DNA of 64,000 bases from a virus: IMG/VR virus record IMGVR_UViG_3300021420_000016, positions 32,001 to 96,000 of that record; one strand, written 5' to 3'. The notes below the pieces were generated by a model, which made no database searches, was not told where the DNA came from, and saw only the letters and a program-made list of their open reading frames with translations. Of this stretch, positions 1 to 64,000 are shown in pieces. How positions within the stretch are numbered: the first letter of the stretch is position 1; each line of letters opens with the position of its first letter. The position numbers and the translations under genes were made by a program.

Positions 1-1704
1 ATCGCCGAACAACAGATCACCAACCTCAAAACCGGCCTCGGGGCGATGGCTGCGCCCGCCGGGGTGATCGGCGCAGATATGGAAGCCATCGGCGTCCAAT
101 CCCAGCTTGCCTCCTCCAAGGTGGGCCAAGTCAACCAGGCCATGGATGCCTTCATTGCTGGCACCACCGGCGGCATGAACTCGGTCATGCAGTTCAATGC
201 CGGGCTGCAGGCGATGGGCAAGGACACGGTGGCCGGCAGCCAGAGCATCAGCGGAGCGATTAACACCATTTCCAAGAGTGCCGCGGCAATGGGCTACACT
301 CTGCAGGGGTTCGGCCCGAAAGCACAGCAAAGCTGGCAGCAGTTCGACGGCGCCGTCCAGCAGGGCAATACGGTCCTGGACACGATGCGCACCGGCATGG
401 CTGAGAATGTCGTGTCCTGGGGGCAGTACAACAACGAGGTCAAGGCAGTCGGCGGTTCGCTGCTGCCGTTCGCGGCTCACAACAAGGCGGCGCTGTCCAT
501 CGTGTCGCAGTTCGCTCAGGAAATAGGCGACCCGGCCACGCATAATCTCAGGACCCTTGCTTCTGACTTCGGGATTACCGGTAAGGCCGCCCAGAATATG
601 GCCACCGTGGGTATGGAGCAGGCCATTGCCAAAATGGCCAACCTGTCCCAGGTCGCCCGGAATCTGTCGGCTACTGTGTCGAGCCAGCTCACCGGGGCCA
701 TGGCCAGTGCGATCACCAAGTTCAGCGGGATGAACTCGGCGGTCAACAAGTACGCCCAGGATTTGGGCAACGCTAATACCCCGTCCTCGATTCTGCATGC
801 TGATCTGCAGAAAATTAGCGACGCTGCCAGCAACGAGTACCGCATGATTTCCGACGCTTCCCGGGGCATCAGCGACGCCACCAAGAACACCGATCTGATG
901 AAGGGCGCCGCAGAGGGCGCCGCCGGGGCCATCAAGGGCGCCGGCGACTCCGTGGACAGCTTCACCGGGAAACTCCAGAACACCCACGCCGCCCTGGGCG
1001 ACGTGGTCGCCCGGGCCGGGGAGGCAGCGAACGCCACCCAGGGGTTGTCGTCGCAGACCCGGACTGCGGCGACCTCGGCCAGCGGGCTTTCCACGCAGAC
1101 CGGCCAGGCGACCACGCAGGTCCGGAACCTGGGGTCGGCGGCAAGTGTCACGCAGGCCCACGTCGGCGACGTCAACAACGAAATCCGCACCGCCGCGACC
1201 GCGGCCGGCAACGCCCAGGGGCCACTGGGGGGCATGACCGGGCAGATCCGCAACGTCGGGTCGGCGGCGTCCACCGCCGCCGGTGAGGTGCACGCCCTGG
1301 CGACGGCGATGGCCGGGCTGCAGTCCAAGACGGTCACGCTGACCACGAACATGGTCACGGTCACCTCGACCATTCACCGCCAGCACGGCGGCCCCGTCTT
1401 CCCCGGCGTCCCCTACACCGTCGGCGAGGCGGGGGAGGAGCTGTTCGTTCCCAGCCAGGCGGGGGTCATCCTGCCGCACGACCAGACGGCGCAACTGATC
1501 GGCGCGCCGCAGGCCGCCGCGGGGCCGCCGGCGGGCGGGTTCGGGAACCAGGGCACTTCCGAGGTGCATTCCCATATCAGCGTGAACCTGGATGGCCGGC
1601 AGCTCTGGAAGGGCATCCAGACGCAGATGCTCCAGTGGCAGATTCGCAATTCCGGCCGCGCTACGGGCCTGACGGTCCCACAGCCCCCGGGGAAGCTCAC
1701 CTAG
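1..1704 (+). CDS. tape measure protein, C-terminal part (runs in from window start)
   Basis: Long Ala/Gly-rich helical ORF with C-terminal RQHGGPV..YTVGEAGEELFVP motif typical of tape measure ends; followed by tail genes. Confidence 0.8.
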   Translation: MAEQQITNLKTGLGAMAAPAGVIGADMEAIGVQSQLASSKVGQVNQAMDAFIAGTTGGMNSVMQFNAGLQAMGKDTVAGSQSISGAINTISKSAAAMGYTLQGFGPKAQQSWQQFDGAVQQGNTVLDTMRTGMAENVVSWGQYNNEVKAVGGSLLPFAAHNKAALSIVSQFAQEIGDPATHNLRTLASDFGITGKAAQNMATVGMEQAIAKMANLSQVARNLSATVSSQLTGAMASAITKFSGMNSAVNKYAQDLGNANTPSSILHADLQKISDAASNEYRMISDASRGISDATKNTDLMKGAAEGAAGAIKGAGDSVDSFTGKLQNTHAALGDVVARAGEAANATQGLSSQTRTAATSASGLSTQTGQATTQVRNLGSAASVTQAHVGDVNNEIRTAATAAGNAQGPLGGMTGQIRNVGSAASTAAGEVHALATAMAGLQSKTVTLTTNMVTVTSTIHRQHGGPVFPGVPYTVGEAGEELFVPSQAGVILPHDQTAQLIGAPQAAAGPPAGGFGNQGTSEVHSHISVNLDGRQLWKGIQTQMLQWQIRNSGRATGLTVPQPPGKLT

Positions 1705-1760
1705 CAGCCGCCCGGTAACACCAGCACCCCCCCCTTTTCGGAGCACGCGGGAGGCACTTC

Positions 1761-2606
1761 TTGGCGGCCATCGAGGTTTATCAAGATATTCCGCAGACCC
1801 AGGTCAACTCGGGCGGTACCGACGCGCCCGCGCCGGGGACCTCGGAGTCGTGGACGGTGGCCTCGTCGGGGTCGTTCCCACCGGCGTCGTCGGGCGCCGC
1901 CCAGCCGACCCAGTTTCACGTCTCCGACCCGGCTCTCGCATCAGAGATCGTCCTGGTGACGAACATTTCCGGGCTGACCTGGACGGTGACCCGCGGCGCG
2001 GAAGGCACCACCCCGGTGGCGCACGCGGCCGGGTTCACGATCAAGCAGGTGGTCACGGCGGGTGGCCTGGGCCTGGCGGGGACTGGGCAGAACCAGTGGA
2101 CCGCGCCGGATGGCGTTGTGGCCGAGACGTTTCCGCGGATCTTCTCCGCCGGGTCGCAGGCGCTCACCTCGGGCGTCCTGGCGGTGGTGGGGATCTCCCT
2201 GCCGCAGTACCTGACCGTCTCGCAGATCACGATGGCGACGAAGGGCACGGCGGCTTCCGGCGTGACCAACGGGTGGTACGCGATCTGCGACTCGGGGCTC
2301 GTGGTGCGCGGCGCGACGGGAAACCAGACGGGCTGGGGGTCCACGAACACCGCTTACACCTACAACCTCGGCACGGCGTACACGACGACCTACACGGGCT
2401 TGTACTACATCGGGGTCAACATCACCGCAGGGACGGCGCCGACGCTGCTGACCTGCACGCCGATGGGCTCGGCGCTGGTAGGTGTGGCGCCGACGCTGTG
2501 CGGAACGGTGTCCACCGGGTATTCGGCGACGCCACCCGCGGCGACCACGGCGCTGTCCGGGCTGACCGCGAACATCAACTTCACCATGTACGCAGGCCTG
2601 TCCTAA
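1761..2606 (+). CDS. minor tail/virion protein
   Basis: TTG start after GGAGG; WTVTRGAEGT motif; beta-rich C-terminal domain similar to that of 6776..8467. Confidence 0.65.
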   Translation: MAAIEVYQDIPQTQVNSGGTDAPAPGTSESWTVASSGSFPPASSGAAQPTQFHVSDPALASEIVLVTNISGLTWTVTRGAEGTTPVAHAAGFTIKQVVTAGGLGLAGTGQNQWTAPDGVVAETFPRIFSAGSQALTSGVLAVVGISLPQYLTVSQITMATKGTAASGVTNGWYAICDSGLVVRGATGNQTGWGSTNTAYTYNLGTAYTTTYTGLYYIGVNITAGTAPTLLTCTPMGSALVGVAPTLCGTVSTGYSATPPAATTALSGLTANINFTMYAGLS

Positions 2607-2627
2607 AGCCTAGGAAGGCGCTGAGGC

Positions 2628-5600
2628 ATGGCGGCGAAGGCTGGGCCGGTCGGGGCGTACGCCGATTACACCAACGGCGTCTGGCCCGGCACTGTCACCA
2701 ACCAGCCGCAGGCGTGGGCCCTGTGGGAATCGCAGACAGGCACCACCGCCCAAGCGTGCAAGATCTTCTACTACAACCTTTCGCAGTTCCCCACTGCGAT
2801 GGACTCCCAGACCAGCACCGCCGCCAGCCTGGGCATCAAGGCCGTCGTCTGCGTCAAGCCGAATTACGCCTCCACCTCGACCATGGCCACTGACCTGGTG
2901 TCGTTTACCGCGATGGTCCAGATGTTCAAGTCCAACGGGCTGAGCGGGTACATCGTGCTGTGGCAGGAGCCGCAGAACCTCGGCAAGACGCCGACCAACC
3001 CGACCGGCCCGGAGTTTCAGGCCCTGTTCCGGTATGACCCGAACGGGACCGGGATCGGCGGCTACCATGCCGCGGCGAACCAGTACGGGTTCCAGCTGGT
3101 CTATGACGCCGCCTCGCACAGCCCCGGCGAATGGTCGACCTTCTACCCGGGCGCGCAGTTTTTGGACGCCATCGCCGTCGACTACTACTGCGACACCTAC
3201 CTGGGCGGCATCCGGATCGACGGCACCGGGTCCATCATGGATCTTGCCGACAACGGCTACTACTACCATCCCAGCGGCAACGTGCCTGCGCCGCCGATAC
3301 CGTTCGGGATTTTTGAGACCGGCGTCACCGCCGGGGGCACGTCCTCGCAGCCGACCCAGGCGCAGATGGCCGCCTACCTGGGGTATCTGAGCCAGATCAT
3401 GGGCTGGAACCCGGCGGCGGCCGGGCTGAACGCGGGACGGCTGAACCGGGGCCTGGCCAACGCCCCGGTCATGTGGTACAACGGCCAGGCCAGCCAGACC
3501 CTCAACCAGATCGTCCCGCTGGCGACAGCCACCTACACCCACGCTTCCTACTGCGTCGACACCGGCTACCCGGCGCTGTGGACTGCGCTCCAGCCGCAGT
3601 CGGCGGGCTACACCACCCCCGCGGTTCCCGGCCTCGCCGCGCCCGGCACGTTCACCCCCGGCCTTGAGGGCACGTACCAGCCGCTGGAACCGCTGTACAC
3701 CACGGCGATCCCCGGGATGGCGCAGCCCGCCACGTTCTCGCCCGGCGACCCGGGCAACCAGTCGCTGCCGCCGCCGCCGCCCATCGTCGCGCTCACTCCC
3801 GCCGTGGCTGGCCAGGCGTCGCCCGGCACGTTCACCCCCGGCGACCCCGGGGCGGCGATCCCCGGGCCCGTGGACGATCCGTACGTCGTCCAGCAGGTGA
3901 CGGCCTCCTTCACCTACAACTACGGGTGGAGCAGCACCGAGTTCTCCGGCAACGCTCCCGGCAACATGCTGGTGGTGATCGCCGCCTGGGACTTGAACGC
4001 CACCGGCACCACCGCGCCGATGCCCGCCGCCTACGTGGTCGACTCGAACCTGAACTATTGGTGGCACGCCGGCACCACCAGTTCCGATAACACCGGGTCA
4101 CGGTGTGCGATCTGGGTGGCGCCGAACGCGCAGGCCGTGGACTGGGTGTCGTGTTCGCTGACCACGTTCTCCTCCTCCCTCGTCTACACGATCCTTGAGG
4201 TCGGCAACGCGCCGCAGTTCTTCACCATCGACATCTCCGAGACCGACTCCGACACCGGGAACATCACCTTGTCCGCGGACCCGGGGCTGACCGGAGCCGC
4301 GGACATCGGGTTCACTATGCTGGCGGCCGGGTCCACCACCACCACCCTCACCGGGCCCCCCGCCGGGTGGACGGCACTGACACAGGTGCAGGCGGGCGCG
4401 GGGCAGCCGAACGGGATCACCCTGTGGCCGTTCTGGAACCCGGTCGTGGTGGCGGGCACCGACCTGGATGCGTCCTACACGGTGTCGTCGTCGGCTCCGC
4501 TGTCGGCGGTCACGGTGGCGATCGAGGCCAGCCCGTACCCGCCGCGGCAAAACAACCCGAACCTGCCCGTGATCCGGGTGGAGGCTGCGTTCGGGTTCCT
4601 GCCCGGCGACCCGTCCCAGTCGCCGCCATCGTGGACCGACATCACTAACAGGTGTGCAGCCAAGGATGGCACCCCGTTCATCGCGCCGTCGCTGGGCAAG
4701 GCATACGAACTGGCCACCCCCGAGACTGGGGAACTGCTCATTTCCTGCGACAACCACGACGGCGCTTTTACCCCGGGGAACGGCAACAGTCCTTATGGCG
4801 TGCCGGGTGTGGGCGTGGTGCTCGGCACGCCCATCCGGGTGAGCGCATTCTGGGACGGGTCCTGGTACAACATCGCCTACGGGTATGTTGAAAGATGGCC
4901 GCAGGAATGGCCGGACATGCCGCAATGGGGCATGTCCGCAATGATCGCCGCCGATGCTTTCTCCGCGCTCGCGGCCGCCGTGTCGTATTCGGCACTTAAT
5001 GGGGACCTGCTGATCGATTCGCCTTATGTGCTAATCCCCTGCTACGAGCAGTACACCACCCAGGCCAATTCGATCAACGTGGTATTCACGGCATCGGAAT
5101 GCCAGGGGCTGCTGGCAGCGAACATTTCCAGGTTCAACCAGCGGCCCGGAACCTACGTGGATGGCAGCGGCGCGGGCGGCGTGGTCAACCCGTGCGCCAC
5201 CGGCCAGTCCACCACACTGCTCGGGTCACAGGACACCGGATTCGGCTGCTCGTCGTTCACGCCGCCACTAACGCTGACCTCCTCAGGCCCGGGGATGATC
5301 TACTGGGACCCGGCGCTGCCCTCGCCGCTGTCCCCGGCGGGACTGACGGTGGAATTCTGGCTGACCATCTCCGCCATCTCCTCGGGCCCGAACACGCAGC
5401 CGACGGTGTTCACCGCGTTCTCCTCGGCGTCCAACTACCAGACGTCGCACCCGAGCCTGCAAATCCAGGTGCAGAACTACACCGGCAACAACATCATCGT
5501 GGTCACGTTCGCCGACGGCACAACAATGCAGGCGCCGTTCTCGCCTAGCCCGAACCCGCAGCAGGTGGCGCTGGTCTTCTCCCCGTCCACGGTGTCCCTG

Positions 5601-6611
5601 TACACCAACGGCGCGCTGGCCCAGTCCCAGGCGCTGTCGGCCGCGCAGGCGGGCAACTGGGCCGCCTGCATGCTGGGCTGCGGAAACTATGCGTATCACA
5701 ACGGCACCCTCGTCGGCGGCGTGTTCACTGCCAATAACCTGGCCATCTACCCCTACCAGGTGCCCCTGCAGCGGATCGTGTCGCACTACGTCACGGGCGT
5801 GAGCGGGCAGCAGGGCGTCGACGCGACCACCCGGATCGCCCAGATGCTCGCCTGGTCGGCGCTGGGCGTCCCCCGCGGCGGGCAGGTCACGTTCAACGGG
5901 GTGCCGGCCCCGGTGCAGCAGGGCCCCGCGTACTCACTGTCCGGGACCAGTGTGTCCGACGGGATCAACCAGGTCGCCACCAACGAACTGGGCATGGCGT
6001 TCGCCTCCCCGGACGGCACGCTGCAGTTCATGCACCGCTGGGCCCTGTACAACCAGGTCCCGTCGCTGGTGTTCGGCGACGACGAATCCCTGGGGGAGAT
6101 CCCCTACCTGCCGGGCCAGAGTTTCGACTATGGAAATACGTATCTATTCAATATCGACCAGGTGACCCAGACGATAGGCCCGACGACGGGCATCACCGTC
6201 ACCAGCGCCGACACCACCAGTGAGGCGGAATACTTCAACCGGTCGATCCTGCAGCTCGGCATCCAGACCATGTCCAATCTGGACGCCTACGACATCGCCA
6301 ACCAGTCCCTGTCGGTCTACTCCCAGCCATTCCTGCGACTGCAGGGCCTGACCGTGGACGCCGCCGCTAACCCTTCGGTGGCGTTCCCCGGGGTGCTGTC
6401 CTTGCAGCAGGGCAACGTGACGACGGTGAACCGGCGGCCGGTCGGCGGCGCGCCGATCAGCGTCAGCGTGCTCGTGCAAAAAGTGACCCACAACATCGGC
6501 CCGGGGATGTGGCAGACCTCTTATGAGATGTCCCCGTACACGCCGCTGAGCGCGGTGCTTCAGCTTGACGCCCCCGGTTACGACGAAATAGGCGGCAACT
6601 CGCTTCCGTAG
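2628..6611 (+). CDS. large minor tail protein: N-terminal GH26-like glycoside hydrolase domain, Pro-rich repeats, hub/LamG-like C-terminal region
   Basis: LWQEP, FYPGAQFLDAIAVDYY and FGIFETG motifs; three PG.A.P.TF.PG repeats; WTDIT..DNHDGAFTP tail motif. Confidence 0.65.
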   Translation: MAAKAGPVGAYADYTNGVWPGTVTNQPQAWALWESQTGTTAQACKIFYYNLSQFPTAMDSQTSTAASLGIKAVVCVKPNYASTSTMATDLVSFTAMVQMFKSNGLSGYIVLWQEPQNLGKTPTNPTGPEFQALFRYDPNGTGIGGYHAAANQYGFQLVYDAASHSPGEWSTFYPGAQFLDAIAVDYYCDTYLGGIRIDGTGSIMDLADNGYYYHPSGNVPAPPIPFGIFETGVTAGGTSSQPTQAQMAAYLGYLSQIMGWNPAAAGLNAGRLNRGLANAPVMWYNGQASQTLNQIVPLATATYTHASYCVDTGYPALWTALQPQSAGYTTPAVPGLAAPGTFTPGLEGTYQPLEPLYTTAIPGMAQPATFSPGDPGNQSLPPPPPIVALTPAVAGQASPGTFTPGDPGAAIPGPVDDPYVVQQVTASFTYNYGWSSTEFSGNAPGNMLVVIAAWDLNATGTTAPMPAAYVVDSNLNYWWHAGTTSSDNTGSRCAIWVAPNAQAVDWVSCSLTTFSSSLVYTILEVGNAPQFFTIDISETDSDTGNITLSADPGLTGAADIGFTMLAAGSTTTTLTGPPAGWTALTQVQAGAGQPNGITLWPFWNPVVVAGTDLDASYTVSSSAPLSAVTVAIEASPYPPRQNNPNLPVIRVEAAFGFLPGDPSQSPPSWTDITNRCAAKDGTPFIAPSLGKAYELATPETGELLISCDNHDGAFTPGNGNSPYGVPGVGVVLGTPIRVSAFWDGSWYNIAYGYVERWPQEWPDMPQWGMSAMIAADAFSALAAAVSYSALNGDLLIDSPYVLIPCYEQYTTQANSINVVFTASECQGLLAANISRFNQRPGTYVDGSGAGGVVNPCATGQSTTLLGSQDTGFGCSSFTPPLTLTSSGPGMIYWDPALPSPLSPAGLTVEFWLTISAISSGPNTQPTVFTAFSSASNYQTSHPSLQIQVQNYTGNNIIVVTFADGTTMQAPFSPSPNPQQVALVFSPSTVSLYTNGALAQSQALSAAQAGNWAACMLGCGNYAYHNGTLVGGVFTANNLAIYPYQVPLQRIVSHYVTGVSGQQGVDATTRIAQMLAWSALGVPRGGQVTFNGVPAPVQQGPAYSLSGTSVSDGINQVATNELGMAFASPDGTLQFMHRWALYNQVPSLVFGDDESLGEIPYLPGQSFDYGNTYLFNIDQVTQTIGPTTGITVTSADTTSEAEYFNRSILQLGIQTMSNLDAYDIANQSLSVYSQPFLRLQGLTVDAAANPSVAFPGVLSLQQGNVTTVNRRPVGGAPISVSVLVQKVTHNIGPGMWQTSYEMSPYTPLSAVLQLDAPGYDEIGGNSLP

Positions 6612-6775
6612 TCACTCCCGGTGCGGGCACCGCCGCCAGAACAGCAGCCGGCAGCGCCACGTCTTCGGGCGCGACGGCCCGTGCCAGGGGTCTTCCATCC
6701 GCCGGATCACATCGAGAACCGTGGCGTACGGCGGCGGCGCGGGCCGGTCCTCATCGCTCACCACCCCAGCATCCC

Positions 6776-8467
6776 ATGCCGGAAGGGAACGCCCGCGTGC
6801 CCGTAGCCCTCGCGCAGGAAGCAGACGCCGCCTCCTCCTCGGTGACCTTGGGTGCCGGCACTACCGCCGGGAACACGGTGATCGTGGCGGTGGCGTGCCT
6901 GTCCTCCTCGGCCTCGGCCGGGGTCACGGGCGTCACTCTCGGCGGCTCGCCGGACAACTTCACGCTGATCGCCCCCGGCCCCTCGGCGCATGACACCACC
7001 TCGCCGAACGACTACCTGAACGTGTCCGTGTGGGCGGATGCCAACTGCCTTGCTGGCGGCACCGCCATCGTGGTCACCGGTACCGGGGTGCTGGCCACCT
7101 GGGCCTATGAGTTCTCCGGGCTACAGGGCAGCGCTGACGTCGCCAGGGTGCTCGCAGTCAGCACGTACCAGGACTCGTGGCTGGCATCCACGGCGCCGAC
7201 CACGGTCCCGGCGGAGGCATGGATCGCCGTCGCCGGCGCGGCCAACCAGACCGCCACGCCCACCCCAAGCATCACCGCCGGGAACGGATGGACGGCAGAG
7301 ACCGCTTACAACGGGACGTCGGGTTCCTACGACTGGGCTGGCGTGTCCGCGTACCAGACGGTTAACACGGTAGGGACGCCGGTCTTCAACGGGAACCATG
7401 CACAGCCGTCGCTCTCTGTCGTCGCGATCGTCACCCTCGGCGCCGGGGCGCCGCCTGTCGCATCGGCGGCGATAGCCCCTCTTACCGGAAACGTGACCGT
7501 CCGCCAAGGTGGCCTGAGTGTGCACGGCAATGTCGCCGCTGGCGGCGTGGTCACTCAGGGCGGCACGCCGGTGAATCTTATCCCGGTCGGCCCGAAGACG
7601 GGGAACTACACCGCCAAGCCGGGCGATTTCGTGCTGACGAACTATGGCGCAGGTCTTCCTGCACTGCCGGTGATCACCCTGCCCGCCGCGCCGCCGAACG
7701 GGGCGCTGATTGGCGTCAAACTGCTCACCAATCCCGCTGGGCTGCTGACCGTGCAGGCGTCCGGCGCCGACGTGATCGACGCCGTCCCCGCCGCCACCAC
7801 GCAGATCAATCCCACCGGCACCGGCACCGTGTTCGTCCTTCAGTACCAGACTTCCACCGCCACCTGGTACACCCAGTCCACCGGCACCCAGTTGCCGCCG
7901 CCGCCGGCGATGAACTCACCACAGCCCAGCGACCTTGGCTATGTCACCTGGGCGTACGACCCGGCGGTGATGAACGGTACGCTCACCGGCGTCGCACTTC
8001 CGTCGTCGGGGAACGTGACCCTGGTCAGGTGCCCAGTGCGGGCCACCATGAACATCTCCACTATCGAGGTCTATGCCACCGCCAGCGGCAGCAGTCTCAC
8101 CTCGGGTGAGAACTTCGCTGGCGTCTACACCTCCGCAGGCGCCCTGTTGTGCGCCACGGCAGACCAGACCTCCAACTGGACGGCCAGTGGTGCGCCGGTA
8201 ACCGCCAGCCCGGTCGGCGCCCCCTTCGCCGTCAATCCGCCGTGGGTGTGGGCGGCGTTCCTGTGCAATGGCAGCACCGGGCCGTCCTTCGCCGCCACCG
8301 CGAATGTGTCCGCCGCCTGGGCGAACGGGCATCCGAGCAGCGGCCGGGGATACCGGTACGCCCAGCTCGTCGGCACGTTCACCAGCCTGCCGTCCTCGTT
8401 CGCCCTGATCGGCGGCGCCGGTGGTTACGGTACCGCCGCCACCCAGTACTGGACGGCCCTGTACTGA
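6776..8467 (+). CDS. tail fibre/minor tail protein
   Basis: Thr/Ala/Gly-rich; KTGNYTAKPGDFV..ITLPAAP module shared with 12373..14019. Confidence 0.65.
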   Translation: MPEGNARVPVALAQEADAASSSVTLGAGTTAGNTVIVAVACLSSSASAGVTGVTLGGSPDNFTLIAPGPSAHDTTSPNDYLNVSVWADANCLAGGTAIVVTGTGVLATWAYEFSGLQGSADVARVLAVSTYQDSWLASTAPTTVPAEAWIAVAGAANQTATPTPSITAGNGWTAETAYNGTSGSYDWAGVSAYQTVNTVGTPVFNGNHAQPSLSVVAIVTLGAGAPPVASAAIAPLTGNVTVRQGGLSVHGNVAAGGVVTQGGTPVNLIPVGPKTGNYTAKPGDFVLTNYGAGLPALPVITLPAAPPNGALIGVKLLTNPAGLLTVQASGADVIDAVPAATTQINPTGTGTVFVLQYQTSTATWYTQSTGTQLPPPPAMNSPQPSDLGYVTWAYDPAVMNGTLTGVALPSSGNVTLVRCPVRATMNISTIEVYATASGSSLTSGENFAGVYTSAGALLCATADQTSNWTASGAPVTASPVGAPFAVNPPWVWAAFLCNGSTGPSFAATANVSAAWANGHPSSGRGYRYAQLVGTFTSLPSSFALIGGAGGYGTAATQYWTALY

Positions 8468-8496
8468 CCACCGCACACCACCCCGGGGGAGGGCTG

Positions 8497-11400
8497 TTGC
8501 CATCTCCCGTGGTGCCGTGGGTTCAATATCAGCCCTTGACCGCCAAGGCCTTGAATATTTCGCTTTACACCTCCGACGGGACGGCGGACAACACGACCGG
8601 GATCAGTTTCGCGACCTGGCGGCCAGCATTGTTCGAGGCCTACAACACCGCACTGACGCTGCACACCTCCTCGGGTGGCAGTCGCAGCACCCTGGCGTCG
8701 ACCGGAAGCCTGACCTCGTGCTGGGTTGTGTTTGACTCGGCCGGTTACTTCGGCCAGACCCAGGATCTCCCGGCGTACGGCTACTACCAGTTCACCCCGG
8801 TCGTGGAAGGGTCCACCGGGGATGGGATCAACGCCGGCGGCTGGTATCTGGTCGCCCACTTCGCCCCGCTGACCTCCACGTCCAGCCAGACCAGCGTCGG
8901 CGCGGACCTTTTGCAGAACGGCGCGTTCCTGTCTGCGGGGACGCGGCAGAAGCCCACCTCGGCGAACCACGGGTGCCCGTTCTTCTTCGACCTGATCAAC
9001 GCCGGCACCAACACCTTCGCCCCCGCCGCGCTCGTGGGCGACTCCTCCAGCGCGAACTGCTCGCTCGTGGTCAACAGCACCGACTCCTCGGGGGAAACGC
9101 CCCGGTCGTATGCGATCTGGGCGGGGATCTCGGCGTCGTCGGCCGGGGAGGCGTCCTGGGACGTCGCCGGGACCTACACCTGGTTCGCGCCGGACGGGGT
9201 CACCGAGGTCACCGTGGCCGAGACCGGCGGCGGCGGCGGTGGTGGCGCGGGGAACTCCTCCTCCGCAATCACGGGCGGTGGTGGCGGTGGCGGGGCCGAG
9301 TTCGCCTCCGGGGTGGTCGCGGTCACCCCCGGCGACCCGTTCCCGGTGACCGTCGGCGCGGGCGGCACGGGCGGCGCCGCGGCGGGCGACAACGGGTCCA
9401 ACGGCGGCGTGTCCACGTTCACCGGGCTGTCCTCGCTCACCGCCCACGGCGGCAGTTTCGGCGCCGGGGCCACCACGGCGGCCTCCGGCGCGGGCGGCGC
9501 GGGCGGCACCGGGTCGGGGGCGAGCACCCACTTCAGCGGCGGCGCGGGAGCTACCGGGTCAAACAACAAGTACGGCGGCGGCGGCGGCTCCTCGGGCGGC
9601 ACCACCTCGAAGGGCAACGCCGCTTCCAGTGCGGCGGCCGCCCCGGCGGTACCCGGCGGTGGCCCCGGTGGCGCTGGCGGGGCGCCGGTGATCTCCGTCG
9701 TGCAGACCGCGCACGGGTCCGCCAACGGCAACGCCCTGACCGTCTCCCTCAAGGGCACCCAGGCCGGGAACACGATCCTGGCGTTCGTCTACTACCAGGC
9801 CACCGGGGGCACTCTGACGGACCCGGTGGTCGCCCTGAACGACGGCACCGCGCTCACCTCCCGGGTGGAAGCCGACGTCACCAGCAACGTCAACTTGCAG
9901 GTCCGCCTGTTCGACGTGTACGCCATCCCCGGCGGCGAAACGTCGATCACCATCACCGGCTCGGGCAGCAGTGACCGGGGCGTCCTCGCCGAGATCTACG
10001 AGGTGTCCGGCCTCGGCGCCAGTCCGGCGTTCGACATCCAGTCCACGCACACGCAGGGGCCCTCGCACCCGGACGTGAACTACCAGTCCTGGTCCGGCAG
10101 CGCGCCGCCATCCACCACCAAGGCCCCCGAGTTGTGGGTGGCGATGACCGGCGGCCAGCAGATCGGGAACTTCACCGTCCAGAACCCGGCGGGCAGTGAG
10201 GGCTGGACAGTGGACAGCCCCCATTACGTCACCACCAGCGGCACCTACAGCAACGTCACCGGCGCGATCCTCACCGCCCACCAGATCAAGACCGCCACTG
10301 GCGCAATCGGGTTCTCCGGCCTGTTCTCCACCGGGGTCACCAAGGGCACCATGGCCGTCTCGTACGTCCCCGGCGCGGCCACCGTCGGCCAGTCCCCGCC
10401 AGTCGGGCCCGGTGGCGGTGGCGGCGGCGGGTACAACCAGAACGCGGGCGCAAACGGTTCCGACGGGCAGGTCACCCTGACGTGGACCACGTCGTCCAAC
10501 TCCAACTACGGCACCGGGAACGTCCCTGCCCCCCTGGCGGCGTGGAACGACACGACCCCCGTGACCGCGGCCCTGCTCAACGGAAACACGGGCGTCGCCG
10601 GCGTCGTCAATTTCCTGGCCAACCCCCCCGTGCTGCGCGCCCACGCCACCACCACCCAGTCCATCGCGAACTCCACCGCGGCCACGGTCGCGCTCGGCGT
10701 GGTGGACACCGACACCTACTCGGGGTGGAACTCCTCCACCAATACCTACACGGTGGCGCAGCCGGGCATCTACCTCGCCGGCGCCCTGGTGCCCTACGCC
10801 GCGAACGGCACCGGGATCCGCACCGCCGGGATCAGCGTCAACGGCACCATCTACTGGGGGCCGCCGTCCAACGGTGGCTCGGCGGACCTGTGCAGCGTCC
10901 CCAAGACGCAGATGTTCTCCCTCAACATCGGCGACACCGTGCAGCTTGCCACGTGGCAGAACTCCGGCGGGGCGCTCGGCACCGCGACCGCGGCGCAGGC
11001 CCGGATGTTCCTGGTGTGGCTGTGCGCCCAAGGTGCTCCGGCGACCGTCCCCGGCGCTCCCGATCCGGGGTTCCGGTGGCAGTCCGGCACGCCCGGAGCG
11101 GCACTGCCGGGGCTGATGACCCAGCACCTGTCGCAGGACCTCGGCTTCCTGGTGCAGCGGCCCTACCTGCTCGCCTACCAGTCGGCGGCGCAAAGCGGGC
11201 TCACCCAGAACGCCTTCTCCACCGTCGTGCTGGACCAGGCCAAGGGCATTGTCCACGCCGACGCCGGGGACAACTACGGCGGGTGGACGTCGGGGTCCTC
11301 CAACAACTACGCCGCTGTCGTACCCGGGTGGTATCTGTGCGCGGGCGAGTTCTTCGCCACCGAGTCGGCCGCCTCCGGCGCATCGGTCATCGGTGCCATC

Positions 11401-11649
11401 CTGCCCTCCACGTCCGGCGGGTTCACCCCGAGCGTCACGCCGGACTGGTACCAGCACCAGACCGCCACCACCAACACCGGTCTCGGCGGAGGGGTGACGG
11501 TCCTGGGTCTCTACTATTTGGAGGCCGGTGAGTCCCTGACCCCGCAGATCGAGGCCCAGTCGTACACGGCGACCTTCGGCACCCTCGCGGGCACGGCGTC
11601 CTCTGGGCAGGTGAACTCGCAGTTCGGGATGGTGTGGATCAGTAGCTGA
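8497..11649 (+). CDS. glycine-rich minor tail protein
   Basis: Likely TTG start at 8497 after GGAGG (the ORF track start overlaps the previous gene); GTYTW..PDGVT.V..GGGGGG glycine-rich module; C1q-like C-terminal domains. Confidence 0.7.
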   Translation: MPSPVVPWVQYQPLTAKALNISLYTSDGTADNTTGISFATWRPALFEAYNTALTLHTSSGGSRSTLASTGSLTSCWVVFDSAGYFGQTQDLPAYGYYQFTPVVEGSTGDGINAGGWYLVAHFAPLTSTSSQTSVGADLLQNGAFLSAGTRQKPTSANHGCPFFFDLINAGTNTFAPAALVGDSSSANCSLVVNSTDSSGETPRSYAIWAGISASSAGEASWDVAGTYTWFAPDGVTEVTVAETGGGGGGGAGNSSSAITGGGGGGGAEFASGVVAVTPGDPFPVTVGAGGTGGAAAGDNGSNGGVSTFTGLSSLTAHGGSFGAGATTAASGAGGAGGTGSGASTHFSGGAGATGSNNKYGGGGGSSGGTTSKGNAASSAAAAPAVPGGGPGGAGGAPVISVVQTAHGSANGNALTVSLKGTQAGNTILAFVYYQATGGTLTDPVVALNDGTALTSRVEADVTSNVNLQVRLFDVYAIPGGETSITITGSGSSDRGVLAEIYEVSGLGASPAFDIQSTHTQGPSHPDVNYQSWSGSAPPSTTKAPELWVAMTGGQQIGNFTVQNPAGSEGWTVDSPHYVTTSGTYSNVTGAILTAHQIKTATGAIGFSGLFSTGVTKGTMAVSYVPGAATVGQSPPVGPGGGGGGGYNQNAGANGSDGQVTLTWTTSSNSNYGTGNVPAPLAAWNDTTPVTAALLNGNTGVAGVVNFLANPPVLRAHATTTQSIANSTAATVALGVVDTDTYSGWNSSTNTYTVAQPGIYLAGALVPYAANGTGIRTAGISVNGTIYWGPPSNGGSADLCSVPKTQMFSLNIGDTVQLATWQNSGGALGTATAAQARMFLVWLCAQGAPATVPGAPDPGFRWQSGTPGAALPGLMTQHLSQDLGFLVQRPYLLAYQSAAQSGLTQNAFSTVVLDQAKGIVHADAGDNYGGWTSGSSNNYAAVVPGWYLCAGEFFATESAASGASVIGAILPSTSGGFTPSVTPDWYQHQTATTNTGLGGGVTVLGLYYLEAGESLTPQIEAQSYTATFGTLAGTASSGQVNSQFGMVWISS

Positions 11650-11659
11650 GGTTCAGGCG

Positions 11660-11860
11660 TCATTGTGGCGGGGGACACTTCTGGCCCCACTGTCCCCCGC
11701 ACTCAGGACAGACATGCTGTCCAAAATGACGGGGGGTTAGGCCGCACATACAGGTGCGCCGGTAGTTCAGGGCGCCCTTGCGCGTCCGGGGGACGAAAAT
11801 ACGCGGACAACGATCGGGCCGCTGGGCCTTGATCGCAGCTTGCAGGCCATGGCCGCTCAT
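11660..11860 (-). CDS. small Cys-rich hypothetical protein
   Basis: ATG at 11860 just after stop of 11863..12309; CxC and CPEC motifs. Confidence 0.4.
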   Translation of the reverse strand: MSGHGLQAAIKAQRPDRCPRIFVPRTRKGALNYRRTCMCGLTPRHFGQHVCPECGGQWGQKCPPPQ

Positions 11861-11862
11861 GG

Positions 11863-12309
11863 TTACCCCGCCTGCGTGAACACGTAGAAGGTCGTCCCGC
11901 AGGCGGCACCCACCACCGGGTACCGGCCCGTCCCGCAGTAGGCGAGATACAACGGCGGTGCGCCCACCGACAGGGTGTGCCCGGGCCCGTACGTCCACAG
12001 GGCCCCCGTGCCTGTGGTGAGTACGAGCCGCCCGGATGCCGCCACGGCGATAGACAGGGTGCTGCCGTAAGGCTTCAGCACGTCGCCGGTGAAGTCCCAG
12101 TTCTGGTCCGGCCGGATGGCGCTGCACTTGGCCAAGACGGCAGCTTCGCCCGCGTGCGGGGCCTTGAGCGGGGAACCTAGGCCCAGGCACAGGACGGTAC
12201 CGGTCCCTGAGGACCAGGAGACGCGTGACACCGGGTCAGTGGACGCGGACGCGGCGGCGGTGCTCCCGGCAATTACCAGTGCGAGCATCAAGGCGGCGAG
12301 TTTAGGCAC
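11863..12309 (-). CDS. secreted protein, ricin B lectin-like
   Basis: Signal peptide; CL..G..LAKC..DQNWDF (QxW) pattern; GGAGG RBS. Confidence 0.55.
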   Translation of the reverse strand: MPKLAALMLALVIAGSTAAASASTDPVSRVSWSSGTGTVLCLGLGSPLKAPHAGEAAVLAKCSAIRPDQNWDFTGDVLKPYGSTLSIAVAASGRLVLTTGTGALWTYGPGHTLSVGAPPLYLAYCGTGRYPVVGAACGTTFYVFTQAG

Positions 12310-12372
12310 GGTTCCTCCCTTTGATTCACTGCTTCATTCTGCCATTCCGGCGGCTGTTTTGAGGAGTGGCCC

Positions 12373-14019
12373 GTGACGACTCCGGTACCCGGCCCGCCCG
12401 CCTCGGTGCTGTCCGCAATCCTCGTGGCCAACCCGGATGCCCCCGGTTCCCCCCTGAAGCTGGCGACGTTCAGCCAGTCCGGGGAACCTCCCGTCCTTCC
12501 CTCGCTGATGAACGATGTGGTGGTCATGCCTCAGGACGGATTGCTGGACGCCAACGGTACCTGGACCGGGTTCCTGGCCACCCAGGGCCTGACCGGAGCC
12601 ACCGCAGCCACGAGGTGGGTGGGCTCCACTGCCGCCGGGGCGCCGACGGCCGGCACGTTCGACGCGGGGGACTTCATCACCTCCCAGGACGGCAACGCCT
12701 ACATCTGTACCGCACCCGGATCGCCGGGAACGTGGGTGGCCTCAGGGGGCGCCCCGTCCGGCACAGCCGGCGGCGACCTCGGCGGCACCTACCCGGACCC
12801 GACCGTGGTGTCCGTGGCGCACGTGACCGCCGGCACCCTGGGCCTCACGCACGGCGGCACCGGGGCGACGTCGCAGAACTTCGCCAACTTGCTCACCCCC
12901 ACCGGCACCAAGACCGCCGCCTACACTGCCAGCCCCGGCGACTTCGTGCCGTGCGACACCAACTCGGTCGGCGCGTTCACGGTCACCCTGCCGGCCGCCC
13001 CGGCGGGGCTGACCGCCATCGGCATCAAGATGATCAAGCAGTCCGGCACGAACGCGGTCACCATCGCCGCCGGCGGCTCGGACGTGTTCAACGTCGCCGG
13101 GGGTGCCACCAGTCTCACCCTGAACCTGCTGTTCCAGGGGGTGCTGCTGCAGTACCGCAGCAGCGGGGCCATCTGGTACGTCTTCTCCGACGACCTGCCC
13201 CTGGGTGCCCTGGACTCCCGGTACGTCGCCTCAGTCAGTGCCGGGGACACCTCCGTCGTCATCGGCGGCAGCGCGTCGGCGCCGACGGTCGAGACCGGCA
13301 CACTGGACGTGATCGCCGCGGATCACCCGCCGGCGGCGAACTGGTCGAACAACTCCCACAAGATCACCAGTGTGGCCAACGGCGGTGCGGCGCAAGACGC
13401 CGCTGCGTGGGGGCAGACGGTCAGCGGCGTCCTCACCACCGTCGGCGACACCGTCTACGAGAACTCCACCCCGGCCCCGGCCCGGCTGGCGGGTAACACC
13501 ACCGCACAGAAGATGTTCCTGAACTCCACCGGGACAGGCTCGGCGGCGAACGCGCCCGCGTGGGCCACGGTCTCCGGGCAGTACCTGCGCGCTCCCACCA
13601 TCGTCACCACCGGGACCACCTACACCACCACCTCCGCGACGTTCGCCGCGATCGCCCCCGGCACCGTAGGCACGGGAAGCTTCATCGCGCCGTCTTCCGG
13701 CGAGGTGGTCATCGAGGTGGATGTGGTGCTGAACACCTCGGTGGCGACGACCTACGGGTTCGCGCTCGCCACGACCGCGACCGTGACCCCGATCGTGGGA
13801 AACGTCATCGGCGGTGAGGCGTCGTCCTCGACGCCCTACCAGCCGACGCACCTGTGCTTCCCGGTGACCTCGCTGACCGGTGGCACCTCCTACAACTACG
13901 ACGTGCTGTTCGCGACGGTCAGCGGCACCCTGTCGTGCCCCTCGCTGGGCAGCGCCAACACCACCGTCACGGCCAACAACAAGGGCGCCCCCATCGTCGT
14001 CGCCGTCAAAGCCGTCTGA
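12373..14019 (+). CDS. tail fibre protein
   Basis: AGGDLGGTYPDPTV, L...HGGTGAT and KITSVANG..AQDAA fibre motifs. Confidence 0.7.
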   Translation: MTTPVPGPPASVLSAILVANPDAPGSPLKLATFSQSGEPPVLPSLMNDVVVMPQDGLLDANGTWTGFLATQGLTGATAATRWVGSTAAGAPTAGTFDAGDFITSQDGNAYICTAPGSPGTWVASGGAPSGTAGGDLGGTYPDPTVVSVAHVTAGTLGLTHGGTGATSQNFANLLTPTGTKTAAYTASPGDFVPCDTNSVGAFTVTLPAAPAGLTAIGIKMIKQSGTNAVTIAAGGSDVFNVAGGATSLTLNLLFQGVLLQYRSSGAIWYVFSDDLPLGALDSRYVASVSAGDTSVVIGGSASAPTVETGTLDVIAADHPPAANWSNNSHKITSVANGGAAQDAAAWGQTVSGVLTTVGDTVYENSTPAPARLAGNTTAQKMFLNSTGTGSAANAPAWATVSGQYLRAPTIVTTGTTYTTTSATFAAIAPGTVGTGSFIAPSSGEVVIEVDVVLNTSVATTYGFALATTATVTPIVGNVIGGEASSSTPYQPTHLCFPVTSLTGGTSYNYDVLFATVSGTLSCPSLGSANTTVTANNKGAPIVVAVKAV

Positions 14020-14066
14020 GGGCCCACCGCCTAGTGAGTGGCGGCCCCCCGTGGAGGGGGTGAGGC

Positions 14067-15308
14067 GTGCCATCCCAGTTCGCCGGCTCGTTCGCCCCTT
14101 CCCCGCAGTCGTGGCTGGGTATCGCCCGCGAACTCATCGCTGGCACGCCGGTGCTGCCCACCGACGCGGTCCCCGTCGACGGCGACGCCTACGACATCGA
14201 AGACACCCCCGTATTCCTGCAAGACGCCGGAATCCGCGCCACCATGGGTGCCGTGTTCGGCGCCGTCCCGGGCACCCAGACTGCCGCGTTCTCCTTCGGT
14301 TCCCCCGCCTACCTGGACGTCGAAGGCTACTGGCTCGACAACATTTTCGGCGACGTCTCCACCGTGTCCGGCGGCGCGCTCGGCACCGCGCGGGCCCTGC
14401 AAACCGCACTGCCCGTGGGGGCGGCCAGCCTCGCCGTAGGCGCCTCCCTGGGCAGCGTCACCGCCGGCAGTATCATCCAGATCGCCGACGGGGATGCCTC
14501 CGAGATTGTCGTCGCCACCACGGCCACCGGCGGGACCGCGGTGAGCTTCACCGGCACCCCGTGCCGGTTCGCCCACGCCACCACCGCGACCGCCGCGCTG
14601 CAAACCGCCGCGGTCAACTACCAGCACACGTTCAACCTGCTGAACTCCGGCACCGGCATGCCGCCAACCCACACGGTCACCGACTGGACCGGCCTCACCC
14701 CCGGCGTCAGTGCCCGGTCCTACCCGAACGCGGTGGCCACCGAGCTGGATTTGGCCGGCGACGCCACCGGGTACATCACCACCAAGGTCACCGGCGTGTC
14801 CTGGCTGTCGGCACCCGCCGCGTCCACGCCCACGGTCCCGCCCGGGTTCGCAGCCCCGCTGGCATCGTGGGCTGCCACCGTCACCGTCGGCGGCGAACCA
14901 GTCCCCGACGTGGGGGACTGGAGTGTCGCCTTCCAGCGGCAGACCATCGCCTACTGGAACGCCCAGAATGCCCAGGCGCCGTACGTTTTCCCCCGCGGGC
15001 CGCTCACCGTCACCGGCGGCCTCGACTACACCGTCCCCCTCGACGAGAGCCCCCTGGACCTGATGCTCGAAGACGGCCTGCAGCCGCTGGTCATCTCCGT
15101 CAGCAACGGCCGGACCGGCGCCGCGGCCCTGTCCATGACCCTGTCCTGCGCCCAGATCCAGGCGGTCACGGCTAAACCCGTCCGGGGCGAAACCCTGATC
15201 GGTTACGCGGACACCTGGATTGCGATCGACAACGCCACCAACGCGGGAGGTTCGGGAGGCCTCGGCGCCGCCACCGTGACGCTCGTCAACGCCGTCGCCA
15301 CGTACTAG
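14067..15308 (+). CDS. phage tail tube/major tail-like protein
   Basis: SWLGIARE..GTPV.PT..P start, LQDAGIR.TMG, YQHTFNLLN, C-terminal VTLVNAV.TY. Confidence 0.55.
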   Translation: MPSQFAGSFAPSPQSWLGIARELIAGTPVLPTDAVPVDGDAYDIEDTPVFLQDAGIRATMGAVFGAVPGTQTAAFSFGSPAYLDVEGYWLDNIFGDVSTVSGGALGTARALQTALPVGAASLAVGASLGSVTAGSIIQIADGDASEIVVATTATGGTAVSFTGTPCRFAHATTATAALQTAAVNYQHTFNLLNSGTGMPPTHTVTDWTGLTPGVSARSYPNAVATELDLAGDATGYITTKVTGVSWLSAPAASTPTVPPGFAAPLASWAATVTVGGEPVPDVGDWSVAFQRQTIAYWNAQNAQAPYVFPRGPLTVTGGLDYTVPLDESPLDLMLEDGLQPLVISVSNGRTGAAALSMTLSCAQIQAVTAKPVRGETLIGYADTWIAIDNATNAGGSGGLGAATVTLVNAVATY

Positions 15309-15334
15309 CAGCCAGGCCACCCGGGGGGCCGTCA

Positions 15335-15835
15335 ATGGCCACAGGCCCACGCGATGAGCACGGCTCCCCGGCCGGGCCCGGGGGGGTGGACGCCCAGCTT
15401 TCCATCCCGCTCAAAGAGTACTTCGAGGCGCTCCGCGCCGCCGACGAACGGCTTCTCGCCGAGCGTGACCGCCGCTACAAGGAAGTCAGGGAGGCGGAGG
15501 AAAAGGCGCTGTGGGTCAAGGAAGCCGCCGACGCCAGGGCGCTTCAGCTCGCGGAAAAAACACAGGCGTACAAGGACGAGAAGGCCAACGAGTTGCGGGA
15601 GCAGATCGCCAGCGAACGCGGCCTGTACGTCACCCGCGCGGAACTGGCCAGCGCGGTGCGGGAACTGCAAGCGAACATCGAGCCGCTCGCCGAGTACGTG
15701 ACCAGCGCCGCCGGGCATGTCTCGGGCACCGAGAGCCAGAAGACGGAACAGCGCCTGGACAACGCCCAGATATTGCAGATCCTCGTCCTCGTCGGTTTGG
15801 CGATCGGCCTAGTCATTAGCTTTCTTCACCACTAA
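15335..15835 (+). CDS. coiled-coil membrane protein (lysis region)
   Basis: Coiled coil plus C-terminal transmembrane helix. Confidence 0.6.
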   Translation: MATGPRDEHGSPAGPGGVDAQLSIPLKEYFEALRAADERLLAERDRRYKEVREAEEKALWVKEAADARALQLAEKTQAYKDEKANELREQIASERGLYVTRAELASAVRELQANIEPLAEYVTSAAGHVSGTESQKTEQRLDNAQILQILVLVGLAIGLVISFLHH

Positions 15836-15857
15836 AAAGCACAGGAGAGGCCGGTGG

Positions 15858-16112
15858 ATGGACAGCACGCTTATCACGCTGCTGACCGGCGCCGGAGTTG
15901 CGGGCGTGTTCTGCATCCTTTTCATTACGGGATTCGTCTACCCCCGCACCGTGGTGACTGATCTCAAAGCCGAGATAGCGGAACTTAAAGAGGCCGTCGA
16001 AGCTGAACGCGACCGGGCGAACACCGCAGTCACGGCGGCGTCGGCGACCCGCGACATCCTCGCCGCCATCCAGCTCGGCCAGCACCTCGGGCCCGCCCGG
16101 GACGCCCTGTGA
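15858..16112 (+). CDS. holin-like membrane protein
   Basis: N-terminal TM helix, G.VYPR motif, coiled coil. Confidence 0.55.
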   Translation: MDSTLITLLTGAGVAGVFCILFITGFVYPRTVVTDLKAEIAELKEAVEAERDRANTAVTAASATRDILAAIQLGQHLGPARDAL

Positions 16113-16336
16113 ACTGGCTGCGGACAGCATTCAGGAGGACGGCCGAGGTGATCCTTCCCTGGATGGCTAAACCGGAACGCCACGCCGCCATCGCCGCCGC
16201 CCGCCGGGAGAAAGAACATTCCCAGGCGACACTGCGGCACGCCCAGTCGGTGGAGCGGCAAATCCGGCAGATGGCCGATGAGAATCATTACGCCGAAAAG
16301 ATTGCCCGGCAGATCATCTGGGGCGACCACAAGTGA
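16109..16336 (+). CDS. hypothetical phage protein
   Basis: Translationally coupled (GTGA overlaps); ENHYAE motif. Confidence 0.6.
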   Translation: MNWLRTAFRRTAEVILPWMAKPERHAAIAAARREKEHSQATLRHAQSVERQIRQMADENHYAEKIARQIIWGDHK

Positions 16337-16686
16337 CCCAGGATCAATGGATCATCCTGGCCTTCAAGATCGCGACCATCTCCGGGTTCGTCGCGCTGGT
16401 CGCCTGGATCGTGGTGTACACGCGGCTCGCGGCGTGGTGGAAAAACCCGGTCGGCCGCACCCTGGTCGCCAAGTCCGCCCTCATCGCCGCCCTGCTGGTA
16501 CCCACCGCCCTGTCGCTGTTCTTCAACCTCAACCGGCTCGACAGCAGGATCGCCGGCTGGGCCGACGCGGCCCTCCTCGGCCTGGTCACCCCCGTGATGT
16601 GGTGGAGAACTTACGTATGGATCAAGCTCCACCGCGCCGGCCAGTTCCTCCCTAACGGGCAGGACGGCAGAAAGGGGGGGGCGTGA
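16333..16686 (+). CDS. putative holin, 3 TM helices
   Basis: YT..A.WWKNPVG motif; paralog of next gene. Confidence 0.6.
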   Translation: MTQDQWIILAFKIATISGFVALVAWIVVYTRLAAWWKNPVGRTLVAKSALIAALLVPTALSLFFNLNRLDSRIAGWADAALLGLVTPVMWWRTYVWIKLHRAGQFLPNGQDGRKGGA

Positions 16687-17045
16687 TCCGTGCGGTCACC
16701 GACATCGGGAACTTCTGCCTGTGGGGCTCCTCGGCACTCATCGTGATCTTCATGATCCAGTACACGGCCCTGGCGAAATGGTGGAAAAACCCGATCGGGG
16801 TCACCATCATCGGCCTGGACCTGTGCCTCCTGGCGATCTTCGTCCCGTCACTGCTGGCCCAGGCCGACCCCGGCGGCTTCGCCCACTTCGCCTCGGCCCG
16901 GTGGTACCTGTTCCTGTCCGCCAGCGTGGTGACCCTCACCTTCCTGTTCGTCGCCACCCGGGTCATCACCTGGGAATACCTGCGCCGCAAACGGCGCCAC
17001 CTGCTGCCCGACGGGGGGAACCATGGCGGACAGCGAAACCCGTGA
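16683..17045 (+). CDS. putative holin, 3 TM helices (paralog)
   Basis: YT..A.WWKNPIG motif. Confidence 0.6.
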   Translation: MIRAVTDIGNFCLWGSSALIVIFMIQYTALAKWWKNPIGVTIIGLDLCLLAIFVPSLLAQADPGGFAHFASARWYLFLSASVVTLTFLFVATRVITWEYLRRKRRHLLPDGGNHGGQRNP

Positions 17046-17517
17046 CGTCGCCGCACACGAAGCGGCGCAAACCCACCACTACTGGCTGCATTTCCCCCCG
17101 CATCCGGCGCGGAAAGACGACCCGCATTACGTGGACTTCGACCACTACCACCGCAAAACCCGCGCCGCCGCGCGGTGTTACATCGGGGAACGCATCGGGT
17201 TCGGCGAATGCCTCGACGCCCAGGGAAGCCCGTGCCCGCCGCCGGACGGCGGGGGAGAGCAGCCGGGCCTGGAACTCCACCACGCCCACATCGAATTCAG
17301 CTTGCAAAACGGCGTCGATCTCACCGCCCTCGAAAAGGACTACCCAGGTGTTTCCGACCCCACACAAGTGGGTGCATGGGTGGAATCAGCGGTCAATCTG
17401 CGCTGGTATTGCGCATGGCATCACCGTGGGGCTTCCGGGGCCCACACGGCAACCCATAGTGATTTTGAAGCCACACAATATGTTCCGGGCCTTATTTCCA
17501 AAGGTCCCAGCGAATGA
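17023..17517 (+). CDS. HNH-like hypothetical protein
   Basis: C..LELHH..NL..YC.WHH His/Cys pattern. Confidence 0.5.
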   Translation: MADSETRDVAAHEAAQTHHYWLHFPPHPARKDDPHYVDFDHYHRKTRAAARCYIGERIGFGECLDAQGSPCPPPDGGGEQPGLELHHAHIEFSLQNGVDLTALEKDYPGVSDPTQVGAWVESAVNLRWYCAWHHRGASGAHTATHSDFEATQYVPGLISKGPSE

Positions 17518-18071
17518 CCGGCATTCCGCTCCGAATCGCCGAGCCAGCTGGAGCGTATATGCGCTCGCTGCGGCGTTTCGTCTTCACTCACTGCGGTAAC
17601 GACTGCCCGGCGGGCGGCTACCACGACGCCAGCGCCGGTCTTGGCCGCGTCACAGAACGGCTCACCCACGGTGACGTCTGGGACCGCAAAGATGCCCGCT
17701 GGCCCACAACATGTGCGGCCTGCGGCTATGGGTTCGCCGTCGGCGATGAATGGCAACTCAACGACGACGCGATCTACCGCCTGCCGGATGGTGCCGAGTT
17801 CGTCTTCCGTGGCACGTTTGGGAACGCTGCACCACCAGGCACCATGATCCGCGCCGAATGGTACGACGAGTTCAGCGACCGGCCGGGGCAGTCGTGGCTC
17901 ATCTCCCTGCCGGGCGGCGGGGAATGGATCACCACCCAGTCCGCGACCGGCGGCGGCCACTGGACCGTCACGGGCACACCGCCGGACATCACCGTGAACC
18001 CGTCGATCTGGCATAACGCGCCACGCGGGTGGCACGGGTTTATCCGGGACGGAGAGCTGGTGCCGGCATGA
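17514..18071 (+). CDS. hypothetical protein with DUF6527-like C-terminus
   Basis: WTVTG.PP.ITV.PSI..WHGFIRDG motif. Confidence 0.55.
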   Translation: MTGIPLRIAEPAGAYMRSLRRFVFTHCGNDCPAGGYHDASAGLGRVTERLTHGDVWDRKDARWPTTCAACGYGFAVGDEWQLNDDAIYRLPDGAEFVFRGTFGNAAPPGTMIRAEWYDEFSDRPGQSWLISLPGGGEWITTQSATGGGHWTVTGTPPDITVNPSIWHNAPRGWHGFIRDGELVPA

Positions 18072-18706
18072 GTGACCACCCGCATTTCGGTGTCACCAGG
18101 CACGGCCTCAAGGTTCACGCCCGCACCATCGACCACCACCCGGACGGCAGCGCCTACGCCAAGTTCAACAAGCACGTCGCCCTGGCCCTGACCCGTTACG
18201 TCGGGACCATGACCTGCTTTTGGGTTTTCTGCTGCCTGTCGCTGTCGTCGCTGCCCGCGGTGCTGTCCGGGTTCACGGTGTTCCACGGCACCTTCCCGGC
18301 GATCATTGTCAAGGCCAGCATCATCGCCTTGGTCGCATGGGTCGCACAGACGCTGATCCAGTTGGTGCTCCTTCCCGCACTGATGGTGGGGCAAAACCTC
18401 CAAAACGAGGCCGCCGACGCCCGCGCGGCGAAGACGTTCGAGGATGTCGAAACCGTAATGGACAGGCTCGACATCCACACCGAAGGCGGCATCAAGGAAG
18501 TCCTGGACGCGGTGGCCGCGCTCCGCGGCGAGATGGCCGCGCGGCCGAAACGCAGGGAGTTAGCACCCTGGCCGCGTGGTGGCTTGACCGCGTGCTGCCC
18601 AGCGTCGTGTCCGCCGCCGTGTGGGCGCCGGTGGCGTTCTGGATGCAGCACCGGGCGCTGTCCCGCAAATTCCGCAAGGTCACCGGCGAGCAGACCGGTG
18701 AACTGA
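18068..18706 (+). CDS. DUF1003-like membrane protein
   Basis: VGTMTCFWVF..QTLIQLVLLP.LMVGQN..DARA motif; the 3' end overlaps a probable small gene and is uncertain. Confidence 0.6.
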   Translation: MSDHPHFGVTRHGLKVHARTIDHHPDGSAYAKFNKHVALALTRYVGTMTCFWVFCCLSLSSLPAVLSGFTVFHGTFPAIIVKASIIALVAWVAQTLIQLVLLPALMVGQNLQNEAADARAAKTFEDVETVMDRLDIHTEGGIKEVLDAVAALRGEMAARPKRRELAPWPRGGLTACCPASCPPPCGRRWRSGCSTGRCPANSARSPASRPVN

Positions 18707-18743
18707 AACGGCACATGGACGCCGGGGGAGAGGCGGGCGGCAC

Positions 18744-19577
18744 ATGAGCTTGATCATGTACGACGCTATCGCGGTCGGCAACATCCCCCAGAACGCCACC
18801 GCGGCCGCCGGGTACGTGGACGGGATGTGGCCCACGCTCTTGGAACTCAAGGCGCGACTGCCCCACGCGCACGTCCTGTCGATCGCCGTGTTCGCCGCCG
18901 ACGACGCCGACTGCCTCGACGTCGAGCAGGGCGACGCCACCCCCGCCGAGGCGCCCGGCTGGGTGCTGCGCCAGCAGGACCGCGGCGCCTACCGGCCGGC
19001 GGTGTACACGAGCGTCTCGAACGTCCCCGCGGTCCTCTCCGCCCTGGGGGCCGCGGGGATCCCCCGCAGCGGCGTGCGGATCTGGTCCGCGCACTACACC
19101 GGGATCACGCACATCTGCGGGCCGTCGACCTGCGCCTACCCGGGGCTGACGATCAACTGCGACGCCACCCAGTTCACCGACGTCTCCCACGGCCTGCCGC
19201 TGGACGCATCCCTGGTATCCGGCACGTTCTTCGACGGCCCCCCGAAACCGCCAGCACCCCAAACGTTCATCCCCCAAGGAGACGGCGTGTTCTTCCTCCC
19301 CAACGGCTCCGGCGCGGTCGCCGCCCTGCCCGTTCCCCGGTTCGTCCTGGGCGCCGGCCCGGCGGGCACCCCGGCGATCGTCGCGCCGACGGTGCTGCGG
19401 CTGGCATCCAACAGCCCCGCCCAGCAGGAATACATGGTGGACGACAGCGGTTCGTGGCTGCCGCTGAACATCGACTACACCCGGTCCCCGGAGGAACTGC
19501 AGATCGGCGCCGCCAGCGTGATCAAGATCCGCCGCACCGACGCCGGGACGAACCTGGTCACCGGCGACTTCGCCTAA
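18744..19577 (+). CDS. endolysin, GH25-like muramidase
   Basis: MYDA..GYVDG, LDVEQGDA, RPAVYTS, WSAHY and ATQFT motifs; follows holin-like genes. Confidence 0.7.
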   Translation: MSLIMYDAIAVGNIPQNATAAAGYVDGMWPTLLELKARLPHAHVLSIAVFAADDADCLDVEQGDATPAEAPGWVLRQQDRGAYRPAVYTSVSNVPAVLSALGAAGIPRSGVRIWSAHYTGITHICGPSTCAYPGLTINCDATQFTDVSHGLPLDASLVSGTFFDGPPKPPAPQTFIPQGDGVFFLPNGSGAVAALPVPRFVLGAGPAGTPAIVAPTVLRLASNSPAQQEYMVDDSGSWLPLNIDYTRSPEELQIGAASVIKIRRTDAGTNLVTGDFA

Positions 19578-19811
19578 GTACTACTGCCCGCGGACAATCG
19601 CAAGGGCTGCCTCCAGGATCTCGGCCACCGCCCCCGGCGGGATGATCACCCCCGAGGTGAACGGCGCCGCGTGGACTAACACGTCCATCCGGCCGGGGCG
19701 GCCGCCGCCGGTGATCTCGATGCGAGCCATGTCGCAGAACCTGTTCTCATCCGCCGCACCGGTCAGCCGTTTCACCGTGCACGCCCTTCCGCCAAAGGCC
19801 GTCTTTAGGGA

Positions 19812-21260
19812 TCATCTTTCCACGCCGGTGGCCCCGCGGGCCGACTGGCGCAGGCCGACTGTGGACTGAACATCATCTTCAGTCAGGACGAGCCACGCCC
19901 ACTCGGCAGCTACGGTCAGGGAGCATGCCACCGCATGCGCTACGCGATCCTGACGGCGCCACTCGGTCAGCAACCGATCATTCTTGCTGGTATTGCACGC
20001 CTTGCAGGCTGGAACGAGGTTTGATTCGTGTTCCCAGCCACCCCGGGCGAGTGGGCGCACATGATCCACGGTCTCGGCTTCTGCGCCGCAGTAGACACAC
20101 GGGCCCGCGGCCCTCACCGCTATGTAGACCGCCCGCGGGACCGGTCCCGCGATTTCGGCGGCGGCCTTGCGGGCCCGGCGGGCGTTGCCGTTGCGGCGGT
20201 TGATCGCTGAGCGGATCTCGTGAGGTATTGACGCAAGACGGCAGCCCAGGCAGCGACGGTTCCGGCTAGTGAAGATTTGGCCGCAGTCATCGCAAGCTCG
20301 CTCAAATGCAGCGCACCTGAAGCACTTCCGCTCATGACCCGTGAATATTTGTTCGCACCCTTCACAGTTGCGCTCAGTCGATCGGCATGCATCACAGAAG
20401 CGATGGTTTCCCTTAAACCGCCGATCGCAACCCGCACACGTGCGTATATGCGCCATGCACATAAAACATCGGGGCTTGTTCCCCCGGAAATGTTCGCCGC
20501 AGGCGGCGCAGACTCGTTCGGTGAGTTGGCAAGATGGGCAACGCTTCATCCGACCCTTGAACCTCTGACCGCAGTCGATACAACGACGTTCTATAGCACT
20601 ACACGGGCCGCATAGCCGTTCATCTCCCCGGAATTTCTTTCCGCAACCGCCGCAGATGCGGTCAACTTGGACACATCGCTTGCAGCGTGAGTTGCGGCCC
20701 TTGAACTTACGGCCGCACCCTTCACATGCGCGCTCCGTGGCACTACAGGGTCCACAGCGAAGAACTGGCCCCTTAAAGATCCGGCCGCAGTCAGTACAGG
20801 ATCGTTCGATCCGCAGACACCGCTGGCAGTAACGCTTGCGGCCCTTAAACCTCCGGCCACACTCCACACAGTCCCTTTCGGGCCGAGTGCAGCGGGAACA
20901 GCGGGTTTCAGGCCCAATGAATACACGGCTGCAGCCAGTACAGGTGCGCTCCTCCGTTCGGCGGCAAGGCCCACATTCAAACGTGGACCCCTTAAATCTC
21001 TGGCCGCATTTAGTGCAGTCTCGCTCTGGTACACGGCACACGTTGCACCTGCGCGACGTGCCCTGGAATTCATCCCCGCACTCAAGGCAGATCCGTTTGG
21101 TCCGGTGGCGACAGGCTGGGCACTTGCGCCCTTGGTCGCCACGAAAGACCTTGCCGCATGCGACGCACGTACGATCCGTGGCGCGGCAAGTAGGGCATTG
21201 ACGCGTGTGGCCCCTGAACCTACGCTCGCACTTTTCGCAGACTCGCAACCCATCTGCCAT
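19812..21260 (-). CDS. HNH endonuclease with 14 tandem C4 zinc-finger repeats
   Basis: 14 units of ERxCxxCGxxFxGxxxxCxxC, then CVYC..DHVRPLARGG..NLVPACKACNTSK; lower GC than flanks. Confidence 0.85.
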   Translation of the reverse strand: MADGLRVCEKCERRFRGHTRQCPTCRATDRTCVACGKVFRGDQGRKCPACRHRTKRICLECGDEFQGTSRRCNVCRVPERDCTKCGQRFKGSTFECGPCRRTEERTCTGCSRVFIGPETRCSRCTRPERDCVECGRRFKGRKRYCQRCLRIERSCTDCGRIFKGPVLRCGPCSATERACEGCGRKFKGRNSRCKRCVQVDRICGGCGKKFRGDERLCGPCSAIERRCIDCGQRFKGRMKRCPSCQLTERVCAACGEHFRGNKPRCFMCMAHIRTCAGCDRRFKGNHRFCDACRSTERNCEGCEQIFTGHERKCFRCAAFERACDDCGQIFTSRNRRCLGCRLASIPHEIRSAINRRNGNARRARKAAAEIAGPVPRAVYIAVRAAGPCVYCGAEAETVDHVRPLARGGWEHESNLVPACKACNTSKNDRLLTEWRRQDRVAHAVACSLTVAAEWAWLVLTEDDVQSTVGLRQSARGATGVER

Positions 21261-21310
21261 GAACGGATCGTATCAGCGAGTACCGACAGTTTCATGGAGG
21301 TGGGCCGAGC

Positions 21311-21811
21311 ATGGCGCTACCTGGCGGCCTGAACACCATTACGGTGACTGGGACTTATGTCAATGCTCTGGGTGCTGCTCAGCCTGGCACGGTTTCCTTT
21401 ACTCCCAGTTCAACGGTGACCGATGCGACAGGGGCGACAGTTCTTACCGAGACTGCGGTCACCGCCACCCTGAACTCCTCGGGCAACTTCTCTCTTGGGC
21501 CGCTCCCTTGCACCGACTCGGTCGGTCTTGTGCCTCTTGGCTGGTGCTACACCGTGAACGTCGCCGTCGGGGGAGCGCAGCAGGCCATTTCGCCGGTGTA
21601 CCTGCCGCATGCGCTCGGATCCACGGTCGACATGTCCCAGATCACCCCCGGGCCCGCAGCGCCGGCGCCGTCAGGGCTGATCTACCTGCCGAACGCGGTC
21701 AGCCCACCGACCGGTGGCCCGTCAGGTGGCGGCGGATTCCTGTACGCCCTCAACGGTGCCCTGTACTGGCAGGGACCCTCGGGCAGTCCCACCCTGATCG
21801 CGGCAGCCTGA
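21311..21811 (+). CDS. tail-associated protein
   Basis: GTVSFTPS..L...GNFS..L.CTD..P.GW.YTV motif common at the N-terminus of actinophage minor tail proteins. Confidence 0.55.
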   Translation: MALPGGLNTITVTGTYVNALGAAQPGTVSFTPSSTVTDATGATVLTETAVTATLNSSGNFSLGPLPCTDSVGLVPLGWCYTVNVAVGGAQQAISPVYLPHALGSTVDMSQITPGPAAPAPSGLIYLPNAVSPPTGGPSGGGGFLYALNGALYWQGPSGSPTLIAAA

Positions 21812-21815
21812 CCCG

Positions 21816-22244
21816 TCAAAGACGCTTCACTGCGTAGATGTGCCCGTGACGGTCGGTGGCGACCTGCCACCCTTCGCCGGTAGTCAGGTCGGGGATGACA
21901 ATTAACTCCGCCGGGGCGGTCAGTGGAGGCCCAGGCAAGACAGCGATTCCGGCTGGCCCGGGCTGCAGCAGTGGCGGCGGCGGCTTATATCCGGCCGAGT
22001 ACACCCGCCCGGGCCGACGGCCGGTGAGCAGACGGCGGACCGCCTCGTCCGATGCGCCGAGCGCTCCAGCGATTCTGCTTGCGGCATGGCGCGGATCTTC
22101 CAGGACGTCGGGGTTTTCCTGGATGTAACGAGCCACAGCCGGCCGCAAATTGCCATGGTTCCACCGGCCCCGGCCACCGGCCGGGGCTTCGGCCGGCCCG
22201 CCGGTGTCTTCCTCTGCCGCCGCCTCAGCCGGTTCGCCCATCAT
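21816..22244 (-). CDS. hypothetical protein (possible HTH)
   Basis: ORF with GAGG RBS; ASRIAGALGASDEAVRRLL. Confidence 0.4.
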   Translation of the reverse strand: MMGEPAEAAAEEDTGGPAEAPAGGRGRWNHGNLRPAVARYIQENPDVLEDPRHAASRIAGALGASDEAVRRLLTGRRPGRVYSAGYKPPPPLLQPGPAGIAVLPGPPLTAPAELIVIPDLTTGEGWQVATDRHGHIYAVKRL

Positions 22245-22447
22245 TTCCTCGCGCGCCAGTCCTGATTGCCGCAGCCCAACTCGGCGCACGCGCACCACGC
22301 TCCGCGGCACCGGCGGTGCGGTGGCGGATTGAACGCGCACCGGGTGCAGATGAAGAACCCCGCCGGCACGGGCCCCCGGATCGCGCGCAGCAGTCGCCCC
22401 ATCACACCTGAAGCCTAAACCCGCCCCCCGGTTTTGGAGGTATCACC

Positions 22448-23251
22448 GTGGCCAACCTGCAACGTGTCCCGGGCAAGCGGGGCAGGCTGCCCCGCGACAT
22501 CACCCGGTTCGCGCCGCGCCTGGAGCATTACGTGCACGGCCCGCTGCGGGTGAGCGGCCTGCCACCGGCGAGCGGGGTCATCGACCGGTGCACGAAAGTC
22601 GCCGACTGGCCCATCTACCTCAACGACCAGATCGGCGACTGCACGATCGCCGGCGCCGGGCACATGCTCGGCGCGATGGCCGTCTACGGCGGCCACGAAG
22701 AACCCCTGTTCTCCGACGCCGAGATCACCACCGCCTACTCGGCCGTATCCGGCTATGTGCCCGGCGACTCCAGTACCGACAACGGCGCCGACATGCAGAC
22801 GGTGCTGCAATACCTGGCGAGCGTCGGCCTCACTGACACCACCGGGAAGGTACACAAGGTCGCCGGGTACGCCGCATTCGGCAGCCCCGCCGATGAGGTG
22901 CTCCTCGCCCAGGTGCTCGACGTGTTCGGGTCGGTGTATGTGGGCGTGTCGCTGCCCGAATACGCGGAGCAGGAGTTCGCCGCCGGGCAGCCATGGAACT
23001 GGCAGCCGAACGCGCAGATCGCCGGCGGCCACTGCATCGTCTTGCAGAAGCGTTCCGTCGGCGGCACCGGCGTCCTGGACTACATCACCTGGGGTGCCGT
23101 GCAGAAGGCCACCCGGAGTTTCCAGTACAACTTCGCCGAGGAAGCATGGGCGGTGGTCTCGCAGGACTGGCTCACCGCCAACGGCGATTCGATCGAGGGT
23201 CTGGACCTGGAGCAGTTGATCTCCGACCTGCAGTATGTCCCTGTCGGCTGA
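22448..23251 (+). CDS. papain-like (C1-type) cysteine peptidase
   Basis: NDQIGDCTIAG, GGHCI and ITWG motifs; GGAGG RBS. Confidence 0.65.
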   Translation: MANLQRVPGKRGRLPRDITRFAPRLEHYVHGPLRVSGLPPASGVIDRCTKVADWPIYLNDQIGDCTIAGAGHMLGAMAVYGGHEEPLFSDAEITTAYSAVSGYVPGDSSTDNGADMQTVLQYLASVGLTDTTGKVHKVAGYAAFGSPADEVLLAQVLDVFGSVYVGVSLPEYAEQEFAAGQPWNWQPNAQIAGGHCIVLQKRSVGGTGVLDYITWGAVQKATRSFQYNFAEEAWAVVSQDWLTANGDSIEGLDLEQLISDLQYVPVG

Positions 23252-23252
23252 C

Positions 23253-24143
23253 CTATTCCGTGGCCCACATCGTGTCCGTGCCGTCGTCCAGCAATTTCCC
23301 GGCAACCTCGTAGCGCCGGGGCACGCTGAATGTCACCCGTGGCCCGTGACTGCCCTCTCCGGGCCAGACTGAAATGAAGTCCTGCGGATCGCCGCGGGTA
23401 TCGAGATACAGGTAGCCGAACCGCTCCTCGCGCACCAGGACGCCTTCGGTGATCCGGGACAAGTCCAGGAACTGGACTTTCCACCCGTTGTCGTCGCCCC
23501 AGTGGCAGCCCCAGACGAATCCGGCGGTACCGTCGGGCCACTCGTAGGAGTCTTTCCAGTGCGCCGTGCCGGGCAGGCTGCTGCCGTCGTGCACGTCCCA
23601 CCAGTCCGGGACGTAGAACCCGACGGGGCAGTGCCCCCAGCCGTCCGCCTTGCGATCCTCGGAGGCAATCACTTTGCCGGTGGCCAAGTCGATCACGTCG
23701 GTGGCCTGGTAATGCCGGGAGATGAGCGCGTAGTCCCGGTCGCCCTGACGGAACGGCTCGAACGGCGGCCGGCGGGGGTAGTCGCGCTTGTAGGCGGGCG
23801 CGTTCTCGATGGTCCCCTCGTCGTGCAGCGCGTCGAGGATCTGCACCTCGGTGGTCTCCCAGCACCCGGGCCGGGAAGGCGCCGCCTCCCATCGCTGTGA
23901 GTACCGCTCGCGTGGTGTGGGTTTCGGCGGGATCTGGAACATGCCCGTGGTGTCGATCTCCTTGATCCAGAACCGCTTGGTGTAGGCGCGCTCGACGACG
24001 TTCCGCTGATGCCAGCGGGCCATCTCGGCCTCGGCCTCGCCCTGGTCGGCCGAGTGGCCATAGGCGCTGATGTGGCCCTCGGTCAGGCCCGGACCTGCGG
24101 CGGACTCGCCCCAGATCTCATAAATGATCGTCATACCTTCCAT
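23253..24143 (-). CDS. hypothetical protein
   Basis: Protein-like composition from MEGMTIIYEIWG; GFVWGCHWGDD.GWKVQFLDLS motif. Confidence 0.6.
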   Translation of the reverse strand: MEGMTIIYEIWGESAAGPGLTEGHISAYGHSADQGEAEAEMARWHQRNVVERAYTKRFWIKEIDTTGMFQIPPKPTPRERYSQRWEAAPSRPGCWETTEVQILDALHDEGTIENAPAYKRDYPRRPPFEPFRQGDRDYALISRHYQATDVIDLATGKVIASEDRKADGWGHCPVGFYVPDWWDVHDGSSLPGTAHWKDSYEWPDGTAGFVWGCHWGDDNGWKVQFLDLSRITEGVLVREERFGYLYLDTRGDPQDFISVWPGEGSHGPRVTFSVPRRYEVAGKLLDDGTDTMWATE

Positions 24144-24200
24144 GCTCCCACGGCAGGGAACTGTCACGCCATGCCCCGCGAGTGGCCCCAGGAGGTCACG

Positions 24201-24857
24201 ATGTCGCTGTGGAAACGCTTCGTCGCGCTGCTCCAGTACGAACCCGCGCTGGCGGCGGCGATCGGGCAGATCATCGTCGCTGGGATCATCGCCCGCCATC
24301 ACCCGCTCACCTCCGGCCAGGCTGGGTCGATCGAGGCTGCGGTGGCTGCGGCCGGCGCGGTGATCGTGGGGGTCCTGACACGCCCGTTCCGGGTGCAGGC
24401 CCTCGCCGGCCTTGTCACCGCCGGGGGCACGTTGCTCGCCGCGTTCGCCGCGAACTTCTCGCCGGGGACGGTGTCGTTCTGGAATGCCACCCTGGCTGCG
24501 ATCATGCTCATACTGAGCGCCCAGCGGGTTACCCCGACTATCGCGCTCCGCGGCACGAAGCAAGAGTTACGTAAGTCCTGCGGAAACTGGAAGGCCGCCG
24601 CCTCTCCTCCGGGAGGGGCGGCGGCCTTTTTTTGTGTTGCAAGAGGGGGGCTCCCCGCCCCCGTGGACGGTTGGGTCGGCAGCGAGCCCCCCTCTTTGGT
24701 GCCTGCAGGGCAGGTGCACCCCACCGCGAGAGATCTCTTAACGCCGGCTCGCGGCCCAGCGGCCCCAGTGTCGCGGATCTTGGCGGGGATCCTGCGAACC
24801 GGAGGGCACCACCACGAGTTTCATCTGCCAGCTCGTGGCCCGGCACTTACATGGTGA
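24201..24857 (+). CDS. holin-like membrane protein (3' end uncertain)
   Basis: GGAGG RBS; four TM segments ending RVTP; the frame runs on through a terminator. Confidence 0.55.
   Translation: MSLWKRFVALLQYEPALAAAIGQIIVAGIIARHHPLTSGQAGSIEAAVAAAGAVIVGVLTRPFRVQALAGLVTAGGTLLAAFAANFSPGTVSFWNATLAAIMLILSAQRVTPTIALRGTKQELRKSCGNWKAAASPPGGAAAFFCVARGGLPAPVDGWVGSEPPSLVPAGQVHPTARDLLTPARGPAAPVSRILAGILRTGGHHHEFHLPARGPALTW
24591..24633 (+). terminator. rho-independent terminator
   Basis: AAGGCCGCCGCCTCTCC-loop-GGAGGGGCGGCGGCCTTTTTTT. Confidence 0.85.
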
Positions 24858-25441
24858 GACAGGCGCCCGCTTAAGAACAAGGGGGCGAACCGCTAGTTTA
24901 GCGGGCCCCGAACCGGTGCCGCCCGCTTTCCAGTGCCGGCGTGTTCCTGCCCCGCTTGCCCGTGTAGCCCCTGAACAGCCGGCCCAGGCTCTTCCATGGC
25001 GCCCGGCGCCGACTGCGGTGCTGGCCATCCCACACCGCATGGTAAACACCCATCGCATCCCCTCCCTGGCGGTTTCCCTCGTATGACGTTAAGCCTGCAC
25101 GGGCGGTGCACGCCAGCGACTGATTCGTCACTCTCCGGTAAGGCTCGGCGGGCCGGCGCTGCGGGTATCTACCGCAGTAGCCGGGTCCCTCCAGGTGGTC
25201 CCCGGGAGTTTGGCTAGGCGCCGGCCGTTCGTCGGCCTGCGCGCTGCCCAGCGTGATGGCGGCGGCCGGTGCCTAGCGTGATCTTCCACTAGCCCGCGGC
25301 GGGTGCCTTCCGCTAGCATCAGGGACAATGATGTAGTCACGCCGATAGCCTGACCAGCAACCGGCCCCGCCCCTCTGAGGTCCCTCCTTTCCCTTCGCCG
25401 GGAGGTTGCGGCCCGGGCAGGCGGGGCCGGTTGCTTTCGCG

Positions 25442-26905
25442 TTAGGTGTCCTGCTTGGCTTCCCACCACTCGATGTGGTCGCCCTTGGGTACCGGCCGGG
25501 TGACCATGCGCGGTTTCGCAGCCCGGACTGGGGGAGCAGACAGGTTGAACATGGCGGTCAGCGGGTAGGCGAGTTCGTCGTTGACCTCCAGCGGCGGCAA
25601 GCCGAAATTTTGCTCGGTGAATGCCAGGATGGACGTGAACGTCGCCGGGGTGGAGTCGGTGGAATCGGGGACCGCATACGGGGACACTGCGATGAGTGGC
25701 AGCCGGATACCTTCCGCGGTGCCGTCCGGGTCGGAACCTGGTGGCGGCTGGGAGTCGTAGAACCCGCCGTAGTCGTCCCAGGTGATGAGCAGTGCCGTGG
25801 AAGACCACTGCGGGCTGTTCATCACCGCGCTGGCCACCTGGCCTACGTAGTTGTCGCAGGCGGTGATCGAGAACCCGTTGTGGCACGAGTCGGCTGCGCC
25901 GATGGTCGCACCGCCGGCGGTGATCAGGGAGAAGTTCGGCAGCGTCCCTGCTGCGGCGTCGGTGAAGAACTGGCTCTCATCGACCAGGCTGCCGTCCTGG
26001 GGGGTGTCCAGGCAGGAGGCGAACGCCGGGCATGTCGACCAGATGTATCCCGAGTACTGGCCACCCGGGCCGGCCTTGTCGGTTTTGGTGGCGCCGTAGA
26101 TCTTCCACGACAGGCCCGCGGCGTCGAGCCGGTCCATGATCGTGGGCACGTTCAGCACCGGGGTGGGGCGGAACGCGCCGCCGTTCGGCAGGCCGAGGGC
26201 ATAGTCGGGGACACAGGACGGCACCACCTGCTTGCCTATGCCGGATTTCAGCGCTGGCCCCCAGTTCGCCACCTCGTTGCTGTCGCAGCCCCATCCCGGG
26301 CCGCCTGGGCCGCCGGGAACCTTCACCGGGTTGTTGGTGGAAAACCCGTCCGTGGTCGCGGCGACCGCGTACATGTGCCCGATCCACGACGGCTGGCTGG
26401 AGAACTCGAAGAACCGGTCGTTGATCGCGCCCGCATTGGCGAGGGCGATGATGTTGGGAATCTGCGCGGGGGTGTAGCCGCTGACGCAACCGTAGGCCGG
26501 CGCGGCGCAGGAGCCGGCCTGCTCGTTCTGCCAGCCGTCCATCTTCCCGCCGTCCATCGCGGCGAGTTGCGACTGCACCGTGTGGGATTCGGCTGGCACG
26601 ACATCCGGGCTGACCGATGGGGTGACCGCAGCACCGTTGGACAGGGTCACTGACGCGGGCATGGCATCCCCCGTCCCGCACCGGGGGGTGACGCCGTCCG
26701 GCATGGTCGCCGTCTGGCACCAGAACCCGAGGAGATGATCGAACGACTGGTTTTCCAGGTCGAGCACCACAATGTGCTGGATCGGGGAGGTGCCCGCCGA
26801 CGCGGGCCGGACGGCCTGCCCGGGCAGCAGTGCGGCCGACGACGCCACCAGGGCTGCCGGGACGGCCGCCCCGGCGAGCCAGCGTGTTCTGGCCTTAATC
26901 CTCAT
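25442..26905 (-). CDS. secreted phosphoesterase (phospholipase C/acid phosphatase family)
   Basis: Signal peptide; PIQHIVV..LENQSFDH..G, MDGGKMDGW, LITWDDYGGFYD, G.RLP.I.VSPY and FT.SIL.F.E motifs. Confidence 0.85.
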   Translation of the reverse strand: MRIKARTRWLAGAAVPAALVASSAALLPGQAVRPASAGTSPIQHIVVLDLENQSFDHLLGFWCQTATMPDGVTPRCGTGDAMPASVTLSNGAAVTPSVSPDVVPAESHTVQSQLAAMDGGKMDGWQNEQAGSCAAPAYGCVSGYTPAQIPNIIALANAGAINDRFFEFSSQPSWIGHMYAVAATTDGFSTNNPVKVPGGPGGPGWGCDSNEVANWGPALKSGIGKQVVPSCVPDYALGLPNGGAFRPTPVLNVPTIMDRLDAAGLSWKIYGATKTDKAGPGGQYSGYIWSTCPAFASCLDTPQDGSLVDESQFFTDAAAGTLPNFSLITAGGATIGAADSCHNGFSITACDNYVGQVASAVMNSPQWSSTALLITWDDYGGFYDSQPPPGSDPDGTAEGIRLPLIAVSPYAVPDSTDSTPATFTSILAFTEQNFGLPPLEVNDELAYPLTAMFNLSAPPVRAAKPRMVTRPVPKGDHIEWWEAKQDT

Positions 26906-26966
26906 GAGCGGTTGGGCCCCTAGTAAGGCTTGCTGCCCTGACCCCCGGCCTCTCGTGCTTTCGTTT

Positions 26967-27695
26967 CTAGCAGTGCGAGGCGTCAGGGGCGAAGATGTTC
27001 CCGTCGGCCGGGAGTGAGCCCCAGCTTCCGGCCGAGCCGTCCAGCCACTTGCTGGCGGCCTGCGGGCAGGCACTGTCGGTGCCGAACGCCAGAGTGTAGG
27101 TCCAGTTGCCGGTGGTGCCCAGGTACTCGGCGCCGCCGGTGTTCCCGGAGGTGTCCCAGAACTGGGTGCCGGGGGCGAAGAACTGCTCCACCCAGTTGCC
27201 GGTGCCCGGGGAATCCCCGCTGATGGACGCGGGCACCAGGGACGCATTAGCGGCCTTGGAGTTCGCGTAGAACTTGTAGTTGTAGGTGCCCGTCATGGGC
27301 CCGGTGAGGGTCGCGGTCATAAGCGGCGCCGGGCCACCGTTGAGACCACCCTGGCCGGGGGAGGCGTCACCGGGCACGGTGGTGAAGGTGCCGCTGTCCT
27401 TGATCTGGCCGGTCCAGGCGTAGCAGATGCCCGTGGTGAGGCCGGGGCAGTTGCTCACCGAGGTGGCGAAGTGGAAGGTGATCGTGGCCGTCCTGGTGAA
27501 GGCGTCCGTCGCCCAGTTGTTCGTGGTGCCGTTGCTGTTGGTTCCACTGTCGTCCCGGTTGGTGACACTGGTGGCGGCGGTGAATGTCGTGGGCGCCGCG
27601 TTCGCGCTGCCCGCCAGGGCCGGCGAAACCCAGATCCCGAGAGCGGCAGTGGTGGCGGCAGCGGCCAGTACAGCAGCCCTGAAACGTGTAATCAT
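26967..27695 (-). CDS. secreted hypothetical protein
   Basis: Signal peptide with AxA site; beta-rich; paired Cys. Confidence 0.65.
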   Translation of the reverse strand: MITRFRAAVLAAAATTAALGIWVSPALAGSANAAPTTFTAATSVTNRDDSGTNSNGTTNNWATDAFTRTATITFHFATSVSNCPGLTTGICYAWTGQIKDSGTFTTVPGDASPGQGGLNGGPAPLMTATLTGPMTGTYNYKFYANSKAANASLVPASISGDSPGTGNWVEQFFAPGTQFWDTSGNTGGAEYLGTTGNWTYTLAFGTDSACPQAASKWLDGSAGSWGSLPADGNIFAPDASHC

Positions 27696-27865
27696 GAGAT
27701 TCCTTCCCCCTCGGCGCGGAACGCGCCCGGATTTCGGAAATGTGCCCCCGGTGGCTGAGCCCGCCCCCCTGGGGGCTCAGCTTCACCAAAGACGCGCGCA
27801 CCATAATGTCATACGGCTACCTGACGCCAGGCAACTGTTCCCTTACCTGCGGGTGAGTCTGTCAT

Positions 27866-27901
27866 GTCGCAGTATTGACACGTACGTGTCAATACTGCGA
27901 C
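27866..27901. repeat. perfect 36-bp palindrome
   Basis: GTCGCAGTATTGACACGT|ACGTGTCAATACTGCGAC between divergent genes. Confidence 0.95.
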
Positions 27902-27910
27902 CGTGAGATC

Positions 27911-28612
27911 ATGCGGAACGTGACAATCACACCCCGGCTCACCACCGCCCTGGACCACGCCTGGGGCGCCATCCAGCAACACCACCCCGACGTCCCGGCC
28001 GTCGTCATCACCCTGGGCGCCGGCTCCCGGGCCCGCGGCCCGCTCAGGCTGGGGCACTTCGCGGAAAACCGGTGGCGGCGAGGCGAAGAGTCACTTCACG
28101 AGCTGTTCGTCGGGGGAGAGGGGCTCGCCCGAGGCGCCCACGACGTTCTCGGCACCCTGCTCCACGAAGCCGCCCACGGCGCCGCCGCGACCCGGGGCAT
28201 CCAGGACACCAGCAGGCAGGGCCGGTTCCACAACGCCCGGTACAAGGCGCTCGCCATGGAACTGGGCCTTGACGTAGCCAAGACCGGCACGATCGGCTGG
28301 TCCGCCACCACGGTCCCGGCCAGTACTGCGGCCTTGTACCACGCCGAGTTGCGGCACCTTGAAGGGGCACTTGTGGCCTACCGGCATCCCGAGGCTGGAA
28401 ACGGCCGCGGCGACCGGGCCAGCAGCAACAACGGGCTCGCCGCCCGGTGCGCGTGCAACCGCCTGATCCGCGCCTCGGAAACCGTACTCACGGCCGGGCC
28501 GATCACCTGCGGCCTGTGCGACACCAATTTCGAGCCGGCCGCCGCTCACCCGGGCAGCATGCAGAATTCCGCGACCAGCACCTCGGCCGCCGGGCACAAG
28601 CCGGGGGAGTAG
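27911..28612 (+). CDS. SprT-like zinc metalloprotease
   Basis: TLLHEAAH, QDTSRQGRFHN, C-terminal CAC..CGLC. Confidence 0.75.
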   Translation: MRNVTITPRLTTALDHAWGAIQQHHPDVPAVVITLGAGSRARGPLRLGHFAENRWRRGEESLHELFVGGEGLARGAHDVLGTLLHEAAHGAAATRGIQDTSRQGRFHNARYKALAMELGLDVAKTGTIGWSATTVPASTAALYHAELRHLEGALVAYRHPEAGNGRGDRASSNNGLAARCACNRLIRASETVLTAGPITCGLCDTNFEPAAAHPGSMQNSATSTSAAGHKPGE

Positions 28613-29178
28613 GCGTCAACGGCCTCCCGCATGTAGATCATGAGATCCAGCGGGTGACCCTCCTCTAGTTCCTCCGCCAGATCGGGTGCACCATCGGGCG
28701 CGGCCGCCACCACCTGTCCGGCGGTGCGGAGGATCTCCTCGCGCCGGGCCTCCAGCCACTCCTCCTTCGAGGCCACGTTCGCGAGATGCCGCCGCATCGC
28801 GGCCTCGGTGTGCTCGTCCAGGTCAGCCCTGCGAGCCTGGAGCCGCATGTACCGCGCCTGGGCGGCCTGGCGGGTGTTCAGCCCCAGCGCCCGGGCGGCG
28901 TCTCGCCAGGTCCTGGCCGCCTTGCCGGAGGAGATGAGGGTCAGCAGGGCCAGTTCCCGGTGGTCGGCGGTCACATGCAGCCAGCGGATCAGCCGCAGGC
29001 AGTCGATCACGTCCTCGGCGAACACCTTCGGGGGCACGTCCCGGTGCGAGATCACCCACCCGATAGCCCCCGCAGCGTCATCTGGCATGGTCTCAATCCA
29101 GTCCCCACCTGCGGCAATGCGCCGGGCGGCGATGCGCGCGATGACATCGGCCGGGTTCTCGGGAGAGGGGCCATCCAC
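28546..29178 (-). CDS. hypothetical protein with HTH
   Basis: TWRDAARALGLNTRQAAQARY. Confidence 0.55.
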   Translation of the reverse strand: MDGPSPENPADVIARIAARRIAAGGDWIETMPDDAAGAIGWVISHRDVPPKVFAEDVIDCLRLIRWLHVTADHRELALLTLISSGKAARTWRDAARALGLNTRQAAQARYMRLQARRADLDEHTEAAMRRHLANVASKEEWLEARREEILRTAGQVVAAAPDGAPDLAEELEEGHPLDLMIYMREAVDAYSPGLCPAAEVLVAEFCMLPG

Positions 29179-29202
29179 GGGGTGTCTCGATCTCTTGACG
29201 GG

Positions 29203-29367
29203 CTACAGCACCGAGACGGTGCCGCGCGTCTCGACGTACACCCGCACTAGCGAAGACTGGCCGCGGTCAGCGTAAGGTTCCGACACTGACACCACATTGA
29301 AGACTAGGCGCAGCCGGTCAACGGCTTCCCGGCGCTCGTCTTCGGTGCCGTGCAGGCGGATCTTCAC
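29203..29367 (-). CDS. small conserved actinobacterial mobile-element protein
   Basis: KIRL.GT..E..SVS.PY.DRG.S.LVRVY motif; coupled to upstream gene. Confidence 0.6.
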   Translation of the reverse strand: MKIRLHGTEDERREAVDRLRLVFNVVSVSEPYADRGQSSLVRVYVETRGTVSVL

Positions 29368-29717
29368 CGGGCTGCCCGCATGCGCTCGCGGCCCCGGCCC
29401 GCCAGCCGAGCCTCCACCGCCCGGCGGATTCCCGTGTGCCCGTCGCCGCAAGCGGGCCCATAGTAGCCAGGGTCAGCCTGCAGCAGCAGGCGGCTGGCCG
29501 CGCCGAGCGCCTCGGCGTAGGCCTCGCCGGCGTCGAGGGTCGCCCCGTATTCGGGGTCGCTCCAGAGTCGCGGCTCCTCCTCCTGGTGCGCCACGCCGAG
29601 CCGGCGCTCAGCTTCCCCCATGTCAGCGCCCGTGCGGCAGCGCCAAGCCGTGTGCGCGTTGCCGAGATGGAAAAGTGCCAGTTCGAGCTGCTGGCGCTCG
29701 TGCGGGGAAACGTCCAT
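29364..29717 (-). CDS. hypothetical protein
   Basis: GGAG RBS; overlapping stop/start with next gene. Confidence 0.5.
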   Translation of the reverse strand: MDVSPHERQQLELALFHLGNAHTAWRCRTGADMGEAERRLGVAHQEEEPRLWSDPEYGATLDAGEAYAEALGAASRLLLQADPGYYGPACGDGHTGIRRAVEARLAGRGRERMRAAR

Positions 29718-29727
29718 GATCTTTCTC

Positions 29728-30219
29728 CTAATCCAGGCCCAGGGACTGGCGGAGTTCGTCTTCGGTCGCGCCGGTCAGTTCTTTTTCGCGCTCCAGCACA
29801 AGGGCCATGGCCACCCGGATCAGCGTGTTCGCGGTGATGCGTCCGCCACGACCGTGCCGGTTTCTGTTGAGCGTGCGGGCGAGAGCCTCTAGATCAGCGA
29901 GTTGTTCAGGCCGCAGGCGCCCTTCCACGCGTATCAACTCAGGGTGCCGGGCTCGCTTGGCGCCAGCGGCGGGGATTCCGTTGTGACGTGGCTTCTCTCG
30001 CTCGATGGCTTCATTTTCGGCGGCTTTTGCGTCAGCAAGGGTGCCGTACCAAACGACGGTCTTTCGCGCAACCTCAGGCCACCAGGGCTTCTCTGCAGCG
30101 TGCTGATCAAAACGCATCCGGGGGTGATAGGTGCGACCGACGGAGAGCAAGCCGTCGGCGGCATCCCAGAGCCGGTACAACGCCGTGGTGTCGTCGGTGA
30201 ACTCCATCGGCTCCGTCAT
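29728..30219 (-). CDS. GIY-YIG-like domain fused to a small DNA-binding domain
   Basis: ALYRLWD..LLSVG.T..P..R..QH..KPWW..AE..AI..E.P.HN (second motif degenerate); C-terminal [11 protein letters not shown]. Confidence 0.65.
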
Positions 30220-30225
30220 GAGGCC

Positions 30226-30306
30226 CCTATCTGCCCTAGCAAGGCTAGCTGTCCTGATGATACTGCTAGGCCTGCCTGTTCTGCTAGAACTATCATGGCT
30301 GGATAT
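30226..30306 (+). repeat. nine tandem degenerate 9-bp iterons (parS-like)
   Basis: cctatctgc cctagcaag gctagctgt cctgatgat actgctagg cctgcctgt tctgctaga actatcatg gctggatat, upstream of parA. Confidence 0.6.
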
Positions 30307-30388
30307 ACGCCACACTGTCCAATCTATGCTAGATCTATCAGGTCTGCGGGCTTCCGCAGGTCTGATAGATCGTAGTACACTTCCTCGC

Positions 30389-31051
30389 ATGGTCCAAGCA
30401 CGCCTCCGCGAACCGTATGTCGTGGCCGTCGCCTCCCAGAAGGGGGGAGTAGGCAAGACGACACTGGCCCTCGAACTCGCGGCCGCCGTCGCCGCGTCCT
30501 CTGGCCGGGCGCTCCTAGTGGACATTGACCCCCAGCGGTCCGCCGAGGAGATCGTCGCCTCCTCGCGGAACGTGCCGTTCGACTTCGCCGCCGAAGACAA
30601 TCCCGGCGTGCTCAAGCAACTGCGCACCATCCGCGACTACGACACGATCATTGTCGACACCCCGGGCAGTCTGGAACTCGCCGCCATCCTCGACGGCGTC
30701 CTCGCCTCAGCCACGTTCGCGCTCATCCCGATGGTGCCCGAGCGCGCAGCCGTGCAGCCGACCATCCGCACCGCTCGCATGTGCAAGGATCGCGGCGTGC
30801 CTCACCGGGTCGTCATCAACATGGCCGACCCGCTCCGCGGCCAGGGGCCCGTGGACGCGGCATGGCGGCTCCTGGATGAACTGGAGATCCCGCGGATGCG
30901 ATCCAAGGTGCGCCGGTACGTGAGCCACAGCCAAGCGCAGCTCGACGGGCAGATGATTACCGAGTACCACGGGGACCGGTCCTGGCAGGCCGCCCTCAGT
31001 GACATCAGGGGGGTTCAGGCCGAAATGCTCCTGGAACTGGGGAGACGATGA
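30389..31051 (+). CDS. parA: ParA family partition ATPase
   Basis: QKGGVGKTT deviant Walker A, VDIDPQ, IVDTPG. Confidence 0.92.
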
Positions 31052-31383
31052 TGGCGCGCAGGGACCTAGCTGCCCTGGTGGGCACGCGCGACCCAGCGCC
31101 GGAGCCCGCCGCTACTCAGCCGCCGCCGGTGCCGTCAGTCATCTCTGCTAGACCTGCGAGGCCTGCCAGAACTGCTAGAGTACCCCGGCCGACTCCGCCG
31201 CCGGCGGATATGACGATGCGCAGTTGGTACATGCCGCGGCGAGCTGCGAGTCGCCTTGCGGAACTCGTGGACGACATCCACTACGGCACCAGGTTGCCCA
31301 AGCACCTGATCATGGCAGCCGCGGTGGACGTCCTGGACCGCCATCGTGAAGAAATCGAAACCGAGGCTAGGGGGCAAGCATGA
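31048..31383 (+). CDS. small ParA partner (probable centromere-binding protein)
   Basis: Coupled to parA; disordered N-terminus plus RHH-like C-terminus; contains four 9-bp iterons at 31144-31179. Confidence 0.6.
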
Positions 31384-31730
31384 GCGCGCCGGCCGTGAGT
31401 AAGTGGTGGTACTTAGACCTCGCCGCCGAGTTCCCCGAACTAGAGATCTACATGGGCGGCTGGAAGTCCGGGCAGGAGAGGGACCTGCTTGAACTCGGAG
31501 ATCGAGTCATGATCGAGGAATCCGGCTGGCTAGCGACATGGGTCTACTCGAAACTGCGTGAACGGGTATGGGCGGGTGTCATCTACATGCTCCGCTCTGT
31601 GCAGGAGCGGGCGCGCGAGAGGGATCCAGACGCACTGGAACTGGATAACATTCCTTCAGACTGGCGCCCCGACCTCGAAGCATGGGAACGAGACCGCAGG
31701 TATCCACTGCTGGCCGGTGATGGCGAATGA
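31380..31730 (+). CDS. hypothetical protein
   Basis: ATGA coupling at both ends. Confidence 0.55.
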   Translation: MSAPAVSKWWYLDLAAEFPELEIYMGGWKSGQERDLLELGDRVMIEESGWLATWVYSKLRERVWAGVIYMLRSVQERARERDPDALELDNIPSDWRPDLEAWERDRRYPLLAGDGE

Positions 31731-32074
31731 GCGGCCACCCGACGGTCACCGTCGTGCATCCGGCCGGCGGTGCCGCCGAAATCGATATTCTCATGGCGGG
31801 CCTGATCCGCGAATGCTGGCGGCTCGGCATCGGCACGTCGGAATGCTGTCAGGAAGCAGTGCCTGGCACGGCAGAGATCGGGTTCCTGACCCTTGGCGAC
31901 ATGGAACGCTTCTACGACCTGATCGCCGGCCCCTGCGGCGACAGCCTGTTTTACGCCTGGAGATGGGATCTGTGGGCAGACGCAGGCCTGCGCGGCGAGC
32001 TGCACTTCCCGGCCAGTCAGATCGAGTGGCTGACGGAACGCCTCGCAGCCCAGCAGGCGGTGAAACATGCCTAG
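31727..32074 (+). CDS. hypothetical protein
   Basis: EID..MA.LI...W..GI.T..CCQ motif; coupled. Confidence 0.55.
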   Translation: MSGHPTVTVVHPAGGAAEIDILMAGLIRECWRLGIGTSECCQEAVPGTAEIGFLTLGDMERFYDLIAGPCGDSLFYAWRWDLWADAGLRGELHFPASQIEWLTERLAAQQAVKHA

Positions 32075-32336
32075 GTCTGGCAGGCCACCTGCGAGACGGC
32101 CGGAGTTGACCGCGCGCGGAGTCAAGATGATGCTGACCCGCGACAGGGTTGACTACTCCACGCTGAGGATCACTGATGACCCGGCAGTGTGGACCGACGT
32201 CGAGACCGGGGCCAGCCACACGTCGGTAGTGATCGAGGGACCGGAGGAAGCCCGATGGCAGGCCGCCTGCGTACTGTTCGGCAAGGGCCTGAGCAACGCG
32301 CCCTACTCCGATTACGACATGTGGTCACGGGCATGA
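32067..32336 (+). CDS. hypothetical protein
   Basis: Overlapping gene in operon. Confidence 0.45.
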   Translation: MPRSGRPPARRPELTARGVKMMLTRDRVDYSTLRITDDPAVWTDVETGASHTSVVIEGPEEARWQAACVLFGKGLSNAPYSDYDMWSRA

Positions 32337-32743
32337 GCGCGGCATCATGTGGTTGCCCCGAAGATGACGGCCTAGTCCGCCACCAGAGAGGGCTCTGTAC
32401 CGATCCGGCCGTGGCTAGGCTCGGCTGGTATTTCGAGCCGGCCGAGAGCGCCCCGCAGTGCCCGCCATGGTGCACGAAGGACCACGGGAAAGACTGCGGC
32501 GTGGCCTCCGGTGTGCACTTCACCCAGTTCTCGTGGCCTCGGGATTACGGCGGCCCCTCGGTATCCCTCCATCAAGCCCCTCAAGGCGCGCCGGCGCTCT
32601 ACTTCGCCGGCGTCCGCATCGACCCGCTCGACGCCGGGTTGCTGGCTAGTGCGATGCGGCGACTTGGCCACCCGGATGTCGCTGCGGCCATCGCCGAGAT
32701 GGCCGCCTTGGCCGATGGGTCAGATCGGGGGAGCGAGCAATGA
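32333..32743 (+). CDS. hypothetical protein
   Basis: CPPWC...H..H motif; ATGA coupling. Confidence 0.5.
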   Translation: MSAASCGCPEDDGLVRHQRGLCTDPAVARLGWYFEPAESAPQCPPWCTKDHGKDCGVASGVHFTQFSWPRDYGGPSVSLHQAPQGAPALYFAGVRIDPLDAGLLASAMRRLGHPDVAAAIAEMAALADGSDRGSEQ

Positions 32744-33252
32744 GCGCCGCCGAACTTCCTGACCTGCCGATAGAGCACGCGGTGCGCCCCCAGCCGCCGT
32801 GGCGCACCACAGCGCTGCTCACCGAATGCGGCCGCCCCGTCGACTCGGTCACCGTCATCACCCGGGACCAGCTCATCGCCAAGGTCAAGCGCCAAGGGCA
32901 GCAGCGAGCCGCGTTCACGACCTGCATGGTGTGCTGGCACAAGTGCCGCCACAACCACGCCTGGGACGTGGATCCCGTCGGCTGCCTGATGCGCGAGGCG
33001 GCCCGGTACGAGCACGCTTCCAGGCTCCGCATCTATTTCGGCGGCAACGAGCTACGCGACGCTGCCGAGAGCCAGCGGGCCGCTGATGCGAGTCGGTTCC
33101 GCGACGAACTGTTCGCTATCGCTGCCCTGATCGAGGCGCACCGGCCTGAGTTCGATGGATACTGCGAGGGACTGGCCGCAACAGGCAATCTCACTGAGAG
33201 GCGCACAGCCCGCCGGGCGGCGCAGTGGCGCGCGAAGGGAAGCCGGCAGTGA
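32740..33252 (+). CDS. hypothetical protein
   Basis: H..R..PPWR..TECG..CMVC motif; coupled. Confidence 0.55.
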   Translation: MSAAELPDLPIEHAVRPQPPWRTTALLTECGRPVDSVTVITRDQLIAKVKRQGQQRAAFTTCMVCWHKCRHNHAWDVDPVGCLMREAARYEHASRLRIYFGGNELRDAAESQRAADASRFRDELFAIAALIEAHRPEFDGYCEGLAATGNLTERRTARRAAQWRAKGSRQ

Positions 33253-33593
33253 ATGTCTACTTGGCTGCGAGCTGGTCGCTGAAGAATGAAATGCGGCAGG
33301 TCCGCAAGCTCCTGAACCAAGCAGGGCATCGGGTCACCTCGCGCTGGCTGGATGAGCCTGCAGAGCAGGGCCTGGCCGCACATGATCTCGCGGATGATCA
33401 CGAGATCGGGGCTAGGCACGCGGCGCAGGTTCTGGAAGATATCGATGCGCGACCACTGCCGGGCTGGTACCGGGAGGGCTTCGAGGGCGGCCAGCTCCGG
33501 TGGATCACCGATGAGGTGCACGGACGGGCCGGCATCTGGTTCCGCGAGATCGCGGAGGTTCCCATCGCCGCACAGGAGACTGTCCGTGCCTGA
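33249..33593 (+). CDS. nucleoside 2-deoxyribosyltransferase-like protein, apparently truncated or chimeric
   Basis: VYLAASW..GHRVTSRWL..EDID N-terminus; later G...E motif absent. Confidence 0.5.
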   Translation: MNVYLAASWSLKNEMRQVRKLLNQAGHRVTSRWLDEPAEQGLAAHDLADDHEIGARHAAQVLEDIDARPLPGWYREGFEGGQLRWITDEVHGRAGIWFREIAEVPIAAQETVRA

Positions 33594-33819
33594 CGATCAC
33601 CGGGAAACCGAGGAGTGGCAGCCGGGTGGCGAACTGCCTCGCCTTGAGGATGCGACGGAGGGCGATCTGCGTTTGGCTGCGGTCACGCTGGGGCCGCTGG
33701 CCATGTACGGCGGCTTCCTGCGGGCTGTGCTGGCCGGCATCTACGCCGAACGGGCGCATCAGGCGCTCCTGAAGGCAGACCAGGACGCCGTGGCCGACGA
33801 TGACGTGGTTGCACCGTGA
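33586..33819 (+). CDS. hypothetical protein
   Basis: GTG start after AGGAG. Confidence 0.4.
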   Translation: MPDDHRETEEWQPGGELPRLEDATEGDLRLAAVTLGPLAMYGGFLRAVLAGIYAERAHQALLKADQDAVADDDVVAP

Positions 33820-33964
33820 GCACACTCTTTTTCGCGTTCCTCGGCGGCCTTGCTGGCGTCGCCTGTTTCGCGATCGGCTGGTGGGCGCGGGGGTTTTGGG
33901 ATCAGCGCGGAGGATCCGGTGGGTGGGGACATTCGGGCTTTTAGCTTGCATGTAGGAAGGATGC

Positions 33965-34418
33965 ATGGTGGATCAACTGCCGGAGGTGTCCGAGGACGCC
34001 GTTCAGCGGGCAGCCGAGGTGATGCTGCGACAGTACGACCGCCGGTATTCCTCCGGGCATCTCACGTGGCGAGACTTCGCCGATGACGCCCGCGAGATCC
34101 TCACCGTCGCCCTGGCTCCGCCTCCCGGGGAATTGGAGCCGGCCGAGCGACCGGCGTTCGAGGGGGAGGTTCCCGGCGGCTGTGAACTGGTGGCTGTTCC
34201 GGACCCGAACTGGCGGCTGGTGAGCGGGAAGCGCTGCCGGCGCCAGGAGGCTTTCCATCGGGTGTGCGTTAACCCGGCCGTGGCTGAGTTCTGTCGTGCC
34301 CATGGTCATTCATTGGTGGGGGTACTGCCCGGCGCACATGTATGGCCGGTGGGTCGAGAACGGCCGGGTCATGCACTGGACGCTGCGCGAGAAAGGCCCC
34401 AGCCCTCGCGGGGGGTGA
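33965..34418 (+). pseudogene. hypothetical gene frameshifted by a CATT duplication
   Basis: Removing one CATT at 34307-34314 joins the ORF to HWWGYCPAHMYGRWVENGRVMHW..stop. Confidence 0.5.
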
Positions 34419-34462
34419 GGGGCTATCCTGTCATACCTTACGGGCGAAGGAGGTGAGCGGTC

Positions 34463-35983
34463 ATGCCGACCGAGATGCGACTAGCCCAGCGGGCGTTCCG
34501 GTTCGCCCTCGACCCCACCCCCCGGCAAGCCCGCATGTTCGCCTCCCATGCTGGCGGCGCCCGGTTCGCCTACAACTGGGGTAACGCGCAGATCATCGCC
34601 GCACTGGACGCCCGGCAAGCCGAGAAAGATGCAGGTGCCGAGCCGACGGTGAAGACGCCGTCCCATTTTGACCTGTGCAAGGCGTGGACGGCGTGGAAGA
34701 ACGAGCACGCCGCCGATCCCGAGCCCGCCGACGGTGAGCGGCGCACGAACACCGCCTGGGTCGCGGAGAACTTCGTCGGCACCTACCAGGCCGCGCTCCG
34801 GGACGCCGCGAAGGCGTGGTCGGACTTCTTCGCCTCCCGCTCAGGGAAGCGAAAGGGGCGCCGTCTCGGCCGACCCCGGTTCAAGAAGAAGGGCAAGTCC
34901 CGGGACTCGTTCCAGGTGCACGGCGGGACGCTGCGCATGGAGGACGCCGTGCACGTGACGCTGCCGAAGATCGGCACGATCACGGTGATGTCGGACGATT
35001 CCCTGCACCCGGCGATGCGGCGCAGCCGCGCCCGCGCCACCCACCTCGCGCCGCGGCACATGGGCAACCGGCGGCGCGCCCGGACGCTGTGGCGGGCCCT
35101 CCGGCGCGGCGGGGGCGCCCGGCTGATCCGCGGGACCGTCACGCGCGGCGCCGATGGCCTGTGGTGGCTGTCGCTGACCGCCGAAATCCCCCTGCAGGTG
35201 CGCGCGTCCCCGTCCCGCGCCCAGCAGGAGGGGGGGATGATCGGCGCCGACTTTGGGGTGCGCGAGGTCGCCACGTTCTCCAACGGGGTGACGATCCGCA
35301 ACTCGCGCCACCTGGAAGCCGCCCTGGCCGAGCTGCGGGCCGCGCAGAAGGCCCTGTCCCGGTGTCAGAAGGACTCCATGCGCCGCGAAAAGGCCAAAGC
35401 TCGCATTGGCGTAATCCACGCCGACGTGGCCCGGCTCCGCGAAACCGCCCTGCACCGGGCGACGACCGTCCTGGTCCGCCAGCACGACGTGATCGCAATG
35501 GAAGGCTGGGACGTGCAGCAGGTCATGCGCGGCGGCTCCAAGGACGTCCCCCGGCGGATCCGCCGGGACCGGAACCGGGCCCTGGCTGACACCGGGGTCG
35601 GGATGGCCCGGCAGATGCTTTCGTACAAGGGCCCGCAGATGGGTGCCATCGTGATGGTGACCGATCCGCAGGCCAAGACTGGGCGGACGTGCTCAGTGTG
35701 CAGGACGCCAAGAACCACGGCCCTGCCACCGCATCATGAGATGTTCACCAGCGATCAGTGCGGTCACGTCCTAGACCGGCGCCTCAACACGGCGCAGGCC
35801 CTCGCGGGCTGGGCCGCACAGGAGCTATCCAAGCGCGGGCCGGCGCCTGCCGGCCCGTCACGGCCTCGTGGAGGGAACGTAAGGCCTGCCGCTGACCGCA
35901 AGGTTGGCGGTGGGCGGTCCCCGGTGAAGCGAGCAGCCAGCACCCGGCTTGGCCGGGGTGAGCCTGGCACTCCCGGCGGGTAA
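34463..35983 (+). CDS. tnpB: TnpB/Cas12f-like RNA-guided RuvC protein, probably nuclease-inactive, adjacent to CRISPR array
   Basis: RAFRFALDPT..HAGGARFAYNWG, PRFKKK, RuvC-I IGADFG, RuvC-II AMEGW, CSVC..SDQC; RuvC-III reads DRRLNTA instead of DRDxNAA; AGGAGG RBS. Confidence 0.9.
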   Translation: MPTEMRLAQRAFRFALDPTPRQARMFASHAGGARFAYNWGNAQIIAALDARQAEKDAGAEPTVKTPSHFDLCKAWTAWKNEHAADPEPADGERRTNTAWVAENFVGTYQAALRDAAKAWSDFFASRSGKRKGRRLGRPRFKKKGKSRDSFQVHGGTLRMEDAVHVTLPKIGTITVMSDDSLHPAMRRSRARATHLAPRHMGNRRRARTLWRALRRGGGARLIRGTVTRGADGLWWLSLTAEIPLQVRASPSRAQQEGGMIGADFGVREVATFSNGVTIRNSRHLEAALAELRAAQKALSRCQKDSMRREKAKARIGVIHADVARLRETALHRATTVLVRQHDVIAMEGWDVQQVMRGGSKDVPRRIRRDRNRALADTGVGMARQMLSYKGPQMGAIVMVTDPQAKTGRTCSVCRTPRTTALPPHHEMFTSDQCGHVLDRRLNTAQALAGWAAQELSKRGPAPAGPSRPRGGNVRPAADRKVGGGRSPVKRAASTRLGRGEPGTPGG

Positions 35984-36064
35984 CTGCTGGGCGTCCCCAC
36001 ACTGCCCGGATCGGGCTGCCTAACTCAATAGCGGAATCGCTTACAAACGTACAGGTCAAGAAGT
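35984..36064 (+). promoter_or_regulatory. CRISPR leader
   Basis: AT-richer 81 bp ending CAGGTCAAGAAGT, resembling actinobacterial type I-E leader ends. Confidence 0.65.
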
Positions 36065-36521
36065 GTCCGGTCCGCGAGCGCGGGGGCGACGGGTCTTCAG
36101 CGGGAAGGTGCAGCTCTGCGAGCAGGTCCGGTCCGCGAGCGCGGGGGCGACGGGTGTGGGTACTCTGCGCGGGTTCAGCACAGGTTGTCCGGTTCGCGAG
36201 CGCGGGGGCGACGGGATTACGGTGCGATGGAAGCCGAAACCTTCAACGTCCGGTCCGCGAGCGCGGGGGCGACGGGTGCCCTCTCGCGACAGAGGTCCTC
36301 AGCACAGCGCGTCCGGTCCGCGAGCGCGGGGGCGACGGGGGAGTGCACCCGGAATGGCCCGCGCCAAGCGCGTCCGGTCCGCGAGCGCGGGGGCGACGGG
36401 GCGCCGAACTGCGAATTCGGTAGGGGCGTGTGGTCCGGTCCGCGAGCACGGGGGGGGCGACGGTGCCTCAGTCCAGCGCCGCCGCCGATGAAGCGGGCGG
36501 TCCGGTCCGCGGGCGCGGGGG
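36065..36521 (+). CRISPR. CRISPR array: 8 repeats (last two degenerate), 7 spacers, type I-E-like repeat
   Basis: 29-nt repeat GTCCGGTCCGCGAGCGCGGGGGCGACGGG at 36065, 36126, 36187, 36248, 36311, 36372, 36433 and 36500; unique spacers mostly 32 nt (61-bp period). Confidence 0.97.
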
Positions 36522-36571
36522 ATCCGGAACTTCTTGCCGATCCGGAACTTCATGTGGTTGGGTTGGTAGCC

Positions 36572-36848
36572 ATGCGCGGTGCGGAGCCGACCAAGCCGAT
36601 TGAATTAGCGCGGGTGGCCGACCAGCTCACCTTTCTCTACGTCGAGCACGCCCGGGTGGACCGCGACGTCAATGCCGTGACCGTTCAGCAGGTCTCCGGG
36701 ATCGCTCATGTTCCGGTGGCCACCCTCGCTGCGTTACTACTGGGCCCGGGAACCCGGATCACCCACGCCGCGATCACGCTGCTTGCCGGAAGCGGATGTA
36801 GCGTGCTGTGGGCCGGCGAACAAGGCGTGCGCCTTTATGCGGGTGCGG
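36572..36848 (+). pseudogene. cas1: type I-E Cas1, N-terminal ~90 aa only
   Basis: LTFLYVEHARVDRD..VP...LAALLLGPGTRITHAA..LL...GCSVLW.GEQGVRLYA; catalytic domain missing. Confidence 0.9.
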
Positions 36849-37043
36849 CTCGGCGTCGTCAAGGGCGGCGGGTCGGCGCTGATGGTGATCGCCGACCATG
36901 ACCGTGAGCAGGGATTCACGGTACTAGCTGCAGGTGAGGACCGGTGGGTTCCCGTCGACTTCGAGGGACTGGCCCTGATGGTCCGGCCGGCCCGGAGCGG
37001 CGCTCCCCCGGCCGTTTCGGATGGCCCTATGCAAGTCCGATAA
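36849..37043 (+). pseudogene. cas2: type I-E Cas2, C-terminal half, out of frame with cas1
   Basis: GSALMV..DREQGF..RWVPVDFEGLALMVRP. Confidence 0.8.
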
Positions 37044-37129
37044 TACATGTTATCGTTGGTGTCATGAGTAGCAGATCAGCAGGCCCCAGCGGCGCCTACA
37101 CATCTGGTGATGGCAAGCGGAAATCCTCC

Positions 37130-37348
37130 ATGGGTCACGCCCGTCACGCCTGGACGTGCCCCTGTGGCAAGACCGTCCGGGGCAACGGCGGCCGGGCGTC
37201 TCACCGCCGCGCCTGCGACATCTGGGCTGAGGAAGAACTAGCCCGGCTGAAGCGAATGCTCGCCGATGTTCCAGCCGCACAGTATGAGGTGCGGCGTCAA
37301 TGGGAGGCCCGGCGAGACCACCTGAAGGAAAGGCTTGGCCATGACTGA
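37130..37348 (+). CDS. small zinc-finger-like protein
   Basis: CPCG..GNGG..SH.R.C. Confidence 0.5.
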   Translation: MGHARHAWTCPCGKTVRGNGGRASHRRACDIWAEEELARLKRMLADVPAAQYEVRRQWEARRDHLKERLGHD

Positions 37349-38516
37349 GATCGCCCTGCAGGGCCAAGTCGTCCCGGCCGTCACGCAGCCCGGGGATCCC
37401 CGCAGCGAACTCCTCGCCAGGCTCACCGCCGCCTGGCTGACCCGGCAGGAATCCCCTCACACCCGCGTAGCGTACGAGCGCGATCTCCGCGACTGGCTCG
37501 CCTGGTGCGCCAGCCGGGAGGTTCATCCGCTGACCGCACGCATGAGCGACGTGGACGACTGGATCGCCGCACAGCGGGAGACGCCGGGCCGGCGCGGAGG
37601 CTCGGCTCCCAAGTACCCCGACGAGGCCATAGCTGCCGCATACGTGCGCTGGAAGGCCGGTAAAGCCCCCGGCGGCGTGCCTGTCTCCAAGGCCGCGCTG
37701 GCCCGGGAAATTGGCATGTTCCCCAATGCGCTCGCCAGCAGGTTCAGGAAACTGGAGCGCGACCTCACCGCAGGGACTCCGCAGGGCGCGTCCAAGCGGA
37801 GCATCGCCCGGCGCGTTTACGCCGTCCGGTCCTGGTACAAGTACCTGATCCGGAACACCCGAAGCGACCCGGTGCCGCTCATCGCCTACAATCCGGCGGA
37901 CACCGACGCCACTCCCAAGGTGAAGAAAGGCGACTCCCCCACCCGTGCGCTCAGCCGGGCCGAGGCCGACCGGCTCATCGCGGTCGCCGACGCCGACAGT
38001 CCCCGGTCCTCGGCGATCATCCGCCTCATGCTCACCAACGCTGACCGCCGCAGTTCTGTCGTGGCCATCGACATCCCCGACCTCGGCTGGGACCAGGGTC
38101 ACCGGACCGTTACCAGGCGCATCAAGGAAGGCCGGACAGTCCGTGACCCCATCCCCCCGCCGACCGCTCGCGCCATTGACGCCTACCTTGACTGGCGGGG
38201 CAACCCGCAAGACGGTCCATTGTTCGTCGCCAGTACCGGGAATCGGCTTAGTGACCAGCATCTGTACGACCTCGTGCCCCGGCTGGCCCGGGAAGCAGAT
38301 ATCCCGGACCCGGAAGAGGTCACCCCACACGGTCTGCGCGCCACCGCCATCACCGAAACGATCGTCGCCACCGGCGACATGTCCCTAGCCCAGGATCTCG
38401 CCCACCATCAGCACATGGACACCACGATGATCTACAACAAAGTCCGGGGGGATCTCGACCGCCACGCAGCGTATGTCCTCGCCACGCGGTACGGCGCCAA
38501 AGACGCGAGCGGCTAA
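37341..38516 (+). CDS. tyrosine recombinase (Xer/integrase-like) with internal HTH insertion
   Basis: SPHTRVAYERDL N-domain; R (NADRRS), K, TPHGLR, H and TTMIY catalytic motifs. Confidence 0.88.
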   Translation: MTEIALQGQVVPAVTQPGDPRSELLARLTAAWLTRQESPHTRVAYERDLRDWLAWCASREVHPLTARMSDVDDWIAAQRETPGRRGGSAPKYPDEAIAAAYVRWKAGKAPGGVPVSKAALAREIGMFPNALASRFRKLERDLTAGTPQGASKRSIARRVYAVRSWYKYLIRNTRSDPVPLIAYNPADTDATPKVKKGDSPTRALSRAEADRLIAVADADSPRSSAIIRLMLTNADRRSSVVAIDIPDLGWDQGHRTVTRRIKEGRTVRDPIPPPTARAIDAYLDWRGNPQDGPLFVASTGNRLSDQHLYDLVPRLAREADIPDPEEVTPHGLRATAITETIVATGDMSLAQDLAHHQHMDTTMIYNKVRGDLDRHAAYVLATRYGAKDASG

Positions 38517-38626
38517 CGGGCACCCGGTACTGCCGGTTCTGCTCAGTGATCCTCGAAAAGGCGTAAAAGGGAAGGCGCGGCCGGGCACCCTCGGAGTGTG
38601 TCCGGCCGCGCCCGTTTCCCGCGTTT

Positions 38627-40315
38627 TTACGCGGCCCGTTCGGCCGATGGCAACAGCCACGGCCAGGTCGCGTCGTGTGAGGCCTCCAGAATGGGGATCA
38701 GGCGGAAGGCGTTGTCGGTAAGCCCGCCCATGGTGTGCCGGTTCCCGCCACCCGAAGGCAGTCCCCCAGTCTTGTACCCGCCGAAGTTCCACAGGTACAC
38801 CGGCACGTGCCGCGGGATCAGGTCATCAATCCTGGTCGACGGCATGCCGCCCGCGAAGTGACAGTTCGACGGCAGGTACCCCGGGGAGGTCTGCTCGTCG
38901 GTGACGATCACCACCCGGTCGTGGTAACCGGCGCGGAAATGCTGCCGCACCGCCGTGGGGATGTCGGTCCCCCACTGCCCCGTGGTGAGCCGCTCCACCA
39001 GCTTGAGCACCGACTCGCCCTGGGTGAACCGCACGGCGGCGTTCACGCCGCGGCCGGTGTCCTGGCCCCAGAACTCCACCAGGTCGGCGTGGGCGGCGCG
39101 CAGGGCGATGGCTGCGGCGAACACGGCCGCCCCGTCGGCCCAGGACATGTCGGAGTGCTCGGACATGTTCTGGTGCCACATCGACGGCGACCGGTCCACC
39201 AGCACCAGCGTGCGGCCCGCCAGCGCGGGCACGTTCGCCAGCGAGTGGCCGAGGCCCTGCTCCAGCGGCCAGCCCCACCGCAGCGACGGGGCGTGCCGGT
39301 AGGCGGCGAGGAACCGGAACGGGAACAGCCGCGACCTGGCCACCCGGTCGGGGTCAGCCAGTTTCGCCGCGACCTCCGCCGCCACCGAGTCCGGGACGCC
39401 GGCCTGGTCGAAGTTCCGCAGGTTCTTCGCCAGCGCGCCCAGGCCCATCATCGGGATCGCCGCAGTCCACGCCTCGCGGGTCATCGGGCCCTGCAGCCAC
39501 CCGGCGAGGGCCTCCCACGTCATCCCCGCATCACGCAGATCCTGAGTTGCCTCCGGCCGGTTCAGCCACGCACGCCGTGCACCCTCCGGCATGGCCATCA
39601 GGGCGTGCCGGCGGCGGATCGTCGCCAGCACCTCCGGGACCGGGTTGCCCCGGTCGTGGCGCCGCTCGATCGCATACCGGTAAAGTGCTTCGCGCCACGT
39701 GCCGTACGCCCTGCGGTGATACCGCGGGTTGACGAGTTCGATAACGTCACCGAATCGCACTGCCGCCTCGTCGGTGTCGTACTTCAGCAGGGCGAACTCG
39801 TTGTAGAGGCGGTGGATCCCGTCGGCGAGGCCCCGCTTGAGCCCGATCGGCATCTTCCGGCCGTAGTTCGCCAGCCAGTAGGCGGTCAGCTCCCCCGGCT
39901 CGTCGGCGCGCTGCAGCACCGAGTCCACCACCGGCCGCGGGAACGTGGCGACGCCCACTTCCCGGCCCGTGCCGGCCTCGTCGCGGCGCGCCCAGGTGAA
40001 CTCCGCCGCGCCGATCACCGGCGCCAGGCGCAGGTTCCCGTCGCCGCGCAGCCACCCGAGCAGGCCGGCCGTCCATGCGGGGTCGGCGGCCGCCATCTCG
40101 CGGACGAGGTGACGGTAGCGCTTCACCCGGGCGTCGCGGCCCTCGTGGAACGCCCTCTCCCCCGGCAGGTTGCACGCCGCCAGGAGGAACAACTCGGACT
40201 GACCCTCGCGGGCATACCCGGGGGCACCCAAGGCGGTACGGCCGGACGGCCCCGGGCCGCTCACGACCGGGCTGGACGCGGCGGCACGGACAGGACCGCG
40301 GTTGAACTTGCTCAT
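38627..40315 (-). CDS. Ro60/Rsr-like TROVE domain RNA-binding protein with vWA domain
   Basis: MSKFN start, QRADEPGE, NLRNFDQAGV, SRLFPFRFLAAY, LVDRSPSM (MIDAS), VTDEQ. Confidence 0.92.
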   Translation of the reverse strand: MSKFNRGPVRAAASSPVVSGPGPSGRTALGAPGYAREGQSELFLLAACNLPGERAFHEGRDARVKRYRHLVREMAAADPAWTAGLLGWLRGDGNLRLAPVIGAAEFTWARRDEAGTGREVGVATFPRPVVDSVLQRADEPGELTAYWLANYGRKMPIGLKRGLADGIHRLYNEFALLKYDTDEAAVRFGDVIELVNPRYHRRAYGTWREALYRYAIERRHDRGNPVPEVLATIRRRHALMAMPEGARRAWLNRPEATQDLRDAGMTWEALAGWLQGPMTREAWTAAIPMMGLGALAKNLRNFDQAGVPDSVAAEVAAKLADPDRVARSRLFPFRFLAAYRHAPSLRWGWPLEQGLGHSLANVPALAGRTLVLVDRSPSMWHQNMSEHSDMSWADGAAVFAAAIALRAAHADLVEFWGQDTGRGVNAAVRFTQGESVLKLVERLTTGQWGTDIPTAVRQHFRAGYHDRVVIVTDEQTSPGYLPSNCHFAGGMPSTRIDDLIPRHVPVYLWNFGGYKTGGLPSGGGNRHTMGGLTDNAFRLIPILEASHDATWPWLLPSAERAA

Positions 40316-40370
40316 CCTCGCACGCCCCCTTTCGCTGGGGCTCCAGGCGGGAGAGGTAACCTTCATGAAT

Positions 40371-40513
40371 GACATGCCCGACAACGAATCGGCCCACGGG
40401 ACATAAGCGCTCTGCCAGTTGAGCTACGCCCCCAAAGTGGAGGCGACAGGACTTGAACCTGTAACCACTCGATCCACAATCGAAGTACCGCGAACCTGCA
40501 CTTCGGGCATGCC
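40371..40513 (-). ncRNA. Y RNA (YrlA-like) 1, T-arm before D-arm
   Basis: Closing stem CATGCCCGA..TCGGGCATG; GGTTCAAGTCC T-loop followed by TAGCTCAACTGGCAGAGC D-arm; directly upstream of Ro60 gene. Confidence 0.8.
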
Positions 40514-40530
40514 TTCATGAAGTTGTACCC

Positions 40531-40673
40531 CCCCCCGACAACGAATCGGCGACGGTAACCGGGGCCGGATTCGAACCGGCGGCCTCCGCCCTTCCGGGCG
40601 GCGCTCTACCAACTGAGCTACCTCGCAAAATGGGTTGGCTGCGAGAAGTAACCGTTGCCTGCACTTCGGGGAG
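40531..40673 (-). ncRNA. Y RNA-like 2, D-arm before T-arm
   Basis: Same CCCGAAGTGCAGG and CCGATTCGTTGTCGGG termini; D-arm, GGAA-tetraloop stem, T-arm. Confidence 0.75.
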
Positions 40674-40696
40674 AAGTGCTTTATTTAGTTTATGTC

Positions 40697-40807
40697 CTTC
40701 CCGACAACGGATCGGCGGCGGCTGCGCGGGATTCGAACCCGCAACCTTCAGCTACTGTGACTGATTTCGATCCAATTCGAAGTAGCCGTCTCCTGCACTT
40801 CGGGAAA
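40697..40807 (-). ncRNA. Y RNA-like 3, T-arm only
   Basis: Same terminal motifs; GCGGGTTCGAATCCCGC T-arm. Confidence 0.7.
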
Positions 40808-40889
40808 GTATTCCCAGAGCCTAGCGAACCGGCAATGCGTGGCGCATCCCGTTTTCGCGTGACCCTGATCACAGCGCGAGCACCCTTTG

Positions 40890-40961
40890 AGTCGGCGGCG
40901 GGAATTGAACCCGCGTGCGCAGCTTTGCAGGCTGCTACCTCTGCCACTCGGCCACGCCGAC
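40890..40961 (-). tRNA. tRNA-Cys(GCA)
   Basis: Cloverleaf; anticodon loop CTGCAAA. Confidence 0.9.
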
Positions 40962-40965
40962 ACGG

Positions 40966-41039
40966 TGAGCGAGGCGGGATTCGAACCCGCAGCCTTCTTC
41001 TTAGGAGGAAGTTGCTCCATCCCGTTGAGCTACCCGCTC
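40966..41039 (-). tRNA. tRNA-Arg(CCT)
   Basis: Cloverleaf; loop CTCCTAA. Confidence 0.88.
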
Positions 41040-41110
41040 GCGGGAACGCCTGGCGACCGCTATGCGTGATCCTTTACCCCCACCGTTTGAAGCTGGGTCC
41101 AGGCGTTCGG

Positions 41111-41182
41111 CGTCCCCGGCGTGACTCGAACACGCGCGCACGGCTCCGGAGGCCACAGCTCTATCCACTGAGCTACGGGGAC
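41111..41182 (-). tRNA. tRNA-Arg(CCG)
   Basis: Cloverleaf; loop CTCCGGA. Confidence 0.85.
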
Positions 41183-41183
41183 T

Positions 41184-41268
41184 TGGTGGCAGGTCCAGGG
41201 TTCGAACCTGGGTAGGCTGAGCCGGCGGTTTTACAGACCGCTCCCTTTGGCCGCTCGGGCAACCTGCC
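41184..41268 (-). tRNA. tRNA-Tyr(GTA)
   Basis: Long variable arm; loop CTGTAAA; encoded CCA. Confidence 0.92.
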
Positions 41269-41269
41269 T

Positions 41270-41347
41270 TGGGGAGCCCGGCCGGATTTGAACCGGCGAC
41301 GACACGGACCACAACCGTGTGTTCTGCCTGGCTGAACTACAGGCTCC
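41270..41347 (-). tRNA. tRNA-His(GTG)
   Basis: Loop TTGTGGT; G-1; encoded CCA. Confidence 0.88.
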
Positions 41348-41348
41348 A

Positions 41349-41423
41349 TGGTGGGTGATGATGGGATCGAACCATCGGCCTCTGTCGTGTGAAGGCAGCG
41401 CTCTGCCACTGAGCTAAACACCC
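41349..41423 (-). tRNA. tRNA-Val(CAC)
   Basis: Loop TTCACAC; encoded CCA. Confidence 0.88.
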
Positions 41424-41511
41424 CTGCCAGGTCTTGATTTAAGTTCCGGGAATGCTTATTGTTTCCTTGCTACTAAAACCCTTAGCAAGTAGCACGGAAA
41501 GGGACACCTCA

Positions 41512-41655
41512 ATGGGCAGGAACAAAATCGTTGCAACTTGCGCCGCAATCTTTTTCGCGGCCGGGATGGCCGCCCCGGTTATCGCCGCAGCCACACCCGC
41601 CGTGCACGCCGTGGCAGACGGCAGTGGCGGCCCCGACATGTACCACCACAGCTGA
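41512..41655 (+). CDS. 47-aa secreted peptide precursor
   Basis: GAAAGGGA RBS; signal peptide followed by short polar tail DGSGGPDMYHHS. Confidence 0.65.
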   Translation: MGRNKIVATCAAIFFAAGMAAPVIAAATPAVHAVADGSGGPDMYHHS

Positions 41656-41716
41656 CCGTCCCCCAGGCCGTCTGCGGTCCCGAGCCCCCGGCGGGGCCGC
41701 AGACCCCTAAAATAAG

Positions 41717-41789
41717 TGCGCTCGGAGGGACTCGAACCCCCAACAAACTGCTCCGTAGGCAGTTGCTCTATCCGTTGAGCTACGGGCGC
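41717..41789 (-). tRNA. tRNA-Arg(ACG)
   Basis: Loop CTACGGA. Confidence 0.9.
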
Positions 41790-41800
41790 ATGGTATCGCG

Positions 41801-41873
41801 TGGGCGTACCTGGGATCGAACCAGGGATCCTCTGCCGTGTCGAGACAGCGCTCTGCCGCTGAGCTACACGCCC
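41801..41873 (-). tRNA. tRNA-Val(GAC)
   Basis: Loop TCGACAC (C33). Confidence 0.85.
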
Positions 41874-42382
41874 ACCGTTACTTCCAGGCCAATCTCGGCG
41901 GCCTGCCCAGCGATCTTCTCCGGCAGTTCCCAGCCGAGCCGGGCCAGCCGCTGCACTGCCTGCCGGGCACCATTCCCGGCCCGGCCCGCTAGGTTCACGT
42001 TCTCCAGTGCCTCGTTCATCATGTCCTCCATCCCCCGGTCGGTCACCATGAACGGAATCACGTTGAACAGCACGACCGCCGCCGCAGCGCCGGTGAGAGT
42101 CCACCGGCCGGTGGATGGCTGGACGCCGATCTCGCAATGGATATGCGCCTCGCCGCAATGCTCGGCGCAGCCCCGCTTGTCCCACTCCTTGCCCGGACGG
42201 GGAGGCCGCGGCTCCGCGTTGCTGTCGGTGAGCCGGCACAACTCCCTGATCACGCTCAGGTAAGAAGAGTCGACCCGCAGCACCAGTTGCGGCGTCGCCC
42301 GGGTGAGGTTGTCCTTCCGGTGGATGCGGCCCTGCATGTCCAAGATGGCCGCCATCCAGGCCAGCTTCTCGGCAGGGACCAT
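41864..42382 (-). CDS. LAGLIDADG-like protein
   Basis: KLAWMAAILDMQG helix; W.LTG..A..VL..VIPFM. Confidence 0.55.
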   Translation of the reverse strand: MVPAEKLAWMAAILDMQGRIHRKDNLTRATPQLVLRVDSSYLSVIRELCRLTDSNAEPRPPRPGKEWDKRGCAEHCGEAHIHCEIGVQPSTGRWTLTGAAAAVVLFNVIPFMVTDRGMEDMMNEALENVNLAGRAGNGARQAVQRLARLGWELPEKIAGQAAEIGLEVTVGV

Positions 42383-42408
42383 AAACCTCAGCCTAGCGCC
42401 GTGATACG

Positions 42409-42483
42409 CGGGACAGGCGGGATTCGAACCCGCGGCCTCCACCTTGACAGGGTGGCGAGCACTCCTGACTGCTCCACAGTCCC
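42409..42483 (-). tRNA. tRNA-Asp(GTC)
   Basis: Loop CTGTCAA. Confidence 0.9.
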
Positions 42484-42600
42484 ATGATTCCGGTCGCGGC
42501 CCCGCAGGCTATCGCGCCTCACCTGCGGTCAGCGGACGGCGAACCCGCCTATGTTTGCCCACCGGAACTGCACCAGCCAGATGCAGGTGTTGGAAAACGG

Positions 42601-42673
42601 CTCCCGAGGAAGGGCTCGAACCTTCAACCTGCCGGTTAACAGCCGGACGCTCTGCCGATTGAGCTACCCGGGA
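42601..42673 (-). tRNA. tRNA-Asn(GTT)
   Basis: Loop CTGTTAA. Confidence 0.9.
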
Positions 42674-42814
42674 ATGAGAAAGAAGCCCCGCCTACACGGA
42701 GCGCCCCGACGGCACTCCCGCCCTTATGCTGCCGTCGCAGCCCCATGGGCACTTGGTCCGCGGCCCGCGCGCCCTGCCTTCGGGTCAAGCCCGTACATCC
42801 TCAGCGGAACTTCG

Positions 42815-42888
42815 TAGCGGGGGGCGGATTTGAACCGCCGTCCTCTGGGTTATGAGCCCAGCGAGCTACCGAACTGCTCCACCCCGCG
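42815..42888 (-). tRNA. initiator tRNA-fMet(CAT)
   Basis: CGCGGGG start with unpaired C1; GGG/CCC anticodon stem; loop CTCATAA. Confidence 0.92.
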
Positions 42889-42976
42889 TCGCATGTGAGA
42901 TTTCCCGGCCACCTGGCCAACTCAGGTACCCACAACGGCCTCTCTACGGCTGACACTGATCACGCTACCACATTCG

Positions 42977-43052
42977 TGGTGGCTCCAGTCAGATTCGAAC
43001 TGACGCCGTCTCCTTGAAAGGGAGGTGACCTGGGCCGCTAGTCGATGGAGTC
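42977..43052 (-). tRNA. tRNA-Glu(TTC)
   Basis: Loop CTTTCAA; encoded CCA. Confidence 0.87.
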
Positions 43053-43053
43053 G

Positions 43054-43126
43054 TATCCCGGGAGGGATTCGAACCCCCGCCGCCACCTTGAGAGAGTGGC
43101 ATCCTAGGCCGCTAGACGACCGGGAC
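43054..43126 (-). tRNA. tRNA-Glu(CTC)
   Basis: Loop CTCTCAA. Confidence 0.9.
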
Positions 43127-43138
43127 ATGTACTTTACG

Positions 43139-43211
43139 TGCGCCGCCGCGGACTCGAACCGCGAGCCGTCTCCTTAGAGGGGAGCCGCTCTATCCATTGA
43201 GCTAGCGGCGC
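43139..43211 (-). tRNA. tRNA-Arg(TCT)
   Basis: Loop CCTCTAA (C33); Arg-type D-loop. Confidence 0.8.
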
Positions 43212-43394
43212 TGGCCGCGTCTCCGATTTCCCGGCGGACGGCTTGCTTCTCGCGTGCACGCTGAGCGCGCCGGCCGATCTCCTTCATACCGGGCTTGTAA
43301 CCCGGGTCGTGACCGGGGCAGCACCAATTCTGGTCGTGGGCACTGCGGGCCCGGCCGAGCATCCTTGCCATGGGGCGCATCCTCCGGTTAGGGG

Positions 43395-43895
43395 CTATGC
43401 CGCTTCGCGCAGAGTGCGCATTCCGCGAGTGCCAGGCGTCTCACCCCGGCGAACCCGGCCATCGTATTTGGCTTGGCGGCATAGACCGCAGCGGCATCCG
43501 CGACCGTATTCCGCTTGAGAACCGTGGCCCTTTCGCTGAAGTTGCGGCCACGGGCGTTCGACACGCTGCTCGGCTAGGTCAGTGACCGTTTTCCGGTGAT
43601 GATGCGCGCCACATAGAACTTGGCACCCTTCAAGCTCCTCAAGGAACTTCACTTCTGCGATCGACCATAGTCTCGCTAGGTCGATCTCTTTGGCGCGCCA
43701 ATCAATGTGGTCGATCTCCAGGTCGGCGGTGCCGCCGCACTCGGCACAGGCGCCGCCTAGCAGCGCGATGGCTCGATCCCGTCGTTCGTGGTAGCGCCGG
43801 AGCATGTAATCGCGCATGTAGCCGTTGTAGCAGTCGCGACATCTCTTGCCGTTGGCATACTCCCTGACGGGCCTGCCGCACTGGTTGCAACACAT
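43395..43895 (-). CDS. HNH endonuclease
   Basis: LGGACAECG..LEIDHID..EL..CQVLC.AHH..KT; HG...Y..GCRC.LC tail. Confidence 0.85.
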   Translation of the reverse strand: MCCNQCGRPVREYANGKRCRDCYNGYMRDYMLRRYHERRDRAIALLGGACAECGGTADLEIDHIDWRAKEIDLARLWSIAEVKFLEELEGCQVLCGAHHHRKTVTDLAEQRVERPWPQLQRKGHGSQAEYGRGCRCGLCRQAKYDGRVRRGETPGTRGMRTLREAA

Positions 43896-43912
43896 GTTCG
43901 AATTATATGCGG

Positions 43913-43986
43913 TGCCCCGCCTCGGATTCGAACCGAGAACCCGCGGATTAAAAGTCCGCTGCTCTAAGCCGTTGAGCTAGCAGGGC
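43913..43986 (-). tRNA. tRNA-Lys(TTT)
   Basis: Loop CTTTTAA. Confidence 0.9.
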
Positions 43987-44045
43987 GTGGGGCTGGGTAT
44001 TCGTACGACCTGTTTCTCGCGCATCGTTTCCTCCTTTCCGGGGGG

Positions 44046-44120
44046 TAGGCCGGGCGGGGGTCGAACCCGCACATCTTCCGCTTATAAGGCGGCTGCCGTC
44101 ACCCTGTTGGCCACCGGCCT
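44046..44120 (-). tRNA. tRNA-Ile(TAT)
   Basis: Loop CTTATAA; atypical D-arm. Confidence 0.75.
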
Positions 44121-44126
44121 CCTGAG

Positions 44127-44198
44127 TAGCGAGAGGGGATTCTGCCACCCCGGCCTCTCCGTTATGGGCGGAGCGCTCTCCTTCTGAGCTATCCCGCT
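44127..44198 (-). tRNA. tRNA-Met(CAT), elongator-type, atypical T-loop
   Basis: Loop CCCATAA (C33); T-loop TGGCAGAAT. Confidence 0.7.
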
Positions 44199-44213
44199 GG
44201 GTCCCCGTGGGGG

Positions 44214-44289
44214 TGGTGGGCCTAGGTGCTTTTGGGACACCGACCTCCCGGTTATCAGCCGGACGCTCTTACCTCTGAGCTACAGGCCC
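44214..44289 (-). tRNA. tRNA-Ile(GAT), atypical T-loop
   Basis: Loop CTGATAA; T-arm GGTGTCCCAAAAGCACC; encoded CCA. Confidence 0.75.
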
Positions 44290-44290
44290 T

Positions 44291-44382
44291 TGGAGGAGGG
44301 TGCGAGATTCGAACTCGCGAGACGAGTCCCCCCGTCTAGCCGTTTTCGAGACGGTGCCGTAGGCCACTCCGGTCAACCCTCC
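44291..44382 (-). tRNA. tRNA-Ser(CGA)
   Basis: Long variable arm; loop CTCGAAA; encoded CCA. Confidence 0.85.
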
Positions 44383-44387
44383 ACAAG

Positions 44388-44476
44388 CGGAGTGACAAGG
44401 ATTCGAACCTTGGAGGGGCTTGCGCCCCAACGGCGTTAGCAGCGCCGCGCCATAGGCCAGACTAGGCGACCACCCC
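44388..44476 (-). tRNA. tRNA-Ser(GCT)
   Basis: Long variable arm; loop CTGCTAA. Confidence 0.88.
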
Positions 44477-44554
44477 ATTGTGCGGTGGGCGGGGACAGGC
44501 GGACCCGCTGGTACGCGCAGACCAGCATGGCCGTGATCTCCCCGCCTCACTGCG

Positions 44555-44630
44555 TAGCGCTCGTCGGATTCGAACCGACACTGTCGCGGACCTGAACCGC
44601 GCGCCTCCTACCATGTTGGGCTAGAGCGCC
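44555..44630 (-). tRNA. tRNA-Leu(CAG), short variable arm
   Basis: Loop TTCAGGT. Confidence 0.8.
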
Positions 44631-44735
44631 TGGCCAGGGATCAGGCCGGTGCCGTCTGGCTCACGCTGCCTTCCCGGCACCGCCGGCTCCGCAGTCAGCG
44701 TGATGGGGATAACCGTGTGGCGCCTGATCCCTTAG

Positions 44736-44808
44736 AGCGGACGGCCGGGATCGAACCGGCGACTTCAACCTTGGCAAGGTTGCGCTCTGCCAACTGAGCC
44801 ACGCCCGC
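44736..44808 (-). tRNA. tRNA-Gly(GCC)
   Basis: Loop TTGCCAA. Confidence 0.92.
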
Positions 44809-44818
44809 ATGTATTTCG

Positions 44819-44890
44819 AGCGGAAGACGGGGATCGAACCCGCAACCCCGACCTTGGGAAGGTCGTGCTCTGCCATTGAGCCACTTCCGC
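44819..44890 (-). tRNA. tRNA-Gly(CCC)
   Basis: Loop TTCCCAA. Confidence 0.92.
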
Positions 44891-44891
44891 A

Positions 44892-44967
44892 TGGAGCCCG
44901 ACCGGGGAATTGAACCCCGCCTACGGCCTTACCAAGGCCGGGTGCTTACCGCTATCACTAGCCGGGC
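44892..44967 (-). tRNA. tRNA-Thr(GGT)
   Basis: Loop TTGGTAA; encoded CCA. Confidence 0.85.
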
Positions 44968-44971
44968 GAAG

Positions 44972-45042
44972 CTGGGGGAGCTGGGGTCGAACCAACGTTC
45001 CAGGGACCAAAGCCCCGTGTCCTGCCTTTAGACGATCCCCCA
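44972..45042 (-). tRNA. tRNA-Gln(TTG)
   Basis: Loop CTTTGGT. Confidence 0.85.
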
Positions 45043-45043
45043 T

Positions 45044-45121
45044 TGGAGCCGGCCATCGGGCTTGAACCGATCACCTGCCGCTTACAGGGCGGCTGCTCTG
45101 CCTGCGATGAGCTAGGCCGGC
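45044..45121 (-). tRNA. tRNA-Thr(TGT)
   Basis: Loop CCTGTAA (C33); encoded CCA. Confidence 0.85.
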
Positions 45122-45187
45122 GTGATCCTGGCAGGCACCGCAGGCGACCTTTGGCGCCGCAGTGAGGCCTGCCCTGCCAAGGAATCG

Positions 45188-45262
45188 TGTGCTCGGAGGG
45201 ACTTGAACCCTCAACATCCGGCACCTCGGGCCGACCTCTCTGCCACATTGGAGTACGAGCAC
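45188..45262 (-). tRNA. tRNA-Leu(GAG), short variable arm
   Basis: Loop CCGAGGT (C33). Confidence 0.78.
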
Positions 45263-45335
45263 TCAGTCAGTTCTTAGGCCAGCCGTATGGTGGGTATGAC
45301 TCATCCCAACGATACCGATCGCAGGGAGCGCCCCC

Positions 45336-45572
45336 GTGGATGAGCCCAATCTCACTCTCCCCGAAGCCCAGGAGCAACTACCGGCGATCTGCCAGCGGTT
45401 CGCTGCCGACCCAGGAACCCGGGATGCCGTTGTAGTGACAGACGCCGATGGCCCAGTGGCCGTGATCATCCCCTGGCGGAGGTACCGGGCCTGGGCCGGC
45501 CTCGGGGGGGAGACCCTGATGCCCGTTCACCAAAACGGCCGCCTGATAGCGGTTGTCCGGGACTGCGGCTGA
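45336..45572 (+). CDS. Phd/YefM-like antitoxin-domain protein
   Basis: L.EAQ.QL..I..VVVT..G.VAVII..Y pattern; no adjacent toxin. Confidence 0.55.
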   Translation: MDEPNLTLPEAQEQLPAICQRFAADPGTRDAVVVTDADGPVAVIIPWRRYRAWAGLGGETLMPVHQNGRLIAVVRDCG

Positions 45573-45577
45573 CTGGG

Positions 45578-45650
45578 AGCCCGATGCCGGGGTCGAACCG
45601 GCGACCTCCGCGGTACGAAGGCGGCGCTCTACCGACTGAGCTAACCGGGC
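45578..45650 (-). tRNA. tRNA-Thr(CGT)
   Basis: Loop TTCGTAC. Confidence 0.85.
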
Positions 45651-45802
45651 GTGGCTGCCCCGCGTACGCCGGTTCGGCGGGGCGCACCAGGGCGGGAGAA
45701 TCCGGGGCCGTGCGATCAGCCGCCCAAGATCGCCTCGATCTTCCATGTTCCCGGTGATCAACTCCGGGTGGGCCCCTGCGCCAGTGCCGGCCAGTTACCT
45801 TC

Positions 45803-46477
45803 TTAGGGATTCCTGGCCGCTGATGCAACCGGCGCTGCTCCCGGAGCTGGGGTCGAACCAACTACGGGACTTACCGCTTCCGGGGCTGGACTCGAACCAG
45901 CGAGGACAGGGGCCAGAACCCTGCTGGGGACGCCGCCGCCCCACCCGGAATCAAGTCGGCCCGAACGGATAGCCGTACGGATCCGATGACAATTAGCGCA
46001 AACTATGTCACACTTCGCGATCTCAGCAAGGATTCTGCTCCATGACCAGCGGGTAAGCACGGCACTTATGTTGCCCAGCTTGTCATCCCCATCCCTGTGG
46101 TCGTAATCCATAACACAAGGGGGGAACCGGCCACCGCAATCAGCGCACGGGACGTCTTTCAATGCGTCGAGTCGCTGCCGGTTCGCCTCGTATCGTTGCC
46201 GGTTGCGGTCCAGATATACCTGCTTGTTGTCGTTGTACCACCGTTGCTTCGCCGCCCGCTGTGCTTCTTTGTTACGGCCGGCACCGGTCCCTTTCTTCCA
46301 CCGGACCCCGAGAAAATGTGAAGTATCCAGGCCCAGCTCTGCGGCTACCGCCCTGATTCTGTGGTATGAACTACCTCCGTCAGCCTTAAGTCCAAGCGCT
46401 CGGGCTACCTGGCCCCAAGTCGTGGATTGAGTGATGGCATCAGCTAGATCGCCGTCGGACCATGACCTGGTTCTCAT
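45803..46477 (-). CDS. HNH endonuclease inserted in tRNA-Gln
   Basis: CADCG..MDYDH..EIAKCDIVCANCHRIRT; N-terminal DTSHF motif; lower GC. Confidence 0.85.
   Translation of the reverse strand: MRTRSWSDGDLADAITQSTTWGQVARALGLKADGGSSYHRIRAVAAELGLDTSHFLGVRWKKGTGAGRNKEAQRAAKQRWYNDNKQVYLDRNRQRYEANRQRLDALKDVPCADCGGRFPPCVMDYDHRDGDDKLGNISAVLTRWSWSRILAEIAKCDIVCANCHRIRTAIRSGRLDSGWGGGVPSRVLAPVLAGSSPAPEAVSPVVGSTPAPGAAPVASAARNP
45838..45864 (-). pseudogene. 3' half (T-arm and acceptor strand) of split tRNA-Gln(CTG)
   Basis: GTTGGTTCGACCCCAGC-TCCGGGA-G; pairs with TCCCGGA at 46555-46561. Confidence 0.8.
45877..45950 (-). tRNA. tRNA-Gln(CTG), atypical D-arm, inside the insertion
   Basis: TTCCGGG/CCCGGAA acceptor stem; loop TTCTGGC; GGTTCGAGTCC T-loop. 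Confidence 0.75.
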
Positions 46478-46517
46478 GCCTGCCAGTATACGGCAAGGTG
46501 TAGGGCTCTAGTCGCTT

Positions 46518-46561
46518 CGTCTGATCCAGAGTCAGGTGTCCTGCCATTGGACGATCCGGGA
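46518..46561 (-). pseudogene. 5' part (acceptor strand, D-arm, anticodon arm) of split tRNA-Gln(CTG)
   Basis: TCCCGGATCGTCCAATGGCAGGACACCTGACTCTGGATCAGA; no T-arm follows. Confidence 0.8.
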
Positions 46562-46565
46562 TTAG

Positions 46566-46647
46566 TGCGGGACGAGGGATTTGAACCCTCACGCCCTCTC
46601 GGGCACACGGACTTGAGCCGTGCGTGTCTGCGTTTCACCAGCCCCGC
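46566..46647 (-). tRNA. tRNA-Leu(CAA)
   Basis: Long variable arm; loop CTCAAGT. Confidence 0.85.
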
Positions 46648-46653
46648 TGGCCT

Positions 46654-47442
46654 TCAAAACGCCTTCCGCATTTCCTCGATCAGGGCCAGCGATTGCGGCG
46701 CGTTCAGGGCTATGCTTTGCAGCCAATCCGCTTGCGCGCGGAACCGGTCCAGGTCTGCGGTGTGGTCCTGGTACCTGTCTTCTCTCTCGGAGAAGACCAT
46801 CGGGGGCAGTTCGCCGGCGAAATCCAGGATCGTGAAGTTCGGCGCCGGGGAGGAGATCAGCGCCGCGCGGAACGGGACTACCCGCACGATGGCGCCTTCG
46901 CCGGCAAGGTTCAGGATGTGCCCGAGCTGGTCGGCCATGATGTCGGCGCCGGGGTGGCGCTGCAGGACCGCCTCATCCAGGAGGAACGTTGTGGGGATCT
47001 TCCCCACCAGTACCTGCCGGGCTTCACGCACCTGCGGGTACGGCCGGCCGGCGGCCTGGTCGTAGTTTGCGGTGCGCAGCAGCGCGGGGATTACGTCGCG
47101 GGCGAGGCAGACGAGGGACTCGGCGTTTTGCTCCAGGCTGAGGTACAGGACCGACCGGTCGTTGCTGATCGGCTCTATCCTCCACGGGTCTTTCTCCCGG
47201 CCGCGTCTCACGGCGGCAAGGAGCTCCGCCGCGGTGGCCTGGTCGGCGCCGTAGACGAGGCACATGGAGCGGACTGTGCGCCCGTCGGCGAGCCGGTCGC
47301 CGGTTTCGGTGCGGCTGACCGTGGCCATGGAGCACAGCAGTTCGGCTGCGGCCTGCTCGATCGTCATGCCCGCTGCGGTGCGCAGTTCGCGCAGGCGGGC
47401 GGCGAGTTTCATCTGGGCTACGGCGGGGCTGTCACTTGCCAT
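46654..47442 (-). CDS. XRE HTH plus DUF5753 domain regulator
   Basis: LRELR..AGMT.E.AA..L..S..TVSR.ETG.R; IP.LLRT..Y; LDEAVL.R; A.QL.H. Confidence 0.85.
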   Translation of the reverse strand: MASDSPAVAQMKLAARLRELRTAAGMTIEQAAAELLCSMATVSRTETGDRLADGRTVRSMCLVYGADQATAAELLAAVRRGREKDPWRIEPISNDRSVLYLSLEQNAESLVCLARDVIPALLRTANYDQAAGRPYPQVREARQVLVGKIPTTFLLDEAVLQRHPGADIMADQLGHILNLAGEGAIVRVVPFRAALISSPAPNFTILDFAGELPPMVFSEREDRYQDHTADLDRFRAQADWLQSIALNAPQSLALIEEMRKAF

Positions 47443-47487
47443 GTGGCACATATACCCTGCACCGGGCATTTTGCACGTAACCTATCG

Positions 47488-47559
47488 TGCGCCGCCAGGG
47501 GATCGAACCCCGGACCCGCCGATTAAGAGTCGGCTGCTCTACCACTGAGCTAGCAGCGC
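47488..47559 (-). tRNA. tRNA-Lys(CTT)
   Basis: Loop CTCTTAA. Confidence 0.92.
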
Positions 47560-47560
47560 C

Positions 47561-47634
47561 TGGAGCGGGTGAAGGGGATCGAACCCTCATGACCAGCTTG
47601 GAGGGCTGGGGCTCTGCCATTGAGCTACGCCCGC
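47561..47634 (-). tRNA. tRNA-Gly(TCC)
   Basis: Loop CCTCCAA (C33); encoded CCA. Confidence 0.88.
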
Positions 47635-47643
47635 ATTGACTTT

Positions 47644-47720
47644 TGGTGGCCACTCTCCGAGTCGAACGGAGGCCCTCTCACTTTTCAGGCGAGCGCTCAT
47701 ACCAACTGAGCTAAGCGGCC
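47644..47720 (-). tRNA. tRNA-Phe(GAA)
   Basis: Loop CTGAAAA; encoded CCA. Confidence 0.9.
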
Positions 47721-47724
47721 ATAG

Positions 47725-47796
47725 TCGGGATGGTCCGAACCGAACGGACGCCCTTCTGCTCCCAAAGCAGACGCTCTTCCACTGAGCTACACCCCG
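47725..47796 (-). tRNA. tRNA-Pro(TGG)
   Basis: Loop TTTGGGA. Confidence 0.85.
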
Positions 47797-47801
47797 AATC
47801 G

Positions 47802-47876
47802 TCGGGACAGACCGATTTGAACGGCCGGCCTCCGGCTCCCCGAGCCGGCGCTCTAACCAAGCTGAGCTATGCCCCG
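47802..47876 (-). tRNA. tRNA-Pro(GGG)
   Basis: Loop TCGGGGA (C33). Confidence 0.82.
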
Positions 47877-47877
47877 G

Positions 47878-48062
47878 TTACGCCACGTGTTTCCAGGTGC
47901 GCCCACACCGAATATCGCTGATCGTGGCCTTGTGAACTCCCAGCAGTTTGGCAAGGGCAATCCCCCGACGCATGAGCCGTTCGCGGCCAGCCACTTGGCT
48001 CTCCTGGCAGCGACCCACTCCCGCATGTACTTTCGCTGCCGCTCAGGATCGGCATAAGGCAT
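47878..48062 (-). pseudogene. internally deleted HNH endonuclease remnant
   Basis: MPYADPE.QRKY.REW..RR..W N-terminus joined out of frame to LAKLLGVHKATISDIR.GRTWKHV helix-turn-helix C-terminus. Confidence 0.65.
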
Positions 48063-48104
48063 GCGAACGGTATATCGCAGTTAGCCCTTTGACCTGTACT
48101 CTTG

Positions 48105-48182
48105 TGGTCGGGATGGGGTGATTCGAACACCCGGCCTCCTCGTCCCGAACGAGGCGCGCTGACCAAGCTGCGCCACATCCCG
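48105..48182 (-). tRNA. tRNA-Pro(CGG)
   Basis: Loop TTCGGGA; encoded CCA. Confidence 0.9.
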
Positions 48183-48414
48183 TTTGCCGGTTCCCTCCCA
48201 GGGCGTGCCGCCAGTGCAGGCAGAGAACGTTCCGTCCCCTTGCCGGAAAGAGGGACCCAGGCCCCTCGCGCGTCCGGGCGGGGAGACTTCCCCGGGGGCG
48301 GACTGTGATGCGCATTGCACGGCGGTCCCTGGTTGCCGGATCAGCCCTCCGCAGTTTGCTGTGTGGTACGTCACTTCTGCGAGCGATATCCGGCCCGGCT
48401 AGCGGGGACCGTAG

Positions 48415-48487
48415 TGGAGTTACAGGGACTCGAACCCTGGGCCTCCGCGTTGCGGGCGCGGCGCTCTCCCGGCTGAGCTATAACCCC
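48415..48487 (-). tRNA. tRNA-Ala(CGC)
   Basis: G3:U70 pair; loop CCCGCAA (C33). Confidence 0.85.
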
Positions 48488-48585
48488 TCAAGCGTGGTGG
48501 CCTCCGGTTGTTTGTCCCTTATTTAGCAGGGAGAGCCACGTATTCCCCGGAGGTTGCCCCCGGCGCCAGTCCGGGACCCCCCTTG

Positions 48586-48658
48586 TGGAGCTACGCGGAT
48601 TCGAACCGCGGACCCTCTCGATGCCATCGAGATGCTCTGCCAACTGAGCTATAACCCC
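48586..48658 (-). tRNA. tRNA-Ala(GGC)
   Basis: G3:U70 pair; loop ATGGCAT. Confidence 0.9.
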
Positions 48659-48845
48659 ATCTGGGCGGTTAGAACTGCCGCTCCCCCACTGGCCCAGAGT
48701 GGGCCGGCGGGATCATCGACGGGCAGAGACCACCCACGCGGGACTTATGGCCGCCCGCCTTTTCGTTTGGTGCTCACGCTATGCAAGTTTCAACCACCGG
48801 GCGGGTTCACCAGCCTTACCTCTCGGTCGCGCTGGTGCCGCTTCG

Positions 48846-48918
48846 CCCGGACGGAGGGACTCGAACCCTCAACCAACGGTTTTGGAGACCGTCACTCTTC
48901 CAATTGAGCTACGTCCGA
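48846..48918 (-). tRNA. tRNA-Trp(CCA)
   Basis: Loop CTCCAAA. Confidence 0.9.
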
Positions 48919-48938
48919 CTGCTTGGCTTGTACCTACG

Positions 48939-48977
48939 AAAAAAACCGCCCCTTTCCGGCTTCCCGGGGGGCGGTTC
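48939..48977 (-). terminator. rho-independent terminator just upstream of the tRNA array
   Basis: AACCGCCCC..GGGGCGGTTTTTTT on - strand. Confidence 0.75.
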
Positions 48978-49203
48978 CTGGTTCGCTTGCCTGCTATCCA
49001 GAAACCTCCCTGCCGGGGGTGCGCCCGTTGCCGTCGCTCAGGGCAGCCGCCGGCTGCGAGAACGGGTACGCGGATGCGTGCCGTTCGTCGCGCTCGATGA
49101 CTTGCCAGAGTTTCACGGGTACTGCCTTCCGGTTGGTGCTGCTGGTATCAAGGGTACGGGGTGCAGTGGGCTGTGCGCAACGGGTATTGCCGGACGTGAT
49201 CAC

Positions 49204-49246
49204 AAAGAAGCCGGGCCTCCCGCACGCCCAGTGCGGGAAGCCCGGC
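49204..49246 (-). terminator. rho-independent terminator
   Basis: GCCGGGCTTCCCGCAC..GTGCGGGAGGCCCGGCTTCTTT after gene 49262..50098. Confidence 0.7.
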
Positions 49247-49261
49247 CGCCTTAGCGGGGAC

Positions 49262-50098
49262 TTACCGCCACCTGGGCAGCTTCCTGCTGCGGCGCCCCTG
49301 GTTGTACGCGTCGGTGACGAGTTCGGCGACGCTGTTGGCGACGGAGCCGCCACGGACGCGCTTGAGGCCGCTGGACTTGTACAGCAGTTCCTGGGGGCCG
49401 CCTTCGAGGTCCATGAGCTGCTGCACCATGTGGTCGGTGTCGATGGCCAAGCCGTGCCGGACGAACAGTGCGCCGATGCCGCCGATGATCGCCGAGTCGC
49501 CGGCTTTGAGGTCGTGCTGCCACGCCTGCACGATCGTCTGGAGGGTGCTTGCGAGGACGAACTGCGGGTCGTCCGGATGGTGGCGCTCGTCGTCCTTCCA
49601 CAGTCTCTCCAGCGTCGAGACCGCCGTGATCACGCCCGGCCCGGGGACGACGTCGACCTTCCAGCCTGCCAGTTCGGCGGTCTTAAGGATCGCGCAGGCG
49701 ACCGGGTCGCCTTGGGTTACCCGTGCCTTGAACCGGTGGCCCGGGGTGACTGCCCGGCCGGAGTTCAGCAGGACGAACAGGCCGGCTTCCTGGGCGAGGT
49801 CGAGGCCGGTGTAGATTTCGCAGAGAATGCCGGGCCCATAGTCGCAGGCCTGGCAGAGGGCGATCCGGTTCTGGCCGTCCACGACGACGAAGGTCCCGTC
49901 GGCGCGCTGCGACACTGCGGGGATGCCCAGGGCGTCTGGGCGGAACCTTTTGACGCGGGCCTGTACCCAGTTCGGGTCCACGTCGCGCGTGTTGACGCGC
50001 TGGTCCCGGGTGATTTTATCGATCGGGACAAGCGCGACCCGGTCGGGGGCGGGCAGTCCGGTGCTGTTAGTGGTTGCTGGTGCCGTCGCCGTAGCCAT
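49262..50098 (-). CDS. ParB/Srx-fold protein (DUF6551-like)
   Basis: G...VS.R.DG...VVDGQNR; EA.LF..LN. Confidence 0.7.
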   Translation of the reverse strand: MATATAPATTNSTGLPAPDRVALVPIDKITRDQRVNTRDVDPNWVQARVKRFRPDALGIPAVSQRADGTFVVVDGQNRIALCQACDYGPGILCEIYTGLDLAQEAGLFVLLNSGRAVTPGHRFKARVTQGDPVACAILKTAELAGWKVDVVPGPGVITAVSTLERLWKDDERHHPDDPQFVLASTLQTIVQAWQHDLKAGDSAIIGGIGALFVRHGLAIDTDHMVQQLMDLEGGPQELLYKSSGLKRVRGGSVANSVAELVTDAYNQGRRSRKLPRWR

Positions 50099-50903
50099 AG
50101 CGCCTGAGTTCCTTTCTGAACCGTTGAAGTACTCCGAGTGTCTCGTCGGCTCTGTGTCCCCACCGCTTGATGACATCGCTGGGGATCCCTGTGTCCAGGG
50201 GCATGGCCGTGGACAGGCCGGCGATGATTCCCCCGAGGGCGGCGAGGGCCGCGCTGACCGAATCTTCCTGGCTGCGGCTGGGCAGCCTGCGGGGGCCGTG
50301 GGATGGTGCCGGTGGCCACTCGCTGGCCCCGGTCCGGTACAGCCGCTGCGCAGCCTTCAGGTCACTTGGCCGCCTGATGAGGGCGAGGGCCTCGCGAGCC
50401 CGCGCCTGCTCTTCTGCGGGAATGCGCTGCTGGCCGCCGCCCCGGAGCGGGCGGTAACCGCGGGCGGCGAGCACCAGTTCCCGCGCGGCGCCGTATTGGC
50501 TGCCGTTTAGCCCGAGTGCCCTCGCCATCTCTTCCCGCCGCAGGTCGCGGCGGCCGGCCGTGGCCGTGGATCCGTCCCTGGGCCACCATTGCAGTTCCCG
50601 GAGCGCGAGATCTATGCCGATCGCCTCGGCAACAGTGAGTGGGTGCACGCATTGCACGTTCTGCGCGTCGCGGCGGATCCGGTCTAGTGCCTCTTGCACG
50701 GTGGTGATGGTTTCGGCGGGGATGCGCCGCCAGCCGAGCCGGCGGCAGGCTTCCAGTCGCCGGCGGCCAAGAATAAGCCGGCCGGTGGGGCCGGCGGTGA
50801 TGGGATAGTGGAGCCCTTCGGCGGCGATGGAGGCCATCAGGGGGCCCAGGTCTCCCAGGTTCCGCCCGGCGCGTTCACCTAGGTCGATCGAGCCGATGTC
50901 CAT
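50067..50903 (-). CDS. ParB N-terminal domain protein
   Basis: L.ASI...GL..PI..LI.GRRRL.A...LGW. Confidence 0.75.
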   Translation of the reverse strand: MDIGSIDLGERAGRNLGDLGPLMASIAAEGLHYPITAGPTGRLILGRRRLEACRRLGWRRIPAETITTVQEALDRIRRDAQNVQCVHPLTVAEAIGIDLALRELQWWPRDGSTATAGRRDLRREEMARALGLNGSQYGAARELVLAARGYRPLRGGGQQRIPAEEQARAREALALIRRPSDLKAAQRLYRTGASEWPPAPSHGPRRLPSRSQEDSVSAALAALGGIIAGLSTAMPLDTGIPSDVIKRWGHRADETLGVLQRFRKELRRYGYGDGTSNH

Positions 50904-50998
50904 CTCATCCTCCCCGGGGAGGAGAGTGGCGTGCCCGGGGGCGGGAGACGGTGGTGCTCTCAATGGTTTTCCCTCCTTCGTGCGGGGACTGTACTGGT

Positions 50999-51673
50999 TT
51001 ATGCGGCGGCCTGTTCCTGCTCCTGCCAGAACTCCGTGACACCGGGCAGGGAGTGCTTCGGGCATGGTCCCGCAAGAGGGGCGGTGGGCCCGCATTCCGG
51101 GCACCAGCAGGTGACCTGAATGCCCGCGTGCATCATTTTTACGGCGCAATCCAGCGCCGCGGCGTTCTTGCGGCCAGGCTGGAGCAGTACCACTCCGCGG
51201 TGGGACAGTGGGGACGCGGCCACGAGTGCCGAGTTGCGGATCATTTCCGCGGCCGGGCAGTATGTGCCGGTGCCTGTTTCGCTGGTCTTGCGGTGCCCTG
51301 GGCTGGCGCCGAGGGGATAGCAGCCGTGGCACCACGCGTCCGGGTCTGCGGCGAATATCTTTGGTGGCAGCCAGCCGAGGCGGCGTGCCGCAGCGGTTAG
51401 CATCTGGTCGCCGCCGGTAAGGCTACCGCCGGTCCGTAGCTGGACGTCCTTCCTGCCGCCAGCCGCGTGGATAAGCGCGGCCATGGCCAGGGTGTGGCCT
51501 TGGGCCGCAGAACCGGACTGGCCAAGGGCGGGCGGGCCCGCGCCGGAGACGATAACCGGAGAGTCGAGTATCCGTACCCCGCTGTTCCCGTAATAGGCGG
51601 CCAGAATCTGGATCGCCCGCTTATTGACCGTCCCGGTCGCTGCGGTCGACGTGGCCGCGAGGATGGTGGCCAT
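50999..51673 (-). CDS. SLOG/YspA-like protein, divergent
   Basis: GG..GGD..A..LG; RNSALV; paralog of 52124..52741. Confidence 0.5.
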   Translation of the reverse strand: MATILAATSTAATGTVNKRAIQILAAYYGNSGVRILDSPVIVSGAGPPALGQSGSAAQGHTLAMAALIHAAGGRKDVQLRTGGSLTGGDQMLTAAARRLGWLPPKIFAADPDAWCHGCYPLGASPGHRKTSETGTGTYCPAAEMIRNSALVAASPLSHRGVVLLQPGRKNAAALDCAVKMMHAGIQVTCWCPECGPTAPLAGPCPKHSLPGVTEFWQEQEQAAA

Positions 51674-51680
51674 GCCGGGC

Positions 51681-52013
51681 TCAGTGGGCCGATTCGTATT
51701 CGGCTATGACCGCCGCCGGTATGCGGCCGCGCTCGCTGACCTGATGGCCGTTCTGCTTCGCCCAGGCCCGGACGTCGGTGTTGTGGTCCCGGCTGGCGGC
51801 TGTGCGGCGGGGGCGCGCCTGGGACCGGCCCATAGTGGTGCGCCGGGCGTGCGGGATGATGTCATCGAACCGCTTGCGCAAATCCTTGGCGTGCGTGGCG
51901 CATGCGTCGATCTCATAGGAGGTGCCGTCGAAGGCGAAGCTGAGGGTCTCGTCCCCTGTGGTGCCATCGTCGTGCAGGTCGCATTCGTACGTCACTATGG
52001 TTTTCTGTGCCAT
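51681..52013 (-). CDS. lsr2: Lsr2 nucleoid-associated protein
   Basis: MAQK..DL..ET..F.FDG.SYEID; VRAWAKQNG..VSERGRIP. Confidence 0.93.
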   Translation of the reverse strand: MAQKTIVTYECDLHDDGTTGDETLSFAFDGTSYEIDACATHAKDLRKRFDDIIPHARRTTMGRSQARPRRTAASRDHNTDVRAWAKQNGHQVSERGRIPAAVIAEYESAH

Positions 52014-52123
52014 CCTCTTCCGCTTTCTCCGAGTGGTGGTCCCCCGCGAGGGATGTCATACGCCACGATACCGCCGGCTGCCGGCACTGTGGGGCATTCA
52101 GCGCTTTTGATAGTCACTTAGGA

Positions 52124-52741
52124 CTATGCGCCGCTGAATATAGGCAGCACCCCCGTTTCCTTGTCCCAGCCGTCGAGTACCACGCGGGCCGAATGACGGC
52201 GGCACGGGCCGTCGAGGGACCTGAGCCCGCACGCATCGCAAAAGCACCGTAGGGGGACATTCGCATGGAACATTTTCACCGAGCAGTCGAGAGTACCGGA
52301 GTTGCGCAGCCCGGCAGTGAAGAACGCCAGCCCCCGGCGGGCCGGCGGGTCCTTGGCCACCATGGCACTGTTGCGCCGGAACCCGGCATCAGGGCACCGC
52401 TGCGGGCCGTGGCGGCGCCGCCGGTCATGGGATGGCAACCCGGCGGCGCGGGTGGTCCCGTCGGTGCACTGCGGGCACCAGGACTTCCAGTCGGCGGGCA
52501 TCGGGTCGGGCAGCACCTCGATGGCCGTGTACCCGGCGGCGTAAAGGGGCGCTTGCGCCCGGGCCCAGGCGTGCGCCTGCCGGTCGCCGCCGCGGGCCGC
52601 GCCGTGGGTCACCAGCATCCGCGCCGCGCCGGCAGCTACGGCTTCGCCGCAGGCCATATCCAGGGCCCAGGGCACCAGGCCGTCTTCGGGGAACGACCGG
52701 CCGGCGGTGACCTGCACCCGCCGCAGCCCAGTGTCACTCAT
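52124..52741 (-). CDS. SLOG/YspA-like (DUF2493) protein
   Basis: VTAGR, HGAARGGD..A..WA, PADW, AG..RN..M, S.GT.DC. Confidence 0.7.
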   Translation of the reverse strand: MSDTGLRRVQVTAGRSFPEDGLVPWALDMACGEAVAAGAARMLVTHGAARGGDRQAHAWARAQAPLYAAGYTAIEVLPDPMPADWKSWCPQCTDGTTRAAGLPSHDRRRRHGPQRCPDAGFRRNSAMVAKDPPARRGLAFFTAGLRNSGTLDCSVKMFHANVPLRCFCDACGLRSLDGPCRRHSARVVLDGWDKETGVLPIFSGA

Positions 52742-53144
52742 CCAGTTCCCCCGGCGGTATTTGGTAGTGACCGGTCCGCACCTGCTCCAGCTCCCCGTAG
52801 CGGGCCAGTGTCCCCAGGCCCTGGGCTGCGGCCTTTCGCGGGTCAGGCGCGGGGGTTACCCAGCCACGGGCGAGCATCCATTCCGCCGCCGGGCCAGCGG
52901 TGATGTCGTCGGCGGTGCCCTTCTCGCCCAGGTGCTGGATGTAGGCGCGCAGCAGCACGTAGGTGCCCCGGGGGCGGGCATGGGAATGCCGCCTGGGTGG
53001 CTGCCGGGCCAGAGCGCGCAGGGCCGCCTCAACGGAGCTTCGTTCCACGTTGAGCTGGCGCCTGTAAGCCCGCAGGGCGGCGGCGGCCTCGGCGCCTAGC
53101 CGGGCGAGAAGGCCGGGGTCCAGCTCATCCGGGTGGCTGGTCAT
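52734..53144 (-). CDS. hypothetical protein (winged-helix-like C-terminus)
   Basis: Coupled to neighbours. Confidence 0.5.
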   Translation of the reverse strand: MTSHPDELDPGLLARLGAEAAAALRAYRRQLNVERSSVEAALRALARQPPRRHSHARPRGTYVLLRAYIQHLGEKGTADDITAGPAAEWMLARGWVTPAPDPRKAAAQGLGTLARYGELEQVRTGHYQIPPGELDE

Positions 53145-53767
53145 GGCTGCACCTGTACCCTCTGCGGGGGGACCCGGCTGAGGGCTTTGATGAATGCGGC
53201 TGAAACGACAGCCCACGTCTGGCCGGTGTCTCCGGTGAGGTGCTGGATCGCGAGCAGGCCCGACCAGGCAACCTCGCCCAGCGCGGCGAGCAGCTCGCCC
53301 TCGGTGCCGCAGGCGCCTTTGCGGTAGTTCTCCCCCGTCTGCCTGCTCAGGGCGGCCCATACGCGGCCCGCCTTTCCGCAGGGCGCGGTCACCCGGGCCC
53401 AGGTGTGGGCGGCGGGCGTGGCACCGACGGCGCCGAGCAGGCCCGCAATCGTCAGCGGGCCCCCATGGGGGCCGGGCACGGCAGCGGAAATAACAGCCCA
53501 TGTCGCGCTGGTGTCCTTGGTGAGATGCTGGATCGCGCACAGGGCCGCGGAGATGACGTCTCCTGCTTCTCCGAGCGCCTCGTCAAGGGTGCCTTGATAC
53601 CACGCGTCCCATAGTTCGCCGGCTTCCTCGCAGCACTTGGTCACCCGGGCCCACCTGAGGGCGAGCGGCTGGCCGCGGTACCCCGGGCCGGCGCTGGCGT
53701 CGATGTGGGCGTCAATGACTTCGACGGCGCCGAGGAGTTCCGCGAGGGTCAGGTGCTCAGCCTTCAC
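53141..53767 (-). CDS. MazG-like nucleotide pyrophosphohydrolase with internal duplication
   Basis: KCCEEAGE..EAGDV in first copy; degenerate second WARVT..AIQHLT copy. Confidence 0.65.
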   Translation of the reverse strand: MKAEHLTLAELLGAVEVIDAHIDASAGPGYRGQPLALRWARVTKCCEEAGELWDAWYQGTLDEALGEAGDVISAALCAIQHLTKDTSATWAVISAAVPGPHGGPLTIAGLLGAVGATPAAHTWARVTAPCGKAGRVWAALSRQTGENYRKGACGTEGELLAALGEVAWSGLLAIQHLTGDTGQTWAVVSAAFIKALSRVPPQRVQVQP

Positions 53768-54462
53768 GCCGCCACCGGGCCCGGGCGTCTTCGAGGAGTT
53801 CCCCGATCGCGGCTGCGGCTGCGTCCGCGGTGGCTTTACCCCCGGCGGCGAGCCCTTCGGTGTAAATGAGAGGCGCCGCGGCGTTCAGGATGATGCGGGC
53901 CACTTCCCGGTCGGCGTCATGCGGCCCGTCGCCGCAACGGCAAATGGACTGGTGCCGGGCAGCCGCGCCGGCTTCCACGGCTTCGGGGAACTTCATGCTT
54001 GCGCCGGCCATCGCCGGGTCGTCTCCTGGATTCGCTGGGTCTCTCACCGGGCCTGTCCGCCTTCCCGGAACCGGACGGCCCGCCACACCGTCCGCTCGTA
54101 GTAGTCTCGCCGCTCCAGTTGCAGGCACACCATTCCGCAGCGCCGGGCGGCTTTCACGGCGTCCCGCCAGACCTGCCGTTCGTCGCGGTGCTTGTGGTAG
54201 CGGATCACTTCAACGTCGAGATACTGGCAGAAACCTTCCGCCCAGCCGATGTGCACGGCGTTGCCGGGGATCACCACGGAAAACCGGACGTCGAAGTTGC
54301 CAGGATGATTGGCGAGCCCGTCGTGGTATTCCCTGACCGTTTCGCCGTGGTGCACCCGGACGGTGCTGCCGTGCGGCAGGCAGGCGATGACGACCTCGTC
54401 CGCTCCGGGCCACGCCTCCACGACGGTCACGACGGCAGGTCCAGGATCTTGTACGACACCGC

Positions 54463-54921
54463 TCAGCCCCCCAGTTCGGCGCCCGTTAGCGATGCACCTT
54501 CAGCTACCTCCAGCGCGGCGGAAACGCGGGCGGACTGCTCGTCGTGACCGTGCTGGTCACGGAACTCAAGGAACAGGCCGATCGACTGGTCGGCGAGGTC
54601 GAACGCTTCACCCCGGGTGGGCCGGTGCTCGCGCAGCCTGCGGAGTTCGCGTACCACTGCGAGCACATTGACGTCCCCGTCTGGCGGGTTCCACATGGTG
54701 GACTTGTCCCAGTGATCAAGCGCGTCGGCCCGGGTCACCCCCGCCGCCTCGTACCGGTTCCTGTATGGACTGGCCGCGTCGCTGGTGCACGTCATCTTCA
54801 TGCCCCGCGAGTCCACGACGTGAAGCGGGGCGCCGCATACGCGACACACCCGGGGCTGCGCGTAGCGGAACTCAAGCGCCGCCAGGAGATCGTCCGTAAC
54901 GTCTGGGAGTTCGCCGGTCAT
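54463..54921 (-). CDS. hypothetical protein
   Basis: CRVCG zinc motif; protein-like composition. Confidence 0.5.
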   Translation of the reverse strand: MTGELPDVTDDLLAALEFRYAQPRVCRVCGAPLHVVDSRGMKMTCTSDAASPYRNRYEAAGVTRADALDHWDKSTMWNPPDGDVNVLAVVRELRRLREHRPTRGEAFDLADQSIGLFLEFRDQHGHDEQSARVSAALEVAEGASLTGAELGG

Positions 54922-55216
54922 CGGTCAGCCCTCACGTCCGGGGTTCGCAGGTCGGGGCGCGAGCCTCCCGGCGCCGGCGCAGCTAGTCCCGTCGCCCCTT
55001 CCCGCTTCCCCTGCGGTCCCTCTGGTGCGCACTTGGGAGGCGTCAGGGGCGCCCGCCTCCCCACGGGACGTGAACGGCCGGGCCTCGAACCCGGTCTGGC
55101 TGCCTGCCGTTCTCACTGCGGATCCCTTCCTGCTCATGGTGGCTTACCACCTCCGGTTTCCGCTATCGTAACGCAGGAGTGGACAGGTGGCAAGCCACCA
55201 TGCGAGGATTCATGCC

Positions 55217-55405
55217 ATGCCGAGCCAGCACCGTTATCCGGCGATCACCTCGCGCGGGCCCGAGGACGTGAGGGAGCGCGCCCAGGCGGCCGCCGCTGCG
55301 GTCGGGTCGAATCTCAGCGCACACATCCTCGCGTTCGTGCGGTGGCTCGCCCACGACACCGACGAGCTTCCCGAGCGGCCCGAGCAGCCACCGCCCGGCA
55401 CCTAA
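55217..55405 (+). CDS. small ribbon-helix-helix-like regulator
   Basis: R.P.DV..RA..A..G.NLS..I..F.RW..LPERP pattern. Confidence 0.55.
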   Translation: MPSQHRYPAITSRGPEDVRERAQAAAAAVGSNLSAHILAFVRWLAHDTDELPERPEQPPPGT

Positions 55406-56242
55406 CCCCTTCACCCTCTTCGGCATCCCCGCCGCACCTTTTCAGCGTCCTCCCGTGCTTGGTGAGCTCGCGCACAGCAAGGGCAGTACGTGCCATTACA
55501 CAGTCCAGCGGGATGCTCGACGCTCCCTTCGATCTCCGCCGCGAGCCGCTCGGCGAGCGCCATGTCGTTCCAGCGCATGAGCCACCCCTTGGTGCCGGGG
55601 AACAGGGTGATCATCGCCGGCCTCCCCGCCGTTCACGCAGCAGCATCGGCGCGCTCCCCCCTCGTGATCAGCCGGTCATACCTGCGGGCGGTGGCCACGG
55701 TTACCCGCAGCCGCAGTGCCGCCTGCGGCGGCGTGTACCCCGCAGCGAGCAGGCGCTCGTATTCGGCGACCCGGGCAGCGTGCGCCTGGCGGCGGACCCG
55801 ATTGGACCGGGCGGCCCGCTCAGCCTGAGGCATCGGCGGCGGCGGCCCGCTCTCCGGCCGGCCTGCCCGGTACCAGCGTTTCGTGCAAGCGTCACACCAC
55901 TGGTGTGCACCGGTGTAGTTACCCGGGGAGTCGGTGCGCTCGCGCCGTGGGTGGCCGCAGCGCGGCGCGATCTCAGGGGGCAAGGCAGCCATAAGAACCA
56001 CCCGAAGGCGCTGCCGTCAGGCGCCATCACCTCGAACGTGACCTTGGTGCATCCCGGCGACATCCGGTCCAGGGTCCTGCGCGCCAGTATTGCGCGGGCC
56101 GCGGACGGCACGCGGATCACCGTCTCGCCCGGCGCCGTGACCGCGGCCCGGATCTGCGCCGCGAGATCAGACAACTCGCGGTCAACAAAGTCGCCGCCGG
56201 CGGTGGGCTCGTTAGTCATGGCCGGACTCCTTCCCGGGGTGA

Positions 56243-56692
56243 TCAGAACGGCGGGTCCTCGGGGGCACCACTGGCCCACGGGTCTTCGGTGGGCGGTGCG
56301 GACGCGGCACCGGGCGCGGCCTGCTCGCGGGTACTGCGCTTCACGGTCGCTGACGCGCTGCGCAGCGACGGCCCGACTTCGTCGACCTCGATCTCGTAGA
56401 CGGTGCGCTTCTCGCCTTCCCTGGTCTCATACGAACGCTGGCGCAGCCGCCCGTTGACGATGACGCGCATCCCCCGCTGCAGGCTCTCGGCGACGTTCTC
56501 CGCCGCCTGGCGCCAGACGTTGCAACTCAGGAAGAGGCTGTCGCCGTCCTTCCACTCGCCTGTGGTGTTGTCGCGGAAGCGCGGCGTGGAGGCCACCCGG
56601 AAGGTGGCGACCGCCTGGCCCGTGGGGGTGTAACGCAAGCCTGGATCTTCAACCAGGTTCCCGACGATCGTTATCGGGGTATCGCCAGCCAT
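56243..56692 (-). CDS. ssb: single-stranded DNA-binding protein
   Basis: MAGDT.ITIVGNL..DP.LRYTP.G; AENVAESL; acidic DPPF tail. Confidence 0.95.
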
Positions 56693-57387
56693 CAGGCCGC
56701 CTTCCTTACCGGGGAGGGGCGCCGGCCCGGGCGGCCATGCACCTTGATCGGGCCGCCGACGTGTTTCCAAATGCGCCCGTTGACTATGTTGCTGACCGTG
56801 CTATCCGACAGGCCGTACTCGCGAGCGAGGTTCGTCTCGAACTCGCCCGCTGCGAACCGCTCCCGTATAGCGAGAACCTGCGGCTCGGTGACCTTAGCCA
56901 TCGGGTGCGCGCTGCCGTGCGATGAGCGCCCGCGCGCCCACATGTCATCCACGTTCTCCTGGCGGGTGCCATAGTAGACGTGCGCCGGATTGCAGCACGG
57001 TGGATTATCACAGCGATGGCAGCCCTCTCTGCCGGCCGGGCACGGGATGCCGGTGGCGAGTTCGCGGGCGAAGGTGTGCGCGGGCACCTTGCCCCGCTCG
57101 GGTGAGACGAAAAACTCACCGTGTCCACTCTTATAGGCGGAGGCCTTCCAGGGCCAGCAGTCGTCGGGCCCGAGGCGCGTGACCTTCTCGTGGAACCGCT
57201 CGGCGACCGTCTTGCGCTTCAGATTCAGCGCGGGTGGCCGTTCGGTGCCCTTGGTGGCGCGATACCAAATGTAGTAGTGCCGATGGCAGCGGCCCCGGGC
57301 GCGGATCTTCTTGCCGCAGTTGCCGATGATGCAGCCCGTTAGTCCTTGCGCGCTTACGACTGCGGGCACGTCTTGGCTAGCATCCAT
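56692..57387 (-). CDS. HNH homing endonuclease
   Basis: [23 protein letters not shown]; C-terminal HTH..WKH. Confidence 0.88.
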
Positions 57388-58064
57388 GGCTAGCCCCCTC
57401 TCGCGACGACCGAGACGGCGGGTAAGGGGCCGCCGGGTGATGACACACCGGGCGGTCCCGTTAATTATCCCACGGCATTCGTTCACGTGTTCGGCCATTC
57501 GCGATCAGAGGTAGTCCGTGTCGAACGGTTGAACGTTTCTTGTTACGCCACCTTCCGCAGCGGCCGCTCCCCGAGCATGGCCTTCTCGCCCGTGGCGGCC
57601 TGTTCGTGGCCGGCGGCGATTATCTCGCGCTCCCACTCCTCCAGCTTGCGCCCGTTCCAGTGCGTCGGTGCCCCTTGCCTGGGCGCCGCCGCCGCGGGCT
57701 TCGGGCTTTGCACCGTCCGCATCTGCTCCGTGCCGGCCTGCAAATCCACGTCGATCGTTCCTCCGTTTGCGCGATGATCCGCCAGGTAATGACGGAGCGT
57801 TGCCCTTGCCACGCCCACCCGGGCGCACACCTCATCCGGATCCACACCCGCTGCGGTCAGCCGTACCGCTTCCGCGATGCGCCGCTGCCTGGCCGCGCGG
57901 GCTTGCGCCCGGTCCTCCCGCAGTTCCCCCGGCGGTCCGGGGGCCATCCGCGGGGCGGCCACGGGCGTCCCAAAGCTGATGGCATGTCGCACAGTAGCCA
58001 TCCTCGCGCTTGTCCCGCAGGCGCAACTCCCGGCCGCACAAGCTGTTGATGCAGCGGAGTGCGG

Positions 58065-58631
58065 TCATGCCGGGATCTCCCACAGAACGCCCTGCGAGGC
58101 GGGCGGCGACTTGACTGGTACTGGCGTGGCCCGTACCAGCTCGGCGGCCGGCATAGGCGTGCTGCGACGGCTGATTTTTCGGCCGGGCAACTGCTGATAC
58201 ACCCACAGGCCACCCTTAGTGAACCCCACATGCGACCACCCGGCGCGCAGGTAGCACCAGCCTGGAATCTCCTTAGGCTTGGTCTTGCGCGGGTCAATGA
58301 AACTGACGATGCCCAGCTCGGGTACATCGGGCCACTCGGCACGCGTGTGGGCGACCGCCCAACGGATGAGGTCCGATGCAAGGTGCGGGGAATCCTCTCG
58401 GCGGAACAAGCTATTCACCCACGCCCCCCCCCCCCATGCGTGCTTGACGTACTGCGCGTACGGCCAGGAGGTGACCCACACCGCCGAACGGTCTTCGGTG
58501 AGCAGCACGAAGCAGCTACCCGGCGGGACGAACTGCGGCGAGCCCGGCTTCTGCCGGTTGTAATGCCGGTCGGCGAGTGGCAGCGCGGCGGGGTCTGCTC
58601 GATGGGAGCGCAGCCAGGGGGAGCCGGTCAC
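58065..58631 (-). CDS. Mom-like/GNAT-fold DNA modification protein (putative)
   Basis: LADRHY.R, FRRE..ASDLI, SFID...PGWCY..AGW motifs; next to a methyltransferase. Confidence 0.55.
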   Translation of the reverse strand: MTGSPWLRSHRADPAALPLADRHYNRQKPGSPQFVPPGSCFVLLTEDRSAVWVTSWPYAQYVKHAWGGGAWVNSLFRREDSPHLASDLIRWAVAHTRAEWPDVPELGIVSFIDPRKTKPKEIPGWCYLRAGWSHVGFTKGGLWVYQQLPGRKISRRSTPMPAAELVRATPVPVKSPPASQGVLWEIPA

Positions 58632-59137
58632 AGCAGCACCTCCTGCGCTAGCACGGTGGCCATGACGCCAGTACCGGGGAACAGGTCATCAAGCGTGTCC
58701 TCGCTGCCGATGTAGCCGAGCAGGTCGAGCACCCATCGGCAGAAGGGGGGGGGGGGCTTAGCGCCAGTCAGCCCGCGCTTGAGCGTGATGACCTGGCTGA
58801 GGTGATCCCGGCCGACTGGTGCACCGGCCTTGGAGCTATCCCGCCCGGGCCGGAAAAGGACGGGCTCCCAGGTGTAGGCGATGCGGACGTTCCGCTTGAA
58901 TGCCGCGAACGGCTTGACCCAGGCCGCGACGCGGACACCGGCGGGCGCGAGGGGCAGCAACTCTTGCAGTGAGGTAGACGAGCAACTGTAGGCCCAGCCG
59001 TCGTATTCACGGTCGAGGCGCAGCATTAGCGCTTCGTGCTCGTCTGTCTCATCCCAGCAGCCCCACGGCTCCTGGTGCCGGTGCTCGTACCGGCGGCAGC
59101 ACCCAAGGTAGGGCGGGTCGGCGTAGGCGAACTTCAT
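58628..59137 (-). CDS. minimal DNA amino (N6A/N4C) methyltransferase
   Basis: YADPPY catalytic motif; KP..F; DLFPGTG SAM-binding motif. Confidence 0.8.
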   Translation of the reverse strand: MKFAYADPPYLGCCRRYEHRHQEPWGCWDETDEHEALMLRLDREYDGWAYSCSSTSLQELLPLAPAGVRVAAWVKPFAAFKRNVRIAYTWEPVLFRPGRDSSKAGAPVGRDHLSQVITLKRGLTGAKPPPPFCRWVLDLLGYIGSEDTLDDLFPGTGVMATVLAQEVLL

Positions 59138-60009
59138 GCTGCCACTTCCTGCTTCCGGGTGGTGGCATGGGCCGCCCGGGCCAGGGCCGTGTTGAGCGTG
59201 TCCCGTCTCAACCCGAGGCGTTCCGCGATCTGCCGGCGCACCAGTTCCGGCGCCACTGCGCGGAGCGGGTGCGAGGCCTCCAGTTCGGCGTAGTCGGCGG
59301 CGAGCTCGGCGGAGGGAGTGGATTTCTTGCGCCGCCACCCGACTGGGGCCGGGGTGTCCGGGTTGTCGATCTCGTCGTCGTCCCAGGCCATCGGGACCGG
59401 CCAGTTGTTCCGTTCGGCGCGCCTGCGGGCCATGGTGGCGGCTCTGCGCTGTCCCGGCGTGGCCGTAGGGGGAGGCTGATCCCACAACTGGTCGTAGGCG
59501 GCGCACATGCCCCGTGCGACGCGGGCGGTGACCATGGTTACCCGGCCGGAGACGATCGCTTCCAGGTGGTCGTGGCACATGGGCACTAGCGGGGCGATGC
59601 CTGTCCCGGTGTGCCCGCGGGCGATCAGCGCCTGGGCGCGCCGGCGGGTACCCGTGGCGTCTGTCGCGGCCCCGGCGGCGAGGGCGGCGGCCGGGTCGGC
59701 GAGAACCGTTCCGGCGGCGCGGGTGATCTGCGCGGCGTTGTGTGCGGTGACTGCGGGCTGCCCGCAGTACATCAGCCGGCTCAGTGTCGAGTAGGGGACG
59801 CCGGACAGTTCGGCGAACCTTCGCAGGCCGATTCCCGCGTCCATGCACCGGCGGACGAGGGCGCGGGCTGGAGTGGCGTCAGTAGTGGTGTAGGGGGGCT
59901 TGGCTAGGGTGGCGTTCACGGCCGGGTTCCTTCTTAGGGTAGGGACTGGGCTGAGGGCCGGCGGCACGTGTACAGCGTGCGGCCGGCCCGTGGTCATGGT
60001 GGCGGTCAT
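59134..60009 (-). CDS. HTH-containing phage protein
   Basis: GT.RR.QAL.A.G; W..P.AWDD..ID.P motif. Confidence 0.65.
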   Translation of the reverse strand: MTATMTTGRPHAVHVPPALSPVPTLRRNPAVNATLAKPPYTTTDATPARALVRRCMDAGIGLRRFAELSGVPYSTLSRLMYCGQPAVTAHNAAQITRAAGTVLADPAAALAAGAATDATGTRRRAQALIARGHTGTGIAPLVPMCHDHLEAIVSGRVTMVTARVARGMCAAYDQLWDQPPPTATPGQRRAATMARRRAERNNWPVPMAWDDDEIDNPDTPAPVGWRRKKSTPSAELAADYAELEASHPLRAVAPELVRRQIAERLGLRRDTLNTALARAAHATTRKQEVAA

Positions 60010-61403
60010 TTGGGACTCGCCGGAACGTGCTTGCCGCTGGCCGTCCAGTTGTCACTGGCCATGTCAACAAAGCGGCTGTAGTGTCCCTGGAATGCGACGG
60101 TCACTGTCGCCATCGGGCCGTTCCGGTGCTTGGCGATAATAAGGTCCGCTTCCCCGGTCCGGGGTGAGTCCGTTTCGTGCATATCCTCGCGGTAAAGGAG
60201 GATTACGACGTCCGGGTCTTGTTCCAAACTGCCCGATTCGCGTAGATCTGAGAGCAATGGGCGTTTATCACTGCGCATTTCCGGGCCCCGATTGAGCTGG
60301 GAGATAGCGACCACCGGCACGTGAAGCTCCTTGGCCAGCAGCTTCAGCGACCGGGAGATGTCCGACACCTCCTGCTGCCGGTTCTCCACCCGCCGGCCGG
60401 GGGTGCTCATCAACTGCAGGTAGTCCACGATCACCAGCCGCAGGTCGTGGCGCATCTTCAGCCGCCGGCACTTCGCCCGGATCTCCATCAGGGACATGTT
60501 CGGCGAGTCGTCGATGAACAGCGGCGCGCCGGCGATCTCCTCCATGCACTGGGCGAGCCGGGCCCAGTCCTTTTCGGTCAACTGGCCGGTCCGCATTGCG
60601 TGCAATGGCACCCGCGCCTCCGCCGACAGTAGCCGCATGGTGATCTCGTTGCGGGTCATCTCCAGGCTGAAGATCGCCGTCGCGAGACCGTGCTTGATCG
60701 CCGCCGACCTGGCAAAATCTCCACCTAGCGTCGACTTGCCTGCGCCGGGCCTTGCGGCCACGACCACCATCTGCCCTGGGTGCAGTCCGTGTGTCAGGGA
60801 GTCCAGGTCGAGGAATCCGGTCGGCACGCCGGTGAGTGCGCCGCCGTTAGCGCCGATCGCCTCGACCTCGTCCATGGCGCCGGGGAGGATTTCGGCCAGT
60901 GACAGGTAGTCCTCCCCCGCCCGCCGGTCGGCGACCGCGTACAGTGCCGTTTCGGCCCGGTCGAGCATGTCGTCGGCGTCGGCGGTGGCGTCGTAGCCGA
61001 ACTGGGCGATGCGGGTGCCCGCTTCGGCGAGGCGGCGCAGGATCGCCTTCTCCCGGACGATCCGCGCGTAGTACCCGGCATTGGCGGCGGTGGGTACTGA
61101 CGCGAACAGGGTGTGCAGGTACCCGGCGCCGCCCGCCCTTAGGAGGGTGCCCTCTTTGCCCATCAGGTCGGCGACCGTGACCGCGTCGGCGGGCTCGCCG
61201 CGGGAGTACAGGTCCAGGATTGCCTCGTGCACCATCTGGTGCGCCGGGCGGTAGTGGTCGAGCGGCCCGATGATCTCGATGACATCCGCGATGGCGTCTT
61301 TCGACATGAGCATGCCGCCGAGGACGCACTGTTCCGCGGCGAGGTCATGCGGCGGGATGCGCTCGAACCCGGGTGGCGGCGCGACGTCTGCCAGGGCGCT
61401 CAT
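60006..61403 (-). CDS. dnaB: replicative DNA helicase
   Basis: PPHD..AEQ.VLG, AARPGAGKS, FSLEM, VDYLQL, SQLNR, DLRESGSLEQD. Confidence 0.97.
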   Translation of the reverse strand: MSALADVAPPPGFERIPPHDLAAEQCVLGGMLMSKDAIADVIEIIGPLDHYRPAHQMVHEAILDLYSRGEPADAVTVADLMGKEGTLLRAGGAGYLHTLFASVPTAANAGYYARIVREKAILRRLAEAGTRIAQFGYDATADADDMLDRAETALYAVADRRAGEDYLSLAEILPGAMDEVEAIGANGGALTGVPTGFLDLDSLTHGLHPGQMVVVAARPGAGKSTLGGDFARSAAIKHGLATAIFSLEMTRNEITMRLLSAEARVPLHAMRTGQLTEKDWARLAQCMEEIAGAPLFIDDSPNMSLMEIRAKCRRLKMRHDLRLVIVDYLQLMSTPGRRVENRQQEVSDISRSLKLLAKELHVPVVAISQLNRGPEMRSDKRPLLSDLRESGSLEQDPDVVILLYREDMHETDSPRTGEADLIIAKHRNGPMATVTVAFQGHYSRFVDMASDNWTASGKHVPASPK

Positions 61404-62479
61404 GACACGGCTGCTTTCCTGTCAGCGGCGCAGGATGGGCATTCGGATCCGGCCGCATGGCTGACGTGATGGTCCGGGCAGGTCACCTTCGGCCTGGGCG
61501 GCGGCGCGGTCCGGTCGCGGGCAGCCGCCCACCAGTAACCGTCGGCGTGCAGGCCGCCGGGAGAGTGTGATCTTTCATCGGCAGCGCGGATCAGCGCGGC
61601 AGCGCGGATCAGCGGCCAAGGGCGATCGAGGGTGTCGCGGTGGCACAGGGACTCGCGGATTGACCGTTCCGACCAGTCCGGGCGGATGGTGCGGATGGTG
61701 CCGACCAGTGCGCTGACCTCGCCGTCTGAGGGGGTTTCCTGGACTAGGCCCCCCTCCCCCGTTTGGGCGCCGGGAAGGCCGAACGGGACCATGGGCGACT
61801 GGGCCCAGCTTGCGCCGGGGGCGGGGGGATTGGGGCCAGGGGCGAGGGGCTTTCTTAGGGATCCACCGTTATTTCTCCCCTTCCCCCTGGCCCCCTGGGC
61901 ACCGGGTAGGACACGGAGGTCGGCAGGGGCATCAGCCGGGCGCTCCGCACGGTGGTCAGCAACCCCCTCCGCATGGCCCTGCGGAGGGGGGTCGGCAGGG
62001 CCCTGTGGGAGGGCATGGGCAAGGCGGGCGGGAAGGGCGTCCAGCAGGGCGATTACAGGTTCACGGGTCTTGTTGGTCAGTTCCTTCAAGGGAAGCCGGC
62101 CCAGTTCGCGGAAGATCACGGCGCGCAGCGTCGCCGATTCCACGCGCGCCGCGTCGGCGATGGCGATGGCTAGCACCTTCGGCTGCTTCCAGACCTCGTC
62201 GTTGCGGATCAAGGTGCGGATCAGCAACTCCCCGGTGTCCTCGTCCGCGATCGTGAACCGGGCTGCGCAGGTGTACTTCAGTGCGGCCGCGAGCGTCTCC
62301 TGGTCCCAGCCGATCCGGCGGGCCCACAGCCGCAGGTTGATCGTGATGACGCCGCAGTGGCGTAGCTCCGGCTGGGCCAGCAGCATCTGGTAGAGGTTTT
62401 TCCCGTCCGGGTGCAGAGCGCGCCAGTCGTCGTCGTCGGTCCACATGGACGCCTTGAGGCGCGCCTCGGTCCGCGGCAT
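61400..62479 (-). CDS. phage replication initiator-like protein
   Basis: W.D.DW..L..LY..L..QP....G N-domain; ELLIRT.IRND.V.KQP; coupled to dnaB. Confidence 0.65.
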   Translation of the reverse strand: MPRTEARLKASMWTDDDDWRALHPDGKNLYQMLLAQPELRHCGVITINLRLWARRIGWDQETLAAALKYTCAARFTIADEDTGELLIRTLIRNDEVWKQPKVLAIAIADAARVESATLRAVIFRELGRLPLKELTNKTREPVIALLDALPARLAHALPQGPADPPPQGHAEGVADHRAERPADAPADLRVLPGAQGARGKGRNNGGSLRKPLAPGPNPPAPGASWAQSPMVPFGLPGAQTGEGGLVQETPSDGEVSALVGTIRTIRPDWSERSIRESLCHRDTLDRPWPLIRAAALIRAADERSHSPGGLHADGYWWAAARDRTAPPPRPKVTCPDHHVSHAAGSECPSCAADRKAAVS

Positions 62480-62718
62480 CAGACCTCGCCGCCTTCGGTG
62501 ATGCGCTGGGGGATGGCCACGTTGCGGGCCACCTTTCCGGGGTCTCGTTGTGCAGTTAACTCACTACGCACCGGCAAGGGCGCTCTGTCCGGACTCTAGT
62601 CCGACAATAATACGGTTGCAAGTCTGTACTGGGGACTACTTTCAGGTATGACACAGTGGTACGATTGCCCCAAGTCATGACCGGACGTCATGACCCATGG
62701 CCCTGAACTCCGAGGAGC

Positions 62719-62997
62719 GTGGACGAGTTGACCGACCCGCTGAACGACTTGCTGGCCGAGCTTGCCCGCGATGCCGCCGAGGTCGAGGAGTACGACCCGA
62801 AGGCGGAGGCAGCCCGGCAGCGCATCCGGGACAAGCTCCCCCAAGCCCGCGCGCTTGGCGCCGGCCCAGCGGAACTGGAGCGCGCGATCCGCGGCATCTA
62901 CACCGCGAAGTCCATCAGCCGCTGGACCGACGAGTCCGCACCCGGGGACCAGCGCCGCGGCCGCCGCAAGCGCAACGGCGCACCCGTCGCCGCCTGA
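62719..62997 (+). CDS. small hypothetical DNA-binding protein
   Basis: GAGGAG RBS; divergent orientation; basic tail. Confidence 0.5.
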   Translation: MDELTDPLNDLLAELARDAAEVEEYDPKAEAARQRIRDKLPQARALGAGPAELERAIRGIYTAKSISRWTDESAPGDQRRGRRKRNGAPVAA

Positions 62998-63020
62998 TCT
63001 CGCACTCCCCCAGCCCGCCA

Positions 63021-64000
63021 TCACGCTGCCGTCTCCTGTAGCTGAGCCGGCGTCGCCTGCCGCTGGATGCCTGCCGCCATGGTGATCACGTGCTGGGCTA
63101 GCAGGGGCGGCATTGCGTTGCCGACCTGCTGGAACTGCTTGGTTTGGCTCCCCCGCCATGGATAGTCCGGCGGGAACGACTGGAGGACCGCAGCCTCCTG
63201 GACGGTGATCCGCACCGGCTCGGCCCGCAGCTCACCCGGGCCAGGTTCATGTACCCACGCCGCCCAGTTGGACCGGCCACCGAAGAACAGCGTCCCTGCG
63301 GGCTCGTCCAGTGACCGCGTGCAAGCGTTGTTGTTGTTGTTGTTGTTGCGGAAGACCCACTGGCCAGCTCTCTGCGCGGCCGCGAGTGCGTCGCGGTCCC
63401 GGTGCCCGAACGGTTCAGCACCACCGGTGGCGGTCCCGCCGGCGGTGACCGTCGGCGCCGGCCGGCCGGTCGCCCCCCAGCCAAGGACTTTCTCCATGGA
63501 CACCCACGGGGTGCCCCACAGTTGCTCGCCGCCGCGCGGATCGTAATGCACTGGCGGCGGGCAGGACACGGGACGCGAGCGTGAGGCGATCAGGATGGCG
63601 CGTTGCCGGGTCTGCGGCACGCCATAGTCGGCGGCGTTGAGCTTCCCGCACCAGGTGCTGTAGCCGGCCTTCTGCAGTTCGTCTGCATACACCTGCCACA
63701 GGGGCAGCACGGCCGGCACCTGCTCCAGCGCCACCCATTCGGGCTGGCCGGCGTAGATGAACCGGGCCGGCTCAAGGACCAGGGAAGCCGACCGGACAGC
63801 GTCCCAGATCTTCGCCGATCGCTGAGCGCGGGTCAGGTGCGAGCCAGGCGGCGCGCTCGCCATGTCGCGCAGGCGCTTGTGGGGGGAGTTCCTTCGGGCC
63901 AGCAGTTTCCGCTTCCATGCCTGCTGGCGCTTGCGCCGCCATGCCTCGGCGGTCATCTGCGGGGTAGGTGATCCACCTAGCCACCCGGCCAGCCGCAGGG
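63021..64000 (-). CDS. DNA cytosine-5 methyltransferase (5' part outside window or frameshifted)
   Basis: PEWVALEQVP, LNAADYGVPQTRQR, LQSFP.DY, QQVGNA.PP. Confidence 0.88.
   Translation of the reverse strand, partial: LRLAGWLGGSPTPQMTAEAWRRKRQQAWKRKLLARRNSPHKRLRDMASAPPGSHLTRAQRSAKIWDAVRSASLVLEPARFIYAGQPEWVALEQVPAVLPLWQVYADELQKAGYSTWCGKLNAADYGVPQTRQRAILIASRSRPVSCPPPVHYDPRGGEQLWGTPWVSMEKVLGWGATGRPAPTVTAGGTATGGAEPFGHRDRDALAAAQRAGQWVFRNNNNNNNACTRSLDEPAGTLFFGGRSNWAAWVHEPGPGELRAEPVRITVQEAAVLQSFPPDYPWRGSQTKQFQQVGNAMPPLLAQHVITMAAGIQRQATPAQLQETAA

Follow-up and report, generated by a model that had tools for sequence, protein, structure and literature searches.

A candidate miniature type V CRISPR system from a phage, assigned to the Cas12n lineage, with a type I-E-derived array and an arginine in the RuvC-III motif

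The window, a 64,000-nucleotide stretch of a 154-kb record from a phage of high-GC bacteria, carries an intact gene for a TnpB-fold protein, followed by a CRISPR array and by what is left of an adaptation module. The features of this locus are the following.

34463..35983, + strand: Cas12n-like (TnpB-fold) effector gene, an intact ORF of 506 aa
35249-35251, + strand: RuvC-I residue D263, catalytic residue kept
35501-35503, + strand: RuvC-II residue E347, catalytic residue kept
35780-35782, + strand: RuvC-III residue R440 in place of Asp (codon CGC, motif DRRLNTA)
35863..35998, + strand: tracrRNA-like scaffold, omegaRNA-derived, which begins inside the effector gene and runs past its 3' end (from RNAalifold covariation; 5' boundary approximate)
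35973-35979 paired with 35984-35990, + strand: GNRA hairpin, whose GTAA loop holds the effector stop codon
35992-35998, + strand: anti-repeat CGTCCCC, just past the stop codon at the 3' end of the scaffold, covarying with repeat nucleotides 18-24 (GGGGGCG)
35999..36064, + strand: conserved segment from the anti-repeat to the first repeat, with the motif CTAACTCAATAGCGG and ending in CAGGTCAAGAAG (alignment A2)
36004-36008 paired with 36012-36016, + strand: small covarying hairpin in the conserved segment (alignment A2)
36065..36528, + strand: CRISPR array of eight 29-nt, type I-E-derived repeats and seven spacers
36572..36838, + strand: type I-E cas1 remnant, residues 1-89 only, with 81% identity to the intact Cas1 of locus L010 (tblastn)
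36834..36956, + strand: type I-E cas2 remnant, residues 42-82, in a frame that differs from that of the cas1 piece
37335..38516, + strand: tyrosine integrase (Pfam Phage_integrase and Phage_int_SAM_1), context outside the CRISPR system

The gene and the array lie as the original prediction had placed them, with a 506-aa TnpB-family gene ending 81 nt before the first repeat. The protein has the domain architecture of TnpB, with Pfam matches to HTH_OrfB_IS605, OrfB_IS605 and Cas12f1-like_TNB, and among NCBIfam models it scores above the cut-off for guided_TnpB (171 bits, cut-off 100) and below that for IS607_TnpB (257 bits, cut-off 350). Two peculiarities of the protein that had been pointed out beforehand were found again: its zinc-finger pattern is C-C-S-C, one Cys having been replaced by Ser, and it carries an Arg-rich insertion at about residues 178-215, which in alignment A1 is confined to the closest subclade. 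The C-terminal tail (residues 460-506) is predicted by AlphaFold to be disordered, with pLDDT below 50. The core of the protein is under purifying selection (dN/dS 0.14-0.25), and the tail codons show a dN/dS of 0.5-0.8 with dS halved relative to the core. The effector gene occurs once in the whole 154-kb record. Absence of Cascade, cas6 and tnpA had also been claimed for the window, and this holds across that record for Cas7e, Cas6e and Y1 or serine TnpA, none of which was found. The cassette adjoins a lysogeny module, and integrases were also seen near the cassette in three related loci (L007, L009 and L015). A near-identity search of the phage collection returned no relative of the locus, an Rfam scan matched tRNAs only, and a scan for consensus promoters and terminators gave no useful result.

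The array has the repeat consensus GTCCGGTCCGCGAGCGCGGGGGCGACGGG, which is absent elsewhere in the phage genome, and lies far beyond chance. Of the eight repeats, all but the degenerate last two are near-perfect; the spacers measure 32, 32, 32, 34, 32, 32 and 38 nt. The cas1 remnant matches TIGR03638, the type I-E Cas1e model, with an E value of 6e-26, and the ORF that contains the cas2 remnant (36708-37043) matches Pfam Cas2 CT1978 with 27.2 bits (cut-off 24.7). The predicted order of an eight-repeat array with mostly 32-nt spacers and then cas1/cas2 remnants is thus confirmed, and the type I-E origin of both repeats and Cas1-Cas2 module is supported. L010 and the P0006 contig both have an intact cas1-cas2 pair behind the array, and the two pieces in the phage are joined by a deletion. 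Related loci have no spacers in common, which points to array turnover; roughly 130 spacers were collected in all.

Spacer targets were sought in several collections. Neither the 154-kb genome nor any of the loci retrieved contained a self-match, and no protospacer was found for five arrays in the phage collection, for the array of the window in plasmids, or for three leader-proximal spacers in IMG/VR. A search of 401 genomes from the order of the genome that bears locus L020 returned weak GC-rich noise only; G006 and G015, two unpublished genomes in this set, support no claim made here. One spacer of L010 matches the effector gene of several loci over 16 nt, probably by chance.

We surveyed 250 related loci for linkage between gene and array, 29 of them with Arg and 212 with Asp at RuvC-III. 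All 29 Arg-type loci fall into a single group, with scores of 508 bits or more. A strict script found an array of at least three repeats in 17 of them, and the others mostly have their first repeats at a contig end or have degenerate arrays, so that nearly all Arg-type loci carry an I-E-like array directly after the gene. Three distinct loci (L098, L019 and L153) are truly without an array. None of the 212 Asp-type loci in the survey has a genuine array, the one repeat match, 964 nt downstream, having been judged spurious. Since the flanking genes differ between related loci, the cassette itself is the conserved unit, and the linkage persists among loci whose proteins are as little as 43% identical and whose flanks are unrelated.

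Covariation ties the gene to its array a second time. The scaffold consensus, built with RNAalifold from 16 loci, contains 41 pairs, of which 20 have compensatory changes. Over 18 loci, 96.8% of the cells in the duplex between anti-repeat and repeat are paired, and 12 of 14 pairs have changed on both sides, which none of 500 shuffles reached; slid controls gave 33-55% pairing. When all 7-nt windows of the 235-nt upstream region were compared with all repeat windows, this same duplex ranked first (96.4% paired, with compensatory changes at five of seven positions). The predicted duplex is only 7 bp long and the evidence for it is computational, namely covariation. Pairing of the repeat with the upstream region by RNAduplex gave inconsistent sites in GC-rich sequence and was not used. 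The segment 35999-36064, which follows the anti-repeat and has its homolog in the omegaRNA 3' end of Asp-type TnpB relatives, is probably the CRISPR leader. The linkage with unrelated flanks and the anti-repeat covariation together support the proposed attachment of the effector to the array and a functional coupling of the two; with the single gene copy and the lack of TnpA, they rule out an insertion sequence that came to lie beside an orphan array by chance.

Judged from its sequence, the effector is a member of a large monophyletic clade with the triad D-E-R (FastTree support 0.995; about 33 clusters at 50% identity) that is nested among Cas12n (type V-N) relatives. A profile made from alignment A1 matches RdCas12n (PDB 9J09) with an E value of 1.4e-59. 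The effector is 26% identical to the RdCas12n-like protein P0225 (BLASTP, E 3e-39) and 33% identical to P0139, an array-linked relative with the triad D-E-D. The D-E-R clade joins the clade of P0225, P0139 and P0145 with moderate support (0.89, in a FastTree tree that does not include AcCas12n). The CAGG..GAAG junction with I-E-like repeats behind it recurs in the Asp-type P0139 and P0145 and in the Gly-type P0138. Because D-E-D relatives share the omegaRNA-like junction and the I-E-like repeats, capture of the array predates both the Asp-to-Arg change and this phage. The original prediction of an independent, early transition from TnpB to Cas12 therefore fails on two counts, namely the place of the gene within a clade that groups with Cas12n relatives and the D-E-D relatives with the same junction and repeats. 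We found no paper that describes the D-E-R clade in the literature covered.

The RuvC site was found as predicted, with the first two catalytic residues kept and the RuvC-III Asp replaced. All of the best 120 homologs listed have the D-E-R triad, with D263 and E347 invariant. Since the Arg is invariant across the clade, R440 is not a recent point mutation or a read error, and the earlier argument against a read error was right. The RuvC-III Asp being Arg in every clade member, these proteins would not be expected to cut by the normal two-metal mechanism; arginine at this place should abolish two-metal catalysis, from which we infer a loss of cleavage. The same residues allow another view, in which D-E-R is a rearranged and active nuclease site that cuts or nicks DNA, or cuts RNA, in a non-canonical manner, so that the locus would be a conventional interference system. 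The invariant D263 and E347 would fit a retained catalytic role equally well, and their equivalents are kept also in the neighbouring D-E-Q and D-E-N lineages, whereas the tree also contains fully dead relatives from which all three have been lost (NQG, KEN and HYG). Conserved RuvC-III rearrangements, such as the Asp-to-His change of RIIIr-4, may moreover keep activity (Altae-Tran et al. 2023, PMC10691335). Nevertheless, arginine cannot coordinate a metal ion, the RuvC region of alignment A1 offers no invariant acidic residue as a substitute, and the two acidic residues could be kept for RNA processing alone. We consider an active site of this kind unlikely.

A second alternative concerns this copy rather than the clade: the phage may have inherited a cassette that has lost adaptation and whose array is unused, so that the locus would be an inert remnant in decay. 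The cas1 and cas2 genes are down to out-of-frame fragments, the two distal repeats are degenerate, one zinc-finger Cys is gone, and array-less orphans exist in the clade, namely the three loci named above. However, the effector gene is intact, with a core dN/dS of 0.14-0.18 against its closest relatives, six repeats are near-perfect, the anti-repeat still matches, and degenerate terminal repeats are normal in live arrays. This makes an inert remnant improbable, although the copy may be losing function, given the broken cas1/cas2 and the degenerate last two repeats.

That the array serves a type I-E Cascade of the host, alone or with the effector, and that the gene is a former insertion sequence which landed in the leader, seems very improbable: the repeats do clearly descend from type I-E and keep its 61-nt period, and hosts with relatives of the gene can hold full I-E systems (the L020-bearing genome has two Cascade loci), but in that genome the effector-linked repeat occurs only beside the effector and is unlike both Cascade-linked repeats, the hairpins of effector-linked repeats are mismatched and weaker than the canonical I-E hairpin, and the linkage down to 43% identity, the covariation of anti-repeat with repeat and a phage with neither TnpA nor a second gene copy all speak against it.

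We therefore favour, with a probability of about 0.62, a miniature type V system that is carried by a phage, belongs to the Cas12n (V-N) lineage and would be guided by a tracrRNA and a crRNA to bind DNA without canonical cleavage. By comparison of loci, the last part of the effector gene, together with the ~15 nt that follow, appears to encode a structured, omegaRNA-derived tracrRNA, whose 7-nt anti-repeat would pair with nucleotides 18-24 of each downstream repeat. By the same comparison, the type I-E-derived array was filled by type I-E Cas1-Cas2, intact in close relatives and decayed here to two fragments; in this phage, a host type I-E Cas1-Cas2 would now be the sole possible source of new spacers. 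The effector would load the tracrRNA:crRNA pairs and, by analogy with Cas12n, recognise DNA beside a 5' A-rich PAM, where it would probably block transcription or replication of the target by binding, as Cas12m and Cas12c do. The invariance of D263 and E347 makes it probable that both retain some function, for instance in guide-RNA processing. From its place next to an integrase, the cassette probably works in favour of the (pro)phage and against mobile elements that compete with it. A wider proposal, to which we would give slightly less than an even chance, is that the D-E-R clade as a whole is a distinct, natural, non-cutting derivative of Cas12n, a compact RNA-guided binder of DNA, which still adapts through its own type I-E Cas1-Cas2 and is carried by temperate actinophages beside an integrase, in order to silence rival phages and plasmids or host genes.

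The locus gives an unusually detailed view of a single step in type V evolution, with an omegaRNA-like scaffold that is almost whole and a short anti-repeat inserted into it, and with an array and adaptation module of class 1 (I-E) that appear to be wired to a class 2 effector. It also adds to Cas12n a large, mostly metagenomic and partly phage-borne branch whose nuclease site has been changed systematically. If the effector binds without cutting, it would be a natural and very small programmable DNA binder, with a core of about 455 aa and a PAM of the A-rich class that is rare among Cas12 proteins, and an example of adaptive, non-destructive targeting by phages. If the wider proposal for the D-E-R clade holds, the clade would merit its own type V subtype or variant and would provide a ready-made 'dCas12n' with an A-rich PAM. 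The principle is not new, as Cas12n, the non-cutting Cas12m, Cas12c and Cas12k, and phage-borne CRISPR systems are already known.

The closest known system is Cas12n (type V-N, formerly V-U4 or C2c9), represented by RdCas12n (PDB 9J09/9UDI) and by AcCas12n, which also has 506 aa. The phage effector shares with it the TnpB size, the actinobacterial world, the array directly downstream (here eight repeats), a tracrRNA that overlaps the 3' end of the ORF and carries an anti-repeat (here predicted by covariation), a disordered C-terminal tail and an insertion in the WED domain; Cas12n has its tracrRNA within the ORF, a disordered C-terminus and the PAM 5'-AAN (PMC12216341, PMC11641405). The two differ in the RuvC site, as the catalytic residues of RdCas12n are D287, E386 and D484 (PMC12216341, PMC11641405) and the counterpart of D484 is Arg in the whole D-E-R clade, which makes dsDNA cleavage doubtful. 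They also differ in sequence, the identity to RdCas12n-like proteins being only 26%, in that many members of the D-E-R clade are phage-borne, and in adaptation, since Cas12n/C2c9 was described without an adaptation module (bioRxiv 10.1101/2024.04.09.587696) and close relatives of the phage effector carry their own type I-E cas1-cas2.

Cas12m (V-M) and Cas12c (V-C), in which RuvC residues are partly kept, resemble the proposed mode of action, a crRNA-guided binding that silences without cleavage (PMC12669027, PMC10691335). The effector is nevertheless not a member of Cas12m, whose structures the profile matches with E values of only 1.5e-6 and 1.9e-4, much more weakly than it matches TnpB and Cas12n, and which has no tracrRNA and a T-rich PAM. 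With TnpB of IS200/IS605/IS607 elements (ISDra2 TnpB, 8H1J/8EXA) it shares the fold, the order of domains and a homologous scaffold RNA, and the stretch that leads up to the first repeat matches the 3' end of the omegaRNA of Asp-type relatives, in which ...CAGGTAACGG is followed by the guide. Unlike TnpB, it stands without TnpA and in a single copy, has a multi-spacer array in place of a single guide, has an anti-repeat and hairpin inserted into the scaffold, and has lost the RuvC-III Asp. TldRs likewise derive from TnpB, have an impaired RuvC site and have kept a guide RNA, but theirs is a single fixed omegaRNA guide directed at a linked host promoter, whereas the array here turns over and only one of the three catalytic residues has changed. 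With type I-E systems, finally, the cassette shares the 29-nt repeat, spacers of about 32-33 nt, the 61-nt period, Cas1e and Cas2 (CT1978), both truncated here, and a repeat sequence clearly related to host I-E repeats. It departs from them in a phage that has neither Cas7e nor Cas6e, in a weakened repeat hairpin, and in a repeat 3' end (GACGGG) that resembles the terminus of an omegaRNA.

We found the gene, the array and the adaptation remnants of the original prediction in the window, as an ORF, an array and Pfam/TIGR03638 matches:

34463–35983, effector gene, 506 aa, three TnpB Pfam domains
36065–36528, CRISPR array, eight 29-nt repeats, the first 81 nt past the effector stop codon
36572–36838, remnant of a type I-E cas1, its first 89 codons, 3' of the array (TIGR03638, E 6e-26)
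36834–36956, remnant of cas2, codons 42–82, after the cas1 piece and in a different frame

Spacers measure, in order, 32, 32, 32, 34, 32, 32 and 38 nt, and the two distal repeats are degenerate. The RuvC-III motif reads DRRLNTA, with Arg440 encoded by CGC at 35780–35782, which agrees with the proposed Asp to Arg replacement. The effector gene is single-copy in the entire source IMG/VR virus record (154,048 bp, rated 98% complete, of which the window is bases 32001–96000), and no Y1 TnpA, serine TnpA, Cas7e or Cas6e was found in the whole 154,048 bp, so that the absence of tnpA extends beyond the window. As ORF, array, cas remnants, absences and R440 were all recovered, every element of the initial observation is confirmed.

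The best solved relative of the effector family is 9J09 (profile E 1.4e-59), which is RdCas12n, type V-N, formerly V-U4/C2c9 (PMC12216341). Published Cas12n proteins are 400–700 aa long and disordered at the C-terminus; their tracrRNA overlaps the ORF, their PAM is 5'-AAN, and they have a D-E-D triad and cleave dsDNA (PMC12216341, PMC11641405). Searching 1.84 billion representative proteins with the profile gave 1570 matches at E 1e-30 or better, including approximately 33 clusters (at 50% identity) with the RuvC-I, -II and -III residues D-E-R. A tree built from 150 representatives recovers D-E-R as a monophyletic clade (support 0.995; 39 tips and one D-E-T), its sister lineages are D-E-Q and D-E-N, and all three join a clade containing the RdCas12n-like P0225 as well as the relatives P0139, P0145 and P0138 (support 0.89). 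The P0139 and P0145 contigs (both D-E-D) and the P0138 contig (D-E-G) show the same CAGG..GAAG junction as the D-E-R clade, followed by I-E-like repeats; thus the I-E-like array and omegaRNA-like leader are traits of the wider Cas12n assemblage. The window protein belongs to a derived branch of the Cas12n lineage that bears Arg, and the idea of an independent TnpB-to-Cas12 array capture falls, since array and junction are already present in the D-E-D and D-E-G relatives. The D-E-Q lineage, found in 130–160-kb phage-like contigs, has an array unlike that of the D-E-R clade: in P0182 (L280:4033–6304), irregular 36-nt repeats (CTCGCAACGAAGTT..GGGCGATGCCAC) recurring every ~72 nt extend over ~2 kb 3' of the gene. 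Our literature search found no papers on a D-E-R Cas12n clade or on Cas12n with its own I-E Cas1-Cas2; because the supplements of the key surveys were outside its reach, a V-U label may already exist for the clade.

We compared 250 related loci of genomic, metagenomic and viral-contig origin, recording family-profile score and RuvC-III residue. Arg-type loci (29/250) each score at least 508 bits, and Asp-type loci (212/250) at most 333 bits. Linkage to an array is conserved, as nearly all 29 Arg-type loci carry an I-E-like array that begins 55–105 nt 3' of the stop codon. A strict script that demands at least 3 repeats accepts 17 of them; in most others the first repeat lies at a contig end or the repeats are degenerate. 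The array is absent from just three distinct Arg-type loci, which are orphan effectors: L098 (with L179 and L180, on a 160-kb IMG/VR contig), where the scaffold is preserved up to the CTCAACAG motif and divergent beyond, L019 (Jiangella) and L153. None of the 212 Asp-type loci has a genuine array; one repeat match, 964 nt downstream of its gene, was judged spurious. No sequence outside the cassette is conserved between loci (tblastx), and therefore the conserved unit is gene, spacer region and array, sometimes with cas1-cas2, rather than a syntenic phage block. Repeat sequences vary and no spacers are common to the loci compared; this comparison indicates that the arrays turn over. The 17-repeat array at L166:5835–6841, on a 164-kb metagenome contig, has duplicated spacers (7 = 9, 8 = 13, 4 ~ 11), and blocks of repeat-spacer units have therefore been duplicated within it. 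Spacer 3 of L010 (4505–4536) matches, over 16 contiguous nt on the opposite strand, a conserved effector-gene stretch (L010:3831–3846, also in L009, L016 and L097), probably by chance in GC-rich sequence, although the match could instead record one rival cassette targeting another.

The ~80-nt segment from stop codon to first repeat is conserved in all relatives. A GNRA hairpin (35973–35990) holds the stop codon inside its GTAA loop and is directly followed by CGTCCCC (35992–35998), an anti-repeat able to pair with repeat nt 18–24 (GGGGGCG). Across 18 loci, 96.8% of cells of the structure tested are paired and 12/14 pairs changed on both sides; 0/500 shuffles reach this level, and sliding the partner by 1–3 columns reduces pairing to 33–55%. 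In an unbiased scan of all 7-nt windows across the 235 nt upstream against all repeat windows, this duplex ranked first (96.4% paired, 5/7 positions compensatory). The comparison thus indicates a tracrRNA that pairs with the array repeats. In the last ~40 effector codons, RNAalifold gave 41 pairs, 20 with compensatory changes, synonymous divergence is halved (dN/dS 0.5–0.8), and AlphaFold pLDDT is below 50 at residues 460–506; constraint on the gene tail therefore acts on the RNA and not on the protein. The protein core (dN/dS 0.14–0.25) is under purifying selection. In Asp-type TnpB relatives the omegaRNA ends in ...CAGGTAACGG before the guide, and the D-E-R clade has the homologous ...CAGGTCAGGAAG immediately 5' of repeat 1, its repeats ending in GACGG(G). 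The anti-repeat and a small hairpin appear to have been inserted into an omegaRNA that otherwise remains intact.

The window (66–70% G+C) also encodes a DnaB-like helicase, an HNH endonuclease, a tyrosine integrase and 38 tRNA genes:

37066–37345, + strand, small ORF with Cys/His immediately 5' of the integrase and overlapping its start, from its sequence perhaps an excisionase-like or zinc-ribbon regulator
38627–40384, - strand, 585-aa ORF with a TROVE (Ro60-like) domain, between integrase and tRNA cluster, overlapped by a probably spurious 545-aa ORF on the + strand
40557–48918, - strand, 38 tRNA genes covering almost every amino acid

Ro60 proteins usually partner with a small Y RNA. ARAGORN gave a two-base anticodon for the tRNA gene at 40557–40627 and tRNA-Ser(cga) at 44295–44382, where the Rfam score is just at the tRNA-Sec threshold.

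We propose that the effector would load tracrRNA:crRNA, find DNA beside an A-rich PAM and bind it without canonical cleavage, as cargo acting for the (pro)phage against competitors, and give this whole package a probability of about 0.62. Use of the adjoining array by a Cas12n-lineage effector is its firmest part and very probable; that the effector does not cut DNA is favoured less strongly. Arginine cannot hold the catalytic metal, hence the proposed binding without cleavage, and the comparison shows this Arg to be fixed in the clade. D263 and E347 are invariant in 120/120 among the top homologs listed and may serve RNA processing; a rearranged but active nuclease site is the main alternative, and an unlikely one. 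The cargo role is suggested by the cassette's position beside the integrase, in the window and in L007, L009 and L015.

An intact cas1-cas2 lies 3' of the array in L010 (effector 81% identical) and in the P0006 contig, and was truncated independently in the window and in L007. Decay of the window copy seems improbable. Service of the array to host Cascade only we consider the least credible alternative: the genome holding L020 (labelled Streptosporangium violaceochromogenes) has two complete-looking I-E loci whose repeats form perfect hairpins (GGACCATCCCCGCGTGCGCGGGG...), and its effector-linked repeat, with a mismatched stem, occurs beside the effector only. C2c9 systems have been described as lacking an adaptation module and having PAMs in common with co-resident type I systems (10.1101/2024.04.09.587696); the cis-encoded I-E Cas1-Cas2 of the phage subclade fits and extends that picture.
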